DNA of 64,000 bases from an uncultured bacterium (GTDB lineage Bacteria; Oederibacteriota; JAAXVQ01; JAUVAV01): assembly GCA_963710755.1 (NCBI GenBank), contig CAVQBK010000003.1, positions 1,152,001-1,216,000 on the forward strand, given 5' to 3'. Below, one piece after another: positions 1 through 64,000 of this stretch. The stretch's first letter is position 1. Every line of letters begins with the position of its first letter. The notes under the pieces are model-generated. The model had not been told where the DNA came from, did no database searches, and saw nothing but the letters and a program-made list of their open reading frames with translations. Both the position numbers and the translations under genes were made by a program.

Positions 1-1
1 A

Positions 2-205
2 AACCTCGTTTTGGAAGCCCTTTATTTTACGCTGCCTGATCACAATGGTCAACGTCGCAATCTTATCCGGCTCTTCATGCCAAGACCTCTTTTGACGTTA
101 CTGATTAGACGCCAAAGCAGGCAATTGTGCTTGCAACCCCGGGAGGGGAACGGTAGTATGAACCATCACAATGCGGAGGTGAGCAATGGCGGACGTATTG
201 TTTAA
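2..205 (+). CDS. possible 3' end of an upstream gene (partial, unknown product)
   Basis: Frame is open from the window edge to TAA at 205 and overlaps the next start; no recognisable motif. Confidence 0.25.
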   Translation, partial: NLVLEALYFTLPDHNGQRRNLIRLFMPRPLLTLLIRRQSRQLCLQPREGNGSMNHHNAEVSNGGRIV

Positions 206-938
206 AAGCGATGACCATCAGTGTATATTCTTTGAAGACTTGACGGAAGGTGAAATGGTTTCGGCCAATCAATATCTGGTCATCCATAAGGGCAAGGGCA
301 TGCTGCTCGATCCGGGCGGGCACATTGTTTATTCCAAGTTGATCTCCGCACTTTCGGAATACCTTTCACCGGCGGCACTGCGCTACATTTTTCTCTCTCA
401 TCAGGATCCGGACATCGTGGCCTCCGTCAATGCCTGGCTGATGGTAACGGATGCGGACGCCTATATTCCCACGTTGTGGCGGCGGTTTGTAGCTCATTTC
501 GGCGTAGCCTCCAGCGTGATGCCGCGGTTGAAAACCATTCCCGATCAAGGCATGGGATTCGATCTGGAAGGATGCCGGTTGCTGGCCGTGCCGGCTCATT
601 TTATGCACGCACCCGGTAATTTTCAACTTTACGATCCTGTGTCCAAAATACTTTTCTCCGGCGATTTGGGCGCAGCTGCCGGTCAGAGTTACCGTTTCGT
701 GGAAGATTTCAACCAACATGTACAATATATGGAGGCTTTTCATAAGCGCTACATGTGCAGTACCCGGGCCTGCCAGCTTTGGGCTAAAATGATACGTGGT
801 TTGGATATCGAAATGATCGCCCCGCAGCATGGCGCTGTTTTTCAGGGTAAAACCATGGTCAACCAGTTTATTGACTGGGTGGAACAATTGACCGTGGGTG
901 CGGAAGTGATTGAAAATGTTTATCAATTGCCGCAGTAA
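186..938 (+). CDS. MBL-fold di-iron protein, ODP (oxygen-binding di-iron protein)/FprA N-domain-like
   Basis: NQYLV, LLDPGG, SHQDPD, AHFMH, LFSGD, FHKRYM and IAPQHG motifs; stand-alone 250 aa with no flavodoxin domain; GGAGG RBS. Confidence 0.85.
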   Translation: MADVLFKSDDHQCIFFEDLTEGEMVSANQYLVIHKGKGMLLDPGGHIVYSKLISALSEYLSPAALRYIFLSHQDPDIVASVNAWLMVTDADAYIPTLWRRFVAHFGVASSVMPRLKTIPDQGMGFDLEGCRLLAVPAHFMHAPGNFQLYDPVSKILFSGDLGAAAGQSYRFVEDFNQHVQYMEAFHKRYMCSTRACQLWAKMIRGLDIEMIAPQHGAVFQGKTMVNQFIDWVEQLTVGAEVIENVYQLPQ

Positions 939-967
939 CAGGACCTTGAAAATAGGAAGGAGGCGTC

Positions 968-1339
968 ATGGCCACCAAGCAGGATATTCTCAATAAAATA
1001 TTGGAAAATTTACAGATGGCCAGTGCTGATATTGAAGGCATTTCGGTTATCACACCCGATGGCATGACCATTGCCAACCGTTTTCATCTCCAGGGTAATG
1101 ATGCCACGGCTACCGGTGCCATGGGAGCTGCTATGAGCGGCTTGGGTTCCCGGGTTTCGCGGACACTCAATATCGGGCAAATGGAAGAAATTAATATGCG
1201 CAGCGAGAAGGCCAATATTTTAGTGCTGGTCATTGAAAACCGGGCAGCCTTAATGGTGCAGGTTAGTAATCAAGCCAACATGGGGCTGATACTGATGGAA
1301 GCGCGCAAAGCCAAGGAAACCCTGAGTAGAATTCTTTAA
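968..1339 (+). CDS. Roadblock/LC7 (MglB-like) domain protein
   Basis: 123 aa; 'GISVITPDGMTIA', 'GAMGAA', 'NMGLI' Roadblock pattern; AGGAGG RBS. Confidence 0.85.
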   Translation: MATKQDILNKILENLQMASADIEGISVITPDGMTIANRFHLQGNDATATGAMGAAMSGLGSRVSRTLNIGQMEEINMRSEKANILVLVIENRAALMVQVSNQANMGLILMEARKAKETLSRIL

Positions 1340-1461
1340 AAAACATACTCCCCTAAGGAGGTCAAGCACTGGGGTGGTGTCCCCAACCTTCACCGCGCCG
1401 GACTTGAACTTAAGCAAGATCGCGTCAGGCCATTCGCCTGCAGGACCTAAAAGGAGTCACC

Positions 1462-1833
1462 ATGGCCACAAAACAGGAGCACCTCAATCAAATCCTGGAA
1501 GGGCTGGATCAGACCAGCCGGGAAATCAAAGGTACTGCGCTTATTTCTCCGGACGGCATGATCATCGCCAGCTCCTTTAAATCCACGGGAAGCGCCACCG
1601 ATATGGCGGCGGCCATGGGCGCCAGCATCCTGGGATTGGGAGCCAGAGTGACTCAAAGTCTGAATGCCGGTGAAATGGAAGAGATTATTATCCGCGGGGA
1701 AAAAGATTATGTGGTGGTGTTCACCATCAGGAACAAAGCCGTGCTCCTGGTGCAGGCGGACGGGGCCATCACCTTGGGGTTTTTACTGTTAAAAGCCCGG
1801 CAAAGTTTAAAAGCGCTGACTTCTATATTATAA
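1462..1833 (+). CDS. Roadblock/LC7 (MglB-like) domain protein, paralog of the previous gene
   Basis: 123 aa; 'ALISPDGMIIAS'; aligns without gaps to 968..1339 (about 56/123 identical, counted by hand). Confidence 0.85.
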   Translation: MATKQEHLNQILEGLDQTSREIKGTALISPDGMIIASSFKSTGSATDMAAAMGASILGLGARVTQSLNAGEMEEIIIRGEKDYVVVFTIRNKAVLLVQADGAITLGFLLLKARQSLKALTSIL

Positions 1834-1853
1834 GGCTCTGGCCCTTTGTGTGG

Positions 1854-2813
1854 TTACCGCTGTCTGGACAGTTTGACCGGGGAGTGGAAGCCTTTGGGTT
1901 TGAGTGCCAGCAGGGAGCAGTGCAGTTGATTTAAAACTTTTTCGGCGGTGTGGCCCAGTAATAAACCGGCCAGTCCTGTATGGGCCACCGTGCCCATGAC
2001 CAGCAAATCAACTTTTTCTTTCCTAGCCTGACTGGGTAATTCGTCGCCCGGCTCTCCGGCCAATAACCGCGTCTGTATGTGTTGGCCCGATGGCAGGGTG
2101 AGGTGCTTTGTGAAATCATCCAGCCACTTTTGATGAAGCGTCTTGGTTTGTTCCAACACCTGCGTGATTTGTATAGGCGGTACATCCACATAATCAAAGC
2201 CCAACATCAATTCAGGGTACTTTCCCCAGCAATGCACTACGGTGAGCGCGCTCTTTTCCAACGCCGCCATGCCCGACGCCATGGTCACGATTTGATGGTT
2301 GAGACTGCGCTTGCCGGTTTGGCCTGGCTCAGGATCGATGGCGGCCATGATCTTGTGGTAGGGCCGGGTGTGAGATGAGGTCATCACCCAAACCGGGCAG
2401 GGGCATTTGCGGATTAAACGCAGCGTGGTGCTGCTGAACCGGGCAGCTTTGTCCTTGGCCCCTACCGAAGTGACAACCAGATCATGATGATCGCGCAGCA
2501 CTTTTTGGATGATTTCAAGAAAAGGGATGCCAGTCAGAACTTGGGTGTGCATGTCGAACCCTTTTTGTCGCCATGGCTTAACCGCCTGGTCAAGGACCTT
2601 GCTGCTGTGCTTAAGGGTGGTTTGATAGAGACCGCTTAAGGTCATGCCTGAAGCCGGCGGCACAGAAACCGGGTAATAATCGGGCAGCTGCGGCACTACG
2701 GTCACGACCGTTAATTGGGCATGATTTTCCTGCGCCAAACGCACAGCTCTTTCCAGGACAATAACGCCGTTGGGTGGTGCATAATAGCAAAGGATGTTTT
2801 TAAAAAGGTTCAT
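1854..2813 (-). CDS. tandem-domain universal stress protein (UspE-like)
   Basis: Two USP domains ('RLIRKCPCPVWV'; 'DLLVMGTVAHTGLAGLLLGHTAEKVLNQLHCSLLALKP'). Confidence 0.9.
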   Translation of the reverse strand: MNLFKNILCYYAPPNGVIVLERAVRLAQENHAQLTVVTVVPQLPDYYPVSVPPASGMTLSGLYQTTLKHSSKVLDQAVKPWRQKGFDMHTQVLTGIPFLEIIQKVLRDHHDLVVTSVGAKDKAARFSSTTLRLIRKCPCPVWVMTSSHTRPYHKIMAAIDPEPGQTGKRSLNHQIVTMASGMAALEKSALTVVHCWGKYPELMLGFDYVDVPPIQITQVLEQTKTLHQKWLDDFTKHLTLPSGQHIQTRLLAGEPGDELPSQARKEKVDLLVMGTVAHTGLAGLLLGHTAEKVLNQLHCSLLALKPKGFHSPVKLSRQR

Positions 2814-2852
2814 CTCAGCCCCCCTCCTTGCCGCAGGCCAAGGCCCGCTGCT

Positions 2853-3968
2853 TTAAGTCCGCTTTTGTGACCCCGGTTGGTATTGGTGCTTCACGTCATA
2901 TTCTATTTTTTTCCAACAAAGCCGTTCCCGGATGAGGCGGACATGTTGCTCGTACTCTTCAGCCTGAGCTTCATGTCCCAGCAGGTGATGAGCACGGGCC
3001 AACCCCTCCCAGGCAGGGGCGAACATTAAATTTTGTTCCAACAAGCCTTCGAAAATCTGGATGGCCTCCTGGGCAAATCCTTTTTCCAGCAATTCTTTAG
3101 CTTGGTTAAAATCACCTTCCACCTGCTGCAGCATATGGGTCAGCAAGCGTTGGCGGAAATTCTCCGATCTGAAGGTCATCAGGGAACAATGGACCTGGGG
3201 AATAAGACGACGGAGGACCTGGCCTACCCCATGCTTATCCGGATGATGCACTCCGGAAGCGCCCATCAGAACCAGGTCAATTTCTTCCTCAGTGATCACC
3301 GCGATCAGCTTGTCTGCAACCTTGCCCTTGATCACTTGGAGGGTATATTCCAAGCCCGCACGATCTGAATCCCCCAGCAAGATGTCCATTTTATGACGCG
3401 CTGTCTCTGCGCTGTGATCAGCCGAGGAGAGGACATGCACGATGGTCAGGGGAGCCTCGAATTGGCGGCTCAAGACCAACGCCTGCTGTAAGGCGTGCTG
3501 ACTGGGAGGGGAAAAATCCAGGGCACATAGCAAACGGCGAAAAGGATAGGGGACAGGTGCTTTTAGCACCCAAATGGGTTTATCGCAAACCGCCAGCATG
3601 TGGTCCAGCAGGCCGCGTTTGGCCATATGCCCTTTCGCGGCGGAGGCGGCGAGGAACACCACCATATCCGCGGCATGGGCTTGGGCAGCTTCCCGGATGC
3701 CTTCCGCCAGGGAGGTATGATGGCCCACTAGGGGGAGTGATGAAATCCCTTGCATCTGCAGGTCATCGCGAAGTTGCAATAGCTTTCCCGTGGCCTCGCG
3801 ATAGGCTTTAACCGAAGGAGTGAAATTGTGGCCCGAGGTTTTGAGTACATGCAGCAGTACCACATCGGCATCCCAGAGACGGATGAAAGGCAGCAATTGA
3901 GACAGGAGAGTGGGTGTTTGCGGGGTGAAATCAACGGCAAGTAAAAGTTTTAAGGGCGCGTTCATCAT
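2853..3968 (-). CDS. tandem universal stress protein with C-terminal TPR-like helical extension
   Basis: 'LLLAVDF', 'LLCALDFSPPS', 'DLVLMGA'; C-terminal 'EAIQIFE...APAWEGLARAHHLLG' is TPR-like; start chosen from GGAGG before ATG 3968. Confidence 0.8.
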   Translation of the reverse strand: MMNAPLKLLLAVDFTPQTPTLLSQLLPFIRLWDADVVLLHVLKTSGHNFTPSVKAYREATGKLLQLRDDLQMQGISSLPLVGHHTSLAEGIREAAQAHAADMVVFLAASAAKGHMAKRGLLDHMLAVCDKPIWVLKAPVPYPFRRLLCALDFSPPSQHALQQALVLSRQFEAPLTIVHVLSSADHSAETARHKMDILLGDSDRAGLEYTLQVIKGKVADKLIAVITEEEIDLVLMGASGVHHPDKHGVGQVLRRLIPQVHCSLMTFRSENFRQRLLTHMLQQVEGDFNQAKELLEKGFAQEAIQIFEGLLEQNLMFAPAWEGLARAHHLLGHEAQAEEYEQHVRLIRERLCWKKIEYDVKHQYQPGSQKRT

Positions 3969-4115
3969 CTGACCTCCGTTTAATCTGACTTGGACATGAT
4001 GGACACTACCTTGAGGCATCCTTATCTTACCGCTTGCGCCGTCTGATTGCCAGTGGAAAGAAGGCTATGGTTAAAAACACCCGGACCGTGGTTTAGGATT
4101 TTTTTGAAAAAAGGG

Positions 4116-4143
4116 TTGACAACCAATTCAAATATAATAATAT
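4116..4143 (+). promoter_or_regulatory. sigma70-type promoter for the zinc-ribbon/thioredoxin genes
   Basis: TTGACA-16 nt-TAATAT. Confidence 0.55.
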
Positions 4144-4219
4144 CCTAATATATGCCTCTGGGCCTTGGCGGCCTCGCTGCTGCATCCAGGCTAATCTCGG
4201 CAAAGGAGAAGGAAAAGCC

Positions 4220-4435
4220 ATGCCTATTTTTGAATACCGCTGTCAGGCTTGCCAGCATGTCAGCGCCTATATTGAAAAAGCCGGAATCACCGGTGAGCAC
4301 GAATGCAAAGCCTGCGGGTCCAAGCAGACCGAAAAAATATTATCCACCTTTTCCACGCCCGCGAAAAGCATGAGTACCAATAGCGGAGGGGGCTGTAGCG
4401 GCGGCTGCAGTACAGGTAATTGCCCCTTAGCTTGA
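4220..4435 (+). CDS. FmdB-family zinc ribbon protein
   Basis: MPIFEYRCxxC...CxxCGS and Gly/Cys-rich tail. Confidence 0.9.
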   Translation: MPIFEYRCQACQHVSAYIEKAGITGEHECKACGSKQTEKILSTFSTPAKSMSTNSGGGCSGGCSTGNCPLA

Positions 4436-4472
4436 AGTGCAAGCCCCGTCTATAAAAAATTAAGGAGTCAGG

Positions 4473-4832
4473 ATGATGGAACATTTGGTCAAAGAAACCT
4501 TTAAAGAAAAAGTTTTTGATTACGAAAAAGATAAGGACTGGTCTTTCAAAGGCCAGAAACCGGCGATTATAGATTTTTATGCCGACTGGTGCGGTCCCTG
4601 CAAAATGGTGGCCCCTGTCCTGGAAGAACTGGCCAAGGAATATAACGATAAATTGGATATCTACAAGATCGACACCGATGACCAGCAGGAGCTGGCCGCC
4701 ATTTTTCAGATCCGCAGCATTCCCAGTATTCTGTTTATTCCTACTGAAGGTCAACCGGCCATGGCGGCCGGCGCCATGGCTAAAGATCAGTTTAAAGAAG
4801 CGATCAAGAATGTTTTGAAAATAGAAGCTTGA
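4473..4832 (+). CDS. trxA: thioredoxin
   Basis: DFYADWCGPCK and IRSIP motifs. Confidence 0.93.
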   Translation: MMEHLVKETFKEKVFDYEKDKDWSFKGQKPAIIDFYADWCGPCKMVAPVLEELAKEYNDKLDIYKIDTDDQQELAAIFQIRSIPSILFIPTEGQPAMAAGAMAKDQFKEAIKNVLKIEA

Positions 4833-4838
4833 GTATGT

Positions 4839-4877
4839 CATCACCGGTTTGTAGTCCGGGCGCGCAAACCGGTGATG
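4839..4877. other. perfect 13-bp stem hairpin downstream of trxA (terminator or stabiliser)
   Basis: CATCACCGGTTTG / CAAACCGGTGATG; no clear U-tract. Confidence 0.55.
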
Positions 4878-5017
4878 GTCTTCATTGCCATCATGATTTG
4901 CCTGCATTGTCTTTTTTCCAATCATCTGAATGATCATAAAAAGCTGGTGGAAATAGGTCCTTCTTGCTATCATTTGAAGACTATTCTGGAAAAATTACTT
5001 ATAAGATATTTTTTTGC

Positions 5018-5046
5018 TTGATTCTTTTGATAAACCTATTGATAAT
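5018..5046 (+). promoter_or_regulatory. sigma70-type promoter for the beta-barrel-like gene
   Basis: TTGATT-17 nt-GATAAT in AT-rich DNA. Confidence 0.4.
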
Positions 5047-5228
5047 CTTACTTATTTTAACAAAATACTAACATTGGCAATAAATGCTTTTGATCAAAAC
5101 TCACAGTGGAAGATCAGTAGCTGTTGAATTGTTGAGCATCCGGGAAAGGGGGGATCATTTTTTATTAAGTCTGCTTTAAGAAACACAGTACCAACGACAG
5201 AACAACCAAATTTACTGGAGGTGCTTTC

Positions 5229-6878
5229 TTGAAAAAGATTTATTCACTATCGCTCATGTTCATCTTAACCCTTGCGCTTGTCGGTTCGGCTTCTGCTCTG
5301 CGCTGGCCTACCAATGCCAGCTATCGGGTGACCACCATGGGTGGCGCCACCCTTGCCATTGAAGACGAAACCACAGCCCTCACCATTTTCAACCATCAAA
5401 ATCCCGCTGGCCTGGCCTTGAATAAAAAAGAAAACCGTTTGGATATTGGTCTTAACTATTTGTACGATTCAGTGGTCACGGAAAGCGCTTTCCTTAAAGA
5501 TGCCAATGATACGACTACCTTGGAATTGGTCCGGCCTGGCGCGGAATACCGCGGTTTGACCTACTGGCTTGGGGATCAGTTCGTAGTACGCGCCGGCATC
5601 GAAGGGATGTTGGTGACCAATCAAATGACCCAAACACCGGCTGTGGGCGATGAAGTTAAAGATGCCCTTAATCTGTCTGGTTTGGGTGGCGGTGCCAGTG
5701 TGGGTTATAAAACCGACAGTGGCTTGGCCTTGGGCGGTGGAATCTCCTATTTAGGAGCTGGCGGCAAGCCCGATGATAAGCTCGGGTTTAATCCTTACCT
5801 GGATTTTGGTGGTACCTCGGATAAAACTGGATGTAACCTCCAACCTATTGAATTGGGGTGTTGGTGTAGGTTATGAATCGACCGACCTGGGTGAACTGGG
5901 CAACAAGTTGACCTTTGGTTGGCGGCCAGCAGTGTTGACGACAAACCGAGTTTGATACTGTTCTGACTGCCGGCATTGAACCCATTTGTTGCACTATCGC
6001 CGATGAGTCTAGGTGGGTACAGCACCACTATTGAAAGCGCGGGCAATGTCGTTGCTTTTGGAGGTGATTTTATCCTCCAAAAGTACCTATTCCCAATCAC
6101 CGGTCAATATCTCGGCTGAAGCTATTTATGATATGGGCTCTATATTGCAAGCAGGGTTTGCTCTTTGATTACACTATGGATGGCGTTAATTTAAAGACCG
6201 AGAATACCAATGTGTTGGGCACCGCGGCCAATGACTACAAGTCAGCCTCAGCTTCACAGTACGGCATTACCCCGGTAGTGCAAGCTAACATTCCCCTTGG
6301 TGAAGGGATGGCCTTGCTGCCGGGCATCAGCTTCAGCAATTATGGTACTGGTATGATCGAAAATTACAGGTTGGACACCACTACTGCTGATGAAAACGAC
6401 ACCTATAAATCTTCCCAGGTGGACATGACCAAGAGTAACTTTGGCGTTGGCCTGGGCTTGCAAGCCATGGGCAAGGCCTTGCAAGTGGCTGTGCAATATG
6501 AATCAGGCAGCTATAAATATGACCAAACGCCTTATGCAGTTGATGGTACCGCCGGCAGTTGTGGCCACCACCGAGGGCAGCACCAGCGCTATTCGCTTTG
6601 GCGGGGAATACTGGCTCCTGCCCATGTTGGCCGTACGTGCAGGCTATGCTATTTTGGGTGATGTTCTTAAAGATGGCGCTCTTGACGGTAATGGTCATCT
6701 CACGGATCTGACCAATACCACCGGCCGTTTCACCGTTGGGGCAGGCTTGGCCATGCTCAATGGCACCACCGCTGATTTGCTGATTCAAATGGATACCAGA
6801 ACCTCTGATCCAAAACAGGATCCAGAACCAAAAGATACAGGTTTGGGTATTATGCTGGGCCTGAAAATGATGATCTAG
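5229..6878 (+). pseudogene. exported outer-membrane beta-barrel-like protein interrupted by multiple frameshifts (pseudogene or sequencing error)
   Basis: Signal peptide (MKKIYSLSL...ASA), 'MGGATLA...NPAGLA' N-terminal motif typical of FadL/PorV-like barrels, amphipathic Gly/aromatic strands; the reading can only be continued by hopping frames near 5826, 5919, 5946, 5972, 6070, 6153 and 6553. Confidence 0.75.
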
Positions 6879-6894
6879 TTGTAAATGTTTACCT

Positions 6895-6930
6895 AAAAGG
6901 CAGGAAGAGTACTCTTCCTGCCTTTTTTTT
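6895..6930 (+). terminator. Rho-independent terminator
   Basis: AAAAGGCAGGAAGA-gtac-TCTTCCTGCC followed by T8. Confidence 0.9.
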
Positions 6931-7268
6931 GTCCTTTCTTCTTGGCCTATTCACGCTGGTGGCAAAGAGGATGCGACCGACTTGGCCAGTACTTAATTTT
7001 TTATTGTTTCCGAAAAACTGCTTTTATTGAATAACTTCCAAGGTGTTATAGCCAGCCCGGAAGCGGTATTGGAAAAAAGATCTTTCAGGTACACGCAACT
7101 TACCCCGCGTATGCCGGGATGCTCGAACTTTCGTCCATGGAAGGATACAACACCCCATCTGCAGTAAGAACTAATAAATGATGCATAAGGGTTTTTGTTG
7201 CGGCCACCCCAGCCATGACCTATAATAACGCCGCATTCCTCTCCACTTTGTTTTAAAGGAAGACCGTC

Positions 7269-8927
7269 ATGACTGATGATCTCGGTAACTCCGAAACTGC
7301 TGCCTCTGGCGACAATCAACAGGGAAGGTTAAATTTAAATCGTCATGATCATCCGGCCCGGCCGTCCCAAGAAGCGCTGGACCTTATGGGCAGGAGTTTG
7401 ACCGTTCTTACTTCCAAGCAACCATTGTCCGCACGGTTGAACACCCTGGCTGAACTGGTCAAGTCCGGTTTGCACTTGCAGGGTACGGCGTTTTATCTTT
7501 GGGACGATGATCGGGAAACCTTTGTGCTGCATGGCTCTGCATTAAACCAGGGCTTGATGGGCCGGTGGCCCGTGGTCCGGCAAGACTGGTGGTCTTTGTT
7601 CCAATCGCGGCAAGTGGAACATGAACTCCTCCCAACACCTCACGACCTTCGGCTCAAAGACTTTAATAGTGGCACTGCCCTAACTATACCGCTTTGGCTT
7701 CAGAACCATTTCCTGGGGGTCATGACCGTAATCCGGTGTAGGCCGGAGCAACCGTCTTTTTCTCCCAGGGAAATCAACCTAGCCCAGATGCTAGCCGCGC
7801 AAACAGGATTGGCCGTAGGAGCGCAGCAACTGAACCACCAATATCATCGCGCCCAAAAAGAAGCTTATGTTGCGCAAACCTTATTGCAAATGGCGGAGGA
7901 TATTGAAACCTTGGATTCCCAAGCAGAGGTGCTGGACCGTATACTCCTCATTATTTCGCGAGCCCTCAACTTCAGGCAAACCGCCATCTTTCTTTGGGAT
8001 GAAGAAAATAATGCCTACCATTTGGCCAAGGCCACAGGGTTGCCGGCCCAAAACCGGCCAAGTTGGTCAGCCTTGAGCTTGAGCCAACAGGACCTGGCCC
8101 TATGGGCCCTTGAGCGCGAGGAACGCACCATTGTGAAGGTCCGGGCCGATCTTCACACCGCCTTAGTAAAGCAACTGGAGGGTTCTTTTAAATGTGAGGA
8201 TAGTCGCTTGATTCCTTTGATTGTGAAGAACAAATTGTTGGGTGTCGTTGTGGCGGCCGATTATCAAGGGCAGTCTCCCTATAGCCCTAGCACGGAGTTC
8301 TTTTTAAAAGGCATTGGCACCCAGGCTGCCATTGCCTTAAATGACGTTAAATTGGTGGAAGCTCTGGATAGGGCCTTCTGGGATGTCATTAAATCTCTGG
8401 CCACCACCATTGAAGCCAAGGACCATTACACCCATTCTCACTCCCAGTCCGTGGCCATCTACGGCACTAGTCTGGCCCGGGCCTTGGGATTACCAAAAAA
8501 AGAAGTCGATAAAATTGCCAAGGCATGTCTGCTTCATGATCTGGGCAAAATCGGTATTGCCGATGAGATTCTTCAGAAACAAACGCCCCTTAGTCCCAGC
8601 GAACGCAATGAGATCAACAAACATCCCGTGATTGGAGAAATGATTCTCAACACGGTTCATCATTTTAATGATATTGCCTTATTGGTCAAACACCATCACG
8701 AAAAAGTCGATGGCACCGGTTATCCTGAACAGCTTAAGGGGGAGGAGATACCCTTGTACGCCCGCATCATCCAAATTGCCGATTCCTTTGATGCCATGAC
8801 CTCCGACCGCCCCTACCGCAAAGCCATGAGCCGCCGGGAGGCAATGGCGGAATTGAAAGCCCATGCGGGCCATCAATTTGATAAAAATTTAGTGGATGTC
8901 TTTTTAACCACCTTGGACAACAGGTAA
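7269..8927 (+). CDS. GAF-GAF-HD-GYP cyclic-dinucleotide phosphodiesterase
   Basis: Two GAF-like regions; 'EAKDHYTHSHS', 'LLHDLGKIG', 'HHHEKVDGTGYP', 'DSFDAMTSDRPYR'. Confidence 0.9.
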   Translation: MTDDLGNSETAASGDNQQGRLNLNRHDHPARPSQEALDLMGRSLTVLTSKQPLSARLNTLAELVKSGLHLQGTAFYLWDDDRETFVLHGSALNQGLMGRWPVVRQDWWSLFQSRQVEHELLPTPHDLRLKDFNSGTALTIPLWLQNHFLGVMTVIRCRPEQPSFSPREINLAQMLAAQTGLAVGAQQLNHQYHRAQKEAYVAQTLLQMAEDIETLDSQAEVLDRILLIISRALNFRQTAIFLWDEENNAYHLAKATGLPAQNRPSWSALSLSQQDLALWALEREERTIVKVRADLHTALVKQLEGSFKCEDSRLIPLIVKNKLLGVVVAADYQGQSPYSPSTEFFLKGIGTQAAIALNDVKLVEALDRAFWDVIKSLATTIEAKDHYTHSHSQSVAIYGTSLARALGLPKKEVDKIAKACLLHDLGKIGIADEILQKQTPLSPSERNEINKHPVIGEMILNTVHHFNDIALLVKHHHEKVDGTGYPEQLKGEEIPLYARIIQIADSFDAMTSDRPYRKAMSRREAMAELKAHAGHQFDKNLVDVFLTTLDNR

Positions 8928-8989
8928 CCACTACGGCAACAACATCCATCGAAGGTACCAAAATCTTATAAGGAAGGACAACGGCGTTA

Positions 8990-9814
8990 ATGCATAGTAT
9001 AGAGAGCATTTTGTTAGGCCTCATTCAAGGGCTGACCGAATTTTTACCGGTTAGCAGTTCGGCCCACTTAACTTTGGTCCCGCAGCTGCTGCATTGGGAG
9101 AACCCGCTGCTGCATTCTCTGGCTTTTGATGTGGCGCTGCATTTCGGTACCCTGATCGCGGTGGTGGTCTATTTCCGGAAAGACCTGGCGTTGATGATCG
9201 AGCGGGCGCTGCGCGGCCTGTTGAACAAGCGGCCTTTGGCGGATGAATATGCCCGTTTGGGCTGGTGGATTGTGCTGGGCACTATTCCTGCCGTGGTGGC
9301 GGCCCTACTTTTCAAGGACAGTATTGAAACCATTTTTCGCCAACCGCCCCGGGTCGCGGTCATGCTGATAGGTTTTGGCCTGATCATGGGCTTGGCGGAA
9401 TGGCTGGCCAGGCAAAAACAAGCGCTGTTGCAAATGTCCTGGCTGCAGGCGCTTGTGATCGGGGTGGCGCAAGCCCTGGCCCTGATGCCCGGTGTTTCCC
9501 GCTCCGGCGCCACCATATCGGCGGGCTTGGTAATGGGGTTTAAAAGGGGAGAGGCGGCCCGCTTTGCCTTCCTGCTCAGCATCCCTGCGATCTTGGGCGC
9601 CACTGTATTTGCCCTCAAGGACATGCTGACCATGGCTAGGGATTCTTCCTGGTTGTCCATGCTCCTGGGCACAGCCGCAGCCGCGGTGGCAGGGTACGCC
9701 TGCATTGCTTTTCTGCTGGCTTTTCTTCAAAAACGATCGCTCTGGATTTTTGTCTTCTATCGAATTATTTTTGGTGCATTGGTACTGTTCTGGTATTATG
9801 GACGGACCCGTTGA
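8990..9814 (+). CDS. uppP: undecaprenyl-diphosphate phosphatase (BacA)
   Basis: QGLTEFLPVSSSAH and PGVSRSG motifs. Confidence 0.95.
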   Translation: MHSIESILLGLIQGLTEFLPVSSSAHLTLVPQLLHWENPLLHSLAFDVALHFGTLIAVVVYFRKDLALMIERALRGLLNKRPLADEYARLGWWIVLGTIPAVVAALLFKDSIETIFRQPPRVAVMLIGFGLIMGLAEWLARQKQALLQMSWLQALVIGVAQALALMPGVSRSGATISAGLVMGFKRGEAARFAFLLSIPAILGATVFALKDMLTMARDSSWLSMLLGTAAAAVAGYACIAFLLAFLQKRSLWIFVFYRIIFGALVLFWYYGRTR

Positions 9815-9872
9815 GTGCGTCCTGTCACGGGCAGGGCTTACACAACGTATCTAAACTCCTGTGGAGGTTTCG

Positions 9873-10538
9873 ATGGATCCTTTTACTGCCCAAATGGTGC
9901 TGATGAACCAACTCGGTCAATTTTCCAGTATTTTTCTTGAGCAGATTCGCGCTCTCCTGCTGGGTCTGGCTATTATTATTTCGGGACTGCTGGTGGCTGC
10001 CCTATGTGAATACCTGGCTATGTTTCTCTTCCGTATCGTCCGCTGGGAAAAATTCATGCAATGGGCAGGGCTGACTAAAATCATTCACAAAGCGCGGCCT
10101 GATCTGAGTACCACAGTGCTCTCATCGCAAGTGGTTTTTTGGCTCATATTGGTCAGCTTCTTCATGATGGCTTTGGAAAAAATGAAACTGGGATTCCTGA
10201 GCGATTTGGGCATGATTTATTTTGACCATATTGGTCAAGTGCTTTTGGCTCTGATAATTCTTGCCATCACGCTGCTTTTAAAGAGCGTATTCAGTCAACT
10301 AACGTTGCTGCTCACAGAACACGAGAGCGCTCCTCTGGCGGCAGGATTATCGGCCGCTGTGATCTGGAGTCTGGGGGTTTATTTGGCATTAATTACCCTG
10401 GCATTTAACCGAGAATTAAGTATAGCCGTAAGTGTACTGGTCATGATCGGGCAAATGGGTATGGCCGCCTTGCGCTGGATGAGCCCGGGCCGTGCTTACG
10501 ACACGATGGTTAGAGTCCGTGAGCAGGAGGAAGGATAA
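9873..10538 (+). CDS. membrane protein, CmpX/small mechanosensitive-channel TM-helix-like
   Basis: Five hydrophobic helices in a CmpX-like arrangement; GGAGG RBS before ATG 9873. Confidence 0.55.
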   Translation: MDPFTAQMVLMNQLGQFSSIFLEQIRALLLGLAIIISGLLVAALCEYLAMFLFRIVRWEKFMQWAGLTKIIHKARPDLSTTVLSSQVVFWLILVSFFMMALEKMKLGFLSDLGMIYFDHIGQVLLALIILAITLLLKSVFSQLTLLLTEHESAPLAAGLSAAVIWSLGVYLALITLAFNRELSIAVSVLVMIGQMGMAALRWMSPGRAYDTMVRVREQEEG

Positions 10539-10544
10539 TTCACC

Positions 10545-12518
10545 ATGCTGGAATTTGGCCGCGATGCCTGCGGTGACCTTAATTTAGCCGTCAGTAAGGA
10601 ATGGCTGGAAACCAATGGCCTGGGGGGCTATGCCTGCGGTACCATGGCAGGACTCAATACCCGAGGCTATCATTCCTTGTTAACGGTGCCTTTGAAACCG
10701 CCCTTGAAAAGGACTATCCTTTTGTCCCAGCTTGATGAGGTAGTGGTTTATAAAGATAAAAAATATATGCTCAGCACCATGGAGTATGAAAGTGGGGCGC
10801 TTAATCCCCGCGGTTACATTTACCTGGAACGATTTAAAGGCGAACCTTTTCCCACCTTCTATTACCGCCTGGATGATCAGGTGCTGCAAAAACAAATTTT
10901 CATGAGTTATGGGCAGTCCCTGACCTGGATTACCTATCAGTTGCTGACGGAGCCGGACGGGGCCTTCAACCTTATGGTAAAACCATTGCTCAGCTTCCGC
11001 AGTCACCACCTTATGAAGCAGGGGCGTTTGTTTGTCAATACTTACCATGATTTGGACCGGCATGTTGTCAAAATTTTGCCTGACCAGCAAGTTCCTTCCA
11101 TGTTTATTCACCATACTGCCGAAGGGTATGAACATTCAGCCCATTGGTTCAACCGGGTTTTTTACCGAGCGGAAAAGAACCGAGGTTTGGATTGTGTGGA
11201 AGACCTCTATACACCGGGTGTCCTGGATTTTGAATTGAAAAAAGGGGCTTGGAATTACATGGCCGTGACCACCGAATCCTTGGAGCAGCTGGATGTGCTG
11301 GCCGCCATGAAAAAAGAAACCAGCCGGCGCAAGGAGTTGCAGGATCTTCTGCCCCTGGAAGATGAGTTCGGACGCCGGTTACTGCGGGCGGCTGATCATT
11401 TTTTAGTCAAGCGGGGAGAGGGCATGAGTGTTATTTCCGGATATCCTTGGTTGGCGGAAAGTGGACGCGATGCCATGGTGGCCAGTATGGGGTTGGCCGT
11501 GGCCAGCCGGCGCTATGAGGATGCGCGCCGACTGCTTAAAACTTACGCCGCGTACTGTGACCAGGGCATGCTGCCCAATCATTTTTCCGAGGAGATGGCC
11601 GAACCGGTTTACAATGCCGCCGATGCAGCTTTGTGGTTTATCATTGCCGTGGATTACTATCATACCCACACCCGAGATGATAGGTTTGTTAAAGACAACT
11701 GTTGGCCGGTGATGGAAAATATCATTGCCGCCTACAGCACCGGCACCAGATATGGCATCCGTATGGACACGGACGGCCTTATCAATCTCCCCGAAGAAGG
11801 GGCGCAGTTAACCTGGATGGATGCGCAGGTTGGTGACTGGGTGGCCACTCCCCGTGCCGGCAAACCGGTGGATGTCAATGCCCTGTGGTATAACTGTTTG
11901 TGCATGATGGCCGATTATGCGGAAAAATTCAGCAGGCCGGCGGAAAAAGAGCGCTACGCGCGCCTGGCCGCCAATGCGCGGGAAGGTTTCAGAAGTTTGT
12001 TCTGGAATGAAGAAGGCGGATACCTTTACGACCGGGTCGAGGATTTTCATAAGGACTTCTCTTTTCGTCCCAATCAGTTGTGGGCGCTGGCGTTGCCCTA
12101 TCCATTGCTGGAAGGGCAGCAGGCCCAGCGTCTGCTTCAGCAGGTGATGGAGCGCCTATATACTACTTTTGGGTGCAGAACCCTGGACCGGAGCGATGAC
12201 CATTACCGCGGTTTTTACAAAGGCGACCTGATGACCCGGGAAAGCGCGGCCTTCCAAGGCACCGTGTGGCCCTGGATGATCGGAGCACTGGCCGGAGCTT
12301 GGCGGGCGGCTTATGGCGCTTCAGCGGAGACGGATGCCATAATAGGCCGGCTGTTAAAGCCTTTTGAGCTGCATTTGACGCACAGCGGTTTGGGGCTGAT
12401 ATCAGAAATGTTTGATGGGGAAGAACCGCACCGCGCCCGTGGGTGCATTGCTCGTGCTTGGAATGTGGCCGAGCTCCTTCGTGTATACCTGGAGACCAAT
12501 TACAAAGACTTGAAATAA
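10545..12518 (+). CDS. glycogen debranching enzyme (amylo-alpha-1,6-glucosidase, GH133-type)
   Basis: EWLETNGLGGYA, GYPW, TWMDA, RPNQL, QGTVWPW, SEMFDG..PH..RGC motifs. Confidence 0.92.
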   Translation: MLEFGRDACGDLNLAVSKEWLETNGLGGYACGTMAGLNTRGYHSLLTVPLKPPLKRTILLSQLDEVVVYKDKKYMLSTMEYESGALNPRGYIYLERFKGEPFPTFYYRLDDQVLQKQIFMSYGQSLTWITYQLLTEPDGAFNLMVKPLLSFRSHHLMKQGRLFVNTYHDLDRHVVKILPDQQVPSMFIHHTAEGYEHSAHWFNRVFYRAEKNRGLDCVEDLYTPGVLDFELKKGAWNYMAVTTESLEQLDVLAAMKKETSRRKELQDLLPLEDEFGRRLLRAADHFLVKRGEGMSVISGYPWLAESGRDAMVASMGLAVASRRYEDARRLLKTYAAYCDQGMLPNHFSEEMAEPVYNAADAALWFIIAVDYYHTHTRDDRFVKDNCWPVMENIIAAYSTGTRYGIRMDTDGLINLPEEGAQLTWMDAQVGDWVATPRAGKPVDVNALWYNCLCMMADYAEKFSRPAEKERYARLAANAREGFRSLFWNEEGGYLYDRVEDFHKDFSFRPNQLWALALPYPLLEGQQAQRLLQQVMERLYTTFGCRTLDRSDDHYRGFYKGDLMTRESAAFQGTVWPWMIGALAGAWRAAYGASAETDAIIGRLLKPFELHLTHSGLGLISEMFDGEEPHRARGCIARAWNVAELLRVYLETNYKDLK

Positions 12519-12601
12519 ACCAAGAGTTATGGACAAGGCCATGGGGAACCAAAGTCAGCAGGACTCTCGGGAGTGATTTGGCCGCAAGTAATTTTTGGGC
12601 A

Positions 12602-12630
12602 TTGTCAAACCTGTCCAGGTTCTATATAAT
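12602..12630 (+). promoter_or_regulatory. sigma70-type promoter for the der operon
   Basis: TTGTCA-17 nt-TATAAT. Confidence 0.7.
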
Positions 12631-12755
12631 CCAGCTCTGGACCATGTCTTATAGTCTCTTTATCAAGAGGGCAATAAGGTGCTAATCCTTTTTTACTCGA
12701 CTCCATTTCCCCGTTTCTTAACACGAGGTTATCCAGGTCACAACTTTGGCGGTAA

Positions 12756-14093
12756 ATGTCCATGGCAAGACATAGAGTAGTAGCGATTGTGGGCCGGCCC
12801 AATGTGGGCAAATCGGCTCTCTTTAACAGAATAGTGGGGAAAGCCAGGGCTATCGTGGATGAACATGCCGGCTTGACCAGAGACCGCAATTATGATCTGG
12901 CCAATTGGTTGGATCGTGAATTTCTACTAGTCGATACGGGCGGGTTTGAACTGCAGACCACAGACAGTATCTTAATGCAGATGCGGCTACAGACGGAAAT
13001 TGCCATTAATGAGGCAGATGTTATTGTCATGGTCGTGGATGGCCGCACGATCCTGGACAAGACCGACCGGGAATTGGCCAGCCGCTTGAGACAGTCCGGC
13101 AAACCGGTTGTGCTGGCGGTTAATAAGATTGATAATGCGGAGCTGGAAGCGGAGATCCATGGTTTTTGGAATATGGGATTTGGCCAACCGATCGGCATTA
13201 GCGCTATTCAGGGACGTTGTGTGGATGACTTGTTGGATGCGGTGATTGAACACATTCCTCCCCAGCTGCGGGAAGATGAGGACGACCTGGTCATTAAATT
13301 GGCGATCGTGGGGATGCCCAACGCTGGCAAATCATCCTTGGTCAATACTATCCTGGGCGAGGAACGAGTGTTGGTGAATGACACGCCCGGCACCACCCGG
13401 GACTCGGTCAGTTCTTTTTTTAATTACCAAGGCAAGGCTTACCAAATTGTCGATACCGCCGGCATGCGTGCCAAACGCAAAATCGAGCACGCGGTGGAGC
13501 GCTATGCGGTCATGCGCGCCCTCAGAAGTATCGAAGAGACGCATGTGGCTGTTATTCTCCTGGATGCCACCAAGCCCATCACCGAACAGGAAGAGCATAT
13601 AGCCGGCTATGTCCACGAATCCGGGCGCGCCAGCATTATAGCCATCAACAAGTGGGACCTTCTGGACAAGACCACCCATACTCAGGAGCAGTATTTGCAG
13701 ACATTGAAAAAACGCATGCCTTTCATGGATTACGCCCCGGTAGTGACCATTTCCGCTAAAACCGGCCAGCGGGTCAATAAACTGTTGGAGTTGGCAGCCT
13801 ATGTAAATGAGCAGCATGTGATGCGCATAAAAACAAGCTTGCTAAATAAGACACTTCACGATATCATCCAAAAACAACCACCGCCCACCAAACGGGGCAA
13901 AGTCTTAAAAATCAAATACATCAGTCAAACCGGCGTGCGGCCTCCGGCTTTTGCCCTGTTTGTCAATGATCCAGGCAGAATGCAACTCCATTACTTACGG
14001 CACATCAAAAATGAATTCCGCAAGCTATTCGGACTGGAAGGAACACCGCTTATCATAATGTTAAGAGCAGGGAAGGAGAATGCCCGTGGTTGA
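12756..14093 (+). CDS. der: ribosome biogenesis GTPase Der (EngA)
   Basis: Two G domains (GRPNVGKS, GMPNAGKSS), DTGG/DTAG, KH-like tail. Confidence 0.97.
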   Translation: MSMARHRVVAIVGRPNVGKSALFNRIVGKARAIVDEHAGLTRDRNYDLANWLDREFLLVDTGGFELQTTDSILMQMRLQTEIAINEADVIVMVVDGRTILDKTDRELASRLRQSGKPVVLAVNKIDNAELEAEIHGFWNMGFGQPIGISAIQGRCVDDLLDAVIEHIPPQLREDEDDLVIKLAIVGMPNAGKSSLVNTILGEERVLVNDTPGTTRDSVSSFFNYQGKAYQIVDTAGMRAKRKIEHAVERYAVMRALRSIEETHVAVILLDATKPITEQEEHIAGYVHESGRASIIAINKWDLLDKTTHTQEQYLQTLKKRMPFMDYAPVVTISAKTGQRVNKLLELAAYVNEQHVMRIKTSLLNKTLHDIIQKQPPPTKRGKVLKIKYISQTGVRPPAFALFVNDPGRMQLHYLRHIKNEFRKLFGLEGTPLIIMLRAGKENARG

Positions 14094-14736
14094 ATCTTGG
14101 TTAAAAATTATGGCAGCCTTGGCCCTGAGTTATCTATTGGGTGCCCTGCCCACAGGTTATCTCGCCGGCCGGCTGAAAGGTCTTGATATCCGAAAGCTGG
14201 GATCAGGTAACATGGGCGCCACCAATGTGATGAGAATCTTGGGTGTGCCGGCAGGGGTATTGGTAATGCTAATTGACGCGGCCAAAGGATTCCTGGCTGT
14301 GGCCTGGTTGCCAGGGTTGACACCCTATCCGGAATTTGACTGGCTGCGGGTGGGCTGCGGCTTGGCCGCAGTCCTGGGACATACCTTTACCTTATTTTTA
14401 AAATTTAAAGGTGGTAAAGGCGTAGCCACCACGGCTGGTATTTTTCTGGCCCTGGCGCCTATGGCTGCTGTGGTGACGCTTTTGATATTTGCATGTACGG
14501 TGGCCATGACCAAGACCGTGTCGGCCGGCTCTATTTTAGGAGCGCTCCTGTTACCGCCACTAGTTTGGATTTTGGGGGAAGCCGGACAAGGTTATAGCAT
14601 TCTTTTGATAGCCGTGGTATTGGCTATACTCATTGTGGCTCGTCATGGGGCCAATATTCAACGGTTGAAAAACGGCACGGAAAATAAAATCGGCCGGCCG
14701 GTGGAACCAAAAGACCAGCAGGGAGGGCCATCTTGA
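14080..14736 (+). CDS. plsY: glycerol-3-phosphate acyltransferase PlsY
   Basis: GSGNMGATN, FKGGKGVAT, RHGANI. Confidence 0.95.
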   Translation: MPVVESWLKIMAALALSYLLGALPTGYLAGRLKGLDIRKLGSGNMGATNVMRILGVPAGVLVMLIDAAKGFLAVAWLPGLTPYPEFDWLRVGCGLAAVLGHTFTLFLKFKGGKGVATTAGIFLALAPMAAVVTLLIFACTVAMTKTVSAGSILGALLLPPLVWILGEAGQGYSILLIAVVLAILIVARHGANIQRLKNGTENKIGRPVEPKDQQGGPS

Positions 14737-15731
14737 ACGAACCGATTGCCGTTATTGGGGCAGGCGCATGGGGCACTGCCCTAGCTATGGTACTGGCCCA
14801 GCAAGGCCGGCTGGTCAACTTGTGGGAATACTTTCCGGCTTACGCTCATGAGCTGCAAATCGGACGCGAAAATTACAAATTTTTACCGGGTATTACCATT
14901 CCCGATCAGATTACCATCACTCCTGACTTGGCCAAGGCCGTGCACGGCGCGGACATCATTGTTTTGGTTGTACCTTCCCAAGCCTTAAGAAGTGTGGTCC
15001 AACAATTGGCGCAGATGGAGATCGCCCCGCGCATTGTGGTGACAGCATCCAAAGGCATAGAAAAAAACACTCTGGACCGCATGTCGCAAATTGTTCAGGC
15101 TTACTTTGACAACCGCTGTCATGTAGTGGCTTTATCCGGCCCCAGTCATGCGGAAGAAGTCGCCCGCCGGTTACCCTGCACAGTAGTGGCAGCTTCGTCT
15201 GATGAACAAGCAGCGGAAGAAATCCAAATTCTCTTTACGAATGATCATTTTCGCGTCTATACTACTTCCGATATCATAGGCGTGGAATTGGGCGGGTCCC
15301 TGAAAAATATTATTGCTTTGGCTGCTGGGATCATCGATGGCTTAAGCTTGGGAGACAATGCCAAAGCCGCTTTGCTCACGCGAGGCCTGGCAGAAATGGC
15401 ACGGTTGGGGCAAGCTTGCGGCGCCGCGCCGGAAACATTTGCCGGACTAAGTGGTATGGGTGATCTGGTAGTAACCTGTACCAGCCAACATTCCCGTAAT
15501 CGACGAGTGGGTGAAGAAATCGGGCGAGGTAGACAATTAGATGATATTTTAAAGGATATGGAGATGGTGGCTGAAGGTGTGGAAACCACCCAATCTGCCT
15601 ACGCCCTAGGTCAGCGGATGAGTGTGGAATTGCCTATTATTGAACAGGTTCATCAAGTCTTATTTGACCATAAGCCGGCGAAGGACGCGGTGCGGATCTT
15701 AATGCAGCGTCCCCATAAACCGGAACGTTAG
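14733..15731 (+). CDS. gpsA: NAD(P)H-dependent glycerol-3-phosphate dehydrogenase
   Basis: GAGAWGTALA, SGPSHA, GLSGMGDLVVTCTS..SRN. Confidence 0.96.
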   Translation: MNEPIAVIGAGAWGTALAMVLAQQGRLVNLWEYFPAYAHELQIGRENYKFLPGITIPDQITITPDLAKAVHGADIIVLVVPSQALRSVVQQLAQMEIAPRIVVTASKGIEKNTLDRMSQIVQAYFDNRCHVVALSGPSHAEEVARRLPCTVVAASSDEQAAEEIQILFTNDHFRVYTTSDIIGVELGGSLKNIIALAAGIIDGLSLGDNAKAALLTRGLAEMARLGQACGAAPETFAGLSGMGDLVVTCTSQHSRNRRVGEEIGRGRQLDDILKDMEMVAEGVETTQSAYALGQRMSVELPIIEQVHQVLFDHKPAKDAVRILMQRPHKPER

Positions 15732-15773
15732 CATAAGAAAAAGGGAAGCCACCGGGGCTTCCGGAGGTGTTTG

Positions 15774-16118
15774 ATGAAAGACGAAGAAAAAACAGTTACC
15801 AAAGCAGAATTGGCTGCCAGTATTTCCAAATTGGGATTGTCCCTGCGGTTTTCCCAAACCGTGGTTGATTATATTGTTCAGGAACTAATTCAAACCCTTA
15901 GCCAGGGAGAGGTTATTCATTTGGTGGGGTTTGGTGCATTCCGCTTTAAGGTGAGAAATGCCAGACAGGGACGTAATCCTAAAACCGGCGAACAGGTGGC
16001 CGTGCCCAATAAAAAGATTATACAGTTTAAACCAGGCAATGAATTGAAAGAACGTATTCGTAAATCGAAAGAGCCGGCACAACCTTTTGTTCCGGAGGAA
16101 CCTGTTGATGGCCAATGA
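15774..16118 (+). CDS. HU/IHF-family DNA-binding protein (IHF-alpha-like position)
   Basis: GFGAF...ARQGRNPKTGE; sits before merR and tRNA-Pro as ihfA does in many bacteria. Confidence 0.9.
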   Translation: MKDEEKTVTKAELAASISKLGLSLRFSQTVVDYIVQELIQTLSQGEVIHLVGFGAFRFKVRNARQGRNPKTGEQVAVPNKKIIQFKPGNELKERIRKSKEPAQPFVPEEPVDGQ

Positions 16119-16494
16119 ACCAATCTCCAAACCCGGGCGGGCCTCTGGGGATAAAATGTTCTACCAAATAAAAGAAATCAGCGAGATGTTGGGTATAAAA
16201 TCCCATGTGTTGCGTTATTGGGAAACCGAATTTCCACAATTGCGTCCCGATAAAGGCAGTACCGGCCAACGTCTTTATCGTCCCAAAGATCTGGAACTGG
16301 TGAAAAGGATTAAAACGTTACTGTATGAAGAAAAATTTACCATTGCCGGGGCCAAAAAAAAATTAGCCGGAGAATTACGGCACGATAAATCTCAGATGGA
16401 TTTGAATTTAAACTTGCGTGAAAATCACTTATTGAATACAATCCATAAAGTCAAACGGGAATTAGAAAGTCTCTTGACCATTTTAAACCAATAA
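16108..16494 (+). CDS. MerR-family transcriptional regulator
   Basis: YQIKEISEMLGIKSHVLRYWETEFPQL...RLY...FTIAGAKK. Confidence 0.92.
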   Translation: MANEPISKPGRASGDKMFYQIKEISEMLGIKSHVLRYWETEFPQLRPDKGSTGQRLYRPKDLELVKRIKTLLYEEKFTIAGAKKKLAGELRHDKSQMDLNLNLRENHLLNTIHKVKRELESLLTILNQ

Positions 16495-16513
16495 TTTATA
16501 GTCTAAACCCTAT

Positions 16514-16589
16514 CGGGGCGTAGCGCAGTGGCTAGCGCGCACGCTTGGGGTGCGTGAAGTCGGAGGTTCAATTCCTCTCGCCCCGACCA
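16514..16589 (+). tRNA. tRNA-Pro(GGG)
   Basis: Cloverleaf; anticodon arm CACGC-TT GGG GT-GCGTG; T-loop GTTCAAT; encoded CCA. Confidence 0.95.
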
Positions 16590-16630
16590 GTTTAACTATA
16601 TTATAAATCCGGGACCCTTCGCAGCCCCGA

Positions 16631-16924
16631 CCGGAATTGATATTATGTGAAAGGGACGCTTCGCAGCCCCGACCGGAATTGATATTATGTGAAAGGGACG
16701 CTTCGCAGCCCCGACCGGAATTGATATTATGTGAAAGGGACGCTTCGCAGCCCCGACTGGAATTGATATTATGGGAAAGGGACGCTTCGCAGCCCCGACC
16801 GGAATTGATATTATGGGAAAGGGACGCTTCGCAGCCCCGACTGGAATTGATATTATGGGAAAGGGACGCTTCGCAGCCCCGACCGGAATTGATATTATGG
16901 GAAAGGGACGCTTCGCAGCCCCGA
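16631..16924 (+). repeat. tandem array of 7 x 42 bp (plus a degenerate 44-bp unit at 16587-16630)
   Basis: Unit C(C/T)GGAATTGATATTATG(T/G)GAAAGGGACGCTTCGCAGCCCCGA starting at 16631, 16673, 16715, 16757, 16799, 16841, 16883. Confidence 0.97.
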
Positions 16925-17153
16925 CCAGTCAGTGCCTAGGGAGGTGCATGACTGAAAATCGATCCGGCCTACAACTACGGGCCAAGCCATCGGGAGTCGG
17001 GAATTGATGACATGAGATTTTCGATTCGGCCGATTTTCGACATTCCATTTTCCTTTTTTTGGTTGTCCCCACCTCAGACATTGTGGCTGTTATTGGTCCA
17101 GCCATTGGTGGTAATAGACGTCATTTCGAATAAATGATTCTAATTATCCTTCC

Positions 17154-17181
17154 TTGATCTTTTCCTTATTTTTCGTATAAT
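17154..17181 (+). promoter_or_regulatory. sigma70-type promoter of tRNA-Pro(CGG)
   Basis: TTGATC-16 nt-TATAAT, ending 15 nt before the tRNA. Confidence 0.7.
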
Positions 17182-17196
17182 GTCAGCTACTTAAAT

Positions 17197-17272
<76 letters not shown>

Positions 17273-17502
17273 GTTTAACTATATTATAAATCCGGGACGC
17301 TTCGGGCAGGAGAAATGCCCTTGGCAGCCCCGACCGGAATCAATATTATTGGAAAGGGACACTTGGTGGTGGTCCATTTGTTGTGTTTGCTCGAGTGTTC
17401 CGGAGCCTGAGCATTTAGTTGGTCAGGTGCCCATAGCTGATCTCAGATACGCTAACGTCCCCGGCGGGGCGATGAAACTGGACATAGACGAAAGGAAAGG
17501 GG

Positions 17503-18243
17503 ATGACCCCAAAAAAGTGGATGATCAGTTGTTTCGGGGTGGGGGTCCTCGTTTTTTGTGCCTTTAAGCCAGCTGCTGCACAACTGGATGAAGCTACCTA
17601 TTATTTGGAACAATCCAGTTCTCTGAGCGGATCCACGGGGTGGATCAATATTCCTTCGCCCGCCGTTCCTGATAATGGTAAAATGACCGGTGGCCTGCAT
17701 CGTGGATCAGCCGAGTTTAATCTCGGCCTGTTGAATGTGATGGAAGTTGGGCTGTATTTTGAAGCCGACCGATTGGGAAAACAGTTTGATCGCTATAAAA
17801 ATTTATCAACTTGGGAAGAAGTTGAAAAAAACGTTCCGGCCTTTGTCAAGGAAGCGTTCAAAGGTCAGGCGAAAATCAAACTTTTGGATCAGGATTGGGG
17901 ATTAATTAATCTGGCGGTGGGGATGGAGAAGCAGGATTACTATATAGTCGGCCATCGTCACTTTCCTGAATTGTCCAATGTGACCTTGCTGGCCGGATGG
18001 GGCCGCGGGCGTTTTGAAAAAGGTTTTTTTGGATTAAGTAAGACTATTTTTTCAGGAGCCGATCTCATTTTTGAATTTGACGGTCAAGGGTTCAATGTGG
18101 GGTACCGATTATTGCTGGGTCCCAATCTAATTATGAATTTAGCCGGACAGGATTTGAACACTATTGGTGAGGTACAAAATCTAGGTCAGGTGATCTCCAA
18201 TCATTTGATTTTCGGAATTACCTATGTGGAGCGTATTTGGTGA
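17503..18243 (+). CDS. exported protein, YjbH-like outer-membrane beta-barrel
   Basis: Signal peptide; 'GSTGWINIPSP' resembles the YjbH-domain N-motif; beta-strand pattern ending in aromatic W. Confidence 0.55.
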   Translation: MTPKKWMISCFGVGVLVFCAFKPAAAQLDEATYYLEQSSSLSGSTGWINIPSPAVPDNGKMTGGLHRGSAEFNLGLLNVMEVGLYFEADRLGKQFDRYKNLSTWEEVEKNVPAFVKEAFKGQAKIKLLDQDWGLINLAVGMEKQDYYIVGHRHFPELSNVTLLAGWGRGRFEKGFFGLSKTIFSGADLIFEFDGQGFNVGYRLLLGPNLIMNLAGQDLNTIGEVQNLGQVISNHLIFGITYVERIW

Positions 18244-18524
18244 GCGGTATTGAGCGTGTGCATGTGACGGTTTACGGCCGGGTACAAGGCATTGGGTATC
18301 GTTATTTTGCAGTGCAGTCGGCCAAGAACCGGAACTTGGTGGGGTTTGTAAGAAATGAGCCGGAAGGGACCGTGGTGGCTGAGGCGGAAGGCCCCATGCC
18401 TGCCCTCTACTCCTTTCTGCATGATTTGGGAAAAGGCCCGCGCATGGCCAGTGTCACTTCGATAGATGTGAAAAAAATAAAAAGCCTTGGTCAAGAGAAA
18501 GATTTCCGGATTCGCTATTGGTGA
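18240..18524 (+). CDS. acyP: acylphosphatase
   Basis: GRVQGIGYR, GFVRN..GTV. Confidence 0.93.
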   Translation: MSGIERVHVTVYGRVQGIGYRYFAVQSAKNRNLVGFVRNEPEGTVVAEAEGPMPALYSFLHDLGKGPRMASVTSIDVKKIKSLGQEKDFRIRYW

Positions 18525-18547
18525 CAAGGCGTAAAAAGGATCCCTTT

Positions 18548-19831
18548 ATGGCGGCTGGCCGCGAAAAAAAGATCACTAAAAAGAAACGGAAGACCAAGAC
18601 GAACAGGTCTACCGCCAGCACTTCCGTAAGGCCTGTTAAATCCAGAAAAAAAACCGTTGCCAAACCTAAAAAGATAAAGACCACCTCATCTGAAGAGCAT
18701 CAGTTAGAAAGTGTCCCGACCCGGACCGGTACCCAGCCTCATCCTGATCATGACCAGGACTGGGCCGCTCCTAAGCCCATCGCGAAGGAACCGGAAGAGG
18801 AAAGATTGGACGGCGAGGATAATTTTGAGGGCCATGACGTGGAAGAACATGGCCTTGAACCTGATGAGGAGCAGGAAGAGCGGGAAGATCATGACAGCCT
18901 TTCGGGTGATGAGAGCAGTGGGCAGGTCCGTCCGCGATCAGGCAAACGGCCGCGCGCAAGCAAGCGCAAAGCGGACGAGGACAGGCATGCGGATCTGGAT
19001 GCCATCAAACAATACTTGAATGAAGTCAGCAAAGTACCGCTGCTTAATTTCGCGGAAGAACAAAGCCTGGCTTTTAAGGTTCAACAAAATGATGCTGCCG
19101 CACGGCAGACGCTGATTGTCAGCAACTTAAGACTGGTGATCTCTATTGCCAAACGCTACTTAAATCGCGGTCTGTCTATGCTGGACTTAATAGAAGAAGG
19201 CAACATCGGGTTAATGAAGGCCGTTGAAAAATTCGAACCGGAAAAGGGGTTTAGGTTTTCAACTTATGCCGCTTGGTGGATTAAGCAGCATATCATGCGG
19301 GCCTTAGCCAATCAGAGCAATCTGATCCGCCTGCCGGTGCATGTGGTGGAAAAAGTGTCCAAACTGGCCAAAGTGCGTTATGAATTGGCCCAACGTCTGC
19401 GCCGGGAGCCAAGTATGGAAGAATTGGCCCGGGCCTTGGAAGTCAGCGTAGACCAAATTTCGGAGATTATGCGCATTGAACAAAAACCGGCCTATTTGGA
19501 AACACTGATTGGAAGCCATGATCAAGACAATAAAAAACTGTTGGATGTGTTGGAAGATCGTACCAATGCTCTGCCCGATGCCTCAACGAAAGATGACCAT
19601 CAACGACAAGTTATGTTGGGTTTGCTCGATAGCCTGACCGACAAGGAAAGAGCAATTTTGGTGATGCGTTTCGGCTTAGAAGATGAACAACCGCAAACCC
19701 TGGAAGAGACGGGACGTCATTTTGGGCTGACCAGGGAACGGATCCGCCAGATCGAAATGACAGCCTTAAAAAAATTAAGGGCACAATTACGAGATGGCCA
19801 AATTTCGGTTGATGATTTATTAAGAGATTAG
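18548..19831 (+). CDS. sigma-70 family group 1/2 sigma factor (RpoS-like) with long low-complexity N-terminus
   Basis: Regions 1.2 (YLNEV), 2 (NLRLVISIAKRY, DLIEEGNIGL, FSTYAAWWIKQ), 3 and 4 (TLEE..LTRERIRQIE); next to apt. Confidence 0.9.
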   Translation: MAAGREKKITKKKRKTKTNRSTASTSVRPVKSRKKTVAKPKKIKTTSSEEHQLESVPTRTGTQPHPDHDQDWAAPKPIAKEPEEERLDGEDNFEGHDVEEHGLEPDEEQEEREDHDSLSGDESSGQVRPRSGKRPRASKRKADEDRHADLDAIKQYLNEVSKVPLLNFAEEQSLAFKVQQNDAAARQTLIVSNLRLVISIAKRYLNRGLSMLDLIEEGNIGLMKAVEKFEPEKGFRFSTYAAWWIKQHIMRALANQSNLIRLPVHVVEKVSKLAKVRYELAQRLRREPSMEELARALEVSVDQISEIMRIEQKPAYLETLIGSHDQDNKKLLDVLEDRTNALPDASTKDDHQRQVMLGLLDSLTDKERAILVMRFGLEDEQPQTLEETGRHFGLTRERIRQIEMTALKKLRAQLRDGQISVDDLLRD

Positions 19832-19841
19832 GAGGCGCAGC

Positions 19842-20366
19842 ATGGTCGTTGTGGAGAATATAAAAAAACTAATCCGCGATATACCTGATTTTCCCAAACC
19901 GGGCATTATTTTCAAAGATATTTCACCTTTGTTGGCGGATGCGAATGTCTACCATACGGCTATTGAGCAATTGGCGCAAGCCTTCAAAGCCAGTGGTGTG
20001 GAACAGGTGGTTTGCTTGGAGGCACGTGGTTTCCTGGTGGGCGCTCCGTTGGCGTATAAACTGGGCGCAGGAATGGTGTTGGTGCGCAAACCGGGTAAGC
20101 TGCCTTTCTCCACACTGAAAACCACCTATCAACTGGAATATGGCACCGGTACTTTGGAGATTCATTCTGATGCCATTCAAGAAGGCAGTAAGGTCCTGAT
20201 TGCCGATGACGTATTAGCTACCGGAGGCACAGCCGCTGGCGCTGTGGAACTAATTCGGGCACTTAAAGGGCAAATCGTGGGCTGTGCGTTTCTCATGGAA
20301 TTGGGATTTTTACAAGGCCGTCGAAAATTAGAAGGGCAAAAAATAGTATCTTTGATTGAATACTGA
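19842..20366 (+). CDS. apt: adenine phosphoribosyltransferase
   Basis: PDFPKPGIIFKDI, EARGF, DDVLATGGT. Confidence 0.96.
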   Translation: MVVVENIKKLIRDIPDFPKPGIIFKDISPLLADANVYHTAIEQLAQAFKASGVEQVVCLEARGFLVGAPLAYKLGAGMVLVRKPGKLPFSTLKTTYQLEYGTGTLEIHSDAIQEGSKVLIADDVLATGGTAAGAVELIRALKGQIVGCAFLMELGFLQGRRKLEGQKIVSLIEY

Positions 20367-20407
20367 ACGACTTCAGGCGGCTTAGCATAGATATGCCGGC
20401 CACACAT

Positions 20408-20484
20408 GCCCCCGTAGCTCAGCAGGATAGAGCAGCGGTTTCCTAAACCGTTGGTCGTGCGTTCGAGTCGCGCCGGGGGCACCA
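20408..20484 (+). tRNA. tRNA-Arg(CCT)
   Basis: Cloverleaf with anticodon CCT, GTTCGAG T-loop, encoded CCA. Confidence 0.95.
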
Positions 20485-20568
20485 ATTTATTAACCGGGCC
20501 GTGGTCACTGGTTACATGTTTTCGGATCAAGAAAAGTCCGATAAGGTCCTGGGAAGGTAGGATGGAAA

Positions 20569-21219
20569 ATGATCGATCTGCATATGCATACCTTTCATTC
20601 CGATGGTGTTTTGGGACCGGCTGAATTGGTCAGACGGGCGCAGGTCAAAGGTTATAAAGTTATGGCCATTACGGACCATGTGGATCAATCCAACTTGGCC
20701 AGTTATGTCCCCGCCATCGTGGCCACAGCCAAAGCCCTTAGCCAAGTCACGGGCGTGGTGGTACTGGGTGGTTTGGAACTGACCCACGTGCCGCCCAAAC
20801 AACTACCGGCCTTGATCCGTCAGGCCCGCGCCTTAGGGGCAGAAGTAGTGGTTGTCCATGGTGAAAGTCCCGTGGAACCAGTGGCACCGGGGACTAATCG
20901 TGCAGCCATTATGGGCGGAGCCGACATTCTGGCTCATCCCGGCTTGATCAGTCTGGGCGAAGCACGCTTGGCCAGGCAAAAAGGTGTGGCCTTGGAGTTG
21001 ACGTCGCGCGGAGGACATTCGCTAACCAATGGTCATGTGGCTAAAGTAGCCCGGCAGGCAGGCGCACCCCTGGTTGTGGACAGCGACACCCATGCCCCGG
21101 GTGACATTTTATCGGTGGAATTAATTAAAAAAGTGGTCCTGGGGGCAGGTTGTCCTCTGACTCAATTGAAACAATGCGAGGCACGATCTTTACAGATCGC
21201 TCGGCGTGCCCGTCACTAA
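20569..21219 (+). CDS. PHP-family (histidinol-phosphatase-like) metal-dependent hydrolase
   Basis: DLHMHT..SDG, AITDH, LAHPG, DSDTH. Confidence 0.9.
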   Translation: MIDLHMHTFHSDGVLGPAELVRRAQVKGYKVMAITDHVDQSNLASYVPAIVATAKALSQVTGVVVLGGLELTHVPPKQLPALIRQARALGAEVVVVHGESPVEPVAPGTNRAAIMGGADILAHPGLISLGEARLARQKGVALELTSRGGHSLTNGHVAKVARQAGAPLVVDSDTHAPGDILSVELIKKVVLGAGCPLTQLKQCEARSLQIARRARH

Positions 21220-21237
21220 TGGCAACATGGAGGCAAG

Positions 21238-21954
21238 ATGGCTAAGAAAAGATATTCCCATAAACAAATAAGAAAAGATCTTAAAAAGGACGAGTTAAGG
21301 AACCTGATTGATAAAACCGTAGCGTTCGTTAAAGATAACACGGAAAATTTGCTGATTACGGTCATCATTGTAGGCGTAATTATCGTCTTGATCCCCCTTT
21401 ATTTCAATCACCAGGTTGATAATGAAATGCGGGCAGCAACCATGCTTAATCAAGCCATGAGTCTGTCCATGCAACCTGTGGATCAGGGACAGTTTAAAAC
21501 CATGGGGGAAAAATATAAACAATTGGGTCAACAATATGCGGATATTGTCAGTAATTATCCCCGCACCACGGCCGGCAAAATGGCGTTGCTCGATGAAGCG
21601 AATGCCGCTTATTATGCCCAAGACTATGCCAAAGCCGGGGCGCTTTTTGAGCAAGCCCTGGCCAAATTTCAGGACATGCCCCTGTGGTTGACGATAAAGG
21701 AACGTCTAGGCAATTGCTACGAACAGCAACAACAAGTCGACAAAGCCATTGCCACCTACCAGGAAATTTTAAAGGATAATCCCGATTATTTTGCCAAAGC
21801 ATCGGTCAATCTCAGCCTGGCCCACTGCTATCTAGCTTTGAACAAAACGGCCGAGGCCAGGGCACTGTTGCAACAGCAAGCCGCCCAACCGAAAAGCTTC
21901 TGGACTACAGCATCAGGACAATTGTTAGCCGAGACCCCAGTTACAGAAAAATAA
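21238..21954 (+). CDS. membrane-anchored TPR protein (YfgM-like)
   Basis: Basic N-tail, a single TM helix, TPR repeats. Confidence 0.75.
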   Translation: MAKKRYSHKQIRKDLKKDELRNLIDKTVAFVKDNTENLLITVIIVGVIIVLIPLYFNHQVDNEMRAATMLNQAMSLSMQPVDQGQFKTMGEKYKQLGQQYADIVSNYPRTTAGKMALLDEANAAYYAQDYAKAGALFEQALAKFQDMPLWLTIKERLGNCYEQQQQVDKAIATYQEILKDNPDYFAKASVNLSLAHCYLALNKTAEARALLQQQAAQPKSFWTTASGQLLAETPVTEK

Positions 21955-22012
21955 TCGCTTGACAGGTGAACCGGTATGGGTTAATTATCTTGATCACGAA
22001 AGAAATAGCAAT

Positions 22013-22088
22013 GGGGCTGTGGCGCAGCTGGGAGCGCGTTTGAATGGCATTCAAAAGGTCAGGGGTTCGATCCCCCTCAGCTCCACCA
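22013..22088 (+). tRNA. tRNA-Ala(GGC)
   Basis: GGGGCTG acceptor stem with G3:U70, anticodon GGC, encoded CCA; TTGACA at 21959. Confidence 0.95.
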
Positions 22089-22096
22089 ATTTTTCC

Positions 22097-22130
22097 AAGG
22101 CGTTCTGAGGTTCAGAACGCCTTTTCATTT
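22097..22130 (+). terminator. Rho-independent terminator
   Basis: AAGGCGTTCTGA-ggt-TCAGAACGCCTTTT. Confidence 0.8.
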
Positions 22131-22216
22131 TAAGCCTTTTCCGGAATTATCATCACTCCTGTCAGGCAAACGGTACATCCACAGGGAACAGCATCTTAAA
22201 AAAGTTAAGGAAAACC

Positions 22217-23047
22217 ATGATGGCCCATCCCCATAGGCCCGGCACAATTATTGATTTTCACACCCATGCCTTTAATGATCAATTGGCACCCATGGTCATG
22301 GCCGAATTTGCGGACCAATTCAATTTCCAAGCCCATTATGACGGTACGGTATCCGGCTTATTGGCCCATATGGCCCAATGCGGCGTGGAGCAGGCTGTAC
22401 TTCAGCCGGTGGCCACCAAAACCACCCAAGTGCAGGTCATTAATCGCTGGTGTCAAAACATTCGAAGTAAGGAAAAAATTCATTGTTTTGGAGCTCTCCA
22501 TCCTGAAATGGAGGATGAAGCCATAGAGCAGGAGGTTGCGTTTTTTAAAGCAACCGGGATTCGGGGGGTTAAGCTGCATCCTGAATATCAGTCCTTTTTT
22601 CCTGACGAAGATCGCATGAGCCGAATTTATACAGCCCTCGAGGAAGCAGGCTTGATTTTATTATTCCATAGTGGCAAAGATTTGTGCTTCCATGGTGAAG
22701 TCAAGGCCACACCTCGGCGGTTGCTGCAAGTTCATCGCAGCTTTCCCCGGCTGAAGCTGGTATTGGCACATTTGGGCGGCTTTCAATTGTGGAAGGAAGT
22801 GGCCAGGGAATTGGTGGGACAGTCGCTATGGCTGGATACGGCGTTTTGTCCGGGTTATTGTCCTGCCGATCAGTTTGAAGAGATCGTGGCCGGCCATGGT
22901 GCTGAACAGATCCTTTTCGGCTCGGATGCACCCTGGGGCAATCAACAAGCTCACATAAATTATATTCTGGACTCGGGCCTTACGAGGGAAGAAAAGCATC
23001 GCATCCTGGGGAAGAATGCGTTAGAATTGCTGGCTATCACCAGGTGA
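22217..23047 (+). CDS. amidohydrolase_2 family protein
   Basis: IIDFHTH, GVKLHP, LAHLGG, LFGSDAP. Confidence 0.9.
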   Translation: MMAHPHRPGTIIDFHTHAFNDQLAPMVMAEFADQFNFQAHYDGTVSGLLAHMAQCGVEQAVLQPVATKTTQVQVINRWCQNIRSKEKIHCFGALHPEMEDEAIEQEVAFFKATGIRGVKLHPEYQSFFPDEDRMSRIYTALEEAGLILLFHSGKDLCFHGEVKATPRRLLQVHRSFPRLKLVLAHLGGFQLWKEVARELVGQSLWLDTAFCPGYCPADQFEEIVAGHGAEQILFGSDAPWGNQQAHINYILDSGLTREEKHRILGKNALELLAITR

Positions 23048-23083
23048 CACTATCAGACCACTGGAACAAAGGGGAGCAACCTC

Positions 23084-23548
23084 ATGCCTGAATTAGAAAC
23101 TATACGCAGTGTGGAAATATTGCAGGGCTTGAACGACAGTGAATTGGCCACGGTGGTACGCAGGGCCAAACGAATGGAATACAAGGCCGGTGGAGTTATT
23201 GTCAGGGAAAAAGCGCCGGGCGGTATGCTTCATATCATCATCGAAGGTTCCGTGGAAGTGAAGAAAAAGAGCGAGGATATGGAACGCACGCTGGCGGTAT
23301 TGAAGGAAGGCGAGATTTTTGGGGAGATGTCTTTGTTTGACGGGGAACCTTATTCGGCCAGCGTGATGGCCAGGGAAAACACATCGACCTTGAGTCTTTA
23401 TAAAAATGACTTTCTTGACCTGGCCACGCAGCATCCGGACGTAGCTTTCAAGGTGACCGTCAACATTATCAACACTCTTTCCGAACGGCTGCGCAAGACC
23501 AGCGACAACCTGGTCACCTTCGCCGTCATGGCCAGAAACAGCCAATAA
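23084..23548 (+). CDS. stand-alone cyclic-nucleotide-binding domain protein
   Basis: IIEGSVEV, GEIFGEMSL..P.SASV, ERLR helix; no HTH. Confidence 0.88.
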   Translation: MPELETIRSVEILQGLNDSELATVVRRAKRMEYKAGGVIVREKAPGGMLHIIIEGSVEVKKKSEDMERTLAVLKEGEIFGEMSLFDGEPYSASVMARENTSTLSLYKNDFLDLATQHPDVAFKVTVNIINTLSERLRKTSDNLVTFAVMARNSQ

Positions 23549-23623
23549 GAGGTGTCAAAAAAATCAGGTGTGTTTTTTGAAGCCGCGGCATGATGGATTT
23601 TTATTCGCGCGATTAAATATAAG

Positions 23624-23651
23624 TTGACATTCAACGAAATGGTCTTATTAT
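23624..23651 (+). promoter_or_regulatory. sigma70-type promoter for the ilv-leu operon
   Basis: TTGACA-16 nt-TATTAT. Confidence 0.6.
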
Positions 23652-23778
23652 ATCTGATTAATCGTTAAGCCACCATACCAATCAAAAGCAGTAGATCCGA
23701 TTCAATTTTTGTCAAGATTTATTTACTATTTCAGCCGTTTTCTGAAGTATCCAGGGCTGGGAATGGAGTAGTTCATCC

Positions 23779-25443
23779 ATGCGAAGCGATCGTATTAAAA
23801 AAGGTATTTCCAAATCACCTCATCGTTCCTTGTTAAAAGCCATCGGGTATACGGACGGTGAATTACGGCAGCCTTTAATCGGTATTGCTAATTCCTTCAA
23901 CGAAATTATCCCGGGTCATGTGCATTTGAATAAAATTGCCGAAGCCGTTAAAGCCGGTGTGCGCATGGCCGGCGGGACCCCGATGGAGTTCAATACCATT
24001 GGGATCTGCGACGGCATCGCCATGAACCATGAAGGTATGAAATACTCCTTGGTTTCCAGGGAAATTATTGCCGACTCGGTGGAAGCTGTGGGCAATGGTA
24101 TGCCTTTTGACGGTTTGGTGTTGATCCCCAATTGCGATAAGATTATTCCCGGCATGATGATGGCCGCGGCGCGCTTGAATATTCCTACGGTGCTGGTTTC
24201 AGGCGGCCCCATGCTGCCCGGCAAATACCGGGATCAACGCACGGATTTGATTAAGGGACCCTTCGAAAGCATGGCCAAGGCCAATACCGGCAAACTATCG
24301 GAGGAAGAGTTTTTAGAAATCGAAAACAATGCCTGCCCCACCTGCGGCTCTTGTGCCGGGTTGTTTACCGCCAATACCATGAATTGCATGGCCGAGGCTC
24401 TGGGACTGGCCTTACCCGGCAACGGATCAGCGCCGGCCGTGTCCTCCGAACGCATTCGGCTGGCCAAACAAGCCGGGGAAGCGGTGATGCTGGCCGTTAA
24501 AAAAAATCTGACCCCGTCCAAGCTCTACACGGTAGAGGCCTTTAAAAATGCCATTGCCGTGGATGTGGCTATGGGCGGTTCCACCAACACCGTGCTGCAT
24601 TTGCCGGCCATTGCCCATGAAGCCGGTCTGACACTGGATTTGGATATTTTTAACGAAATGTCGAAAAAAACACCTCATCTCTGCAGCGTCAGTCCCGGGG
24701 GCAATCATTTTATGGTGGATATCCATGAAGCTGGAGGCGTGCAGGCGGTGATGAAAGTCCTGGCCGGCAAAAAGCTTATTAATACTCATTGTCCGACCGT
24801 CACCGGCAAAAGCGTGGGGGAAAACCTCAGCCATGCCCGGGTCCTGGATCATGATGTCATCCGCCCGCTGAGCAAACCTTATCATAAACGGGGCGGCTTG
24901 GCTGTTTTGCGCGGCAATATTGCGCCTGATGGTGCGGTGGTCAAGCAATCCGCCGTGGCACCGGAAATGATGCATCGCGTGGGTCGTGCCCGTGTATTTA
25001 ACGGCGAAGACGATGCTTTTAAAGCCATTATGAACGGTAAGATCAAAAAAGGCGATGTGGTGGTGGTGCGTTATGAAGGTCCCAAAGGCGGACCGGGCAT
25101 GCGCGAGATGTTATCACCCACCAGTGCTATTGCCGGCATGGGGCTGGACAAGGACGTGGCGTTGCTGACAGACGGTCGTTTTTCCGGCGGTTCTCGGGGC
25201 GCAGCCATCGGGCATATCTCGCCTGAGGCAGCGGCCGGAGGGCCCATCGCCGCTATTCGGGAAGGCGATCAAATTGAAATTGACATTCCCAAATTAAAAA
25301 TAAACCTTTTGGTCTCGAAGGAGGAGCTTAACACGCGTATGGCGCATTTAAAACATCCCAAGCTAAAAACGTATAAGGGTGTTTTAGGGCGCTATGCGCG
25401 GTTAGTAACCTCGGGAAGCACAGGGGCTGTGTTAGAAGATTAA
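23779..25443 (+). CDS. ilvD: dihydroxy-acid dehydratase
   Basis: [31 protein letters not shown]. Confidence 0.97.
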
Positions 25444-25599
25444 ACCATAAGGTGGCTCTGGGGAACAGTCTTGGACTAGTTATGGCTGTTCTGCAATGGC
25501 CAAGGAGATTAGTTTCAACACCATGCTTGAGGCGGTTTAGCCTCCAGGCGGAACCAGTTTTAAATGGTGTTGGTGGTGTTATTGATCAAGGAGGAACCG

Positions 25600-27279
25600 A
25601 TGAGTGCATTAATGACGGGCGCTGAGATATTTGTGCAGAGCTTGAAAAAGGAAGGCGTGGACATCATTTTTGGGTATCCCGGCGGGGTGCTATTACCTAT
25701 TTTCGATGCCCTATATCAATCTGATTTGAAAGTGGTCCTGCCACGGCATGAACAAGGCGGGGCTCATATGGCCGATGGATTTGCGCGGGCAACAGGCAAG
25801 GTGGGCGTGTGCTTAGCCACCTCTGGCCCGGGTGCAACTAACCTGGTCACAGGCATTGCCACGGCCTACATGGATTCTGTGCCCATGGTGGCCTTTACCG
25901 GCCAGGTGGCGTCCAGCTTGATTGGCAATGACGCCTTTCAGGAGGTGGACATTACAGGCATCACGCGACCTATTACCAAACACAACTTTCTGGTGAAAGA
26001 TGTGAAGGACCTGGCGGCGACCATCAAACAAGCCTTTTATTTGGCCAACACCGGGCGACCTGGTCCGGTGTTGGTGGATATTCCCAAGGACGTGACCACC
26101 AGTAAATGCGAGTTTCATTATCCTGATAAAGTGGAACTGCGCAGTTACAAACCTACCATTGAACCTAATCTGAACCAGATTAAAAAAGCTGCCGCTTTGA
26201 TCAAAGAAGCCAAAAAACCGCTGATTTACGCGGGTGGCGGTGTGCTTCTTGCCAATGGCAGCGACGAGCTTATTACCCTGGCGGAAAAGTTGAAGGCACC
26301 AGTCACCTTAACCACCATGGGTTTAGGCGCTTTCCCGGGAACCCATCCCCAATTTTTAGGAATGCTGGGTATGCATGGCACCCGCACGGCCAATTATGCG
26401 GTGCAGGAAAGTGATGTGATTTTAGCTATTGGCGTGCGTTTTGACGACCGGGTGACAGGCCGGGTGGATCATTTCGCACCAGGCGCTAAAATCATTCATA
26501 TCGACGTGGACCCGTCCAGTATTTCTAAGATTGTGACCGTGGATATACCGGTGGTGGCTGATGCCAAAAAGGCCATGGCTGCGTTGATCAAAGAGGTCAA
26601 TGCTGGACATTATGAGGAGTGGTGGACGCAAATCAACCAATGGAAAGAAAAATTTCCACTGTCTTACGATAAAAGCAGCACGGTCCTCAAACCTCAATTT
26701 GTTATCGAGACCTTATTTAATCTGTTTGGCAAGGACTTATTTGTTGCCACTGACGTGGGGCAACATCAGATGTGGGCCGCTCAGTTTTACAAATACGACC
26801 GGCCGCGGCAATGGGCTTCCTCCGGGGGGTTGGGCACCATGGGGTATGGTTTTCCCGCAGGTATTGGCGCTCAATTTGGCTTGCCCGGAAAAAAAGTGGC
26901 GATTATCAGCGGAGACGGCAGCTTCCAGATGAACATGCAGGAAATGGCCACGGCTGTGAACCATAAATTACCGGTGAAAATTATTTTGCTCAATAATGGC
27001 TATCTGGGTATGGTGCGCCAATGGCAGGAGCTGTTCCATGGCAAGCGTTATTCCTCCACGATCATTGAAAACTCCGTGGATTTCGTTAAATTGGCCGAGG
27101 CCTTTGGTGCCACAGGCCTGCGGGTGACTAAGACGGAAGAAGTGGAGGCTAACTTGAAAAAAGCCTTTGAAATTGAAGGACCTGTGTTGATTGATTTTCA
27201 GGTGGAACGGGAAGAGAACGTGTGGCCTATGGTCCCTGCTGGAGCCCCAATTCATGAAATGATAGGCGAGCTAGCCTAA
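25600..27279 (+). CDS. ilvB: acetolactate synthase large subunit
   Basis: [31 protein letters not shown] motif; AAGGAGG RBS before ATG 25600. Confidence 0.97.
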
Positions 27280-27468
27280 AAGAAGTGGTTGGGCGACAGT
27301 TCTGGTTGGCGAAGAAAAATTCAATAAATGCATTTAATGATCCACCACCAAGGTGCCAAGGTTCACCATAGCAATGACCACCGAATCTTCGGACAAAGGG
27401 TGAGGTTAGGGTGCTTGAAGCCTGGGCGTGGGCATAATTTTATTTACATAAAATGAGGTGATTAGCTC

Positions 27469-27963
27469 ATGAGACATATATTATCCGTATTGGTTGAAAA
27501 TAAACCGGGGGTTTTATCGCGTATTTCCGGATTGTTTTCCGGCCGGGGTTTTAATATTTCCAGTTTGACCGTGGGGGAAACCGAAGATCCCTCGGTTTCA
27601 CGCATGACTATTGTGGTGACCGGTGATGATGCGATTTTGGAACAGGTGTCCAAGCAACTTAATAAAGTGGTGGACACCATCAAGGTTTATGACCTGACCA
27701 GGGAAGCTCATCTGGAACGGGAATTGGCTTTGATCAAAGTTCAGCCCGAAGGCAAGGAACGCTCCGAAATTGTTCAGTTGGCTGAGATTTTCCGGGCTAA
27801 AATTGTGGATGTTTCCGAAAAAACCTATACCTTTGAAATTACCGGCGCCAATGATAAAGTCAATGCTTTCATTGAATTGTGCTGGCCCTTTAACATCAAG
27901 GAATTGATCAGAACCGGGGCCGTGGCTATTGCCAGGGAAATCAAAAGAAAAGCAACTAAATAA
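27469..27963 (+). CDS. ilvN: acetolactate synthase small subunit
   Basis: ACT domain 'LSVLVENKPGVLSRISGLF.GRGFNI'. Confidence 0.96.
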   Translation: MRHILSVLVENKPGVLSRISGLFSGRGFNISSLTVGETEDPSVSRMTIVVTGDDAILEQVSKQLNKVVDTIKVYDLTREAHLERELALIKVQPEGKERSEIVQLAEIFRAKIVDVSEKTYTFEITGANDKVNAFIELCWPFNIKELIRTGAVAIAREIKRKATK

Positions 27964-28001
27964 GCAAACCAGCAAAGCAAAATGTCGGGGCGGAGACGTT
28001 G

Positions 28002-28029
28002 GTAAGGGCGAAAAAAATATTCGCCCTTC
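28002..28029. repeat. degenerate GTAG-type REP-like palindrome
   Basis: GTAAGGGCGAA-aaaaata-TTCGCCCTTC. Confidence 0.55.
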
Positions 28030-28171
28030 CATTAAAGATAATCGCAAACAAGAACAAACAAAATTTGAACCTTTAACTTTGCATCCTTTGCAGCTTAAGG
28101 TGAGAAACAGCATTTATTCCAGCTTTGTCGGTTTCGTCTTAAAGAATTAAAAAACAGGGGGAAAGATTAAA

Positions 28172-29167
28172 ATGGCTAAAATGTATTTTGATAAAGACGC
28201 TGATCTAAAGGTTTTGAAGGGCAGCACTGTGGCGATTATCGGTTACGGCAGCCAGGGTCATGCCCACTCGTTAAACTTGAAAGATTCTAAGGTCGACGTG
28301 GTGGTGGGATTGCGCAAGGAATCCAAATCCTGGATGATTGCGGAAAAAAGCGGGCTCAAGGTGATGACGCCTGATGCCGCCGCCAAAGCCGCGGACATCA
28401 TCATGATGCTGGTGCCCGACCAAATTCAGGCCAAGGTTTACAGGGAATCCATTGCGCCCAACCTTAAAAAAGGCAATGCTCTGGTGTTTGCCCATGGGTT
28501 CAATATCCATTTCAATCAAATTGTGCCACCCGCGGATGTGGATGTCTTTATGGCTGCTCCCAAGGGGCCAGGCCATATGGTTCGTCGCGTCTTTACTGAA
28601 GGGGGCGGGGTACCAGGTTTGGTGGCGGTTCATCAGGATGCCACCGGCAAAGCGCTGGCTACAGCATTGGCTTATGCCAAGGGCATCGGCTGTACCCGTG
28701 GGGGCGTGATGGAAACCACCTTCCGCGATGAGACGGAAACCGACTTATTCGGGGAGCAAGCAGTGCTGTGCGGTGGTGCCAGTGAACTGGTACGCGCAGG
28801 CTTTGACACGTTGGTGGAAGCGGGTTATCAACCGGAAAATGCTTATTATGAATGTCTGCACGAACTTAAACTGATCGTGGACTTAATGTACGAGGGCGGT
28901 ATTTCCGGTATGCGCTACAGTATTTCCGACACCGCCAAATATGGTGACATCACCCGTGGCAAAAGGGTGATTACCGAAGAGACTAGAAAAGAAATGAAAA
29001 AGATTCTCAAGGAAATCCAAAATGGGGAATTTGCCAAGGAATTCATCCTGGAAAATCAGGCCGGGTTGTCTTCCTTTACTGCCATTTTACGCAATGAAGC
29101 GGAACATCCCATTGAAATCGTGGGGAAAAAATTGCGGAGCATGATGGGTTGGCTGAAAAAGAAATAA
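28172..29167 (+). CDS. ilvC: ketol-acid reductoisomerase
   Basis: [26 protein letters not shown]. Confidence 0.97.
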
Positions 29168-29184
29168 GCCGTCATAATCGCGCC

Positions 29185-29901
29185 ATGAACTTAAAACAGG
29201 GACAAGGTGCGGCCGGCCCGGTGGCCAAAGCCGCGCCATATATCTTTATGGGTATAGAAATGACCATGGGCATCGTGGCCTTGCTGTTGGTCATTAATCA
29301 CCGATTAGCCTTGGCTGGTCAAATTATTTTATCAGCCATGATCATCGCAGGATCGGAATATCAATGGCGTCGGTATACCAAAGGCCCCAGCAGTTTTGAA
29401 GATGAGTTTTCAACCTTGAGCGACATATTCAGTTTTGCTGTTGTCCCTGGACTCTTAATTTATCAATTGGCCTTCCGGGGCTGGGGCGTGCTGGGCCTGA
29501 GCGCTGTGTTTATCCTGGTGTTTAGCGCCATGGTGAGATTGTCCCTATATCGCATCTATAATCCGATGACCGTCAAACGGGCTTATGTGGGACTACCCTT
29601 GATCATCAATGCGGCTTTTATCGCCTTATTGGCCCAGGTGCAGGACAGTGCCGGGGTTGCTCCTGATTACCGCTTGCTGCTCCTGGTGATCCTGACCGCC
29701 CTGAGCTTTTTATCGGTCAGTCCCATTCGGTATCCCAATCCTGCAGAACGGCCGAGCTTTTTGCTTATAGGGTTGCTGGCGGTAGCAGGGCTGTTTGTCC
29801 CCAGCGTCAGCCATCTGTTCAGTTGGGGCATGATGGGGATTTTGCTGGGGTATGTTTTATTGGCCCCTCTGATGACTGGGACCGCTGCCCTGGATGCATA
29901 A
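29185..29901 (+). CDS. PssA-like CDP-alcohol phosphatidyltransferase fold protein with degenerate motif
   Basis: 'LSDIFSFAVVPG', 'MVRLSLY', 'YVGLP', 'VSPIRYP' match PssA, and it follows ilvC; the DGxxAR..G..LD motif is lost. Confidence 0.65.
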   Translation: MNLKQGQGAAGPVAKAAPYIFMGIEMTMGIVALLLVINHRLALAGQIILSAMIIAGSEYQWRRYTKGPSSFEDEFSTLSDIFSFAVVPGLLIYQLAFRGWGVLGLSAVFILVFSAMVRLSLYRIYNPMTVKRAYVGLPLIINAAFIALLAQVQDSAGVAPDYRLLLLVILTALSFLSVSPIRYPNPAERPSFLLIGLLAVAGLFVPSVSHLFSWGMMGILLGYVLLAPLMTGTAALDA

Positions 29902-29937
29902 ACCTGACGATAAGATTGTCAGAGAGGAGTTAAGAAA

Positions 29938-31236
29938 ATGGCTAGAGCCATGACTATTGGAGAAAAAATCCTGGCCCATGGGGCCGGGAAAAAGGAAGTC
30001 AAACCCGATGATATTATTCTGGCCAAGGTGGATCTCTGCCTTGGCAACGACATCACGGCGCCCCTGGCTATCCAGGAATTTTACAGTCACGGGGGGAAAA
30101 AGGTGTTCGATCGCCACCGGGTTGTCTTGGTGCCTGATCATTTTACCCCCAATAAGGACATCAAATCAGCGGAGCAAGCCAAAATTTTACGGGAGTTTGC
30201 CAAAGCGCAAAAACTGACCTATTACTGGGATCAGGCTGAATGTGGTGTGGAACATGCTTTGGTACCGGAAAAAGGGGTGGTGGTTTCTGGTGATTTAATG
30301 ATCGGCGCTGATTCCCATACCTGCACCAACGGTGCCCTGGGAGCGTTTGCCACGGGCGTGGGCTCCACCGATCTGGCCGCAGCCATGCTTACCGGCAAAG
30401 CTTGGTTTCGCGTGCCCCATACCATCAAGCTTGTGTTTAAAGGAAGACTTCCCAAAGACGTCACGGCCAAGGATTTAATCCTGGCGGCCATTGGACGGTT
30501 GGGCGTGGATGGGGCCAATTACCGTGTGCTGGAATTCACCGGACCGGTCATCTCCAAACTTTCCATGGAGGGGCGCATGACCATGAGCAATATGGCCATT
30601 GAGGCCGGGGCCAAGGCCGGCATCATGGCGCCCGATGCCATTACCGAAGCCTATATGAAAAACCGGGCCCAGCGCCAACCCCGCTATTTTCAGTCCGATC
30701 CGGACGCGGTTTATGAGCGGGTGGAAGAATTTGATGTGAGCCATATGGAACCCATGGTAGCCAAACCCCACCTGCCCTCCAATGTAGCGCCGGTACGCGG
30801 CTGCAAAAACATTGTGATTGATCAGGTGGTAATCGGTTCCTGCACCAATGGCCGGATTGAAGATTTTCGCGCAGCCGCCAAATTATTAAAGGGCAAGACC
30901 GTGAGTCCGCGGGTGCGTACGCTGATTATTCCCGCCACACCGGCAGTGTGGAAGCAGGCCATGGACGAAGGACTGCTGGAAATATTTATCAATGCCGGTT
31001 GTATTATCTCGCCACCAACCTGCGGGCCTTGCCTGGGAGGCCATATGGGCATTTTAGCCAAAGGAGAAAAGGCGGTGGCCACAACCAATCGTAATTTTGT
31101 GGGCCGCATGGGTCATCCGGGAAGTGAAGTCTATTTGGCCTCGCCGGCCGTGGCTGCAGCCACGGCCATCAAGGGCCGTATTGCCGCACCGGAAGAAGTG
31201 CGCGGGGCGCACTGGAACCAGGGGGTGAAAAAATAA
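29938..31236 (+). CDS. leuC: 3-isopropylmalate dehydratase large subunit
   Basis: GADSHTCT, IGSCTNGR, CGPCLGGH, TNRNFVGRMG. Confidence 0.95.
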   Translation: MARAMTIGEKILAHGAGKKEVKPDDIILAKVDLCLGNDITAPLAIQEFYSHGGKKVFDRHRVVLVPDHFTPNKDIKSAEQAKILREFAKAQKLTYYWDQAECGVEHALVPEKGVVVSGDLMIGADSHTCTNGALGAFATGVGSTDLAAAMLTGKAWFRVPHTIKLVFKGRLPKDVTAKDLILAAIGRLGVDGANYRVLEFTGPVISKLSMEGRMTMSNMAIEAGAKAGIMAPDAITEAYMKNRAQRQPRYFQSDPDAVYERVEEFDVSHMEPMVAKPHLPSNVAPVRGCKNIVIDQVVIGSCTNGRIEDFRAAAKLLKGKTVSPRVRTLIIPATPAVWKQAMDEGLLEIFINAGCIISPPTCGPCLGGHMGILAKGEKAVATTNRNFVGRMGHPGSEVYLASPAVAAATAIKGRIAAPEEVRGAHWNQGVKK

Positions 31237-31733
31237 TGAAGTTCAAAGGCAAACTCTACAAATTCGGTCATGATGTGAACACCGATGAAATTATTCCAGC
31301 CCGATATTTAAATACGTCCAACGCCAAGGAATTGGCGGCCCATGTGATGGAAGACGCTGATCCTACCTTTCCTCAAAAGGTCAAAAAAGGGGATATTTTA
31401 GTGGCCGGCAGGAATTTCGGCTGCGGTTCTTCCCGGGAACATGCCCCTCTGGCCATTAAGACTGCCGGTGTGAGTTGTGTAATTGCGGAAAGCTTTGCTC
31501 GTATTTTTTACCGCAATGCCTTCAACATTGGGCTGCCTATTTTGGAATGTCCGCAAGCCGCCCGGGCTGCCAAAACCGGCGAGCAGCTGGAGGTGGATGC
31601 CGGCCAAGGGTTGATTAAGAATATGACCACCGGAAAATCTTATACCGCGGCACCCATTCCAGCTTTCATGCAGGAACTGGTAGCAGCCGGCGGGTTAATG
31701 AATTATGCCAAAAAGAAATTAGTGAAAAAATAG
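31236..31733 (+). CDS. leuD: 3-isopropylmalate dehydratase small subunit
   Basis: [23 protein letters not shown]. Confidence 0.95.
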
Positions 31734-31884
31734 CTAAACGACCGCTAGATAAAGGTCTTTGATTTTATGACCCGTCCTCCCCAACCGGGGTGGAAAATTA
31801 TGGGGGGCAGCTGCATCCATTGAATAAGCGCCGTTAGGGGTGACCCTGAGGGGGCTATGGCTTAGGCCATGAAGGAGGAATCAC

Positions 31885-32946
31885 ATGAATAAAACGTACA
31901 AAATTGCAACCATTCCCGGGGACGGCACCGGACCTGAGGTGGTGGCGGAAGGTAAAAAAGTCCTGGCTGCTGTTGCCCAAAAGTTCGGCTTCAAACTGGA
32001 CTACGTCGAGTATGATTTGGGTGGCAACCGTTATCTGAAAACCGGAGAACTGGTACCACCAGCGGTATTGGAAGAACTGGCCCAGGTGGATAGTATTTTT
32101 CTGGGTGCGATCGGCCATCCTGATGTCAAACCAGGCCCCTTGGAAACCGGTATCCTCTTGAAAATCCGTTTTCATTTTGATCAATATATCAACCTCCGGC
32201 CGGTTAAGTTGTATCCCAACGTGGCGACACCCTTAAAGGACAAAAAACCAGAAGATATAAATTTTGAAATAATCCGCGAGAATTGCGGAGGTATTTATAC
32301 AGGCGTCGGCGGGTCGGCGCATAAGGGTAAACCGCATGAGTATGCCACACAGGTGATGACTTATTCACGAACGGAAGTAGATCGTTGTCTGCGCTATGCC
32401 TTTGAACGGGCTAGGGCCAAAGACAAGAAAGCCTTGACTTTGGTACATAAAATGAACGTCTTGACCAATGTGGGGGACCTTTGGTTCCGTGCGTTTCATG
32501 AAATGGGTGAAAAGGAATTTCCGGAAGTCGCCCGTGATTATGCCCATGTGGATGCCACCACTATGTGGATGATTAAAAATCCGGAATGGTTTGAAACCAT
32601 GGTTACGGCCAATCTCTTTGGAGACATTATTACCGATCTGGGCGCCATGATTCAAGGCGGCATGGGTATTGCCGCCGGCGGCAATATTAATCCCCAGGGC
32701 GTAAGCATGTTCGAACCCATCGGAGGTTCGGCACCTAAATATACTGGCCAGAAAAAAATCAATCCTATGGCTGCCATTTGCGCCGCCGGCATGATGCTGG
32801 ATCATTTAGGCGAGAAGCAGGCCGGTCAAGCAGTGGAGCAGGCGGTTATTAAAGCGCTGGAATCAGGAAAAATTGTTTCTCTGGCAGCCGGACGCATGGG
32901 TATGAACACGGAAGAAGTAGGAGATTTTATTGCCGGGTTGATTTAA
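31885..32946 (+). CDS. leuB: 3-isopropylmalate dehydrogenase
   Basis: PGDGTGPEV, NLFGDIITD, FEPIGGSAP. Confidence 0.93.
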   Translation: MNKTYKIATIPGDGTGPEVVAEGKKVLAAVAQKFGFKLDYVEYDLGGNRYLKTGELVPPAVLEELAQVDSIFLGAIGHPDVKPGPLETGILLKIRFHFDQYINLRPVKLYPNVATPLKDKKPEDINFEIIRENCGGIYTGVGGSAHKGKPHEYATQVMTYSRTEVDRCLRYAFERARAKDKKALTLVHKMNVLTNVGDLWFRAFHEMGEKEFPEVARDYAHVDATTMWMIKNPEWFETMVTANLFGDIITDLGAMIQGGMGIAAGGNINPQGVSMFEPIGGSAPKYTGQKKINPMAAICAAGMMLDHLGEKQAGQAVEQAVIKALESGKIVSLAAGRMGMNTEEVGDFIAGLI

Positions 32947-33121
32947 CAGCGACGCCTCCTGGGCGCTTTTTGAAAGCATCCCGGGGGCATTATCAATAAT
33001 TTGTTTCGCAGCAAGCTGCGAAACATTAAGGGATCCCTTGCCCCTATCGTTCTGTCTAAAGGGCAAGGGGAAGCTGAATCCCCGGGGCAAGTCGCGGGGT
33101 AGCGTTGACTTAATGAAATGA

Positions 33122-33667
33122 TTAGAAAGTCCAGCTTACCAGCCAACGCCAGGCATGGGGGTCTTTATCCTCATGAATGACCTGGCAGGATTTAACGCCC
33201 ACCAACTCTGTGATTTTAAGTATGTGGCCACAAACCACGTAGCGCGTAGCCGCAGGCAATACCGGAAGGTCTTCCACCGTGAATTCAATATGGCCCTCAC
33301 GGTAATTTTGGTAGGAGGGTTTTCCGGTATCATGGTGGACTTGCCATATAACCGGCCAGCGTTTAATCACAAATTCCATTTTGGGAATACGGAGAAAAAT
33401 TTTATACACGCCGCTATAGGTGGCTTCGGCAATTAATTTACCCAGCAGGATGTAGCGCTCCGGGTGGCCGGGAAAAATAACATCCGCGCAGGCCTCATAA
33501 AACTGTCCCTGCAATTGTTCCGGTGTCCACGTCGTGGTGACGGCAGTTAAATAAATTTTTTGCAACTCTGGCGTGAGCCGTTCCAGCAGCAGGCGTTCTT
33601 TTTCCGGAGGCTGCTTTTTAAAATAATTCCTTAAATTAACAATGCTGGTTCCTTTAATATTGGGCAT
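33122..33667 (-). CDS. hypothetical protein (possible V4R/H-NOX-like ligand-binding fold)
   Basis: RBS-supported ORF; 'IKGT' start, W-x-P, 'IW..HHDTG' and terminal 'W.VSW' pattern; family uncertain. Confidence 0.6.
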   Translation of the reverse strand: MPNIKGTSIVNLRNYFKKQPPEKERLLLERLTPELQKIYLTAVTTTWTPEQLQGQFYEACADVIFPGHPERYILLGKLIAEATYSGVYKIFLRIPKMEFVIKRWPVIWQVHHDTGKPSYQNYREGHIEFTVEDLPVLPAATRYVVCGHILKITELVGVKSCQVIHEDKDPHAWRWLVSWTF

Positions 33668-33765
33668 GGTCTCATCTCCAGATGGGATTATAGGCATTAT
33701 CGGAAGGGCGAAAAAAAACCTTAGCGGTCATCGGGCTAGACGATGGCTCTGATTGGCAAAGGAGA

Positions 33766-34557
33766 ATGGCAGTGGAGTCTTTTCGAACTTACGGGCATGC
33801 ACCTTTTCAGGTGGCGGTTGTTCATGGCGGACCGGGCGCGCCCGGCTCCATGGCGCCGGTGGCCCGGAGACTGTCGGGCAGGATGGGGGTAATGGAACCA
33901 TTTCAAACCGCCATGACACTGAAAGGACAAATGGCAGAATTGGCGCAACAGCTCAGCGATCATTTGGCTGGCCCGGCCATTCTGGTTGGCCACTCCTGGG
34001 GGGCTATGCTGAGCTACCTGGTCAGCGCCCGCTATCCCCGCTTGGTGAAAAAACTGATTATGATCAGCAGTGGTATGATGGACGAAGCCAGCGCTGATCA
34101 GTTGCTGTCAACGCGTTTGAGCCGCCTTGCCCAAGCAGACCGGAATGCTTTTTTAGATCTGGTGGAACAACTGCACCGTCCCACGGGGACGGTTAAAGAC
34201 CATCTTATGGGTCAACTTGGAGCCTTGTGCGTGAAGGCTGATTCGTTGGCGCCCCTGAGCCTGGATACAGGTGGATTAAAATGTGATTATGAGCAATTTA
34301 GCCGGGTGTGGCCGGAAATGGAAAAAATCCGGCATTCCGGGGAATTGTTAAGTATTGGAAGTCACATTCAGTGCCCGGTAGTGGCCCTGCACGGGGATTA
34401 TGATCCTCATCCCGCTCAAAAGGTAAAGGAGCCCCTCGGTTCGGTGATTCGTGATTTTGAATTTATTCTGCTGAGTCAGTGTGGTCATTGGCCCTGGCTG
34501 GAAAAGGAAGCCCAGGAAGGCTTCTTTAAACACTTGGAGATGGCGCTTAAAACCTGA
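33766..34557 (+). CDS. alpha/beta hydrolase
   Basis: HGGPG, GHSWG nucleophile elbow, HGDYD, CGHWPW. Confidence 0.92.
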   Translation: MAVESFRTYGHAPFQVAVVHGGPGAPGSMAPVARRLSGRMGVMEPFQTAMTLKGQMAELAQQLSDHLAGPAILVGHSWGAMLSYLVSARYPRLVKKLIMISSGMMDEASADQLLSTRLSRLAQADRNAFLDLVEQLHRPTGTVKDHLMGQLGALCVKADSLAPLSLDTGGLKCDYEQFSRVWPEMEKIRHSGELLSIGSHIQCPVVALHGDYDPHPAQKVKEPLGSVIRDFEFILLSQCGHWPWLEKEAQEGFFKHLEMALKT

Positions 34558-34671
34558 TGTCCTGGCCAGCATAGACCTAGGGGACCAGGAATTGGTTACG
34601 GCCATGCCAAACTCCTGTAATTGGGGTCTGAAAAGAGGCTGAAAAAAAGTTGATAAAAAGAATAAGTTTGT

Positions 34672-34700
34672 TTGACAAGAAGTTGAAGAAATGCTATCTT
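34672..34700 (+). promoter_or_regulatory. sigma70-type promoter of the cold-shock gene
   Basis: TTGACA-17 nt-TATCTT with extended -10 TG. Confidence 0.7.
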
Positions 34701-34766
34701 TTTATATCAACTTAGGTTTGTAATAACCAAGTGATTTTATGAAAAAGATTAGGAGAACAAAAATTA

Positions 34767-34973
34767 ATGGCAATTCAAGGTAAAGTAAAATGGTTTAATG
34801 GTACTAAAGGATTCGGGTTCTTGGAACAAGAAAATGGCAAAGACGTTTTTGTGCATTTCTCGGCAATCCAAGGGGATGGCTTCCGCACGTTGGAAGAAGG
34901 CCAAGCAGTAGAATTCGACATCGTTGATGGACCAAAAGGACCGCAAGCCGCCAACGTTGTAAAAATCGGCTAA
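34767..34973 (+). CDS. cold-shock protein (CspA family)
   Basis: [28 protein letters not shown]. Confidence 0.97.
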
Positions 34974-35007
34974 TTCGACAATTTTCTGACCATAACTCAA
35001 AAATAGC

Positions 35008-35037
35008 AAACGGCCCCTTCGGGGGCCGTTTTTTTTT
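35008..35037 (+). terminator. Rho-independent terminator
   Basis: AAACGGCCCC-TTCG-GGGGCCG followed by T9. Confidence 0.92.
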
Positions 35038-35269
35038 GACTAAAAAATAATTGTATTTAAAATCAAAATTGTGTAGATTAGCCAGCTAATCATGCTTTTA
35101 AAGGTTGGAAACAAAAGCGACAAAACTTTAAAATTTAAATTATTCGGCGGCAAAGGGATGCGCAATTGATAGGAGAGAAAGAAACGGTCAAGATCCCTTT
35201 CATCGCTTAGGGGAAAGGGTCGGCGGCAAGCGCCGGGGAATTCTGAGAATTGATTAAGGAGTTGGCATT

Positions 35270-36289
35270 ATGGCAAAGAAATATCGGGTTGGCATTATGG
35301 GGGCGACCGGTGCTGTGGGATCAGTCATGCTCAAAGTATTGGAGGAAAGGAAATTTCCCATTGCGGAGTTACGTCCTTTGGCCTCGGTACGTTCGGCCGG
35401 AAAAAAACTGATTTTTAACGGACAGGAACATGAGGTCTTGGAAATGACGGCTCAGTCATTTCAGGGCTTGGATATCGTGCTGGCCTCTGCCGGGGGTGCG
35501 GTATCCAAACAATATGCACCGGCAGTCACAGCGGCCGGGGCGGTAATGATTGACAACACCAGTGCTTTTCGTATGGATCCCCAGGTGCCCTTGGTCGTGC
35601 CGGAGGTCAATCCGGAGGACGCCTATCAGCACCAAGGGTTGATTGCCAATCCCAATTGTACCACGATCATTATGCTGACCGCCCTCAAACCCCTACATGA
35701 CGCGGCCAAAATCAAACGTATTATCTGCAGTTCCTACCAGGCTGTATCGGGCAGTGGCGTGGCGGCCATGAAGGAATTGGAACGCCAAGTCAAACAATTT
35801 GCAGCCGGTGAATCCATAACGGTGGAGACTTATCCCTATCAAATTGCCTTTAATGTCTTGCCGCAAGTGGATGTTTTCCAAGACAATGGTTATACGCGGG
35901 AAGAAATGAAAATGGTCAATGAAACCAGAAAGATGCTCCACGACGACACCATCATGGTCTCAGCTACCTGTGTGCGGGTGCCTGTGTTCACTTCCCATGC
36001 GGAAAGCCTGCAAATCGAAACGGAGAAGAAATTAACCGCTGATGAGGCTCGTGCCTTGTTGGCTCAGGCACCGGGCGTCAAGGTGGTGGATGACCCCTTG
36101 CAATTGAAATATCCCATGCCTCTGGAGACTTCCAATCAGGATGATGTTTGGGTGGGCCGTATCCGGGAGGATCTCTCCCATCCCCATGGGCTGGCCTTAT
36201 GGGTAGCTGGTGACCAGTTACGTAAAGGCGCAGCCACCAATGCCGTTCAAATCGCGGAATTATTGATTAAAAAAGGCGCTTTGGCTTAG
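35270..36289 (+). CDS. asd: aspartate-semialdehyde dehydrogenase
   Basis: GATGAVG, ANPNCTT, YQAVSGSG, DQLRKGAATNAVQ. Confidence 0.97.
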   Translation: MAKKYRVGIMGATGAVGSVMLKVLEERKFPIAELRPLASVRSAGKKLIFNGQEHEVLEMTAQSFQGLDIVLASAGGAVSKQYAPAVTAAGAVMIDNTSAFRMDPQVPLVVPEVNPEDAYQHQGLIANPNCTTIIMLTALKPLHDAAKIKRIICSSYQAVSGSGVAAMKELERQVKQFAAGESITVETYPYQIAFNVLPQVDVFQDNGYTREEMKMVNETRKMLHDDTIMVSATCVRVPVFTSHAESLQIETEKKLTADEARALLAQAPGVKVVDDPLQLKYPMPLETSNQDDVWVGRIREDLSHPHGLALWVAGDQLRKGAATNAVQIAELLIKKGALA

Positions 36290-36417
36290 GCCGGCAAAGC
36301 CGCCCAGAAAGCAAAAGAAACTGATACTGAATAAGGGGTTGACCTTCAATGGTTTAAATCTTTCCTAACGTCTTTGCGGCTTGGCGTGAGGAAATTATTT
36401 TAATAGAGACACAGAAT

Positions 36418-37344
36418 CTAAGCGAGGGAAGACTTGATCATCACCACTTGCACAGTGGTGCCTTGCTCGGGGCTGCTTTGGATTGAAAATTGGCCCCGAT
36501 TGCGGGCGACAAACTCCTTGGTGATCTGCAGCCCGATGCCGGCGCCTGATTCCTTGGCAGTGCCAGGCCGGCTGGAAAAATGGCTGGTGGCCAAGAGGGT
36601 TTTTAAATGATGGGGATGAACGCCCACGCCGTGATCGATGATGGACAGGATTACCGTGTTTTTGTTTTCCTGCGCCCGGATTTGGATGGACGCCTTGGGG
36701 TGGGAATATTTAACGGCATTAAACAACAAATTTCGGATAACCGATTTAAGCATGGTGGTATCGAAAGATACCACGAAATTACGGTTAATATCCACTTCAC
36801 AGGTCACGCCTTTCTGACGCATTTGATCCTGCAGCAGGAGGACATTTTCCTCCACCACTTCACTTAATACCAAGGGTACAGGATGGAAAGCGATATTGTT
36901 CATTTGGGACTGAGCCCAATTAAGCAAGTTGTCAATAATATGGTAACATTGCTTGCTGGAATAATATATGGTACAGGCCAGTTCATATTTATCTTCCTGG
37001 GATAAATTATCAAAAGCGGTCTGCAGCACATTGGAATTGGCCACTATGGTACTAAAGAGTTTTTTTAAATCATGGGATATAATGGAGAATAGTTTCGCTT
37101 TCTCCCAGTTGGCGATTTCAATCTTGATAACGTTTTTATGAACAATCCTGGCCACAATTCCTGCCAGCAATAGGACAAAAAAGGATTCCAACAGGGCTTC
37201 GGCAAATCCGGGAGAAGTGGCAGGTGCATGAAATAAGATCCGGGGAAGGTCGATAAATTCATCTAACCAAATGACCAGGATAACAACGGCGAAGCCCATA
37301 AGTATGGTTACAAATACATGGTGATGGGAACCCCTGGAAGCCAT
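36418..37344 (-). CDS. membrane sensor histidine kinase (orphan)
   Basis: Two TM helices, H-box 'SIISHDLK', N-box 'NLLFNAVKYS', DHGVG, GAGIGL, GT; AAGGAGG RBS. Confidence 0.9.
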   Translation of the reverse strand: MASRGSHHHVFVTILMGFAVVILVIWLDEFIDLPRILFHAPATSPGFAEALLESFFVLLLAGIVARIVHKNVIKIEIANWEKAKLFSIISHDLKKLFSTIVANSNVLQTAFDNLSQEDKYELACTIYYSSKQCYHIIDNLLNWAQSQMNNIAFHPVPLVLSEVVEENVLLLQDQMRQKGVTCEVDINRNFVVSFDTTMLKSVIRNLLFNAVKYSHPKASIQIRAQENKNTVILSIIDHGVGVHPHHLKTLLATSHFSSRPGTAKESGAGIGLQITKEFVARNRGQFSIQSSPEQGTTVQVVMIKSSLA

Positions 37345-37469
37345 GACGTGATCCTCCTTGAATAGCACGCTGACAATATAAACAGCACTTATTATATAAA
37401 GTTTCCGTTCTTTGAGCCAATTTAATTATGCAATAGAGGATTAAAGAAAGAAGGAAGGAAGCGTGGCAA

Positions 37470-38264
37470 ATGACAGTGAATGAAACCAAGGTCAATCGCT
37501 ATGCATTGACACTGGAATATAATGGCCTGGCTTTCGCCGGTTTTCAACTCCAGCCCAATGCTTATACGGTTCAGCAAGCCCTGGAAGAAGTAGTGCTGGA
37601 ACGGTTTCGGGAAGAACGCCGGGTGGCTTGCGCCAGCCGTACGGATGCCGGCGTGCATGCCCGTGGTCAGGTGGCTATCGTAGACCTGGCCCGTCCGCTG
37701 GCTCCGCAGCGGCTCATGGGGGCGCTCAATGACACCTTGCCCAAGACGGTCAGGGTGGTGAACTGCCGCCGTGTGTCTCTGGATTGGGTTCCCCGCTACC
37801 GGGCTAAATATAAAATCTATAGCTATCTTATTTTTAACCGTCCGGTGACTTCTTTTTTTTGGGAAGGCAGGGCCTTCCAAGTCATGCAACCTTTGGATGT
37901 AGATAAGATGCGAAAAGCCATGGGCTATTTAATTGGGCGCCATGATTTTGCTTGTTTTCAATCATCGGGCTGCCAAGCCAAGCATACGGTCAGGGAACTC
38001 CACGCCATTACCATCAGCCGGAAAGGCCCGCTCATTACCTTTCGCTTACAAGGTAATGCTTTCTTATATCATATGGTGCGCAATATCGTAGGTTCCGCCG
38101 TTCAAGTGGGTAAAGGTAAGTGGCCCTATACCCATATGAAGCAGGTTTTAAAAAGTCGTGACCGCACCCAGGCGGGTCCAACAGCCCCGGCCTATGGTCT
38201 TTACCTTGAGAAAATCGTTTTTGGGAGAAAAAACAGCAAACCAGTGCTTCAGAATGGGGCCTGA
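37470..38264 (+). CDS. truA: tRNA pseudouridine(38-40) synthase
   Basis: SRTDAGVHA, FLYHMVRNIVG, TAPAYGLYL. Confidence 0.96.
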   Translation: MTVNETKVNRYALTLEYNGLAFAGFQLQPNAYTVQQALEEVVLERFREERRVACASRTDAGVHARGQVAIVDLARPLAPQRLMGALNDTLPKTVRVVNCRRVSLDWVPRYRAKYKIYSYLIFNRPVTSFFWEGRAFQVMQPLDVDKMRKAMGYLIGRHDFACFQSSGCQAKHTVRELHAITISRKGPLITFRLQGNAFLYHMVRNIVGSAVQVGKGKWPYTHMKQVLKSRDRTQAGPTAPAYGLYLEKIVFGRKNSKPVLQNGA

Positions 38265-38282
38265 CGATTCGATAATCAAAGC

Positions 38283-39401
38283 ATGATACAAGTGGCCATG
38301 TCTTCATATCTATCATCGCCGCCATCCTCAGGGAGGGGATTGGACAGTGATATCGCCAAAACCCTGATCCGTAAGCATCTGGCCCTGAATTTAGGGCATC
38401 AAGGCGTGATGAATGCCAAATTGAATTTGGCGGTCTTGATCAATGCCTTGCTCCAGGTCTCGCGGGAAAATGGGTTTATAAAATATGATGCCTTTGATAA
38501 AACCATCCAGGTCAAAGCTTTTGACCATTCCCCGGTGATCTATCAATACAATCCTTATCGCGATCCTGCTAATCGTCGGGCTGAGGGTCAGCCGGTCTCT
38601 AAAAAGCCAGGACGCAAAACTGATTTTTTGGCTTGGGAAACATTTCCGGAAAATGAACACTATCTTATCTGGCAGGCGCCCAGCCGCATGCACTACGGCA
38701 TTTTAGTGCAGCCAGCGCCTATCGTGCCGGGTCATCTGATTATTGCCTCGCTTACCAGAAATCATGATACCCAACAGCATTTTCCCCAACAAATGCCGCT
38801 TAATTTGTTTAAGGATATGCATGTGCTTCGATCAGAATTGGCCAAAATTGGATATGTTATGGGCTACAATCCTTGGGGGGGCGGCGCCTCGGTTGATCAC
38901 TTTCATGTCCAGGCAGTGCCGGCGATGTATTTGCCGCTGGTTGGCCTATTGGATCAAAACAAAATAAGCGGCAGTTATCAAGGGCATGATCAGCAGGGTG
39001 TTTCCATTGAGGTTATTGACAATGAAGATGATGGTTCGGAAAACCGCTATCCTGCCAATGCGCTGGTGATGCGTTCCAATTTTAAAGAATTGCTTTATGA
39101 ACGCAAAAAACAACTGCTTGATTATTTAAACCGCGAAAAAATATTGTGTAATATATTGAGTTGGCAGCAAACCTCCGGAATGGCCGTGGATGTATTTCTT
39201 CCCCGGGGAGAGGAGTCGGTGATGGATCATGCTTTTAATGCCGGCTATGTGGAAATGGCCGGCATGTTGGTTATCCCTTATAAAGCTTTGTTTGACAGTA
39301 TTAATGATCCCAAGAGCGGAGAAGAGGCCTTGCGTCAGGCTTCCTATCCAAAAAAAGATTTTTCCAAATTAGTCAAAATTATTAAGATGTTTTTCCGGTG
39401 A
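38283..39401 (+). CDS. HIT-superfamily HxHxQ nucleotidyl transferase/phosphorylase (GDP-sugar phosphorylase/DUF4922-like)
   Basis: 'QYNPYR', 'P.PIVPGHL', 'HFPQ', 'GYNPWGGGASVDHFHVQ', 'EMAG' motifs. Confidence 0.7.
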   Translation: MIQVAMSSYLSSPPSSGRGLDSDIAKTLIRKHLALNLGHQGVMNAKLNLAVLINALLQVSRENGFIKYDAFDKTIQVKAFDHSPVIYQYNPYRDPANRRAEGQPVSKKPGRKTDFLAWETFPENEHYLIWQAPSRMHYGILVQPAPIVPGHLIIASLTRNHDTQQHFPQQMPLNLFKDMHVLRSELAKIGYVMGYNPWGGGASVDHFHVQAVPAMYLPLVGLLDQNKISGSYQGHDQQGVSIEVIDNEDDGSENRYPANALVMRSNFKELLYERKKQLLDYLNREKILCNILSWQQTSGMAVDVFLPRGEESVMDHAFNAGYVEMAGMLVIPYKALFDSINDPKSGEEALRQASYPKKDFSKLVKIIKMFFR

Positions 39402-39809
39402 CCTATTCTTTCGACATTAACAGCCAATTACCTGTCCGATCAATACAACTGCTGATCGCAATGCACCATATATTGTGCCGCGCCCATTAAGGACCTGCAA
39501 ACATAAGAATACTTAAAAATAACCTTGTTTTTTACTGGCGACCAATATCCTCAAGATTTTTAAAAAGAAGGATATCCTGGTTTTTGGTCAAAAAAGTTAT
39601 TGCTCAGTTTTTTCCTAATCCAATCAAAACATATAATTAATGGCCACCTCATTTTAACTTAATTGGCAAACCGCATAATTCGCTCGTTTTTAAAAAATAA
39701 TCAAGTTTTACCAATCATGGTTTAAACAACCTGTCCGCTCGCCTTCTACTGCAAGCACGGCGTTCACCATAATCATGCAGCAGCTGTTTGAAAAGGAGCA
39801 AAAGCATCA

Positions 39810-42800
39810 ATGCTAAAACCACGGTGGGATAACCTTGGCCACATGGGAAAGCTTGTATCAAGTCGCCCGACAAGACCGGCCGAGCGCCTGCAGGTCATGC
39901 TGAAGCGCAGTGTAACCCTATTGTTGTCAGTATTTATGTTTTTGCCTCATGTGACGTGGGCCTTTTCTTCTTTGCCAAGATATGGTGATCCCATTGTCAT
40001 CAACGATCGTCCCTTGGCAGTGCCATCTTATTTGGGAAAAATCAGAGCTTTGAAAAAAGGTAAAAACAAACTGGTCATTCATATTCAGGATTTCCATTGT
40101 CACGACCAAATTCAAGAAACCATTGCGCAGTTGATCAAGTACCTTCATTATTCTTATGGGGTCAACCTGGTGGCGATCGAAGGTGCCCGTGGTCCTTTGG
40201 ATATTTCAAAACTGTCTACTTTCCCATTGGAAGAAATTAAGCAGCAGGTAGGCCACTATTTTATTAGACAAGGAAAATTGTCGGGCGCGGAATTGGCGGT
40301 GGCCCTTGATCCCAAGGGCCTGCGATTGGTGGGCATAGAAGATGAGGTGCTCTATCAACAAAGTTACGCTTTGGTGCAAAACTTTTATTCGCGGGAGGTG
40401 GAGGGGGTCCTACTTGATTTGCGCCAAGCTTTCGAGGACCTCAAACCCGCCATCTACTCCCCTGAACTTCGGAAATGGGATAGCCTTAAAGTAGCCCTGC
40501 ATAACGGTAAAATCTCCTTTTATCATTATTGTGAATTGCTAATCAAAGCAGCCCGAACACAACATCTAAATCCGGCACCTTACGGCCATGTCATGACCTA
40601 TCTGGCCACCAAACAGGCCAGTTTCAGCAACACCATAGATGTGAAGGTGCTCTTTCAGCAGGTGAGGGCTTTGGACCAGGCGGGGCGGGAACTTTTCTAT
40701 CAGCAAGACAAGCAACGGACTTTTGACCAATTGCTCGATTATTTGGAAATGATTCAGAATTTACTGGGCATTTCCATTACTGATGACGAATTGGAGATGA
40801 TCCGGCACCATCGGGAAGCGTTCCGCTTAAAACGTTTTCTTGATTTTTATAAAACTTATGGCAACGAAGGCATGCTGCTGCTCGATGATCAAGTGGTGCG
40901 TTTGGACCAATGGGTGGATGACGGCTTGCACTTTTACCAGTTGGCAGATGAGCGGAGCAACCAATTTGTACGCCATACCTTGGAGGCCATGGCAAACCAG
41001 CAACAATCGGTTGCGGTTTTGATCACCGGGGGGTATCACAGCCAGCATATTGAGGAAGCGCTTAAACAAGCCGGCGTGAGTTATATCGGGGTTGATCCCC
41101 AAATGCGTCAATTTGATTTGCAGAACCCTTATACTGAACTCATCCGCGGTTATAAAACCCCTTTGGAAAAAATCCTGGCGCTCAATAATGATTTAATGGC
41201 CTTAAAACCTTTTGCAGTTCCTTTGCAGCGCGGACAATTGCCGGTGGGTGAAAATCTGCCGCAAGATAAACGTAGTGATTATGCATTGATGGACCTCATG
41301 TTGGAAACCGCGACCACGGGGGCTGTGATTAATCGTGAGAAGGCGCGCTTTGTCAAAAAGAAAGTGACGGCAGCGGTAAAGGCTGTCCTGGACAATTATC
41401 CGGCTGATAATCCAAAGGTAGGTTTGGCTCTGGACGACCTGGCGGGCGACAGCCACGTATGCCATGTGCCTCTGAAGCATTCAGCCTTTGAAGCGGTTTT
41501 TTACCATCCACAAGATGATGCTATGGTCGATAAGGTAGCCGCTACCACGGTGCCTTTGGCCGGGGGTCAAAAAGCAGCGTTTTATAAGCGTAGCTTGTGG
41601 CCAACCATTCAAAAGGCGCTGACCAAGGTCAATCGCAAAACCGTCACCACCGTAGCCTTCTCTCTTCGGCAATGGCGTACGCAAGCCAAACAAATTTTGG
41701 GCATCTGGTTTCGCCAGCTGCTGCCAACGGGGGAAAGCCGGGGGTTGATTTGGCGTACGGCCAAAAGCATGGCCATGGCAGCGGCACTGTTTATGGCCGG
41801 TGGGTTTTTAAACATGGCCCAAGCTGCCACCACGCTTATCCATTATACAGTAGCCAAGTATGACCGTTTATCCGCTGTTGCCCGGCGTTTGGGCGTTGAT
41901 GTGTCGAGTTTTCATCTGGCCAATCCTGATCTCATTCATCCCGGCGATCAGGTGTCTGCCGTGGTGGCGGATGCGGATAAAATCAGACAGGCCGGTCATC
42001 ATGCCCGGGGCGTGGTAGACGTGTTCCCCCTTTCGGACAGGGATTTTGATATACCCAGCCCCTCCCCAAAGTTTGATATGCCGCTGCCTTCCCGCGATTT
42101 TGATATACCAGATGGCAGTTTTGCCAATCCATTATCTATGGCGCACACAGCCCATGCCACTTATGTGGAGTCAACCTGGCATGGCTTTTCCCATTGGACC
42201 GCTCAAAGTGTCGACGGTCTTTGGCAATCCCTTCACAGCTTGCCGGTTGATGTTCATTGGCTGGTGGGCGGCATTGCGCTTCTGGCCGTGGCTGGCGCTG
42301 TGGCCTTGGCCAAGCCCGTCATAAGCCAACGCACCGCCAGGGCCTCTATTTCCGATTCCTTGAAAAGAGCTTATGTCCAGCGGGAACGGTTGGAAAAAGA
42401 ACTGGCGATCACCTTTGAAAACACGAAAGGCACTTATCACGAGGTGTTCAGCGGCAATTACAGCTTGCTCAGAGCCAAAACCAAGTTCCTCCTTCGGCAT
42501 GATCTCATCCTGAATCCCTTTGTCCTCCGTTATAGCTTGGACCGCTTAAAAGTATTGGCCAAAGAGGTGGAACTCAAACGCCAGGAAGGATTGGAGGTTG
42601 GTTTTAAACAACTGAAAACCATGCTTGCCCATCCTGCGCTTGTGGTGCCCACTCCGGAAACCCTGGCCGATCTGCCCGGTGCCGCCAAAACGTTGCTGCA
42701 AGCGGCGCATCAAAACTATGCCGAGCCCTTGATGGTGCAAGTGGTGACCCGGCTTTTAAACCTGCGCTGGTTGCAACCCCTGGGCCAAGGACGGTCTTAC

Positions 42801-45800
42801 CCCCAAATCGCCCAAGCCGCAGCCCAAGGGGAAAAAAGCCTGGCCGTGGTTGTCTGGTATCGCGTGATGGTGCAAGGGCTCTCGCGGTTGTTTATCCCGT
42901 TTTTTATGCCAATCATATTAATTAAAAATAATTTGGCCCGCCCCTCCCTGATCACGACTTTGTTGATTATCCTGACCGTGGCTGCCAACGTGCAGCTGCC
43001 CTTGACTCCGCCCGGCTGGATCGTGACGGGCATCATCAGCATGGCGCTGGTGAACGAGGTCCTGATCATCCATTACCTGGATCAGCGACGGCAAGCAATT
43101 AAGGCCAACAACAAGCCGGCGTATGCTTCTGAAGAAGAAAGGAAGCAGGCCGAAGAGGTTGGCCAATTGGCCGTCCGGAAAAAAATTAAATTAGCCGTCA
43201 TGCCTATTTATATGGAAATGATGAGTGATTTGAAATTGGCCATTGGCTTGGTGCCTATTGTCACCCAGCTGTCGCCTGATCCCACTTCCTGGACCATGAC
43301 CTTTGTGTTGATGACGGTTTTGCTGGGCATGATGGGGGTTTTGGTTATGACGGCCAACATTGCCATGACCAGGAGCAGGGAAAAACGGTGGTTGAAACTA
43401 AGTGAACTATTTTGGACCCTCATTGATGAATGGAAAAAGATCTGGGCAGGCATGGTTCAGGACTTTCATGATTTTCTTAAAAACAAGGCCATGCAACCGC
43501 ACACGACGTTGCTGGCCGTCGGGCTGTTCATCATGGCCAGGATGTTCGATTACAGTTCCAAGTTTTTAGCCCTCGGTTCCCTGGCTGCCATTGGTCTTTA
43601 TGCCGGGACAGGGGTCGCCATGATCTTTGTGGCCATTATTCTTATTAAAAATTACACCAAGGACTCGGACTGGTTGGAAAAGTTGGCCACCAATACCATC
43701 AAAATTGTGGCGGCCGTGGTGCTTATTGAAGTCAGTAAATTTCCAGCGGCGTTTTTCATGGCTGTTTTTTTAGGCAATGCGCTGGGCGGGCAGGTGCAGG
43801 ACGTTAGCCTGAAAATGTTTAAGAAAGTAGCCGGCATTTTGTCCTTTGCACAATTTTTCCTCAACGTGGCCGACTTTATCCTACGCAAACAAAAATTATC
43901 GGCATTGCCAATGCAGCGAGCCGACAAAACCAAGAAACGCTCTTTACTCAATCGTATATGGGACAATTTCCAGCCAGGCCAGCCCATTCGGGACATTGCC
44001 ATGTTTTTTGCTTTTGCTTCTTTGCTATTCATTACTTATCATATCAGTCCGGCCGTGCCGTTGTTGCTCAGCCTGCAACTATTCAGCTTGATCGGCCTGA
44101 TTACCAAGTGGCTGACCATGTCCAAAAATTTCAAAGTTAATCAAACCGTTAAAATCACCACTTTGGCCTCCTTGATACCTGCTTCATTGCTGATTTTTTC
44201 CATGGTATTTACAGGCGGCTTGGCTTGGATTGGCCAAACCTGGCCGGCCTTGCTGCCCGAAGCCCTGGCGACCCCCATGGTGCAGTTTGGCACCATGTTT
44301 CATTTTCTGAACGGTACGCTGGTGGATCTTTCCGTTTTTGTGGTATTTATGTACAGCCTGCTTGGTTTCTCCAGCGTGCTCAAGGATCAGGATAAGATCA
44401 GCAAAGTATCGGAAGTGGCCTATTCCAGGACCAAGACGCTGCAGCAAATTATTGATCATTATATTGAAGGTGTGGTGCTCTATATTTATCAACATCCCGG
44501 CGTGACACCGGACATGGCCAGGCTCAGGCAACTTTGCAAAACCGGTCATCTGCTTTTGGTGCCCAAAAAAGCGGCCCCCAGTTGGATGGGCGATCTGATC
44601 AAAAGCGGGATATTTTCCTTTGGCAATGAAATTTATATCCGCCGCCGGGTTTTTAACCTGGTCAGCGACCGTACCGTGGCCGGGTTGGTAATCCGTGAAG
44701 GCCTGCTGCAAGCCGGGCTGCCCATAGGGGAAGTCCGGGCCATTGTGGAACATCTGACCCACCGTTCGGCCGTGGATCTGGCCTTATTGCCAAAAAAAAT
44801 TCTGGAGAGCAAGGAAATGGAAATGGACACGGTCCTGGCTTTTGAAAGGACCGGCAAGCCATTAAGCGAGAAGAAAAGAGCCAAGCGGCAATATCATGCT
44901 CTGCAATGGCGTTACAACCTTACTTTTGAAACACCATTCCAGGACGATATCCAAACCTTTTGCGGTAACTGGGGGGACCTGAATAATAAAATTCAGATCC
45001 TTCTGCTTCATGGCATTACGCCTCATCCCTTTTTCTTGAAGTATGAACAGAACCAAATTGAGGCAGCAGCCAAGATCCTGGAGCAACAAAAAAAACCAGG
45101 CCGCCGTCTGAGCTTGGGAGATTACAAATGGGCCATGGAGCAGGTCATTGAAAGGGAAGCGGCGCACGAAGGGACATCTATTTTGGAAGTCCAGGAAAAT
45201 GCCCACCTGGATGAGGACAGTTATTTCCAAACCGCAGGTAGTGACATTAAAAGCCTGGAGCGCCGTGGGGAACAACAGACTGACAAGGCGGTGGTCAACT
45301 TGGAAGGTTGGGCTTTGATTAAACAAAGCGCCATTAATTTTTTCTACCGTCATGATGAGCGGGAACCAAAGAGACGGGTGTTGCGGCTGCCCTGGCTCAT
45401 TTTGGTCGTCATCCTCCTTGGGCCCGTGGCCATGATCAAAGAAGCAGCCGTTTCCGTGAGCCATGCGGTGGTGGCCATCAACCGCAAGCTTTTTATGCAA
45501 CGCCACAAGGAACTCAAAACGGCGGAGGTGGCGCCAGAAACTTGGGAGGATAAGAAGGGGTTATTAAGACAATACGGCCTACCCTTGGATCCCTTCTTTG
45601 ACTTATTCAGCTTGGCCAGATTAACTATTGCGCTACCCAAAATTAAACAAAAAATAGAGGAAGGAAACCGCCCCGATACCAGCCTCTATGTGCAAGTACT
45701 CCAAGAAAGCCAGCGTTCCAAGGGGCCTGGAAAAGGCCATCATTCCCAAAAGCATGCCGCCATCTTCTCGCCGGCTCTCGATGGTCAAGAATTAGGATAT

Positions 45801-48014
45801 CTGACAGAGCAAGCCGCTGCGGGCGCCATGCCCGTCAAAGAGGAATTGGGATTCTGGGGCAAGGTTCTGGAAAAGATATTAATGGTCATTATATTTGAAG
45901 AAAATAATGATGGGATCGATCAGCGACAGCTGCGCTGGCCCTGGTCCAAGCTGGGTCCGATGGTAAGAGGGGCGCTTGCTTACAGCCGGTTGTTGCTGGC
46001 CTCCTGGCTAACCGCGCCGGCCCACACAAAGGAAGTGACGGTGGACGAAACCCAGCCAGCCGTCAGGCGTCTGCTCTTGGAGGCCGGCTTGCCAGATGTG
46101 ATGACCACCAGCTTTTTAGCCAACCGTGCCGGCTTTGAAATTAAACCAGTCCACTTGGCGGGGATTAAGGTGGAAGGCCGCTTGCCGTGGTTGAAGCCAG
46201 CCTATTGGCAGGGATATTACCAAGAGGAAGGCCGTCATAGGGAGCCCACCATTTATGTTCCCAATGCTTTGCTTGATATAGTGTTAAACCGCCAAAGCAA
46301 TAGCCAAGCTGGATGGCAGGCTTGGATTGCTGGTCTGAAATACCGAGCGCTGCGATGGTATTTTAAACTGGTGCTGCAGCATCATCGCGATAACTATTAT
46401 GCCCAAAAGGGACAGGACCTGAGTGACCTGATTATTAGCCAACGGCGACAAGCCTTGACATCGGAGTACACTCTTGCACCCTTGCCTGCAAGCAGCCAGA
46501 CCACGAAAGTGAAAGAACAGTACCGATCGTGGTTCCTGGAACAAGCCGGTTGGCTTCATGCAGCTGCTGCCAAAAGTCAAACCGATCCTTTGACCGTTGA
46601 GGCTTATCGCCATCCGCAAGAGCATATGGTTTTGGGTCTGTATGATTTGGTAAGTATTGTCGAGCAGGAATTGGCGCCTTTAAAGCACTGGCTGAATGCA
46701 GGCTCGGAACCAAACACTTTAGATGTAGAAGCCTTGCTGCAACAACAAGCCAAACGTGGTGCTGACATCAGTCCGGTGACGTTGTTACACCAGATCCCTG
46801 AACTGCAACAGACCATGCTCAGTGAAGGCTTGCAGGTTATTCAAACCGCACTGCAGGAGGCGCAGACAACCGCATTGCCGCAAGCCCTGATACGGCAAGA
46901 CAGCTTGGCCTACCTGGTGCAGCATCAGGCCAGCAGATCGAATCATCTGCGCCTGGTTCAGCAGGTTACTGACTATCCGCAGCAGGTTTCCTTACTGTCC
47001 ATGCCCCAGACCGCCCGGCTGTTAATTACTATGATCGATCAATGGATGACCAAAGTCCTGGTCCAAGGGGGGGTGCCGCCACAGGTGCTGGAGCAAGTAC
47101 AGTATCTCACCCAATTGAAGATAGCCTTGCAGGAGATGACGGCGGCGAGGCCAGGGACATTGATTCCTTTGGCACCGTCTTTGGGTCATCGGGTTTGGGA
47201 TTCGGCTGCAGAAGTGGCCCAGGAGGAACAACCTGAGCTCATGAGTCTGGGCCAGGATTTGAACAACTACCAGTATGCTTTTACCAATGGCCGTGTAAAC
47301 GTCATGGAAATCGGAGAAGATGCCATGCTGGTCAGTAGGCAGGTTGTCAATATCACCAGCCTGGATAAATTGGATTCTTCCATCCAGGCCTTAAGCCTCA
47401 TGGAGTCGGGTGCAGTAATTTCTGAAATTTATCAAGGCCGGGAAAACAACGCTGAATCCCCTGAGCCGGACTCATTCTGGCTGGACCCTCTTAAGAAAAC
47501 AGGGCTGCATTTGGTATTGCTGCTCCCGGGAGCTTGGCAACAACCTTATCTGCGCTTTTGGCTAAGCCAGGATCCAGCCTTGGTGGCAGAAGTCCAATTG
47601 TCCAGCACCCCCTCGCCATTGGCCGGGTTATTGCGCGATCATCGGACACCTTTGAGGCAATTATATGAACGCTGGGCCAGGACCCGAACTGAGGACCAGC
47701 TAACCGCTTTGGTTCGTGCCATGATTCGTGTCATTGCCCACTTGGACAAGAAACAGGACATTCAGGCCAGTTTGGAGACCCTGTCGGGGATAAGTCGTCT
47801 GCCGGGTATGCATGCCGAAATGATCGGTAAATGGCTTGACAAGGAAAGTAAGCATTATCAAGTGTTCGTACCGGGGGTGCTCCTACAGCCTGGCCAAGGG
47901 GGCGCGCTGGGAGCGCTTATTGATGTACTCAATCCCCTGCCGGTCCAGCTGGAAAAACAAATAGGCGAACACTATAAACGCCGGCTCTTCCGCGACGCGG
48001 CTCAGGCTGCTTAA
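39810..48014 (+). CDS. giant (2734 aa) multi-pass membrane protein with predicted TIKI/EreA/ChaN-like N-domain and LysM
   Basis: 8.2-kb uninterrupted ORF with AAGGAG RBS; HIQDFH..IEG..R..GGYH; LysM-like 'YTVAKYDRLSAVARRLGV...NPDLIHPGDQV' at ~41841-41955; many hydrophobic helices ~42260-44390. Confidence 0.85.
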   Translation: MLKPRWDNLGHMGKLVSSRPTRPAERLQVMLKRSVTLLLSVFMFLPHVTWAFSSLPRYGDPIVINDRPLAVPSYLGKIRALKKGKNKLVIHIQDFHCHDQIQETIAQLIKYLHYSYGVNLVAIEGARGPLDISKLSTFPLEEIKQQVGHYFIRQGKLSGAELAVALDPKGLRLVGIEDEVLYQQSYALVQNFYSREVEGVLLDLRQAFEDLKPAIYSPELRKWDSLKVALHNGKISFYHYCELLIKAARTQHLNPAPYGHVMTYLATKQASFSNTIDVKVLFQQVRALDQAGRELFYQQDKQRTFDQLLDYLEMIQNLLGISITDDELEMIRHHREAFRLKRFLDFYKTYGNEGMLLLDDQVVRLDQWVDDGLHFYQLADERSNQFVRHTLEAMANQQQSVAVLITGGYHSQHIEEALKQAGVSYIGVDPQMRQFDLQNPYTELIRGYKTPLEKILALNNDLMALKPFAVPLQRGQLPVGENLPQDKRSDYALMDLMLETATTGAVINREKARFVKKKVTAAVKAVLDNYPADNPKVGLALDDLAGDSHVCHVPLKHSAFEAVFYHPQDDAMVDKVAATTVPLAGGQKAAFYKRSLWPTIQKALTKVNRKTVTTVAFSLRQWRTQAKQILGIWFRQLLPTGESRGLIWRTAKSMAMAAALFMAGGFLNMAQAATTLIHYTVAKYDRLSAVARRLGVDVSSFHLANPDLIHPGDQVSAVVADADKIRQAGHHARGVVDVFPLSDRDFDIPSPSPKFDMPLPSRDFDIPDGSFANPLSMAHTAHATYVESTWHGFSHWTAQSVDGLWQSLHSLPVDVHWLVGGIALLAVAGAVALAKPVISQRTARASISDSLKRAYVQRERLEKELAITFENTKGTYHEVFSGNYSLLRAKTKFLLRHDLILNPFVLRYSLDRLKVLAKEVELKRQEGLEVGFKQLKTMLAHPALVVPTPETLADLPGAAKTLLQAAHQNYAEPLMVQVVTRLLNLRWLQPLGQGRSYPQIAQAAAQGEKSLAVVVWYRVMVQGLSRLFIPFFMPIILIKNNLARPSLITTLLIILTVAANVQLPLTPPGWIVTGIISMALVNEVLIIHYLDQRRQAIKANNKPAYASEEERKQAEEVGQLAVRKKIKLAVMPIYMEMMSDLKLAIGLVPIVTQLSPDPTSWTMTFVLMTVLLGMMGVLVMTANIAMTRSREKRWLKLSELFWTLIDEWKKIWAGMVQDFHDFLKNKAMQPHTTLLAVGLFIMARMFDYSSKFLALGSLAAIGLYAGTGVAMIFVAIILIKNYTKDSDWLEKLATNTIKIVAAVVLIEVSKFPAAFFMAVFLGNALGGQVQDVSLKMFKKVAGILSFAQFFLNVADFILRKQKLSALPMQRADKTKKRSLLNRIWDNFQPGQPIRDIAMFFAFASLLFITYHISPAVPLLLSLQLFSLIGLITKWLTMSKNFKVNQTVKITTLASLIPASLLIFSMVFTGGLAWIGQTWPALLPEALATPMVQFGTMFHFLNGTLVDLSVFVVFMYSLLGFSSVLKDQDKISKVSEVAYSRTKTLQQIIDHYIEGVVLYIYQHPGVTPDMARLRQLCKTGHLLLVPKKAAPSWMGDLIKSGIFSFGNEIYIRRRVFNLVSDRTVAGLVIREGLLQAGLPIGEVRAIVEHLTHRSAVDLALLPKKILESKEMEMDTVLAFERTGKPLSEKKRAKRQYHALQWRYNLTFETPFQDDIQTFCGNWGDLNNKIQILLLHGITPHPFFLKYEQNQIEAAAKILEQQKKPGRRLSLGDYKWAMEQVIEREAAHEGTSILEVQENAHLDEDSYFQTAGSDIKSLERRGEQQTDKAVVNLEGWALIKQSAINFFYRHDEREPKRRVLRLPWLILVVILLGPVAMIKEAAVSVSHAVVAINRKLFMQRHKELKTAEVAPETWEDKKGLLRQYGLPLDPFFDLFSLARLTIALPKIKQKIEEGNRPDTSLYVQVLQESQRSKGPGKGHHSQKHAAIFSPALDGQELGYLTEQAAAGAMPVKEELGFWGKVLEKILMVIIFEENNDGIDQRQLRWPWSKLGPMVRGALAYSRLLLASWLTAPAHTKEVTVDETQPAVRRLLLEAGLPDVMTTSFLANRAGFEIKPVHLAGIKVEGRLPWLKPAYWQGYYQEEGRHREPTIYVPNALLDIVLNRQSNSQAGWQAWIAGLKYRALRWYFKLVLQHHRDNYYAQKGQDLSDLIISQRRQALTSEYTLAPLPASSQTTKVKEQYRSWFLEQAGWLHAAAAKSQTDPLTVEAYRHPQEHMVLGLYDLVSIVEQELAPLKHWLNAGSEPNTLDVEALLQQQAKRGADISPVTLLHQIPELQQTMLSEGLQVIQTALQEAQTTALPQALIRQDSLAYLVQHQASRSNHLRLVQQVTDYPQQVSLLSMPQTARLLITMIDQWMTKVLVQGGVPPQVLEQVQYLTQLKIALQEMTAARPGTLIPLAPSLGHRVWDSAAEVAQEEQPELMSLGQDLNNYQYAFTNGRVNVMEIGEDAMLVSRQVVNITSLDKLDSSIQALSLMESGAVISEIYQGRENNAESPEPDSFWLDPLKKTGLHLVLLLPGAWQQPYLRFWLSQDPALVAEVQLSSTPSPLAGLLRDHRTPLRQLYERWARTRTEDQLTALVRAMIRVIAHLDKKQDIQASLETLSGISRLPGMHAEMIGKWLDKESKHYQVFVPGVLLQPGQGGALGALIDVLNPLPVQLEKQIGEHYKRRLFRDAAQAA

Positions 48015-48048
48015 AAGTCATTAAGTCGCTAAAAAAAGCATTTTTATC

Positions 48049-48077
48049 TTGACAAAAGGCCATTAAATTCATAAATT
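48049..48077 (+). promoter_or_regulatory. sigma70-type promoter of rplM-rpsI
   Basis: TTGACA-17 nt-TAAATT. Confidence 0.7.
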
Positions 48078-48181
48078 GTTCACTCTGTTCTTGGCCCTTT
48101 AGGGAAGCACCTGTCCTTTTCAAATCGCAGGTCCCTTTCCCGGGTATTTTAGGTAGATGAATGATGCAGGAGGAATAGCAT

Positions 48182-48610
48182 ATGTCCACGCCTTTTCCCA
48201 AAGGTGGTAATGTAGATCGCAAATGGTTCCTGGTTGACTTGGATGGTGTTGTCCTAGGTCGTGCCGCCAGTAAAATAGCCAGTATCCTTAAAGGAAAACA
48301 CAAACCCATCTATACCCCCCATGCGGATACCGGGGATTTTGTGGTGGTCGTCAATGCGGAAAAAGTTCGTTTGACCGGGAAGAAACTCGACCAAAAAATA
48401 GATTTCACCCATTCCGGATGGCCGGGCGGAGCCAAATACACGCCCTATAAAGAATTGATTGCCAAACATCCGGAACGGTTGTTCCAACTGGCTGTGAAGG
48501 GCATGCTGCCAAAAAACAGCCTCGGCCAAGCGATGATTAAAAAACTTAAAATCTATAAGGGTGCAGAGCATCAACAGCAAGCTCAACATCCGGAAAAATT
48601 GGAGATTTAA
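48182..48610 (+). CDS. rplM: 50S ribosomal protein L13
   Basis: [30 protein letters not shown]. Confidence 0.98.
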
Positions 48611-48613
48611 GGC

Positions 48614-49024
48614 ATGGAAAACAGTGCTCAAGCAACCCCGTTAGAATTTATTGGCGCCGGACGGCGCAAAACCTCGGTGGCCCGGGTACGGTTAAGGCCA
48701 GGGCAAGGACAGATCACCATTAATCGTTTGCCGGCGGAACAATATTTCCACAGCCGTACCCATCAGCAATTGATCCGCAAACCCCTGGAGGCTACGGCTA
48801 CGGCCAACAAATTTGATGTCTGGATTAATGTCAAAGGCGGGGGCTTTACCGGTCAGAGCGGTGCTATTATTCATGGTTTGGCCAGAGCCTTAGTACAGGC
48901 GGATATGGATTTGAAATCCACCCTTTCCAAAGCTGGTTATCTCACCCGCGATTCCCGTATGGTCGAACGTAAAAAATACGGCCAACCGGGCGCCAGAAAA
49001 AGATTCCAATTCTCAAAACGTTAA
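48614..49024 (+). CDS. rpsI: 30S ribosomal protein S9
   Basis: GRRKTSVARV, GGGFTGQ, ERKKYG..ARKRFQFSKR. Confidence 0.98.
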   Translation: MENSAQATPLEFIGAGRRKTSVARVRLRPGQGQITINRLPAEQYFHSRTHQQLIRKPLEATATANKFDVWINVKGGGFTGQSGAIIHGLARALVQADMDLKSTLSKAGYLTRDSRMVERKKYGQPGARKRFQFSKR

Positions 49025-49039
49025 TATAAATTTTTATCC

Positions 49040-49076
49040 AAAAGCGCTGTCCATAGATATGGGCAGCGCTTTTTTT
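49040..49076 (+). terminator. Rho-independent terminator
   Basis: AAAAGCGCTGTCCAT-agat-ATGGGCAGCGC followed by T7. Confidence 0.9.
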
Positions 49077-49248
49077 ATTACGTTATCGCGAATAGCCCAC
49101 AGCTTGCTGCGCGGTATTTGATGACTCCTCCTTTTATTTTTCCTGATATTCCACAACCCCTATTTATTTGATTGCCCCTAAGACAATGGCTCTTACCATT
49201 ATTTATATTTCCAAGCCGGCGGCGCTGCAACTGAAACTATCCAGTTCT

Positions 49249-49411
49249 TGTTGCGGAAACAGATTTTTTCGATCTTAATAAAAAATCCCTCTCCTCTTGG
49301 GAGAGGTAAGGTGAGGGATTATATTTAGAATCAAAGGCTTTTACCCCCTCACCCTTCCCCTCTCCCCCAAATTCGGGGGAGAGGGGATATGAAAATGTCC
49401 TTTCCGCAACA
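49249..49411. mobile_element. MITE-like element with 11-bp TIRs enclosing CCCTCTCC/GGGAGAGG palindromes
   Basis: TGTTGCGGAAA (49249) / TTTCCGCAACA (49401); internal CCCTCTCCtctTGGGAGAGG..GGTGAGGG and CCCTCACC..CCCCTCTCCCCCaaattcGGGGGAGAGGGG. Confidence 0.6.
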
Positions 49412-49452
49412 GAAACGAGCTGTAAAAAAAGTGGGGACCTGTCTTTTATTTA

Positions 49453-49520
49453 TTGACAAAGTGGCATGTGGGGGGTAAATTATCCCAAGAAGTGGGGAAA
49501 AGTGGTGGAAAGTGGGGATA
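49453..49520 (+). promoter_or_regulatory. dcw promoter with MraZ-binding repeats
   Basis: TTGACA-17 nt-TAAATT; AGTGG repeated with 10-bp period at 49491, 49501, 49511, the established MraZ-box arrangement. Confidence 0.85.
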
Positions 49521-49524
49521 ACTC

Positions 49525-49962
49525 TTGTTCCTAGGAACCTATGAACATAATTTGGACGAAAAAGGCCGGCTCTCCATTCCCTCCCGTTTTCGCGAGGTCA
49601 TGGCAGAAAAACAAGTTCCTGAACGGTTGATTATAACCCAGGGGCTTGATGCCTGCCTTTTTGGTTATACATTGGACGAGTGGAAGGCTTTTGAAACCAA
49701 GGTTATCAATCGTCCCCTCAATCGTGGAGATGATCGTTATTTTGTGCGCCGCATGTTTGCAGGCGCCGTGGACTGCAGCTTGGATAAACAAGGCAGAATT
49801 ATGCTGCCTTCCAATTTAAGAACTTATGCCGCCCTGTCCAAGGAAGCCGTGGTGGTGGGTGTTTCCAACCGCATTGAAATATGGTCGCCCGAAAGGTGGG
49901 AGCAGTACCTTTCCTCCGGGAAATCTTTAGAGGATATTGCGGAACAGTTGCAGGACCTTTAA
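49525..49962 (+). CDS. mraZ: transcriptional regulator MraZ
   Basis: FLGTYEHNLDEKGRLSIP, LDKQGRI, RIEIW. Confidence 0.97.
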   Translation: MFLGTYEHNLDEKGRLSIPSRFREVMAEKQVPERLIITQGLDACLFGYTLDEWKAFETKVINRPLNRGDDRYFVRRMFAGAVDCSLDKQGRIMLPSNLRTYAALSKEAVVVGVSNRIEIWSPERWEQYLSSGKSLEDIAEQLQDL

Positions 49963-49995
49963 TACGGGCCGCCGGCCCAAACCGAGAAAGGGGGT

Positions 49996-50361
49996 GTGCA
50001 GCAAGTGGCCATGAAATTCAAACATAACGGTGATGTCACCATTATCAATATTTTGGGTGATGTTGACATGGAAGAAGTTGTTCAGCTTCGCAATGCTATC
50101 TCCACCATGGTGCATGAGGAGCATTATCAACTGGTGCTTGACCTATCCAAGGTCCAACACATCAATGCCACAGGCTTGGGTATCATGGCGGAAAGTTTAA
50201 AAAAACTGCGCGCTGTGCACGGAGATCTTCGCCTCGCCCATCTTAACCCTTATATACAACAAGTATTCAACTTGACCGACATGACGCGACATTTTCGCAT
50301 TTATGCCCGACGCCAGGATGCCATCCAAAGCTACCATGCCTTGACTTACGCTGCCGCGTGA
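49996..50361 (+). CDS. STAS-domain (anti-sigma antagonist-like) protein
   Basis: GDVD, LVLDLSKV.HINATGLG, GDLRLA.LNP.I.QVF; start may be ATG 50011. Confidence 0.85.
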   Translation: MQQVAMKFKHNGDVTIINILGDVDMEEVVQLRNAISTMVHEEHYQLVLDLSKVQHINATGLGIMAESLKKLRAVHGDLRLAHLNPYIQQVFNLTDMTRHFRIYARRQDAIQSYHALTYAAA

Positions 50362-51248
50362 GGTTGATGCGACACCAACCGGTTTTATTAAAAGAGACCA
50401 TCCAATTATTGGCACCGGAAAGCCAAGGCTGGTGGATCGATGCCACTGTGGGTGGTGGTGGCCACACCGAAGCGCTGCTCCAAGCCACCGCCCCAGCAGG
50501 CAAGGTTCTGGGTATTGACCGGGACAAAGGTGTGTTGACTCAAACCGCGAAACGTCTGGCTTCGTATGGATCGCGGCTGATTTTGGCTCACGGCAATTAC
50601 TGTGATATGGAAAAAATAGCTTATGACCATGGCGTATCTTCGGTCAAAGGCATTTTGATGGATTTGGGGGTTTCATCTTTTCAACTGGAGGAGCAGACGC
50701 GGGGATTTTCGTTTCAACACAACGGGCCGTTGGATATGCGCATGGACCAGTCCCAGCCCATTACAGCGGAGAGCATCATTAATCATGCTGATGAAAAAAC
50801 CCTGGCCGATCTATTTTATACCTACGGCGAGGAGCGACGTTCCCGGCAATTGGCGCATCTGATTGTGCGCCACCGGCCGCTCAACGATACAGCCGAGCTG
50901 GCCGCCCTGGCCAAAAGAGCTGTAGGTCCAAGCGGCAAAATACATCCGGCTACCAGAGCGTTCCAAGCCTTGCGTATAGCCGTTAACGATGAATTGGGCT
51001 CCCTGGAAAAGGGGCTGGTCGCGGCGGAAAAGATGATCACAGTGGGTGGACATTTGGTAGTGATTTCCTTTCACTCGCTGGAGGATAGAATCGTCAAGCA
51101 ATGGTTGCGCCGTCCGGCATGGGAAAGAACCATTAAAAAAATAGTCCTGCCCAGCGATGAAGAACTTATGCAAAATCCGCGTGCCCGCAGTGCCAAATGC
51201 CGGGCCGCTAAACGAATCGAAATGGTGGAACACACCAAGGGCAGGTAA
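50358..51248 (+). CDS. rsmH: 16S rRNA m4C1402 methyltransferase
   Basis: HQPVLL, DATVGGGGH, DLGVSSFQL, FHSLEDRIVK, NPRARSAK. Confidence 0.97.
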   Translation: MRLMRHQPVLLKETIQLLAPESQGWWIDATVGGGGHTEALLQATAPAGKVLGIDRDKGVLTQTAKRLASYGSRLILAHGNYCDMEKIAYDHGVSSVKGILMDLGVSSFQLEEQTRGFSFQHNGPLDMRMDQSQPITAESIINHADEKTLADLFYTYGEERRSRQLAHLIVRHRPLNDTAELAALAKRAVGPSGKIHPATRAFQALRIAVNDELGSLEKGLVAAEKMITVGGHLVVISFHSLEDRIVKQWLRRPAWERTIKKIVLPSDEELMQNPRARSAKCRAAKRIEMVEHTKGR

Positions 51249-51302
51249 TACCGGCACCTATTAGGAACAGCAAGTCAGCATGTCAGACTAAAGAAGGTCA
51301 GC

Positions 51303-51746
51303 ATGGCGGGGAACAGCTTAACCGGGAAATTGGACAAGGATTTTGTCACCATCTATTTTATGGCAGGACAAAAAACGGACCGGAAAATTGCCGTGCGCCG
51401 GCTCCCCCTGATTCTGGGTATTTTGGGTATGCTCTTTGCCGTGATTTTTTTAAGGGTCTGGCAGGAAATGCAGGTGGTTAAATTAGGTTACCACCTTAAT
51501 CAGATCAAGGTGCAGGTCAATCAAGCCTTGGACGAACAACGCATTTTACTCAGTCAACGCAATAGCCTTGCCAGTTTGGAAAGAATCGAATATATTGCGC
51601 GCCAAGAAATGGGATTGATAACACCAGTGGGGGAACAACTTATATTTTTAAGCGATCCGGCCATGGACGAAAAGCATCATCCTTGGGATCTGTGGCAATG
51701 GCTGAGCCGGTTGTTGCCGGAAACGACCATGAGCAGGGGCAAATAA
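51303..51746 (+). CDS. ftsL: cell division protein FtsL
   Basis: One TM helix plus coiled coil, 'SLERIEYIARQEMGL'; located between rsmH and ftsI. Confidence 0.85.
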   Translation: MAGNSLTGKLDKDFVTIYFMAGQKTDRKIAVRRLPLILGILGMLFAVIFLRVWQEMQVVKLGYHLNQIKVQVNQALDEQRILLSQRNSLASLERIEYIARQEMGLITPVGEQLIFLSDPAMDEKHHPWDLWQWLSRLLPETTMSRGK

Positions 51747-51839
51747 TAATTTGCCCCTGCAGGGGAACAGTGTCGTCGGCGACCAGGCAGGGTATTGAAA
51801 AAAACGTTGCAGGGAACAGTCCCGACCGTTGTTCCCTGC
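51733..51839. repeat. pair of REP-like palindromes (BIME-like)
   Basis: GCAGGGGCAAAT-aata-ATTTGCCCCTGC (51733-51760) and GCAGGGAACA...TGTTCCCTGC (51809-51839). Confidence 0.65.
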
Positions 51840-51864
51840 CGGCGTCGTAAAAGGAGGCTGGTGG

Positions 51865-54027
51865 GTGAAAGGCGCCAAGCGGGAACCACAAGCGAATATC
51901 ATTGATCGCCGCATGCCTTTGCTGCTGACGGGTATGGTGGTGCTTTTTGTGGTTTTGACCTTCCGGCTTTTTTTTATTCAAATTATACAGCACCAGCACT
52001 TGACGACCTTGGCTTTGAAACAGCAGGAAAGGACCGTCCAGATTCAGCCGGCGCGGGGCAATATCTATGACCGCCATGGCCAGCCCTTGGCCCTCAATCG
52101 TCATGTCACCAGTTTTTTTGCCGTGCCGGCTGAGGTGAGCCGGCCGGTGCAAACCGCCAGGCAACTGGGCGCCTTATTGGGGATTTCTCCGCAACGATTG
52201 TCAAGACGGTTTAAGAGTAAAAAAGCTTTTGTTTGGATTAAACGCAAGGTCTCTGATGATGTGGCCGCACGGGTGGAAAAATTAAATTGTCCGGGCATTA
52301 AAAGCCTGCAAGAAACCAAACGGGTTTATCCGGAAGGTTCCCTGGCCAGTCATGTATTGGGTTTTGTAGGTCTCGATAACCAGGGCTTGGCGGGCATTGA
52401 GCTGACCTATGACCGCATGATCCGTGGAGAACAGGGATGGGTACGGATCAACCGGGATGCCAAAGGCCGTCAAGTACCGGCCTCGGCGCGTATCTACAAG
52501 GCCCCGGAACCGGGTAAGGATATCTATTTAACCATCGACAAGGTGGTACAGCATATTGCTGAAGAAGCCCTGGCGCAGGGGATGGAAAAATGCCAGGCCC
52601 AACACGGGTCGGTGGTGGTGATCAATCCCACGACCGGCGAAATACTGGCCATGGCCAATAAACCGGATTTTGATCCCAACCGGTTCAATCAATTTTCTGC
52701 GGCCGCGCGCCGCAACCGGGCCATCACGGATGTTTATGAACCGGGTTCCACGTTTAAGATCGTGACGGCTTCCGCTGCTTTGGAAGAAGGGGTGCTGCGG
52801 GAGAATTCCATTATCGATTGCGGTGAAGGCAAGGGTGTTTTTCATGGCACCATAATCCGTGACCATGAACCTCACGGCAAACTGACTTTCCGTGATGTCA
52901 TTGTTTTTTCCAGCAATGTGGGAGCGGTTAAAATCGGCATGCGCTTAGGCGGAGATAAGCTATTTAGTTACACCCGCCATTTTGGGTTCGGCAAGCCTAC
53001 TGGTGTTGAATTGCCCGGTGAGGCGCAAGGCTTGCTGCAACCGCTCAAAGCTTGGAAAACCTGGAAAGCTATTTCCACACCTTTTGGCCAGGGCGTGGCG
53101 GTCACGACGCTGCAGATGGCCATGGCTGTGGCCGCGGTGGCCAACAATGGCCGGTTAATGCGGCCGCGGTTGGTGGAAGAAATCCGGAACGGCGATGGGT
53201 TGGTGGTGTTGAAGTCCAAACCCGAAGCTAGACGTCAGGTGATTTCGGCGGCCACGGCCCGGAAAGTACGCAGCTTTTTATACGACGTGGTGCAGCGGGG
53301 CACAGGTGAGGATGCAGCCATACCCCTTTATCAGGTAGCCGGTAAAACCGGTACGGCCCAGAAGCCCAGAAAAAATGGCCGCGGTTATGATCCGGTTTAT
53401 CATGTGGGCTCTTTTATTGGTTTTTTTCCGGCGGACCATCCCCAGGTATTGGTTTCGGTGGTGATCGATTCACCTAAAACCGTGCAATGGGGCGGGTTGG
53501 TGGCGGGTCCCATCTTTAAGCATGTGGGAGAGCAGGTGTTGGCCTATTTAGGCATTCCGCCGGGACCTGAAAAAGTGGTAACACTGGCCGCCACCCATGC
53601 ACCTTTAGCGGGGGAGAAAGTGGCGGGCTTAAAGGCCGTGCCGGACTGCAGGTTTCAATCCCTTAGTGCCTCGAAGAGAAAATTGACCGGCCAAGGATTT
53701 AAGGTGATTGCTTTGGGCCAAGGTCAACAAGTGGCACGACAACGGCCAGGCGCAGGGGCTTTAATCAATCCCCATTCACCGGTCATTTTATACCTGACCA
53801 AAGATGAGCAAACTGTGGCACCGCCCACGGCGTTTAAGCAAGTGGTCATGCCTAATTTAAATGGACAAAGCATGCGCGATGCCATTCAGATCATGGCCGC
53901 CTATGGCCTGAAAGCCCGGATAACCGGCAGTGGTGTAGTGGAATCGCAAAAACCACTGGCCTATGCCAAGGTCAGTCTGGGCGAGGCTTGTATTATCAAT
54001 TGTCAAGATCCAGAAAAGGTGGAATAA
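51865..54027 (+). CDS. ftsI: class B penicillin-binding protein FtsI with PASTA domains
   Basis: RGNIYDR, EPGSTFK, SSN, KTGTAQ, C-terminal PASTA repeats; GGAGG before GTG 51865. Confidence 0.95.
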   Translation: MKGAKREPQANIIDRRMPLLLTGMVVLFVVLTFRLFFIQIIQHQHLTTLALKQQERTVQIQPARGNIYDRHGQPLALNRHVTSFFAVPAEVSRPVQTARQLGALLGISPQRLSRRFKSKKAFVWIKRKVSDDVAARVEKLNCPGIKSLQETKRVYPEGSLASHVLGFVGLDNQGLAGIELTYDRMIRGEQGWVRINRDAKGRQVPASARIYKAPEPGKDIYLTIDKVVQHIAEEALAQGMEKCQAQHGSVVVINPTTGEILAMANKPDFDPNRFNQFSAAARRNRAITDVYEPGSTFKIVTASAALEEGVLRENSIIDCGEGKGVFHGTIIRDHEPHGKLTFRDVIVFSSNVGAVKIGMRLGGDKLFSYTRHFGFGKPTGVELPGEAQGLLQPLKAWKTWKAISTPFGQGVAVTTLQMAMAVAAVANNGRLMRPRLVEEIRNGDGLVVLKSKPEARRQVISAATARKVRSFLYDVVQRGTGEDAAIPLYQVAGKTGTAQKPRKNGRGYDPVYHVGSFIGFFPADHPQVLVSVVIDSPKTVQWGGLVAGPIFKHVGEQVLAYLGIPPGPEKVVTLAATHAPLAGEKVAGLKAVPDCRFQSLSASKRKLTGQGFKVIALGQGQQVARQRPGAGALINPHSPVILYLTKDEQTVAPPTAFKQVVMPNLNGQSMRDAIQIMAAYGLKARITGSGVVESQKPLAYAKVSLGEACIINCQDPEKVE

Positions 54028-55565
54028 TGCAAATTCCCGTATCCCTGATAGCGGCCAGCATTGAGGGCGCCCTGTTGCAAGGCAAACGGCCTATGTTAAT
54101 TAGGCGTTTAATTGCCGACTCCCGTCAAATAAAATCCGGTGATCTTTTTGTATGTCTGCACGGCCAGCATCATGATGGTCATCAATATATTGACGAGGCC
54201 ATCCGCAGGGGGGCCTCGGCCATTTTGTTGGAACGACCCATCACCCATCCCAATCTGGATAACCTGGCCGTTATCAAGGTGGGCGACGTAAACCAAGTTA
54301 TTAAAAAACTGGCGCCCCGTTTCTATAATTATCCTTCTCAGCAGCTTCGCTTGGTCGGGGTGACCGGCACCAATGGCAAAACCAGCATTACCCACATGGT
54401 GCGCGCCATCTGGGAAAGCCATCTCAAAGGCAAACGTAAAATTAGCCGGGTGGGCATTATCGGTACCATCCAACATGACATTGCCGGTGTTATCGTACCG
54501 GCTGCCAATACCACACCCATGGCCTGGGATATTCAGCGTCTTTTGGGTGATATGGTGGAACGCAAATGCCAGCTGGCGGTTATGGAAGTATCTTCCCACG
54601 CCTTGATGGAGAATCGGGTGCAGGACTGTGATTTTGATATTGCTGTTTTTACCAACTTGACCCGTGAACATCTCGATTACCACGGTACCATGGACCACTA
54701 TGCTGCCGCCAAACGGCGTCTGTTTACTCACTTGGTCGAACCGGGACAATCTAAAAAAGATAAACTGGCCGTGGTCAACGGCGACGATCCCTATGGACCG
54801 CGCATGGCCAAAGCCGCCAAGGGTGCCCGCATCGTTACCTATGGATTTGATCCGGGGTGCGATCTGACGGCCCAAAAGGCAGTGGTCAGTATGAAGGGGA
54901 CGTCTTTTGAGCTGCAAGCAGGCAAGGACAAAGTACCTGTACAGTTGAAACTCATTGGCCGGCACAATATTTACAATGCCTTGGCCGCGGCGGCGGTGGG
55001 CCTGGGGTTGGGCGTCAAACTACCGGCCATTAAAAAAGGTCTGGAAAGCGTAACCGTTATTCCGGGTCGCATGGAACCTATTACCACTACCCAACGGTTT
55101 TTAGTGCTCGTTGATTATGCTCACACACCGGATGCCTTGAAACAAGTGCTGACGACTTGCCGGGAACTAACCAATAAAAAATTGACCGTGGTCTTTGGTT
55201 GTGGTGGTGACCGCGATGCCAGTAAACGCGGCCCCATGGGCGCCATTGCTGCCGGACTGGCGGATCGGATCACGATCACCAACGACAATCCCCGCCAGGA
55301 AGACCCGGAAGTTATCATCAAGCAGATTCTGGACGGTATCCCCAGGGACAGGGTCGCGGAGCTGAAAGCTGTGCAGGCTTTGGTCGTGGAACCTGACCGG
55401 GCTAAAGCCATTGCCCGGGCGGTAAAGAGCGCCCAATCGGGAGATGTGGTCCTTATCGCCGGCAAAGGTCACGAGTCCTACCAACTATTAAAGGACAAGG
55501 TTATAGAGATGGATGATCGCAAGCTTGCTAAAAAAGCCTTGGGCACCAGACGGCGTTCCCAATGA
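54027..55565 (+). CDS. murE: UDP-MurNAc-dipeptide:meso-DAP ligase
   Basis: GTNGKTS, MEVSSH, DYAHTPD, DNPR (DAP-type), GKGHE. Confidence 0.96.
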   Translation: MQIPVSLIAASIEGALLQGKRPMLIRRLIADSRQIKSGDLFVCLHGQHHDGHQYIDEAIRRGASAILLERPITHPNLDNLAVIKVGDVNQVIKKLAPRFYNYPSQQLRLVGVTGTNGKTSITHMVRAIWESHLKGKRKISRVGIIGTIQHDIAGVIVPAANTTPMAWDIQRLLGDMVERKCQLAVMEVSSHALMENRVQDCDFDIAVFTNLTREHLDYHGTMDHYAAAKRRLFTHLVEPGQSKKDKLAVVNGDDPYGPRMAKAAKGARIVTYGFDPGCDLTAQKAVVSMKGTSFELQAGKDKVPVQLKLIGRHNIYNALAAAAVGLGLGVKLPAIKKGLESVTVIPGRMEPITTTQRFLVLVDYAHTPDALKQVLTTCRELTNKKLTVVFGCGGDRDASKRGPMGAIAAGLADRITITNDNPRQEDPEVIIKQILDGIPRDRVAELKAVQALVVEPDRAKAIARAVKSAQSGDVVLIAGKGHESYQLLKDKVIEMDDRKLAKKALGTRRRSQ

Positions 55566-56935
55566 ATCCTCTACGTCTTGACGCCATTGCCACCGTTGTC
55601 AGCGGCCGCCTGGTCCAGGCCAATGGCCAAACCAGGGTCGAGGATGTGGTGATTGATTCCAGGATGGCCGGTGCGGGATCTTTGTTTGTGGCCCTGCCAG
55701 GCAAACGAGTATCAGGCCGTGATTTTGCCCTTCGCGCTGTGGCGCAGGGGGCAGTCGCCGTCATGGTGGATCAGGTGATAGCCGGGTGTCCCTGCCTGGT
55801 GGTGAAAGATCCCAGGGTTGCACTGGGGCAGTTGGCCAAACACTATCGCAGTCTGCTGAAACGCGTAAAGGTAACAGCCGTCACCGGCAGCAGCGGCAAG
55901 ACGACCGTAAAGGAAATGATCGCCCGGATTTTAAGCAGCCGCACGTCCGTGATGATGAGCCAGGGTAATTACAATAATGATTTGGGCCTGCCCCTGAGCG
56001 TGTTAACCCTGGGGGCCCAACACCGGCGGGCAGTACTGGAGTTGGGGATGAATGCGCCGGGGGAAATTACGGCTCTGGCCAAAATCGCTCAACCGCAAGT
56101 AGCCGTGATTACCAATATTGGTGAAGCTCATATCGGTGGTTTTAAGAATCAACGGGCTTTGGCCAGAGCCAAATTGGAATTGCTGCAGGCGCTGCCATCG
56201 GGCGGTACGGCCGTGCTCAATGCTGATGATCCCTATTTGCGGCCTTGGCTGAAAAAAAGGCCGGTCCTCAGTTTTGGCATGACCTCTGACGCAGACGTGG
56301 TCATTCTCAAAGCCGGCGTGCATTGGAGCGGTACGACGGTGGTTTTAAGGCATGGAAAAAAGCAAGCCACCCTCAAACTTAAAACGTTGGGAGTCCATCA
56401 TGCCTGGAATGCCGCCGCTGCCGTAGCTGCAGCCATGGCCAATGGGGTGGGATTTTTGCCGGCGGCGCAGGCGCTGCATGGGTTTCGACCACAAGCCCGG
56501 ATGCGAACCCAATTAATAAGCTGTGGCCGCATTCAGTTGATCAACGATGCTTATAATTGCAATCCCCAGTCAGCAGCCGCAGCAGTGAATTTGTTGGCGG
56601 AATTGCCGGCCAAGGGACGTAAGATGATCATTCTGGGCGATATGCTGGAATTGGGCGATCAGAGCAGGTCCAGTCATGACCAGTTGGGCAAACTCATCGC
56701 CGCAGCCAAGGGGGACATTTTTATAGGTATCGGCCGGGCGGTTAGAGACGCCGTCGTGGCCGCCAAGAAAGCCGGGCAAAAAGAATGTCACCATTTTAAA
56801 ACAGTGCCGGAAGGCGAAGCTTATTTAAAAACCCTGCCGGCCCAGGATCTGGTGGTCTTGTTAAAAGGATCACGGGCCATGGGGCTGGAAGCCCTGGTGC
56901 CCGGCCTTAAACGGCTGGGCCAAAAGTGGAGGTGA
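55562..56935 (+). CDS. murF: UDP-MurNAc-tripeptide:D-Ala-D-Ala ligase
   Basis: GSSGKTTVKE, NNDLGLP, DAYNCNP, GDMLELG, KGSR. Confidence 0.96.
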   Translation: MNPLRLDAIATVVSGRLVQANGQTRVEDVVIDSRMAGAGSLFVALPGKRVSGRDFALRAVAQGAVAVMVDQVIAGCPCLVVKDPRVALGQLAKHYRSLLKRVKVTAVTGSSGKTTVKEMIARILSSRTSVMMSQGNYNNDLGLPLSVLTLGAQHRRAVLELGMNAPGEITALAKIAQPQVAVITNIGEAHIGGFKNQRALARAKLELLQALPSGGTAVLNADDPYLRPWLKKRPVLSFGMTSDADVVILKAGVHWSGTTVVLRHGKKQATLKLKTLGVHHAWNAAAAVAAAMANGVGFLPAAQALHGFRPQARMRTQLISCGRIQLINDAYNCNPQSAAAAVNLLAELPAKGRKMIILGDMLELGDQSRSSHDQLGKLIAAAKGDIFIGIGRAVRDAVVAAKKAGQKECHHFKTVPEGEAYLKTLPAQDLVVLLKGSRAMGLEALVPGLKRLGQKWR

Positions 56936-56937
56936 GA

Positions 56938-57147
56938 CCTGTTAAGTATTGAATGTTGAATGGGGGGATATCGACGACAAGGCCTACTAACATTAACAAC
57001 GACTAACGTTAGCTTTAGACATCCACACCTTCGTTACCTACGACCTTTAACCGCGATACCGACAACGCCCGCGACCTTACTCTCGCTGCTTGCCATTCCC
57101 ACGACTCCACCAATATCGATACTGTTCAACATTCAATAGTTAACAGG
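56938..57147. mobile_element. 210-bp MITE-like element with 23-bp terminal inverted repeats
   Basis: CCTGTTAAgTATTGAATGTTGAA / TTCAACATTCAATAgTTAACAGG (22/23 match); non-coding C/A-skewed interior. Confidence 0.75.
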
Positions 57148-57346
57148 ACCACAGCGGCCGGGCATTTGGATGCCGTCATGCAAGGCTGAGCAAATGAAGT
57201 AAATGGGCCGCTACGCAGCGACCCATGTTTACAAAATTTATTCCATTTGGGCGATTGAGCATTTAGCGGCTTTATTTACTCAATGTGCTCAATTTGTCTG
57301 AAACTCGAGCAACTCATGGCTCAAGTTTCAAAGGGGGACAAGGCTT

Positions 57347-58432
57347 GTGCTTTATTATTTGTTTTATCCCTGGGCGGATCACTGGACCGTGTTCAATGTT
57401 TTCCGTTACATCACCTTTCGCTCGGTCTATGCGGCCCTGACGGCGTTTTTATTGTGTCTTTTTATTGGCCCTAAGCTAATCGCCATGCTGCGGCGCTATA
57501 AAATTGGCCAGACCATTCGCAGCGACGGGCCTGATGGACACCATAAAAAAGCCGGCACGCCTACTATGGGCGGTCTGATCATCCTGAGTGCTATTTTGAT
57601 CAGCGTTGGGCTTTGGGCCAGGTGGGATCAACCGGCACTGTGGATCGCCTCGGTGTCGCTGCTATGGTTCGGGTTGGTAGGGTTTTGGGATGATTATCTC
57701 AAATTGGTGCGCAAACAATCGGAGGGGCTGATTGCCAGAACGAAATTTTTACTACAGGTTATCGGGAGTATGGTCATCATGCTTTGGATTCTGCAAGCCG
57801 GCAGCGGTTGGGATCAGTTGGCGGCCATAAATATTCCCTTCTTAAAAGGCCCGCTGCAAATGCCGCTGTGGTTGTATATCCCCCTGGGCATGGTGGTGAT
57901 TGTGGGTGCCAGCAATGGGGTCAATCTTACGGACGGTCTGGACGGCTTGGCCATCGGCTCTTTGGCCATGGTGGGGGCTACTTTTGTACTGGTGTGTTAT
58001 GTGGTAACCAATGTCAACTTTGCCAATTACCTGAAAATCATTTTTATTCCAGGCGGCGGGGAGCTGACGGTTTTTTGCAGCGCCATGGTGGGCAGTGCTC
58101 TTGGTTTTTTATGGTTCAATTCCCATCCGGCGGAAATTTTTATGGGCGATACCGGTTCGTTGGCCTTGGGCGGCGTCCTGGGCACCATTGCCGTCCTGAT
58201 CAAACACGAAGTGCTGCTGTTTGTGGTAGGCGGTGTGTTCGTGGCGGAAGTGGTTTCGGTGATTCTTCAGGTCGGCAGTTTTAAATTGACGGGCAAACGT
58301 GTTTTTTTGATGGCCCCGCTGCATCATCATTTTGAACTCAAGGGTTGGTCGGAACAAAAAGTGGTGATACGTTTCTGGATTATTGCCATCATGTTGGCGG
58401 TCATCAGTTTGAGTACCTTGAAGTTGCGTTAG
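57347..58432 (+). CDS. mraY: phospho-N-acetylmuramoyl-pentapeptide transferase
   Basis: GTPTMGG, DDYLK, NLTDGLDGLA, FMGDTGSL, APLHHHFE. Confidence 0.97.
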   Translation: MLYYLFYPWADHWTVFNVFRYITFRSVYAALTAFLLCLFIGPKLIAMLRRYKIGQTIRSDGPDGHHKKAGTPTMGGLIILSAILISVGLWARWDQPALWIASVSLLWFGLVGFWDDYLKLVRKQSEGLIARTKFLLQVIGSMVIMLWILQAGSGWDQLAAINIPFLKGPLQMPLWLYIPLGMVVIVGASNGVNLTDGLDGLAIGSLAMVGATFVLVCYVVTNVNFANYLKIIFIPGGGELTVFCSAMVGSALGFLWFNSHPAEIFMGDTGSLALGGVLGTIAVLIKHEVLLFVVGGVFVAEVVSVILQVGSFKLTGKRVFLMAPLHHHFELKGWSEQKVVIRFWIIAIMLAVISLSTLKLR

Positions 58433-58771
58433 AGTATTTAAAAGCTAGATCTGTCCATATTATGTAGATAAAGTTCTTGATTTGTTCCCCCTGGGGAAGG
58501 GGTTGGGGGATTTTCGAAGTGGTCCATGTGGCCTATCCAAGCGATGCTAGTTAATAGCATCAGATGGTGCCATCATCCGAAAATTCTTCTCTAATCCTCC
58601 TTTCCAAGCAGGACGAGCGGTGATTGTCCGTTACAGGAGTGTATCAATCATAAGGCCGCTGTTGTTTAATCCGGCTTGGCCGGGTTAGCAAAATGCGGCA
58701 GGGTTCCCCAGGCGGAACCTTTACAGAAAAATGGATCCATTTCCGGCAAGTCCGGTTTAAGAAAGGCAGTC

Positions 58772-60148
58772 ATGGACGAGAAGACCAACTTAAGGGACAA
58801 ACAAGTGGTGGTGGTGGGATTGGCCCGCAGCGGTGCGGCGGCCTGCCGTCTGGCTGTGAAGCATGGAGCCCACGTCACGGCCATAGACCAAAAAGCAGCG
58901 GACCAGCTGGGCGAGACGATCGCGGCCATGGAAGCGCTGGGGGTTAAAGTGCTTTGTGGCGGCTTGCCAAAGGACGCTTTAACCAGTGCGGATCTGGTGG
59001 TCGTCTCGCCCGGGGTGCCCCTGAATCTGCCGGCACTGCTGGCGGCTAAAGAGGCTCAGGTGCCCATTATTTCCGAATTGGAATTGGGTGCGCGTTTTTG
59101 CAAGGCCACCATTGCGGCAGTTACTGGCACCAATGGTAAAACCACTACCGTGCATTTGTTGTACGAAATTTTAAAGGAGGCCGGACGACCCTGTGCGCTG
59201 GCCGGCAATGTGGGCCTGGCCTTCTGTGATGTGGCGGAGTCTCTGCCGGAAGACGGCATTGCCGTATTGGAAGTTTCCAGTTTTCAATTGGAAGCCATCG
59301 AAAGTTTTCGTCCTCAGGTGGCTGCTATTTTAAATATTACGCCCGACCATCTGGATCGCTATGAAAACATGCAGGCCTATGTAGAAGCCAAAGCTGCGAT
59401 TATGCGTTATCAAAAGCCCAAGGATGTGCTGGTGCTTAATGGTGAAGACAAATACACACCTTTGCTTTCCAACCAGGCCCCGGGCCGGGTGCTGACCTTT
59501 TCTTCCAAGCGTCCGCCGGAAATCGAAGGCTGCTGGGCCCAGGATGGCCGCATTTACTACCGTTATTTTGGACTGGGACAGAATGTCATGATGCTGGCTG
59601 ATGAACTGATTATCCCTGGTCAGCACAATCTGGAAAACGCCCTGGCGGCCACGGCCATGGCCCTGGCTCTGGCGGTGGAGCCTAAAATCATCGTTCAAGC
59701 GCTCAAACATTTTCGCAGTGTCCCTCACCGGTTGGAAATGGTCGGGAAGATTGGCGGTGTGGCCTATATCAACGACTCCAAGGCCACTAATGTGGACGCG
59801 GTCAGCAAAGCCTTGGAGAGTTTTCGCAAACCTATTATCCTCATCCTGGGCGGCCGTGATAAGCAAGGGGATTTCGCCATGCTCAATCCTCTTATCAACC
59901 GTTACTGCCGCGCCGTGGTGCTCATGGGTGAGGCCGCAGGTACTATTGAAGCCCAATTGCGTGTCTCCTGTCCGGTCAAGAAAGTCAAAAGCATGCAGGA
60001 GGCAGTACTTGAAGCCAGCCAAGTGGCTCAGCCGCAGGATGTTGTTCTTTTGTCTCCGGGCTGCGCCAGCTTTGATCAGTTTAAAAATTATGAACACCGG
60101 GGCGAAGAATTCGCCCGTCTGGTAAACGCTATGGAAGGGAACGGGTGA
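58772..60148 (+). CDS. murD: UDP-MurNAc-L-Ala:D-Glu ligase
   Basis: GLARSG, GTNGKTTT, EVSSFQL, NDSKATN, SPGCASFDQF. Confidence 0.96.
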   Translation: MDEKTNLRDKQVVVVGLARSGAAACRLAVKHGAHVTAIDQKAADQLGETIAAMEALGVKVLCGGLPKDALTSADLVVVSPGVPLNLPALLAAKEAQVPIISELELGARFCKATIAAVTGTNGKTTTVHLLYEILKEAGRPCALAGNVGLAFCDVAESLPEDGIAVLEVSSFQLEAIESFRPQVAAILNITPDHLDRYENMQAYVEAKAAIMRYQKPKDVLVLNGEDKYTPLLSNQAPGRVLTFSSKRPPEIEGCWAQDGRIYYRYFGLGQNVMMLADELIIPGQHNLENALAATAMALALAVEPKIIVQALKHFRSVPHRLEMVGKIGGVAYINDSKATNVDAVSKALESFRKPIILILGGRDKQGDFAMLNPLINRYCRAVVLMGEAAGTIEAQLRVSCPVKKVKSMQEAVLEASQVAQPQDVVLLSPGCASFDQFKNYEHRGEEFARLVNAMEGNG

Positions 60149-60155
60149 CCAGCCT

Positions 60156-61280
60156 ATGACTTTGCCGGCTGCCAGCAAGGATGGCAACATTGATATCGGC
60201 CTGTTAACGCTCACCTTAATATTGGTGGCCGTGGGGCTGATCATGGTCTATTCCTCTTCCACCATTCTGGCCATGAATGTTTACGGCGATTCCTATATTT
60301 TTATCAAGCGCCAATTGCTGTGGGCGCTTCTGGGTTTCGGCGCGCTTATGGTGGCCGCCCAAACGCCTTATGAAATTTATCGACGTTATGCCAAGGTGGC
60401 CTTGATCGTCACCGTGGCTTTGCTCATGGCCGTGCTGGTGCTCTCGATTGGTAAAACCGCAGGCGGCGCCCGGCGCTGGCTGGTGCTGGGGTCCTTTTCC
60501 TTTCAGCCTTCGGAACTGCTCAAAGTGGTGCTGGTATTGTATATGGCGGATGTGCTGGTTAAACGGCAAAAAGTATTAGGTTCCTTTGTGGAAGGCCTGC
60601 TGCCGCAGCTGGCGGTTATGGCGGGGTTGGCCGGCTTGCTCCTGGTGCAGCCGGATTTGGGGGCTGCCGTGATACTGATCGTGGTGGGTTGTATCATGCT
60701 ATATATGGCCGGCGCCAAATTTCAGCACTTGGCGGCTCTGGCTTTGTCGGCGTTACCGCTCTTTTTTTTCCTGGTGCTGCAGGTGGATTACCGCCGCCGC
60801 CGTTGGGATGCCTTTCTTAATCCCTGGCAGGAACCTTTGGGCAAGGGGTTTCAAATCGTGCAATCCTATCTGGCGCTGGGCAGCGGTGGACTTTGGGGCC
60901 GGGGACTCTGCGACAGTCAGCAAAAATTATTTTATTTGCCGGCGCCGCATACGGATTTTATCTTTAGCATTTTGGGTGAGGAGTTGGGCTTTGCGGGCAC
61001 TTTTATTTTACTGCTGCTCTTCGGCCTGTTATGCTGGCGCGGTCTGATGATTGCCAGGCGCTGTCCTGATTTGTTCGGTAAACTGCTGGCGCTGGGCCTG
61101 TCCCTGCTCATTGGCGTGCAAGCCTTGATCAATATGGGCGTGGTCACCGGGCTGATGCCTACCAAAGGCACGACCCTGCCGTTCATCAGCGCCGGAGGGT
61201 CGTCTTTGTTTTTTTCGCTGGTGGCGGTGGGGATGTTGCTCTCCGTGTCCAGAGTTCAAGTTAAGGCGGAGAGTAGATGA
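60156..61280 (+). CDS. ftsW: SEDS peptidoglycan polymerase FtsW
   Basis: GARRW, QPSE, QPDLG, PAPHTDFIF, PFISAGGSS. Confidence 0.96.
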   Translation: MTLPAASKDGNIDIGLLTLTLILVAVGLIMVYSSSTILAMNVYGDSYIFIKRQLLWALLGFGALMVAAQTPYEIYRRYAKVALIVTVALLMAVLVLSIGKTAGGARRWLVLGSFSFQPSELLKVVLVLYMADVLVKRQKVLGSFVEGLLPQLAVMAGLAGLLLVQPDLGAAVILIVVGCIMLYMAGAKFQHLAALALSALPLFFFLVLQVDYRRRRWDAFLNPWQEPLGKGFQIVQSYLALGSGGLWGRGLCDSQQKLFYLPAPHTDFIFSILGEELGFAGTFILLLLFGLLCWRGLMIARRCPDLFGKLLALGLSLLIGVQALINMGVVTGLMPTKGTTLPFISAGGSSLFFSLVAVGMLLSVSRVQVKAESR

Positions 61281-62383
61281 CCGCGGCATTTGGTTTTTGC
61301 GGCGGCGGCACAGGCGGCCATATTTTCCCGGCCTTGGCTGTTGTGCGGGCGTTGCAAAAGCTGCAGCCTGAGGCGGCTATTGCTTATTTTGGAAAAAGCA
61401 CGGGCATGGAATCGCGTATTGTGCCCCAGCAGGGATTGGCTTTCTACGGATTGGAAGTGACCGGGTTGTCACGCAGTCTGTCGGTAGGGAATTTAAAAAC
61501 CCTGTGGCAAGCCGGCATGGCCTATGGCACGGCCAGGAAGATTCTGAAGCAATTAAGAATCAATGCGGTTTTGGGCACGGGTGGTTTTGTTTGTGGCCCG
61601 GTGATTACTGCGGCCGCCAGCCTGCGCATACCCAGTGTTATTCATGAAAGTAATGCGGTTCCGGGATTGACCAATCGCCTTTTGGGATCACTGGCCAGTA
61701 AAGTGGCGGTAAGCCATACCATTACAGCCCGTTATTTTGATGAGAACAAGATCGTCCATACCGGATTTCCTTTGCGCGAAGGCTTGAGTGCCACCCGGAC
61801 GGAGGCGTTGTACAGTCAATTTGGTCTGACGCCCGATAAAATCACGGTGTTTATATTTCCAGGCAGCCTGGCAGCCAGAAAGATCAACAAGACTATTATT
61901 GATCTGGTGCCTCAGCTGAAAAACAGCCTGCCCCAGGTTCAATTTCTATGGATGACGGGTAAAGCTGATTTTGCTTGGGTGAACAAAGCCTGCGAAACTC
62001 AAGGGCTGGCGGCTTCGGTGCATGAGTTTATTGATGATGTACCCGCAGCCCTGGCTATTACGGATTTGGTGATCGCCCGGGCCGGAGCGGGCACGGTAGC
62101 GGAAATTTCCGCTACCGGAAAACCGGCCATCCTGGTGCCTTATCCTTATGCTACCGGAGACCACCAAACCAAGAATGCCATGATTCTGCAAAAAGCGGGC
62201 ATGGCCCGTATGGTGAAAGACGGTCAACTTCACGGTAAATTGCTTTTTTCCGAGCTCCGGCGCATGTTGGATCATTTGGATGCCTTGACCGAATGTGCTG
62301 AGGTGTGGAAGCACCATTATCCCAAAGATGCAGCCCACCAATTGGCACAATTAATGGTGGAGCTGGGGGAACGCAAGAAGTAG
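61277..62383 (+). CDS. murG: lipid II GlcNAc transferase
   Basis: GGGTGGHIFP, HESNAVPG, RAGA.TVAE, DHQTKNA. Confidence 0.96.
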   Translation: MTAAFGFCGGGTGGHIFPALAVVRALQKLQPEAAIAYFGKSTGMESRIVPQQGLAFYGLEVTGLSRSLSVGNLKTLWQAGMAYGTARKILKQLRINAVLGTGGFVCGPVITAAASLRIPSVIHESNAVPGLTNRLLGSLASKVAVSHTITARYFDENKIVHTGFPLREGLSATRTEALYSQFGLTPDKITVFIFPGSLAARKINKTIIDLVPQLKNSLPQVQFLWMTGKADFAWVNKACETQGLAASVHEFIDDVPAALAITDLVIARAGAGTVAEISATGKPAILVPYPYATGDHQTKNAMILQKAGMARMVKDGQLHGKLLFSELRRMLDHLDALTECAEVWKHHYPKDAAHQLAQLMVELGERKK

Positions 62384-62582
62384 CCCGCGGCCAAGGGGGG
62401 GGAGGGTGTGGTCCTCCGGGCCAGGACGATCAGGATGGTGAAAGGCGAAAGAACGCCAAGGCGCCAAGGAAAGTAAAAAACGTTAATCTTTGGCGGGTTT
62501 AGTCTTTCTTTGCGGAATAGCGGCTTGGCGTGAGATGAATTTTAGTCCAATTAGACAAGATTAGACTATAGCGGTTACGAGG

Positions 62583-63971
62583 TTGGATATGAAACATCAG
62601 CAAAAAATTCATTTTGTGGGTATTGGCGGTTCAGGCATGAGCGGCATTGCCGAAGTCCTGCTTAATCTGGGCTACCGCGTCACCGGCTCTGATTTGAAAC
62701 CCTCGGATATCACGCAGCGCCTAAAGCGACAGGGGGCCAAAGTGATGATCGGTCATCGCTCCGATCAATTGCCGGAAGGCACGGACATTGTCGTGGTCTC
62801 CAACGCGGTGCCTGATACCAATCCGGAGATTATCGAAGCCAGGGAACGGGGTGTTCCCGTGATTCCGCGGGCACTTATTCTCAATGACCTTATGCGTCTC
62901 AAACAGGGGGTGGCGATTGCCGGCACCCATGGCAAAACCACGACAACGTCCATGGTGGCCTGGATTCTTTCCAAAGCCGGTCTTGATCCCACGATGGTTA
63001 TTGGCGGCATTCTGAATAATTTTGCCCAAGGGGCCCGTATGGGCAAAGGCGACTACTTTGTAGTGGAGGCCTGTGAAGCTTATTCTTCATTCTTGCATTT
63101 AACGCCCAATGCCGTGGCGGTGACCAATGTGGATGACGACCACCTGGAGAATTACGGTTCCCGCGCGGCCTTGGATGAAGCCTTTGTCAATTTCATTAAT
63201 CGCGTTCCCTTTTGGGGTGTGGCGGTTATCAATGCCGATGATCCTGGCTTACAGGCACTGCTGCCGCGCCTGGTGGGCCGGGTGGTAACCTATGGGTTTG
63301 CTGCAGAGGCCGAGCTCCGGGGGCGCGATGTGGTGGTCTCCGCCATGAACCAACATTTCATGGTGGTCAGGAAAAACCGCCGGCTGGGCCGGATCAAGCT
63401 TAATCTGCCGGGCCGCTTCAATGTGCAAAATGCCCTGGCGGCCATCGGCCTGAGCCTGGAACTAAATGTGCCTTTCGCGGTGATCCAGGAAGCCTTGGCG
63501 GAATTTACAGGTGTCCAGCGGCGCTTTGAACGCAAGGGGGACTACCATGGCGCCCAGATTGTGGATGATTACGCCCATCATCCCACAGAACTGGAAGCCA
63601 CCTTGCAGGCTGCCCGATCTTTGGAACCGGCGCGGTTAATCGCTGTTTTTCAGCCCCATCTTTTCAGCCGTACCCAGCGTTTATACAAAGCTTTTGCGCG
63701 GGCTTTGAACCTGGCCGACCTGGTCTTTTTGGCGGACATTTATCCTGCCCGGGAGCAGCCTATTCCCGCAGTTTCGGCCCAACTGGTGGCAGACCAGTTG
63801 GCGCTGGATGGACATACAGTGCAAGCCGGACCCATGCCCTGGGCCGAGTTGGTGGATCCTATAAAAAAAATCTTACAACCTGGGGACATGCTGATTACCC
63901 TAGGTGCCGGTGATATCTGGAAATTAGGCAGAGAGCTTCTGAAAAATAAACGAAAAAAATCCAGTACATAA
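62583..63971 (+). CDS. murC: UDP-MurNAc:L-Ala ligase
   Basis: HFVGIGGSGMSG, GTHGKTTT, DDYAHHPTE, FQPH. Confidence 0.96.
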   Translation: MDMKHQQKIHFVGIGGSGMSGIAEVLLNLGYRVTGSDLKPSDITQRLKRQGAKVMIGHRSDQLPEGTDIVVVSNAVPDTNPEIIEARERGVPVIPRALILNDLMRLKQGVAIAGTHGKTTTTSMVAWILSKAGLDPTMVIGGILNNFAQGARMGKGDYFVVEACEAYSSFLHLTPNAVAVTNVDDDHLENYGSRAALDEAFVNFINRVPFWGVAVINADDPGLQALLPRLVGRVVTYGFAAEAELRGRDVVVSAMNQHFMVVRKNRRLGRIKLNLPGRFNVQNALAAIGLSLELNVPFAVIQEALAEFTGVQRRFERKGDYHGAQIVDDYAHHPTELEATLQAARSLEPARLIAVFQPHLFSRTQRLYKAFARALNLADLVFLADIYPAREQPIPAVSAQLVADQLALDGHTVQAGPMPWAELVDPIKKILQPGDMLITLGAGDIWKLGRELLKNKRKKSST

Positions 63972-63981
63972 GGAGAAGCCA

Positions 63982-64000
63982 ATGGAACGATCATCAAAAA
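63982..64000 (+). CDS. start of next dcw gene (partial, cut by window edge)
   Basis: AGGAG RBS then ATG at 63982; only 6 codons visible. Confidence 0.35.

Follow-up and report, generated by a model that had tools for sequence, protein, structure and literature searches.

A 2734-residue protein with a predicted TIKI/EreA/ChaN-type head and an Ala-Ala C-terminus belongs to a family of giant proteins in an Oederibacteriota genome

The 2734-aa gene and the layout of its product

An open reading frame of 2734 aa, counted from its ATG, was found at 39810..48014 on the forward strand (+) of the window, the 64,000-nucleotide stretch of DNA analysed here (contig CAVQBK010000003.1 of assembly GCA_963710755.1, an uncultured member of the Oederibacteriota). 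The motif AAGGAG lies 11 nt 5′ of the ATG and the frame continues for 8.2 kb without a stop at 50% GC. Housekeeping genes surround it in the window (truA, rplM-rpsI and the dcw cluster). Genes for type II or type IV secretion do not adjoin it there, and no synteny was detected between its neighbours and those of the ortholog in genome G007. An ortholog from the same genus was 56% identical across the final 977 aa; another, of 2613 aa and from a different genus, had three blocks in common with the 2734-aa protein, with the head, membrane bundle and C-terminal module in the same order. Judged from these comparisons, this is a real gene, backed by orthologs in its own and another genus. Among public sequencing runs, no RNA run with the locus was listed, and four DNA runs in three studies had word shares ≤0.43. 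Pfam and NCBIfam searches with the whole protein returned chance-level rows only, and Pfam searches of its separate segments (E ≤ 10) added a weak LysM match and nothing else.

A Kyte-Doolittle (KD) scan (19-residue window, cut-off 1.6) gave 14 hydrophobic peaks, located in the N-terminal leader, at aa 815-833, in aa 1020-1520 (~11 peaks) and at aa 1858-1876. This agrees with the well over ten hydrophobic helices counted in a previous sequence-only reading of this DNA, whose reading frame and listed motifs were all present where it had placed them. The leader is a predicted signal peptide or signal anchor (39888..39965 (+), aa 27-52) with a basic n-region, a hydrophobic core and the motif ..P-x-[VL]-[ST]-W-A-F-[ED]. 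It peaked at KD 1.6, with 4-5 K/R in the preceding 15 residues and 1-2 afterwards. Position W50 is occupied by W in 26/31 paralogs and by F in 5/31 (family consensus TFxxPYLTWAFE). The leader is followed by the core of the head domain (39957..41219 (+), aa 50-470) and by a C-terminal extension of the head (41220..41729 (+), aa 471-640) that is kept in the orthologs and in many family members. Using phmmer, aa 70-562 aligned with the G007 ortholog and aa 165-637 with an ortholog fragment from G013, and relatives were matched by the family head profile (A1) to about position 580.

Downstream of the head, the G013 alignment skips from query aa 637 to aa 1122 (phmmer), the span of a lineage-specific insert (aa ~638-1121). 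This region holds a signal-peptide-like hydrophobic stretch (MAMAAALFMAGGFLNMAQA, i.e. MAMAAALF..NMAQA; 41769..41825 (+), aa 654-672) that is borderline at KD 1.35 and occupies the place of the second TM helix of most paralogs. Shortly after it comes a LysM-like segment (41844..41951 (+), aa 679-714), in which 39 of the 43 Pfam profile positions were aligned. When aa 640-777 were scanned alone, the LysM model (PF01476) scored 15.3 bits (E 0.02), below its cut-off of 20.9, and the segment has Y-D-R-L in place of the usual G-D-T-L. Its best PDB matches by phmmer were LysM proteins, at weak scores (Ecp6, E 0.01; MltD LysM, E 0.023). The arrangement suggested by the sequence-only reading, a signal-like helix directly before a LysM, recurs in the same order and place in a distant relative, P0315, with a bona fide LysM, whereas the LysM call for the 2734-aa protein itself stayed sub-threshold. 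The insert also carries a Pro/Asp mini-repeat, RDFDIP..KFDMP..RDFDIP (42039..42110 (+), aa 744-767; RDFDIP at aa 744 and aa 762, KFDMP at aa 754), and a strong predicted TM helix followed by a basic segment (42252..42308 (+), aa 815-833; KD 2.12). The charge pattern around this helix (no K/R before, four after) is at odds with its reading as a membrane helix.

The central part of the protein is a polytopic membrane region with ~11 hydrophobic helices in the KD scan (42840..44387 (+), aa 1011-1526), for which no match was found in Pfam or the ESM Atlas. A conserved soluble region that holds EIYIRRRVFNLVSDRTVAGLVIRE lies 3′ of this bundle (44388..45146 (+), aa 1527-1779). Compared with the G007 ortholog, aa 1071-1779 were 38% identical (E 1.6e-146) and aa 1500-1777 were 42% identical. 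A ~50-aa repeat after three membrane segments, suspected by eye, was not confirmed by self-BLAST. The last predicted TM helix (45372..45464 (+), aa 1855-1885; KD 2.29) precedes a 720-aa C-terminal module (45852..48011 (+), aa 2015-2734), which recurs at the C-terminal end of giants encoded by related genomes (frame lengths 8763, 11265, 8807, 13678 and 8820 aa). Within its own genome, phmmer with the tail retrieved the protein itself only; a more sensitive genome search and the C-module profile gave two or three partial matches. The AF2 model of the module (pLDDT 78, pTM 0.65) had no clear match in fold searches (Foldseek best E 0.038; VIA best Z 5.4). Its profile retrieved nothing meaningful from PDB sequences, the ESM Atlas yielded no usable match, and the 24 C-module sequences gave single chance rows against Pfam.

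Two segments of this half of the protein, ending in LVIRE (aa 1626, nt 44685) and VLQHH (aa 2188, nt 46371), had been taken for decayed zincin motifs. HExxH is absent from both the 2734-aa protein and the G007 ortholog, which has MIFRE opposite LVIRE, and at the site aligned with VLQHH it occurs in 0/24 C-module sequences (consensus there, G-Y-Q-A). Residues 61-190 of the C-module model (aa 2075-2204) matched three M1 aminopeptidase catalytic domains, abylysin and selecase at Z 4.3-4.8, which is in the noise range. With HExxH absent and fold support at noise level only, the zincin assignment was not supported. The protein ends in the tag KRRLFRDAAQAA-COOH (47976..48011 (+)), in which a basic stretch leads into a final Ala-Ala (AAQAA = aa 2730-2734).

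Predicted fold and conserved residues of the head

On its AlphaFold (AF2) model (pLDDT 88, pTM 0.85), the head takes the TIKI/EreA/ChaN-superfamily fold, as the sequence-only reading had proposed from its H/E/R/GxxH residues. In a VIA fold search of 48,161 chains the top five matches were all TIKI-superfamily proteins (HopBA1, Z 10.5; ChaN, 9.2; 2qgm, 8.9; EreC, 8.9; 2rad, 8.2; 166-188 residues aligned, rmsd 4.0-5.3), two of them Bacillus Ere-like proteins. The best unrelated chain reached Z 7.5, and RRSP (Z 6.3) and PMT (Z 6.2) stood further down the list. The top four Foldseek entries were likewise EreC and Bcr135 (best match EreC, E 2.8e-3). At the sequence level, PDB searches with the head alone and with the head profile gave nothing meaningful, and the Pfam superfamily models did not match the 2734-aa protein even at E ≤ 10. 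A head homolog, P0307 (E 7.9e-17), passed the Pfam ChaN/'Tiki superfamily' model PF04187 at 32.0 bits (cut-off 27.7) and thereby provides a sequence bridge from the head to the superfamily; a second homolog, P0308, scored 24.0 bits against the same cut-off.

The core fold, of alpha/beta type with helices on either side of a central parallel sheet, is common to the head and the solved members of the TIKI/TraB-PrgY/EreA-EreC/ChaN superfamily (5t09, 2g5g, 2qgm, 2rad, 6xcq and 5w6l), and the motifs follow in the same order: acid-x-His, Glu at +28, Arg in a helix and G-x-x-His. In the 2734-aa protein these are D94-x-H96 (within HIQDFH, aa 91), E124 (IEGARG, aa 123), R382-S383 (DERSNQ, aa 380) and G407-G408-x-H410 (GGYH, aa 407), with E177 an additional core residue. 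The model places H96, E124 and H410 directly after strands 39-45, 71-74 and 352-358 (model numbering), so the head has the His-Glu pair and second His at strand ends that make up the set of active TIKI/EreA/ChaN enzymes. RRSP (H3902-E3930) and Bcr135 (H85-E113) have the same distance of 28 residues from His to Glu, and a 2His/2Glu set is described for them (PMC6254334). The first acid of that set is Glu, whereas the head has Asp, a conservative change. The head also differs from the superfamily in ~220 residues of helices inserted between strands and in its conserved extension to ~aa 640. The succession of signal peptide, domain and membrane helix is shared with TIKI1/2 and PrgY, but thousands of residues follow the head in place of a short tail.

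H96, E124, R382 and H410 were invariant in 31/31 paralogs, and the acid two residues before H96 was Asp in 30 and Asn in one. With overall identity between the paralogs at 30-39%, such invariance is expected of a catalytic site.

Head and tag across the family

The head was found at the N-terminus of 31 open frames (635-9474 aa) in the 3.44-Mb genome that carries the 2734-aa gene, always at frame residues ~45-490; together these frames total 80,801 aa, or 7.0% of the genome. Four of them are split by frame changes. All 14 other genomes of the same order also encoded the head (7-37 matches each, frames up to 13,678 aa), and at E ≤ 1e-5 it was found in 0/84 genomes from the rest of the phylum. 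A metagenomic search retrieved 7,397 protein clusters at E ≤ 1e-3, of which 972 reached E ≤ 1e-30, again with the head always N-terminal; many database matches of 400-750 aa consisted of the head alone. The nearest named relatives belong to candidate division FCPU426 and Firestonebacteria. Given 30 paralogs that share the N-domain and thousands of relatives, the protein is not the orphan it had been called.

Beyond the head the paralogs diverge. A second hydrophobic segment formed a strong peak at frame residues 591-733 in 21/31 frames, and the tails that follow are non-homologous. Pfam domains were detected in the tails of 15/30 paralogs (PPDK_N in four, as well as NUDIX, HD, GGDEF, GH77, alpha-amylase, GT1, cytidylate kinase, GNAT and LMWPc), and these are cytoplasmic-type enzymes. 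Distant relatives carry M50, M48 and rhomboid peptidase domains and, in one case, a HAMP histidine kinase (precomputed Pfam lists). No recurrent partner or secretion gene was found beside the 31 loci, common histidine kinases aside.

Among paralogs with a complete C-terminus, 22/30 ended in [AGSTNQ][AS][AV]-COOH after a basic stretch, compared with 17/2,223 other ORFs of the genome, and the three-residue ending was present in 82/157 metagenomic relatives. The last two residues were invariant or near-invariant in the 24-sequence C-module alignment (A2). Three of the eight paralogs that lack the tag are followed by an overlapping frame that has it. Paralogs combining the N-domain with an ..AA C-terminus and variable middles, for which the sequence-only reading had proposed a genome search, are present in this genome, and on the sequence evidence the terminal Ala-Ala is a hallmark of the family. 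The plan shared by these roughly thirty giants, with the head at the start and in most an Ala-Ala tail at the end, is apparently undescribed.

The tag resembles that of ssrA: both end in Ala-Ala with a free carboxylate, and the genome's own tmRNA tag (GEQEFALAA) ends in ..FALAA. The two differ at position -3, which is Leu in the ssrA tag and Q, S, G or N in the giants; unlike ssrA, the tag of the giants is also gene-encoded and follows a conserved basic segment (RRRLFR in the C-module subfamily). In ssrA-like degrons, the terminal Ala-Ala-COOH is recognised by ClpX ('C-motif 1'), FtsH or the tail-specific protease (Tsp).

Very long frames and many membrane helices are also features of the giants of Omnitrophota ('Archaeovorin' and multi-enzyme types), which share much of the domain vocabulary of the paralogs (PPDK_N, NUDIX, HD, GGDEF, GT1 and starch/glucan enzymes). 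Distant homologs of the head, 25-33% identical, occurred on proteins named Omnitrophica or Omnitrophota in 7 of the 37 matches listed, and also in a further search. The two groups differ in size (30-147 kaa in Omnitrophota, 0.6-13.7 kaa here, the 2734-aa copy being about a tenth of theirs), and here each genome has 7-37 copies, within a single order of a phylum other than Omnitrophota. West-Roberts et al. (2023 preprint; 10.1101/2023.11.21.568195) describe Archaeovorin giants in which membrane helices are numerous and a divergent SecA DEAD domain is present in most cases, and N-terminal regions of giant proteins mostly without identifiable domains. No SecA-like domain was found in the 2734-aa protein by Pfam at E ≤ 1, the published ones being visible only by structure prediction. 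Within the searchable main text of the West-Roberts et al. 2023 and Nielsen and Lui 2026 preprints, neither a TIKI/Ere/TraB-like head nor the C-terminal tag is mentioned.

Proposed role and alternative explanations

Building on the observed family, fold, conserved residues, tag enrichment and tail diversity, we favour, with reasonable confidence, a reading in which the 2734-aa protein belongs to a large and so far undescribed family of giant proteins of the inner membrane, each with an exported hydrolase head, a variable body and a tag read by a common machine. The chain would begin with a signal peptide or anchor, and the ~590-aa head, with its intact His-Glu/His/Arg site, would most likely lie on the periplasmic face after export, like the domains of TIKI and PrgY, and there it may act as a peptidase or esterase on an envelope or extracellular substrate. 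The chain would then return to the membrane, leaving in and under it a long body that is different in each copy; in the 2734-aa protein this body would comprise the lineage-specific insert with its LysM-like segment, the ~11-helix bundle and the 720-aa C-module. As the tag resembles the ssrA end of the same genome (..ALAA), we propose that it is machine-read, by an AAA+ or tail-specific protease or by another reader of C-termini, which would control the turnover or processing of these very long proteins. In functional terms, the protein is probably a membrane-anchored body that bears an exported hydrolase head, its tail being read by handling machinery common to the family.

The head could instead be a sensor, i.e. 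a non-catalytic, ligand-binding periplasmic domain (cf. the haem-binding ChaN) that controls a cytoplasmic body, making each giant a one-protein transmembrane transducer. ChaN and PMT demonstrate that a TIKI-type fold can be non-catalytic, ChaN ranked second among the structural matches, and it is the ChaN model of Pfam that supplies the sequence bridge. A predicted periplasmic domain between TM1 and the second hydrophobic segment (21/31 frames) is the layout of many sensors, and GGDEF, HD and LMWPc occur on the tails, with a HAMP histidine kinase in one distant relative. We nevertheless regard a sensor as unlikely, while granting it an appreciable chance: the invariance of His/Glu/Arg/His in 31/31 paralogs is what a catalytic site would be expected to show, and the 2734-aa copy carries no recognisable output domain.

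The sequence-only reading had favoured a modular polyprotein or contact-dependent effector that is exported, cut by its own TIKI-like head and attaches to or attacks cells, which we hold to be rather improbable. The ~13 hydrophobic helices of the body imply that it is anchored and not released, the paralog tails contain enzymes requiring ATP, PEP, GTP or acetyl-CoA, i.e. cytoplasmic substrates, and a periplasmic head, if so placed, would have the membrane between itself and most of the chain it is to cut. At the 31 loci no secretion or partner gene is recurrent (common histidine kinases aside), and in the window the 2734-aa frame has housekeeping neighbours. What speaks for an effector is the presence of toxin effectors within the TIKI fold (HopBA1 as top match, RRSP and PMT lower), the LysM-like segment, the peptidase domains (M50, M48, rhomboid) on some distant relatives and the distant head homologs on Omnitrophota giants. 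The latter have been read as prey-directed in two preprints and one paper (10.1101/2023.11.21.568195; 10.1101/2025.01.14.632903).

An artefact, either a chance open frame or a misassembled fusion of a head gene with downstream genes, is scarcely credible: four head frames of the genome are split by frame changes, many 400-750-aa database matches hold the head only and the aa 654-672 helix resembles the start of a separate secreted protein, but the 2613-aa ortholog from the other genus keeps the head-bundle-C-module order, a sister species has a tail with 56% identity, head and tag occur together in hundreds of independent metagenomic proteins and no stop interrupts 8.2 kb at 50% GC.

The favoured reading of an exported hydrolase head and a machine-read tag can be taken further, as a long shot. 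Head and tag might belong, one at each end of the chain, to a system dedicated to handling very long polypeptides in FCPU426/Firestonebacteria relatives, Omnitrophota and Elusimicrobiota. The basic-plus-Ala-Ala tail would mark a fully translated chain, as a mirror image of ssrA, and pass it to an AAA+ or PDZ-type reader, while the exported head would be the catalytic or maturation module that these proteins have in common on the outer face.

The catalogue of giant bacterial proteins is growing fast, but a common key to their synthesis, placement and turnover is missing. Here, a head whose fold is known and whose active site is intact, absent from Pfam, was found in thousands of giant-type proteins, and a short C-terminal tag is enriched about a hundredfold over the remaining proteome, in a genome that devotes at least 7% of its DNA to 31 head-bearing genes. 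Both head and tag are small enough to be expressed and assayed. If the two-ended handling system were true, it would represent a new logic for the biogenesis and quality control of giant proteins.

The giant gene and its head domain

The giant protein is encoded at 39810..48014 (+), an ORF of 2734 codons without a stop that starts with ATG, with AAGGAG 11 nt 5' of it. Both the ORF and all the motifs listed in the sequence-only reading were recovered in place: HIQDFH (aa 91), E124, R382, GGYH (aa 407), an Ala/Met-rich hydrophobic stretch (aa 654-672), RDFDIP/KFDMP/RDFDIP (aa 744-767), LVIRE (aa 1626), VLQHH (aa 2188) and a C-terminal AAQAA. Kyte-Doolittle scanning gave 14 hydropathy peaks of at least 1.6, namely the leader, aa 815-833, about eleven in aa 1020-1520, and aa 1858-1876. 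Pfam and NCBIfam scans of the whole protein returned no match.

The N-terminal domain (head; aa ~50-640, core aa 50-470) was modelled with AlphaFold from an alignment of 26 heads (mean pLDDT 88, pTM 0.85). Without Foldseek pre-filtering, the best five of 48,161 solved chains in the VIA structure search were HopBA1 (Z 10.5; 173 aligned, rmsd 4.0), ChaN (Z 9.2), the Bacillus Ere-like 2qgm (Z 8.9), EreC (Z 8.9) and Bcr135 2rad (Z 8.2). The next row scored Z 7.5, and lower-ranked matches included RRSP (Z 6.3) and PMT (Z 6.2). EreC and Bcr135 made up the top four Foldseek entries (best E 2.8e-3, probability 0.97), with low TM-scores (0.23) because a ~220-residue helical insertion is placed differently. 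Structure prediction and structure search thus match the TIKI/EreA/ChaN fold, as had been proposed from the sequence.

The site pattern of the head, D94-x-H96, E124, R382 and H410, directly follows model strands 39-45, 71-74 and 352-358. According to the accessible text of PMC6254334, the 2His/2Glu set of the superfamily is formed in RRSP by E3900, H3902, E3930 and H4030, and Bcr135 has its His-Glu pair at H85-E113; the His-to-Glu spacing of 28 is the same in H96-E124 of the head. H96, E124, R382, G407, G408 and H410 were invariant across the 31 head-bearing frames (paralogs) of the genome, and D94, C97 and E177 were conserved in 30/31. A database relative, P0307 (E 7.9e-17 to the head), passed the Pfam ChaN/'Tiki superfamily' model PF04187 (32.0 bits, cut-off 27.7), and a second, P0308, reached 24.0 bits. 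The giant protein itself gave no Pfam superfamily match, even at E ≤ 10; the head is therefore a new sequence family inside the known TIKI/EreA/ChaN superfamily.

Spread of the head and diversity of the bodies

The giant protein had been taken for an orphan, which proved wrong. Used as a query against the genome (3.44 Mb, 98% complete), aa 50-470 matched 33 times, in 31 open frames that range from 635 to 9474 aa (identity 30-41%), always at frame residues ~45-490. These frames total 80,801 aa, or 7.0% of the genome, in which 185 stop-to-stop frames of at least 800 aa cover 24%. Exhaustive HMMER searching of 1.84 billion metagenomic cluster representatives identified 7,397 proteins at E ≤ 1e-3 (5,385 at E ≤ 1e-10; 972 at E ≤ 1e-30); among the matches listed, the head began within roughly the first 130 residues in 150/150 and the proteins reached 7,768 aa. 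All 14 further genomes from this order carried the head (7-37 matches each, frames up to 13,678 aa), and none of 84 genomes from other orders of the phylum did at E ≤ 1e-5. The closest named relatives were MAGs of candidate division FCPU426 and Candidatus Firestonebacteria; weaker ones (22-33% identity, among 37 rows) included Omnitrophica/Omnitrophota (7), Elusimicrobia (2) and Chlamydiae (1).

Behind the head the proteins diverged. In phmmer searches of the genome, the non-head part of the giant protein matched only itself, and neither this protein nor its 2613-aa ortholog in G007, a genome of another genus, contained Pfam domains. Pfam domains (E ≤ 1e-5) were found in 15/30 of the other paralogs. 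This included PPDK_N in four, two of these also with PEP-utilizers; HD_3 with NUDIX, and HD_5; GH77, alpha-amylase and glucoamylase; TreT_GT1 with GT1; NTP_transferase, cytidylate kinase and GNAT; and transglutaminase, GGDEF and LMWPc. The Omnitrophota 'Archaeovorin'/multi-enzyme giants have the same vocabulary, as far as the accessible text of 10.1101/2023.11.21.568195 and 10.64898/2026.06.07.730766 describes them.

Four head-bearing giant genes of the genome were broken into two to four frames overlapping by 16-247 nt (C3:409593-423663; C13:366379-383045; C6:5580-16438; C1:307030-321624), with the Ala-Ala tag on the last frame. These represent either true frame changes, pseudogenes or assembly errors.

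C-terminal tag, C-module and interior of the giant protein

Paralogs sharing the N-domain and an ..AA end around variable middles had been anticipated, and the 31 frames share the head and differ in body, with 22 of the 30 C-complete ones ending [AGSTNQ][AS][AV]-COOH behind a K/R-rich stretch. The same pattern occurred in 17/2,223 other ORFs of the genome. Five of these 17 were frames of at least 1000 aa, three of which look like parts of split giant genes because they overlap the end of an untagged head-bearing frame. An 8131-aa frame (C4:21437-45829) ended ..GAGSAA with no head detected. Across relatives from the searches the tag was found in 82/157, many of the 157 being cut by contig ends, and 3/8 distant relatives ended ..SAA, ..TAA or ..AAA. 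Within the subfamily of the giant protein the C-terminus read RRR[LM]FR-x-[AS]-x-AA; in 24 aligned C-module sequences (aa 2015-2734 of the giant protein) the last residue was invariant and the penultimate nearly so. We take this tag to resemble the ssrA tag and tail-specific-protease substrates; the genome's own tmRNA gene (C2:14814-15168, -) encodes the tag peptide GEQEFALAA.

A sister-species contig carried the last 977 aa of the giant protein at 56% identity. The G007 ortholog shared three blocks with it: the head (aa 70-562), a membrane region plus the soluble part behind it (aa 1071-1779; 38-42% identity, E 1.6e-146) and, at the C-terminus, aa 2023-2734. The last ~720 aa also formed the ends of other giants in related genomes (frames of 8763, 11265, 8807, 13678 and 8820 aa), and shorter versions lacked the middle third. 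In the genome itself, the C-module profile found a whole copy only in the giant protein and partial copies in two other frames. The C-module model (pLDDT 78, pTM 0.65) had no clear structural relative (Foldseek best E 0.038; VIA best Z 5.4).

The suggested decayed zincin motifs were not supported: neither the giant protein nor the G007 ortholog contained HExxH. LVIRE aligned to MIFRE of the ortholog, and HExxH occurred at the VLQHH-aligned site in 0/24 C-module sequences (consensus G-Y-Q-A). Among the 50 structural matches listed for the C-module, five were zincins (abylysin, selecase and the catalytic domains of three M1 aminopeptidases), aligned over model residues 61-190, which contain TIYVP and VLQHH; at Z 4.3-4.8, the noise range of the tool, these matches are a hint only.

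As a third-genus fragment passes from aa 637 directly to aa 1122, aa ~638-1121 are a lineage-specific insert; within it lie the LysM-like segment with the signal-like helix before it, the Pro/Asp repeat and the aa 815-833 helix. The LysM reported behind the signal-like stretch was sub-threshold: aa 679-714, scanned alone, matched Pfam LysM at E 0.02 with 15.3 bits, where the cut-off is 20.9. A PDB sequence search with aa 665-730 placed LysM proteins first (Ecp6, E 0.01; MltD LysM, E 0.023; a cell-wall endopeptidase, E 0.09). P0315, a distant family member, has a true LysM (28.4 bits, residues 760-800) directly behind a hydrophobic helix (residues 721-749) ending ..PAMA|F, the same arrangement as MAMAAALFMAGGFLNMAQA|A and the LysM-like segment of the giant protein. 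Hydropathy at aa 654-672 was only 1.35, borderline for a membrane-spanning stretch; 21/31 paralog frames had a strong hydrophobic peak at this position (residues 591-733). The helix at aa 815-833 has 0 K/R before and 4 after, a charge pattern that would fit a periplasmic aa 53-814.

Three membrane segments are each followed by a similar-looking stretch of ~50 aa (..LL-x-x-x-G-[IL]-x-P-x-P-F..), at aa 880-940, 1718-1780 and 1908-1970 (nt ~42447-42629, 44961-45149 and 45531-45719). With phmmer, residues 1725-1776 also aligned elsewhere in the G007 ortholog, at a second position (E ~0.01), and self-BLAST at E ≤ 1 found no such repeat in the giant protein.

Housekeeping genes flank the giant gene. 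Upstream are leuB-like, asd, histidine kinase, truA and DUF4922 genes; downstream are rplM, rpsI and the mraZ-murD division cluster. The nearness of division and cell-wall genes is probably coincidence, since the G007 ortholog has other neighbours and the 31 head-bearing loci of the genome have no recurrent partner gene next to them. The DUF4922 gene (38283-39401, +; E 4.7e-9) lies directly 5' of the giant gene, after truA, across an AT-rich 408-nt spacer. A STAS-domain gene (49996-50361, +) sits between mraZ and rsmH in the division/cell-wall cluster, an unusual place for an insertion. In G007 (L013, C2:44000-62000; 8443-18001, -), the ortholog is directly 3' of a 12,450-aa head-bearing giant whose C-terminus has the same C-module end; giants can therefore occur in tandem.

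Family plan and proposed working

The family plan shown here comprises a leader, then a head of TIKI fold whose site is fully conserved, one or more membrane segments, a body that is not homologous between copies, and an end made up of a basic stretch and Ala-Ala. The fold superfamily is already known, as are giant multi-enzyme membrane proteins as a phenomenon; in the literature we found no description of the common head and the common tail. Full-text searching returned nothing combining giant, Omnitrophota and erythromycin esterase, and nothing relevant on FCPU426/Firestonebacteria giants among the matches listed. In its accessible text, 10.1101/2023.11.21.568195 describes the N-terminal regions of giants as generally without identifiable domains. 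Neither this text nor that of 10.64898/2026.06.07.730766 mentions TIKI, TraB or erythromycin, supplements aside, which might list such a domain. The Lipocone preprint (10.1101/2025.01.14.632903) reports gigantic Omnitrophota proteins with LysM and peptidases, and its accessible text, again apart from a supplement that might list one, mentions no TIKI-type head.

Because a basic n-region stands before the first hydrophobic segment of the giant protein, we infer that the head lies on the outer face. TIKI and PrgY have the same placement. There the head would act as a peptidase or esterase, with bodies carrying ATP-, PEP- and GTP-dependent domains on the cytoplasmic side and the putative tag read by a shared machine. 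In the giant protein the body is a membrane bundle plus the conserved C-module, and the LysM-like segment, if outside, would link the head to the cell wall. For distant head-bearing proteins (P0305, P0313, P0289, P0298 and P0310), precomputed Pfam lists give PF14890, presumably a domain of intein type, as well as M50, M48 and rhomboid membrane proteases; these domains might be relevant to self-processing elsewhere in the family.
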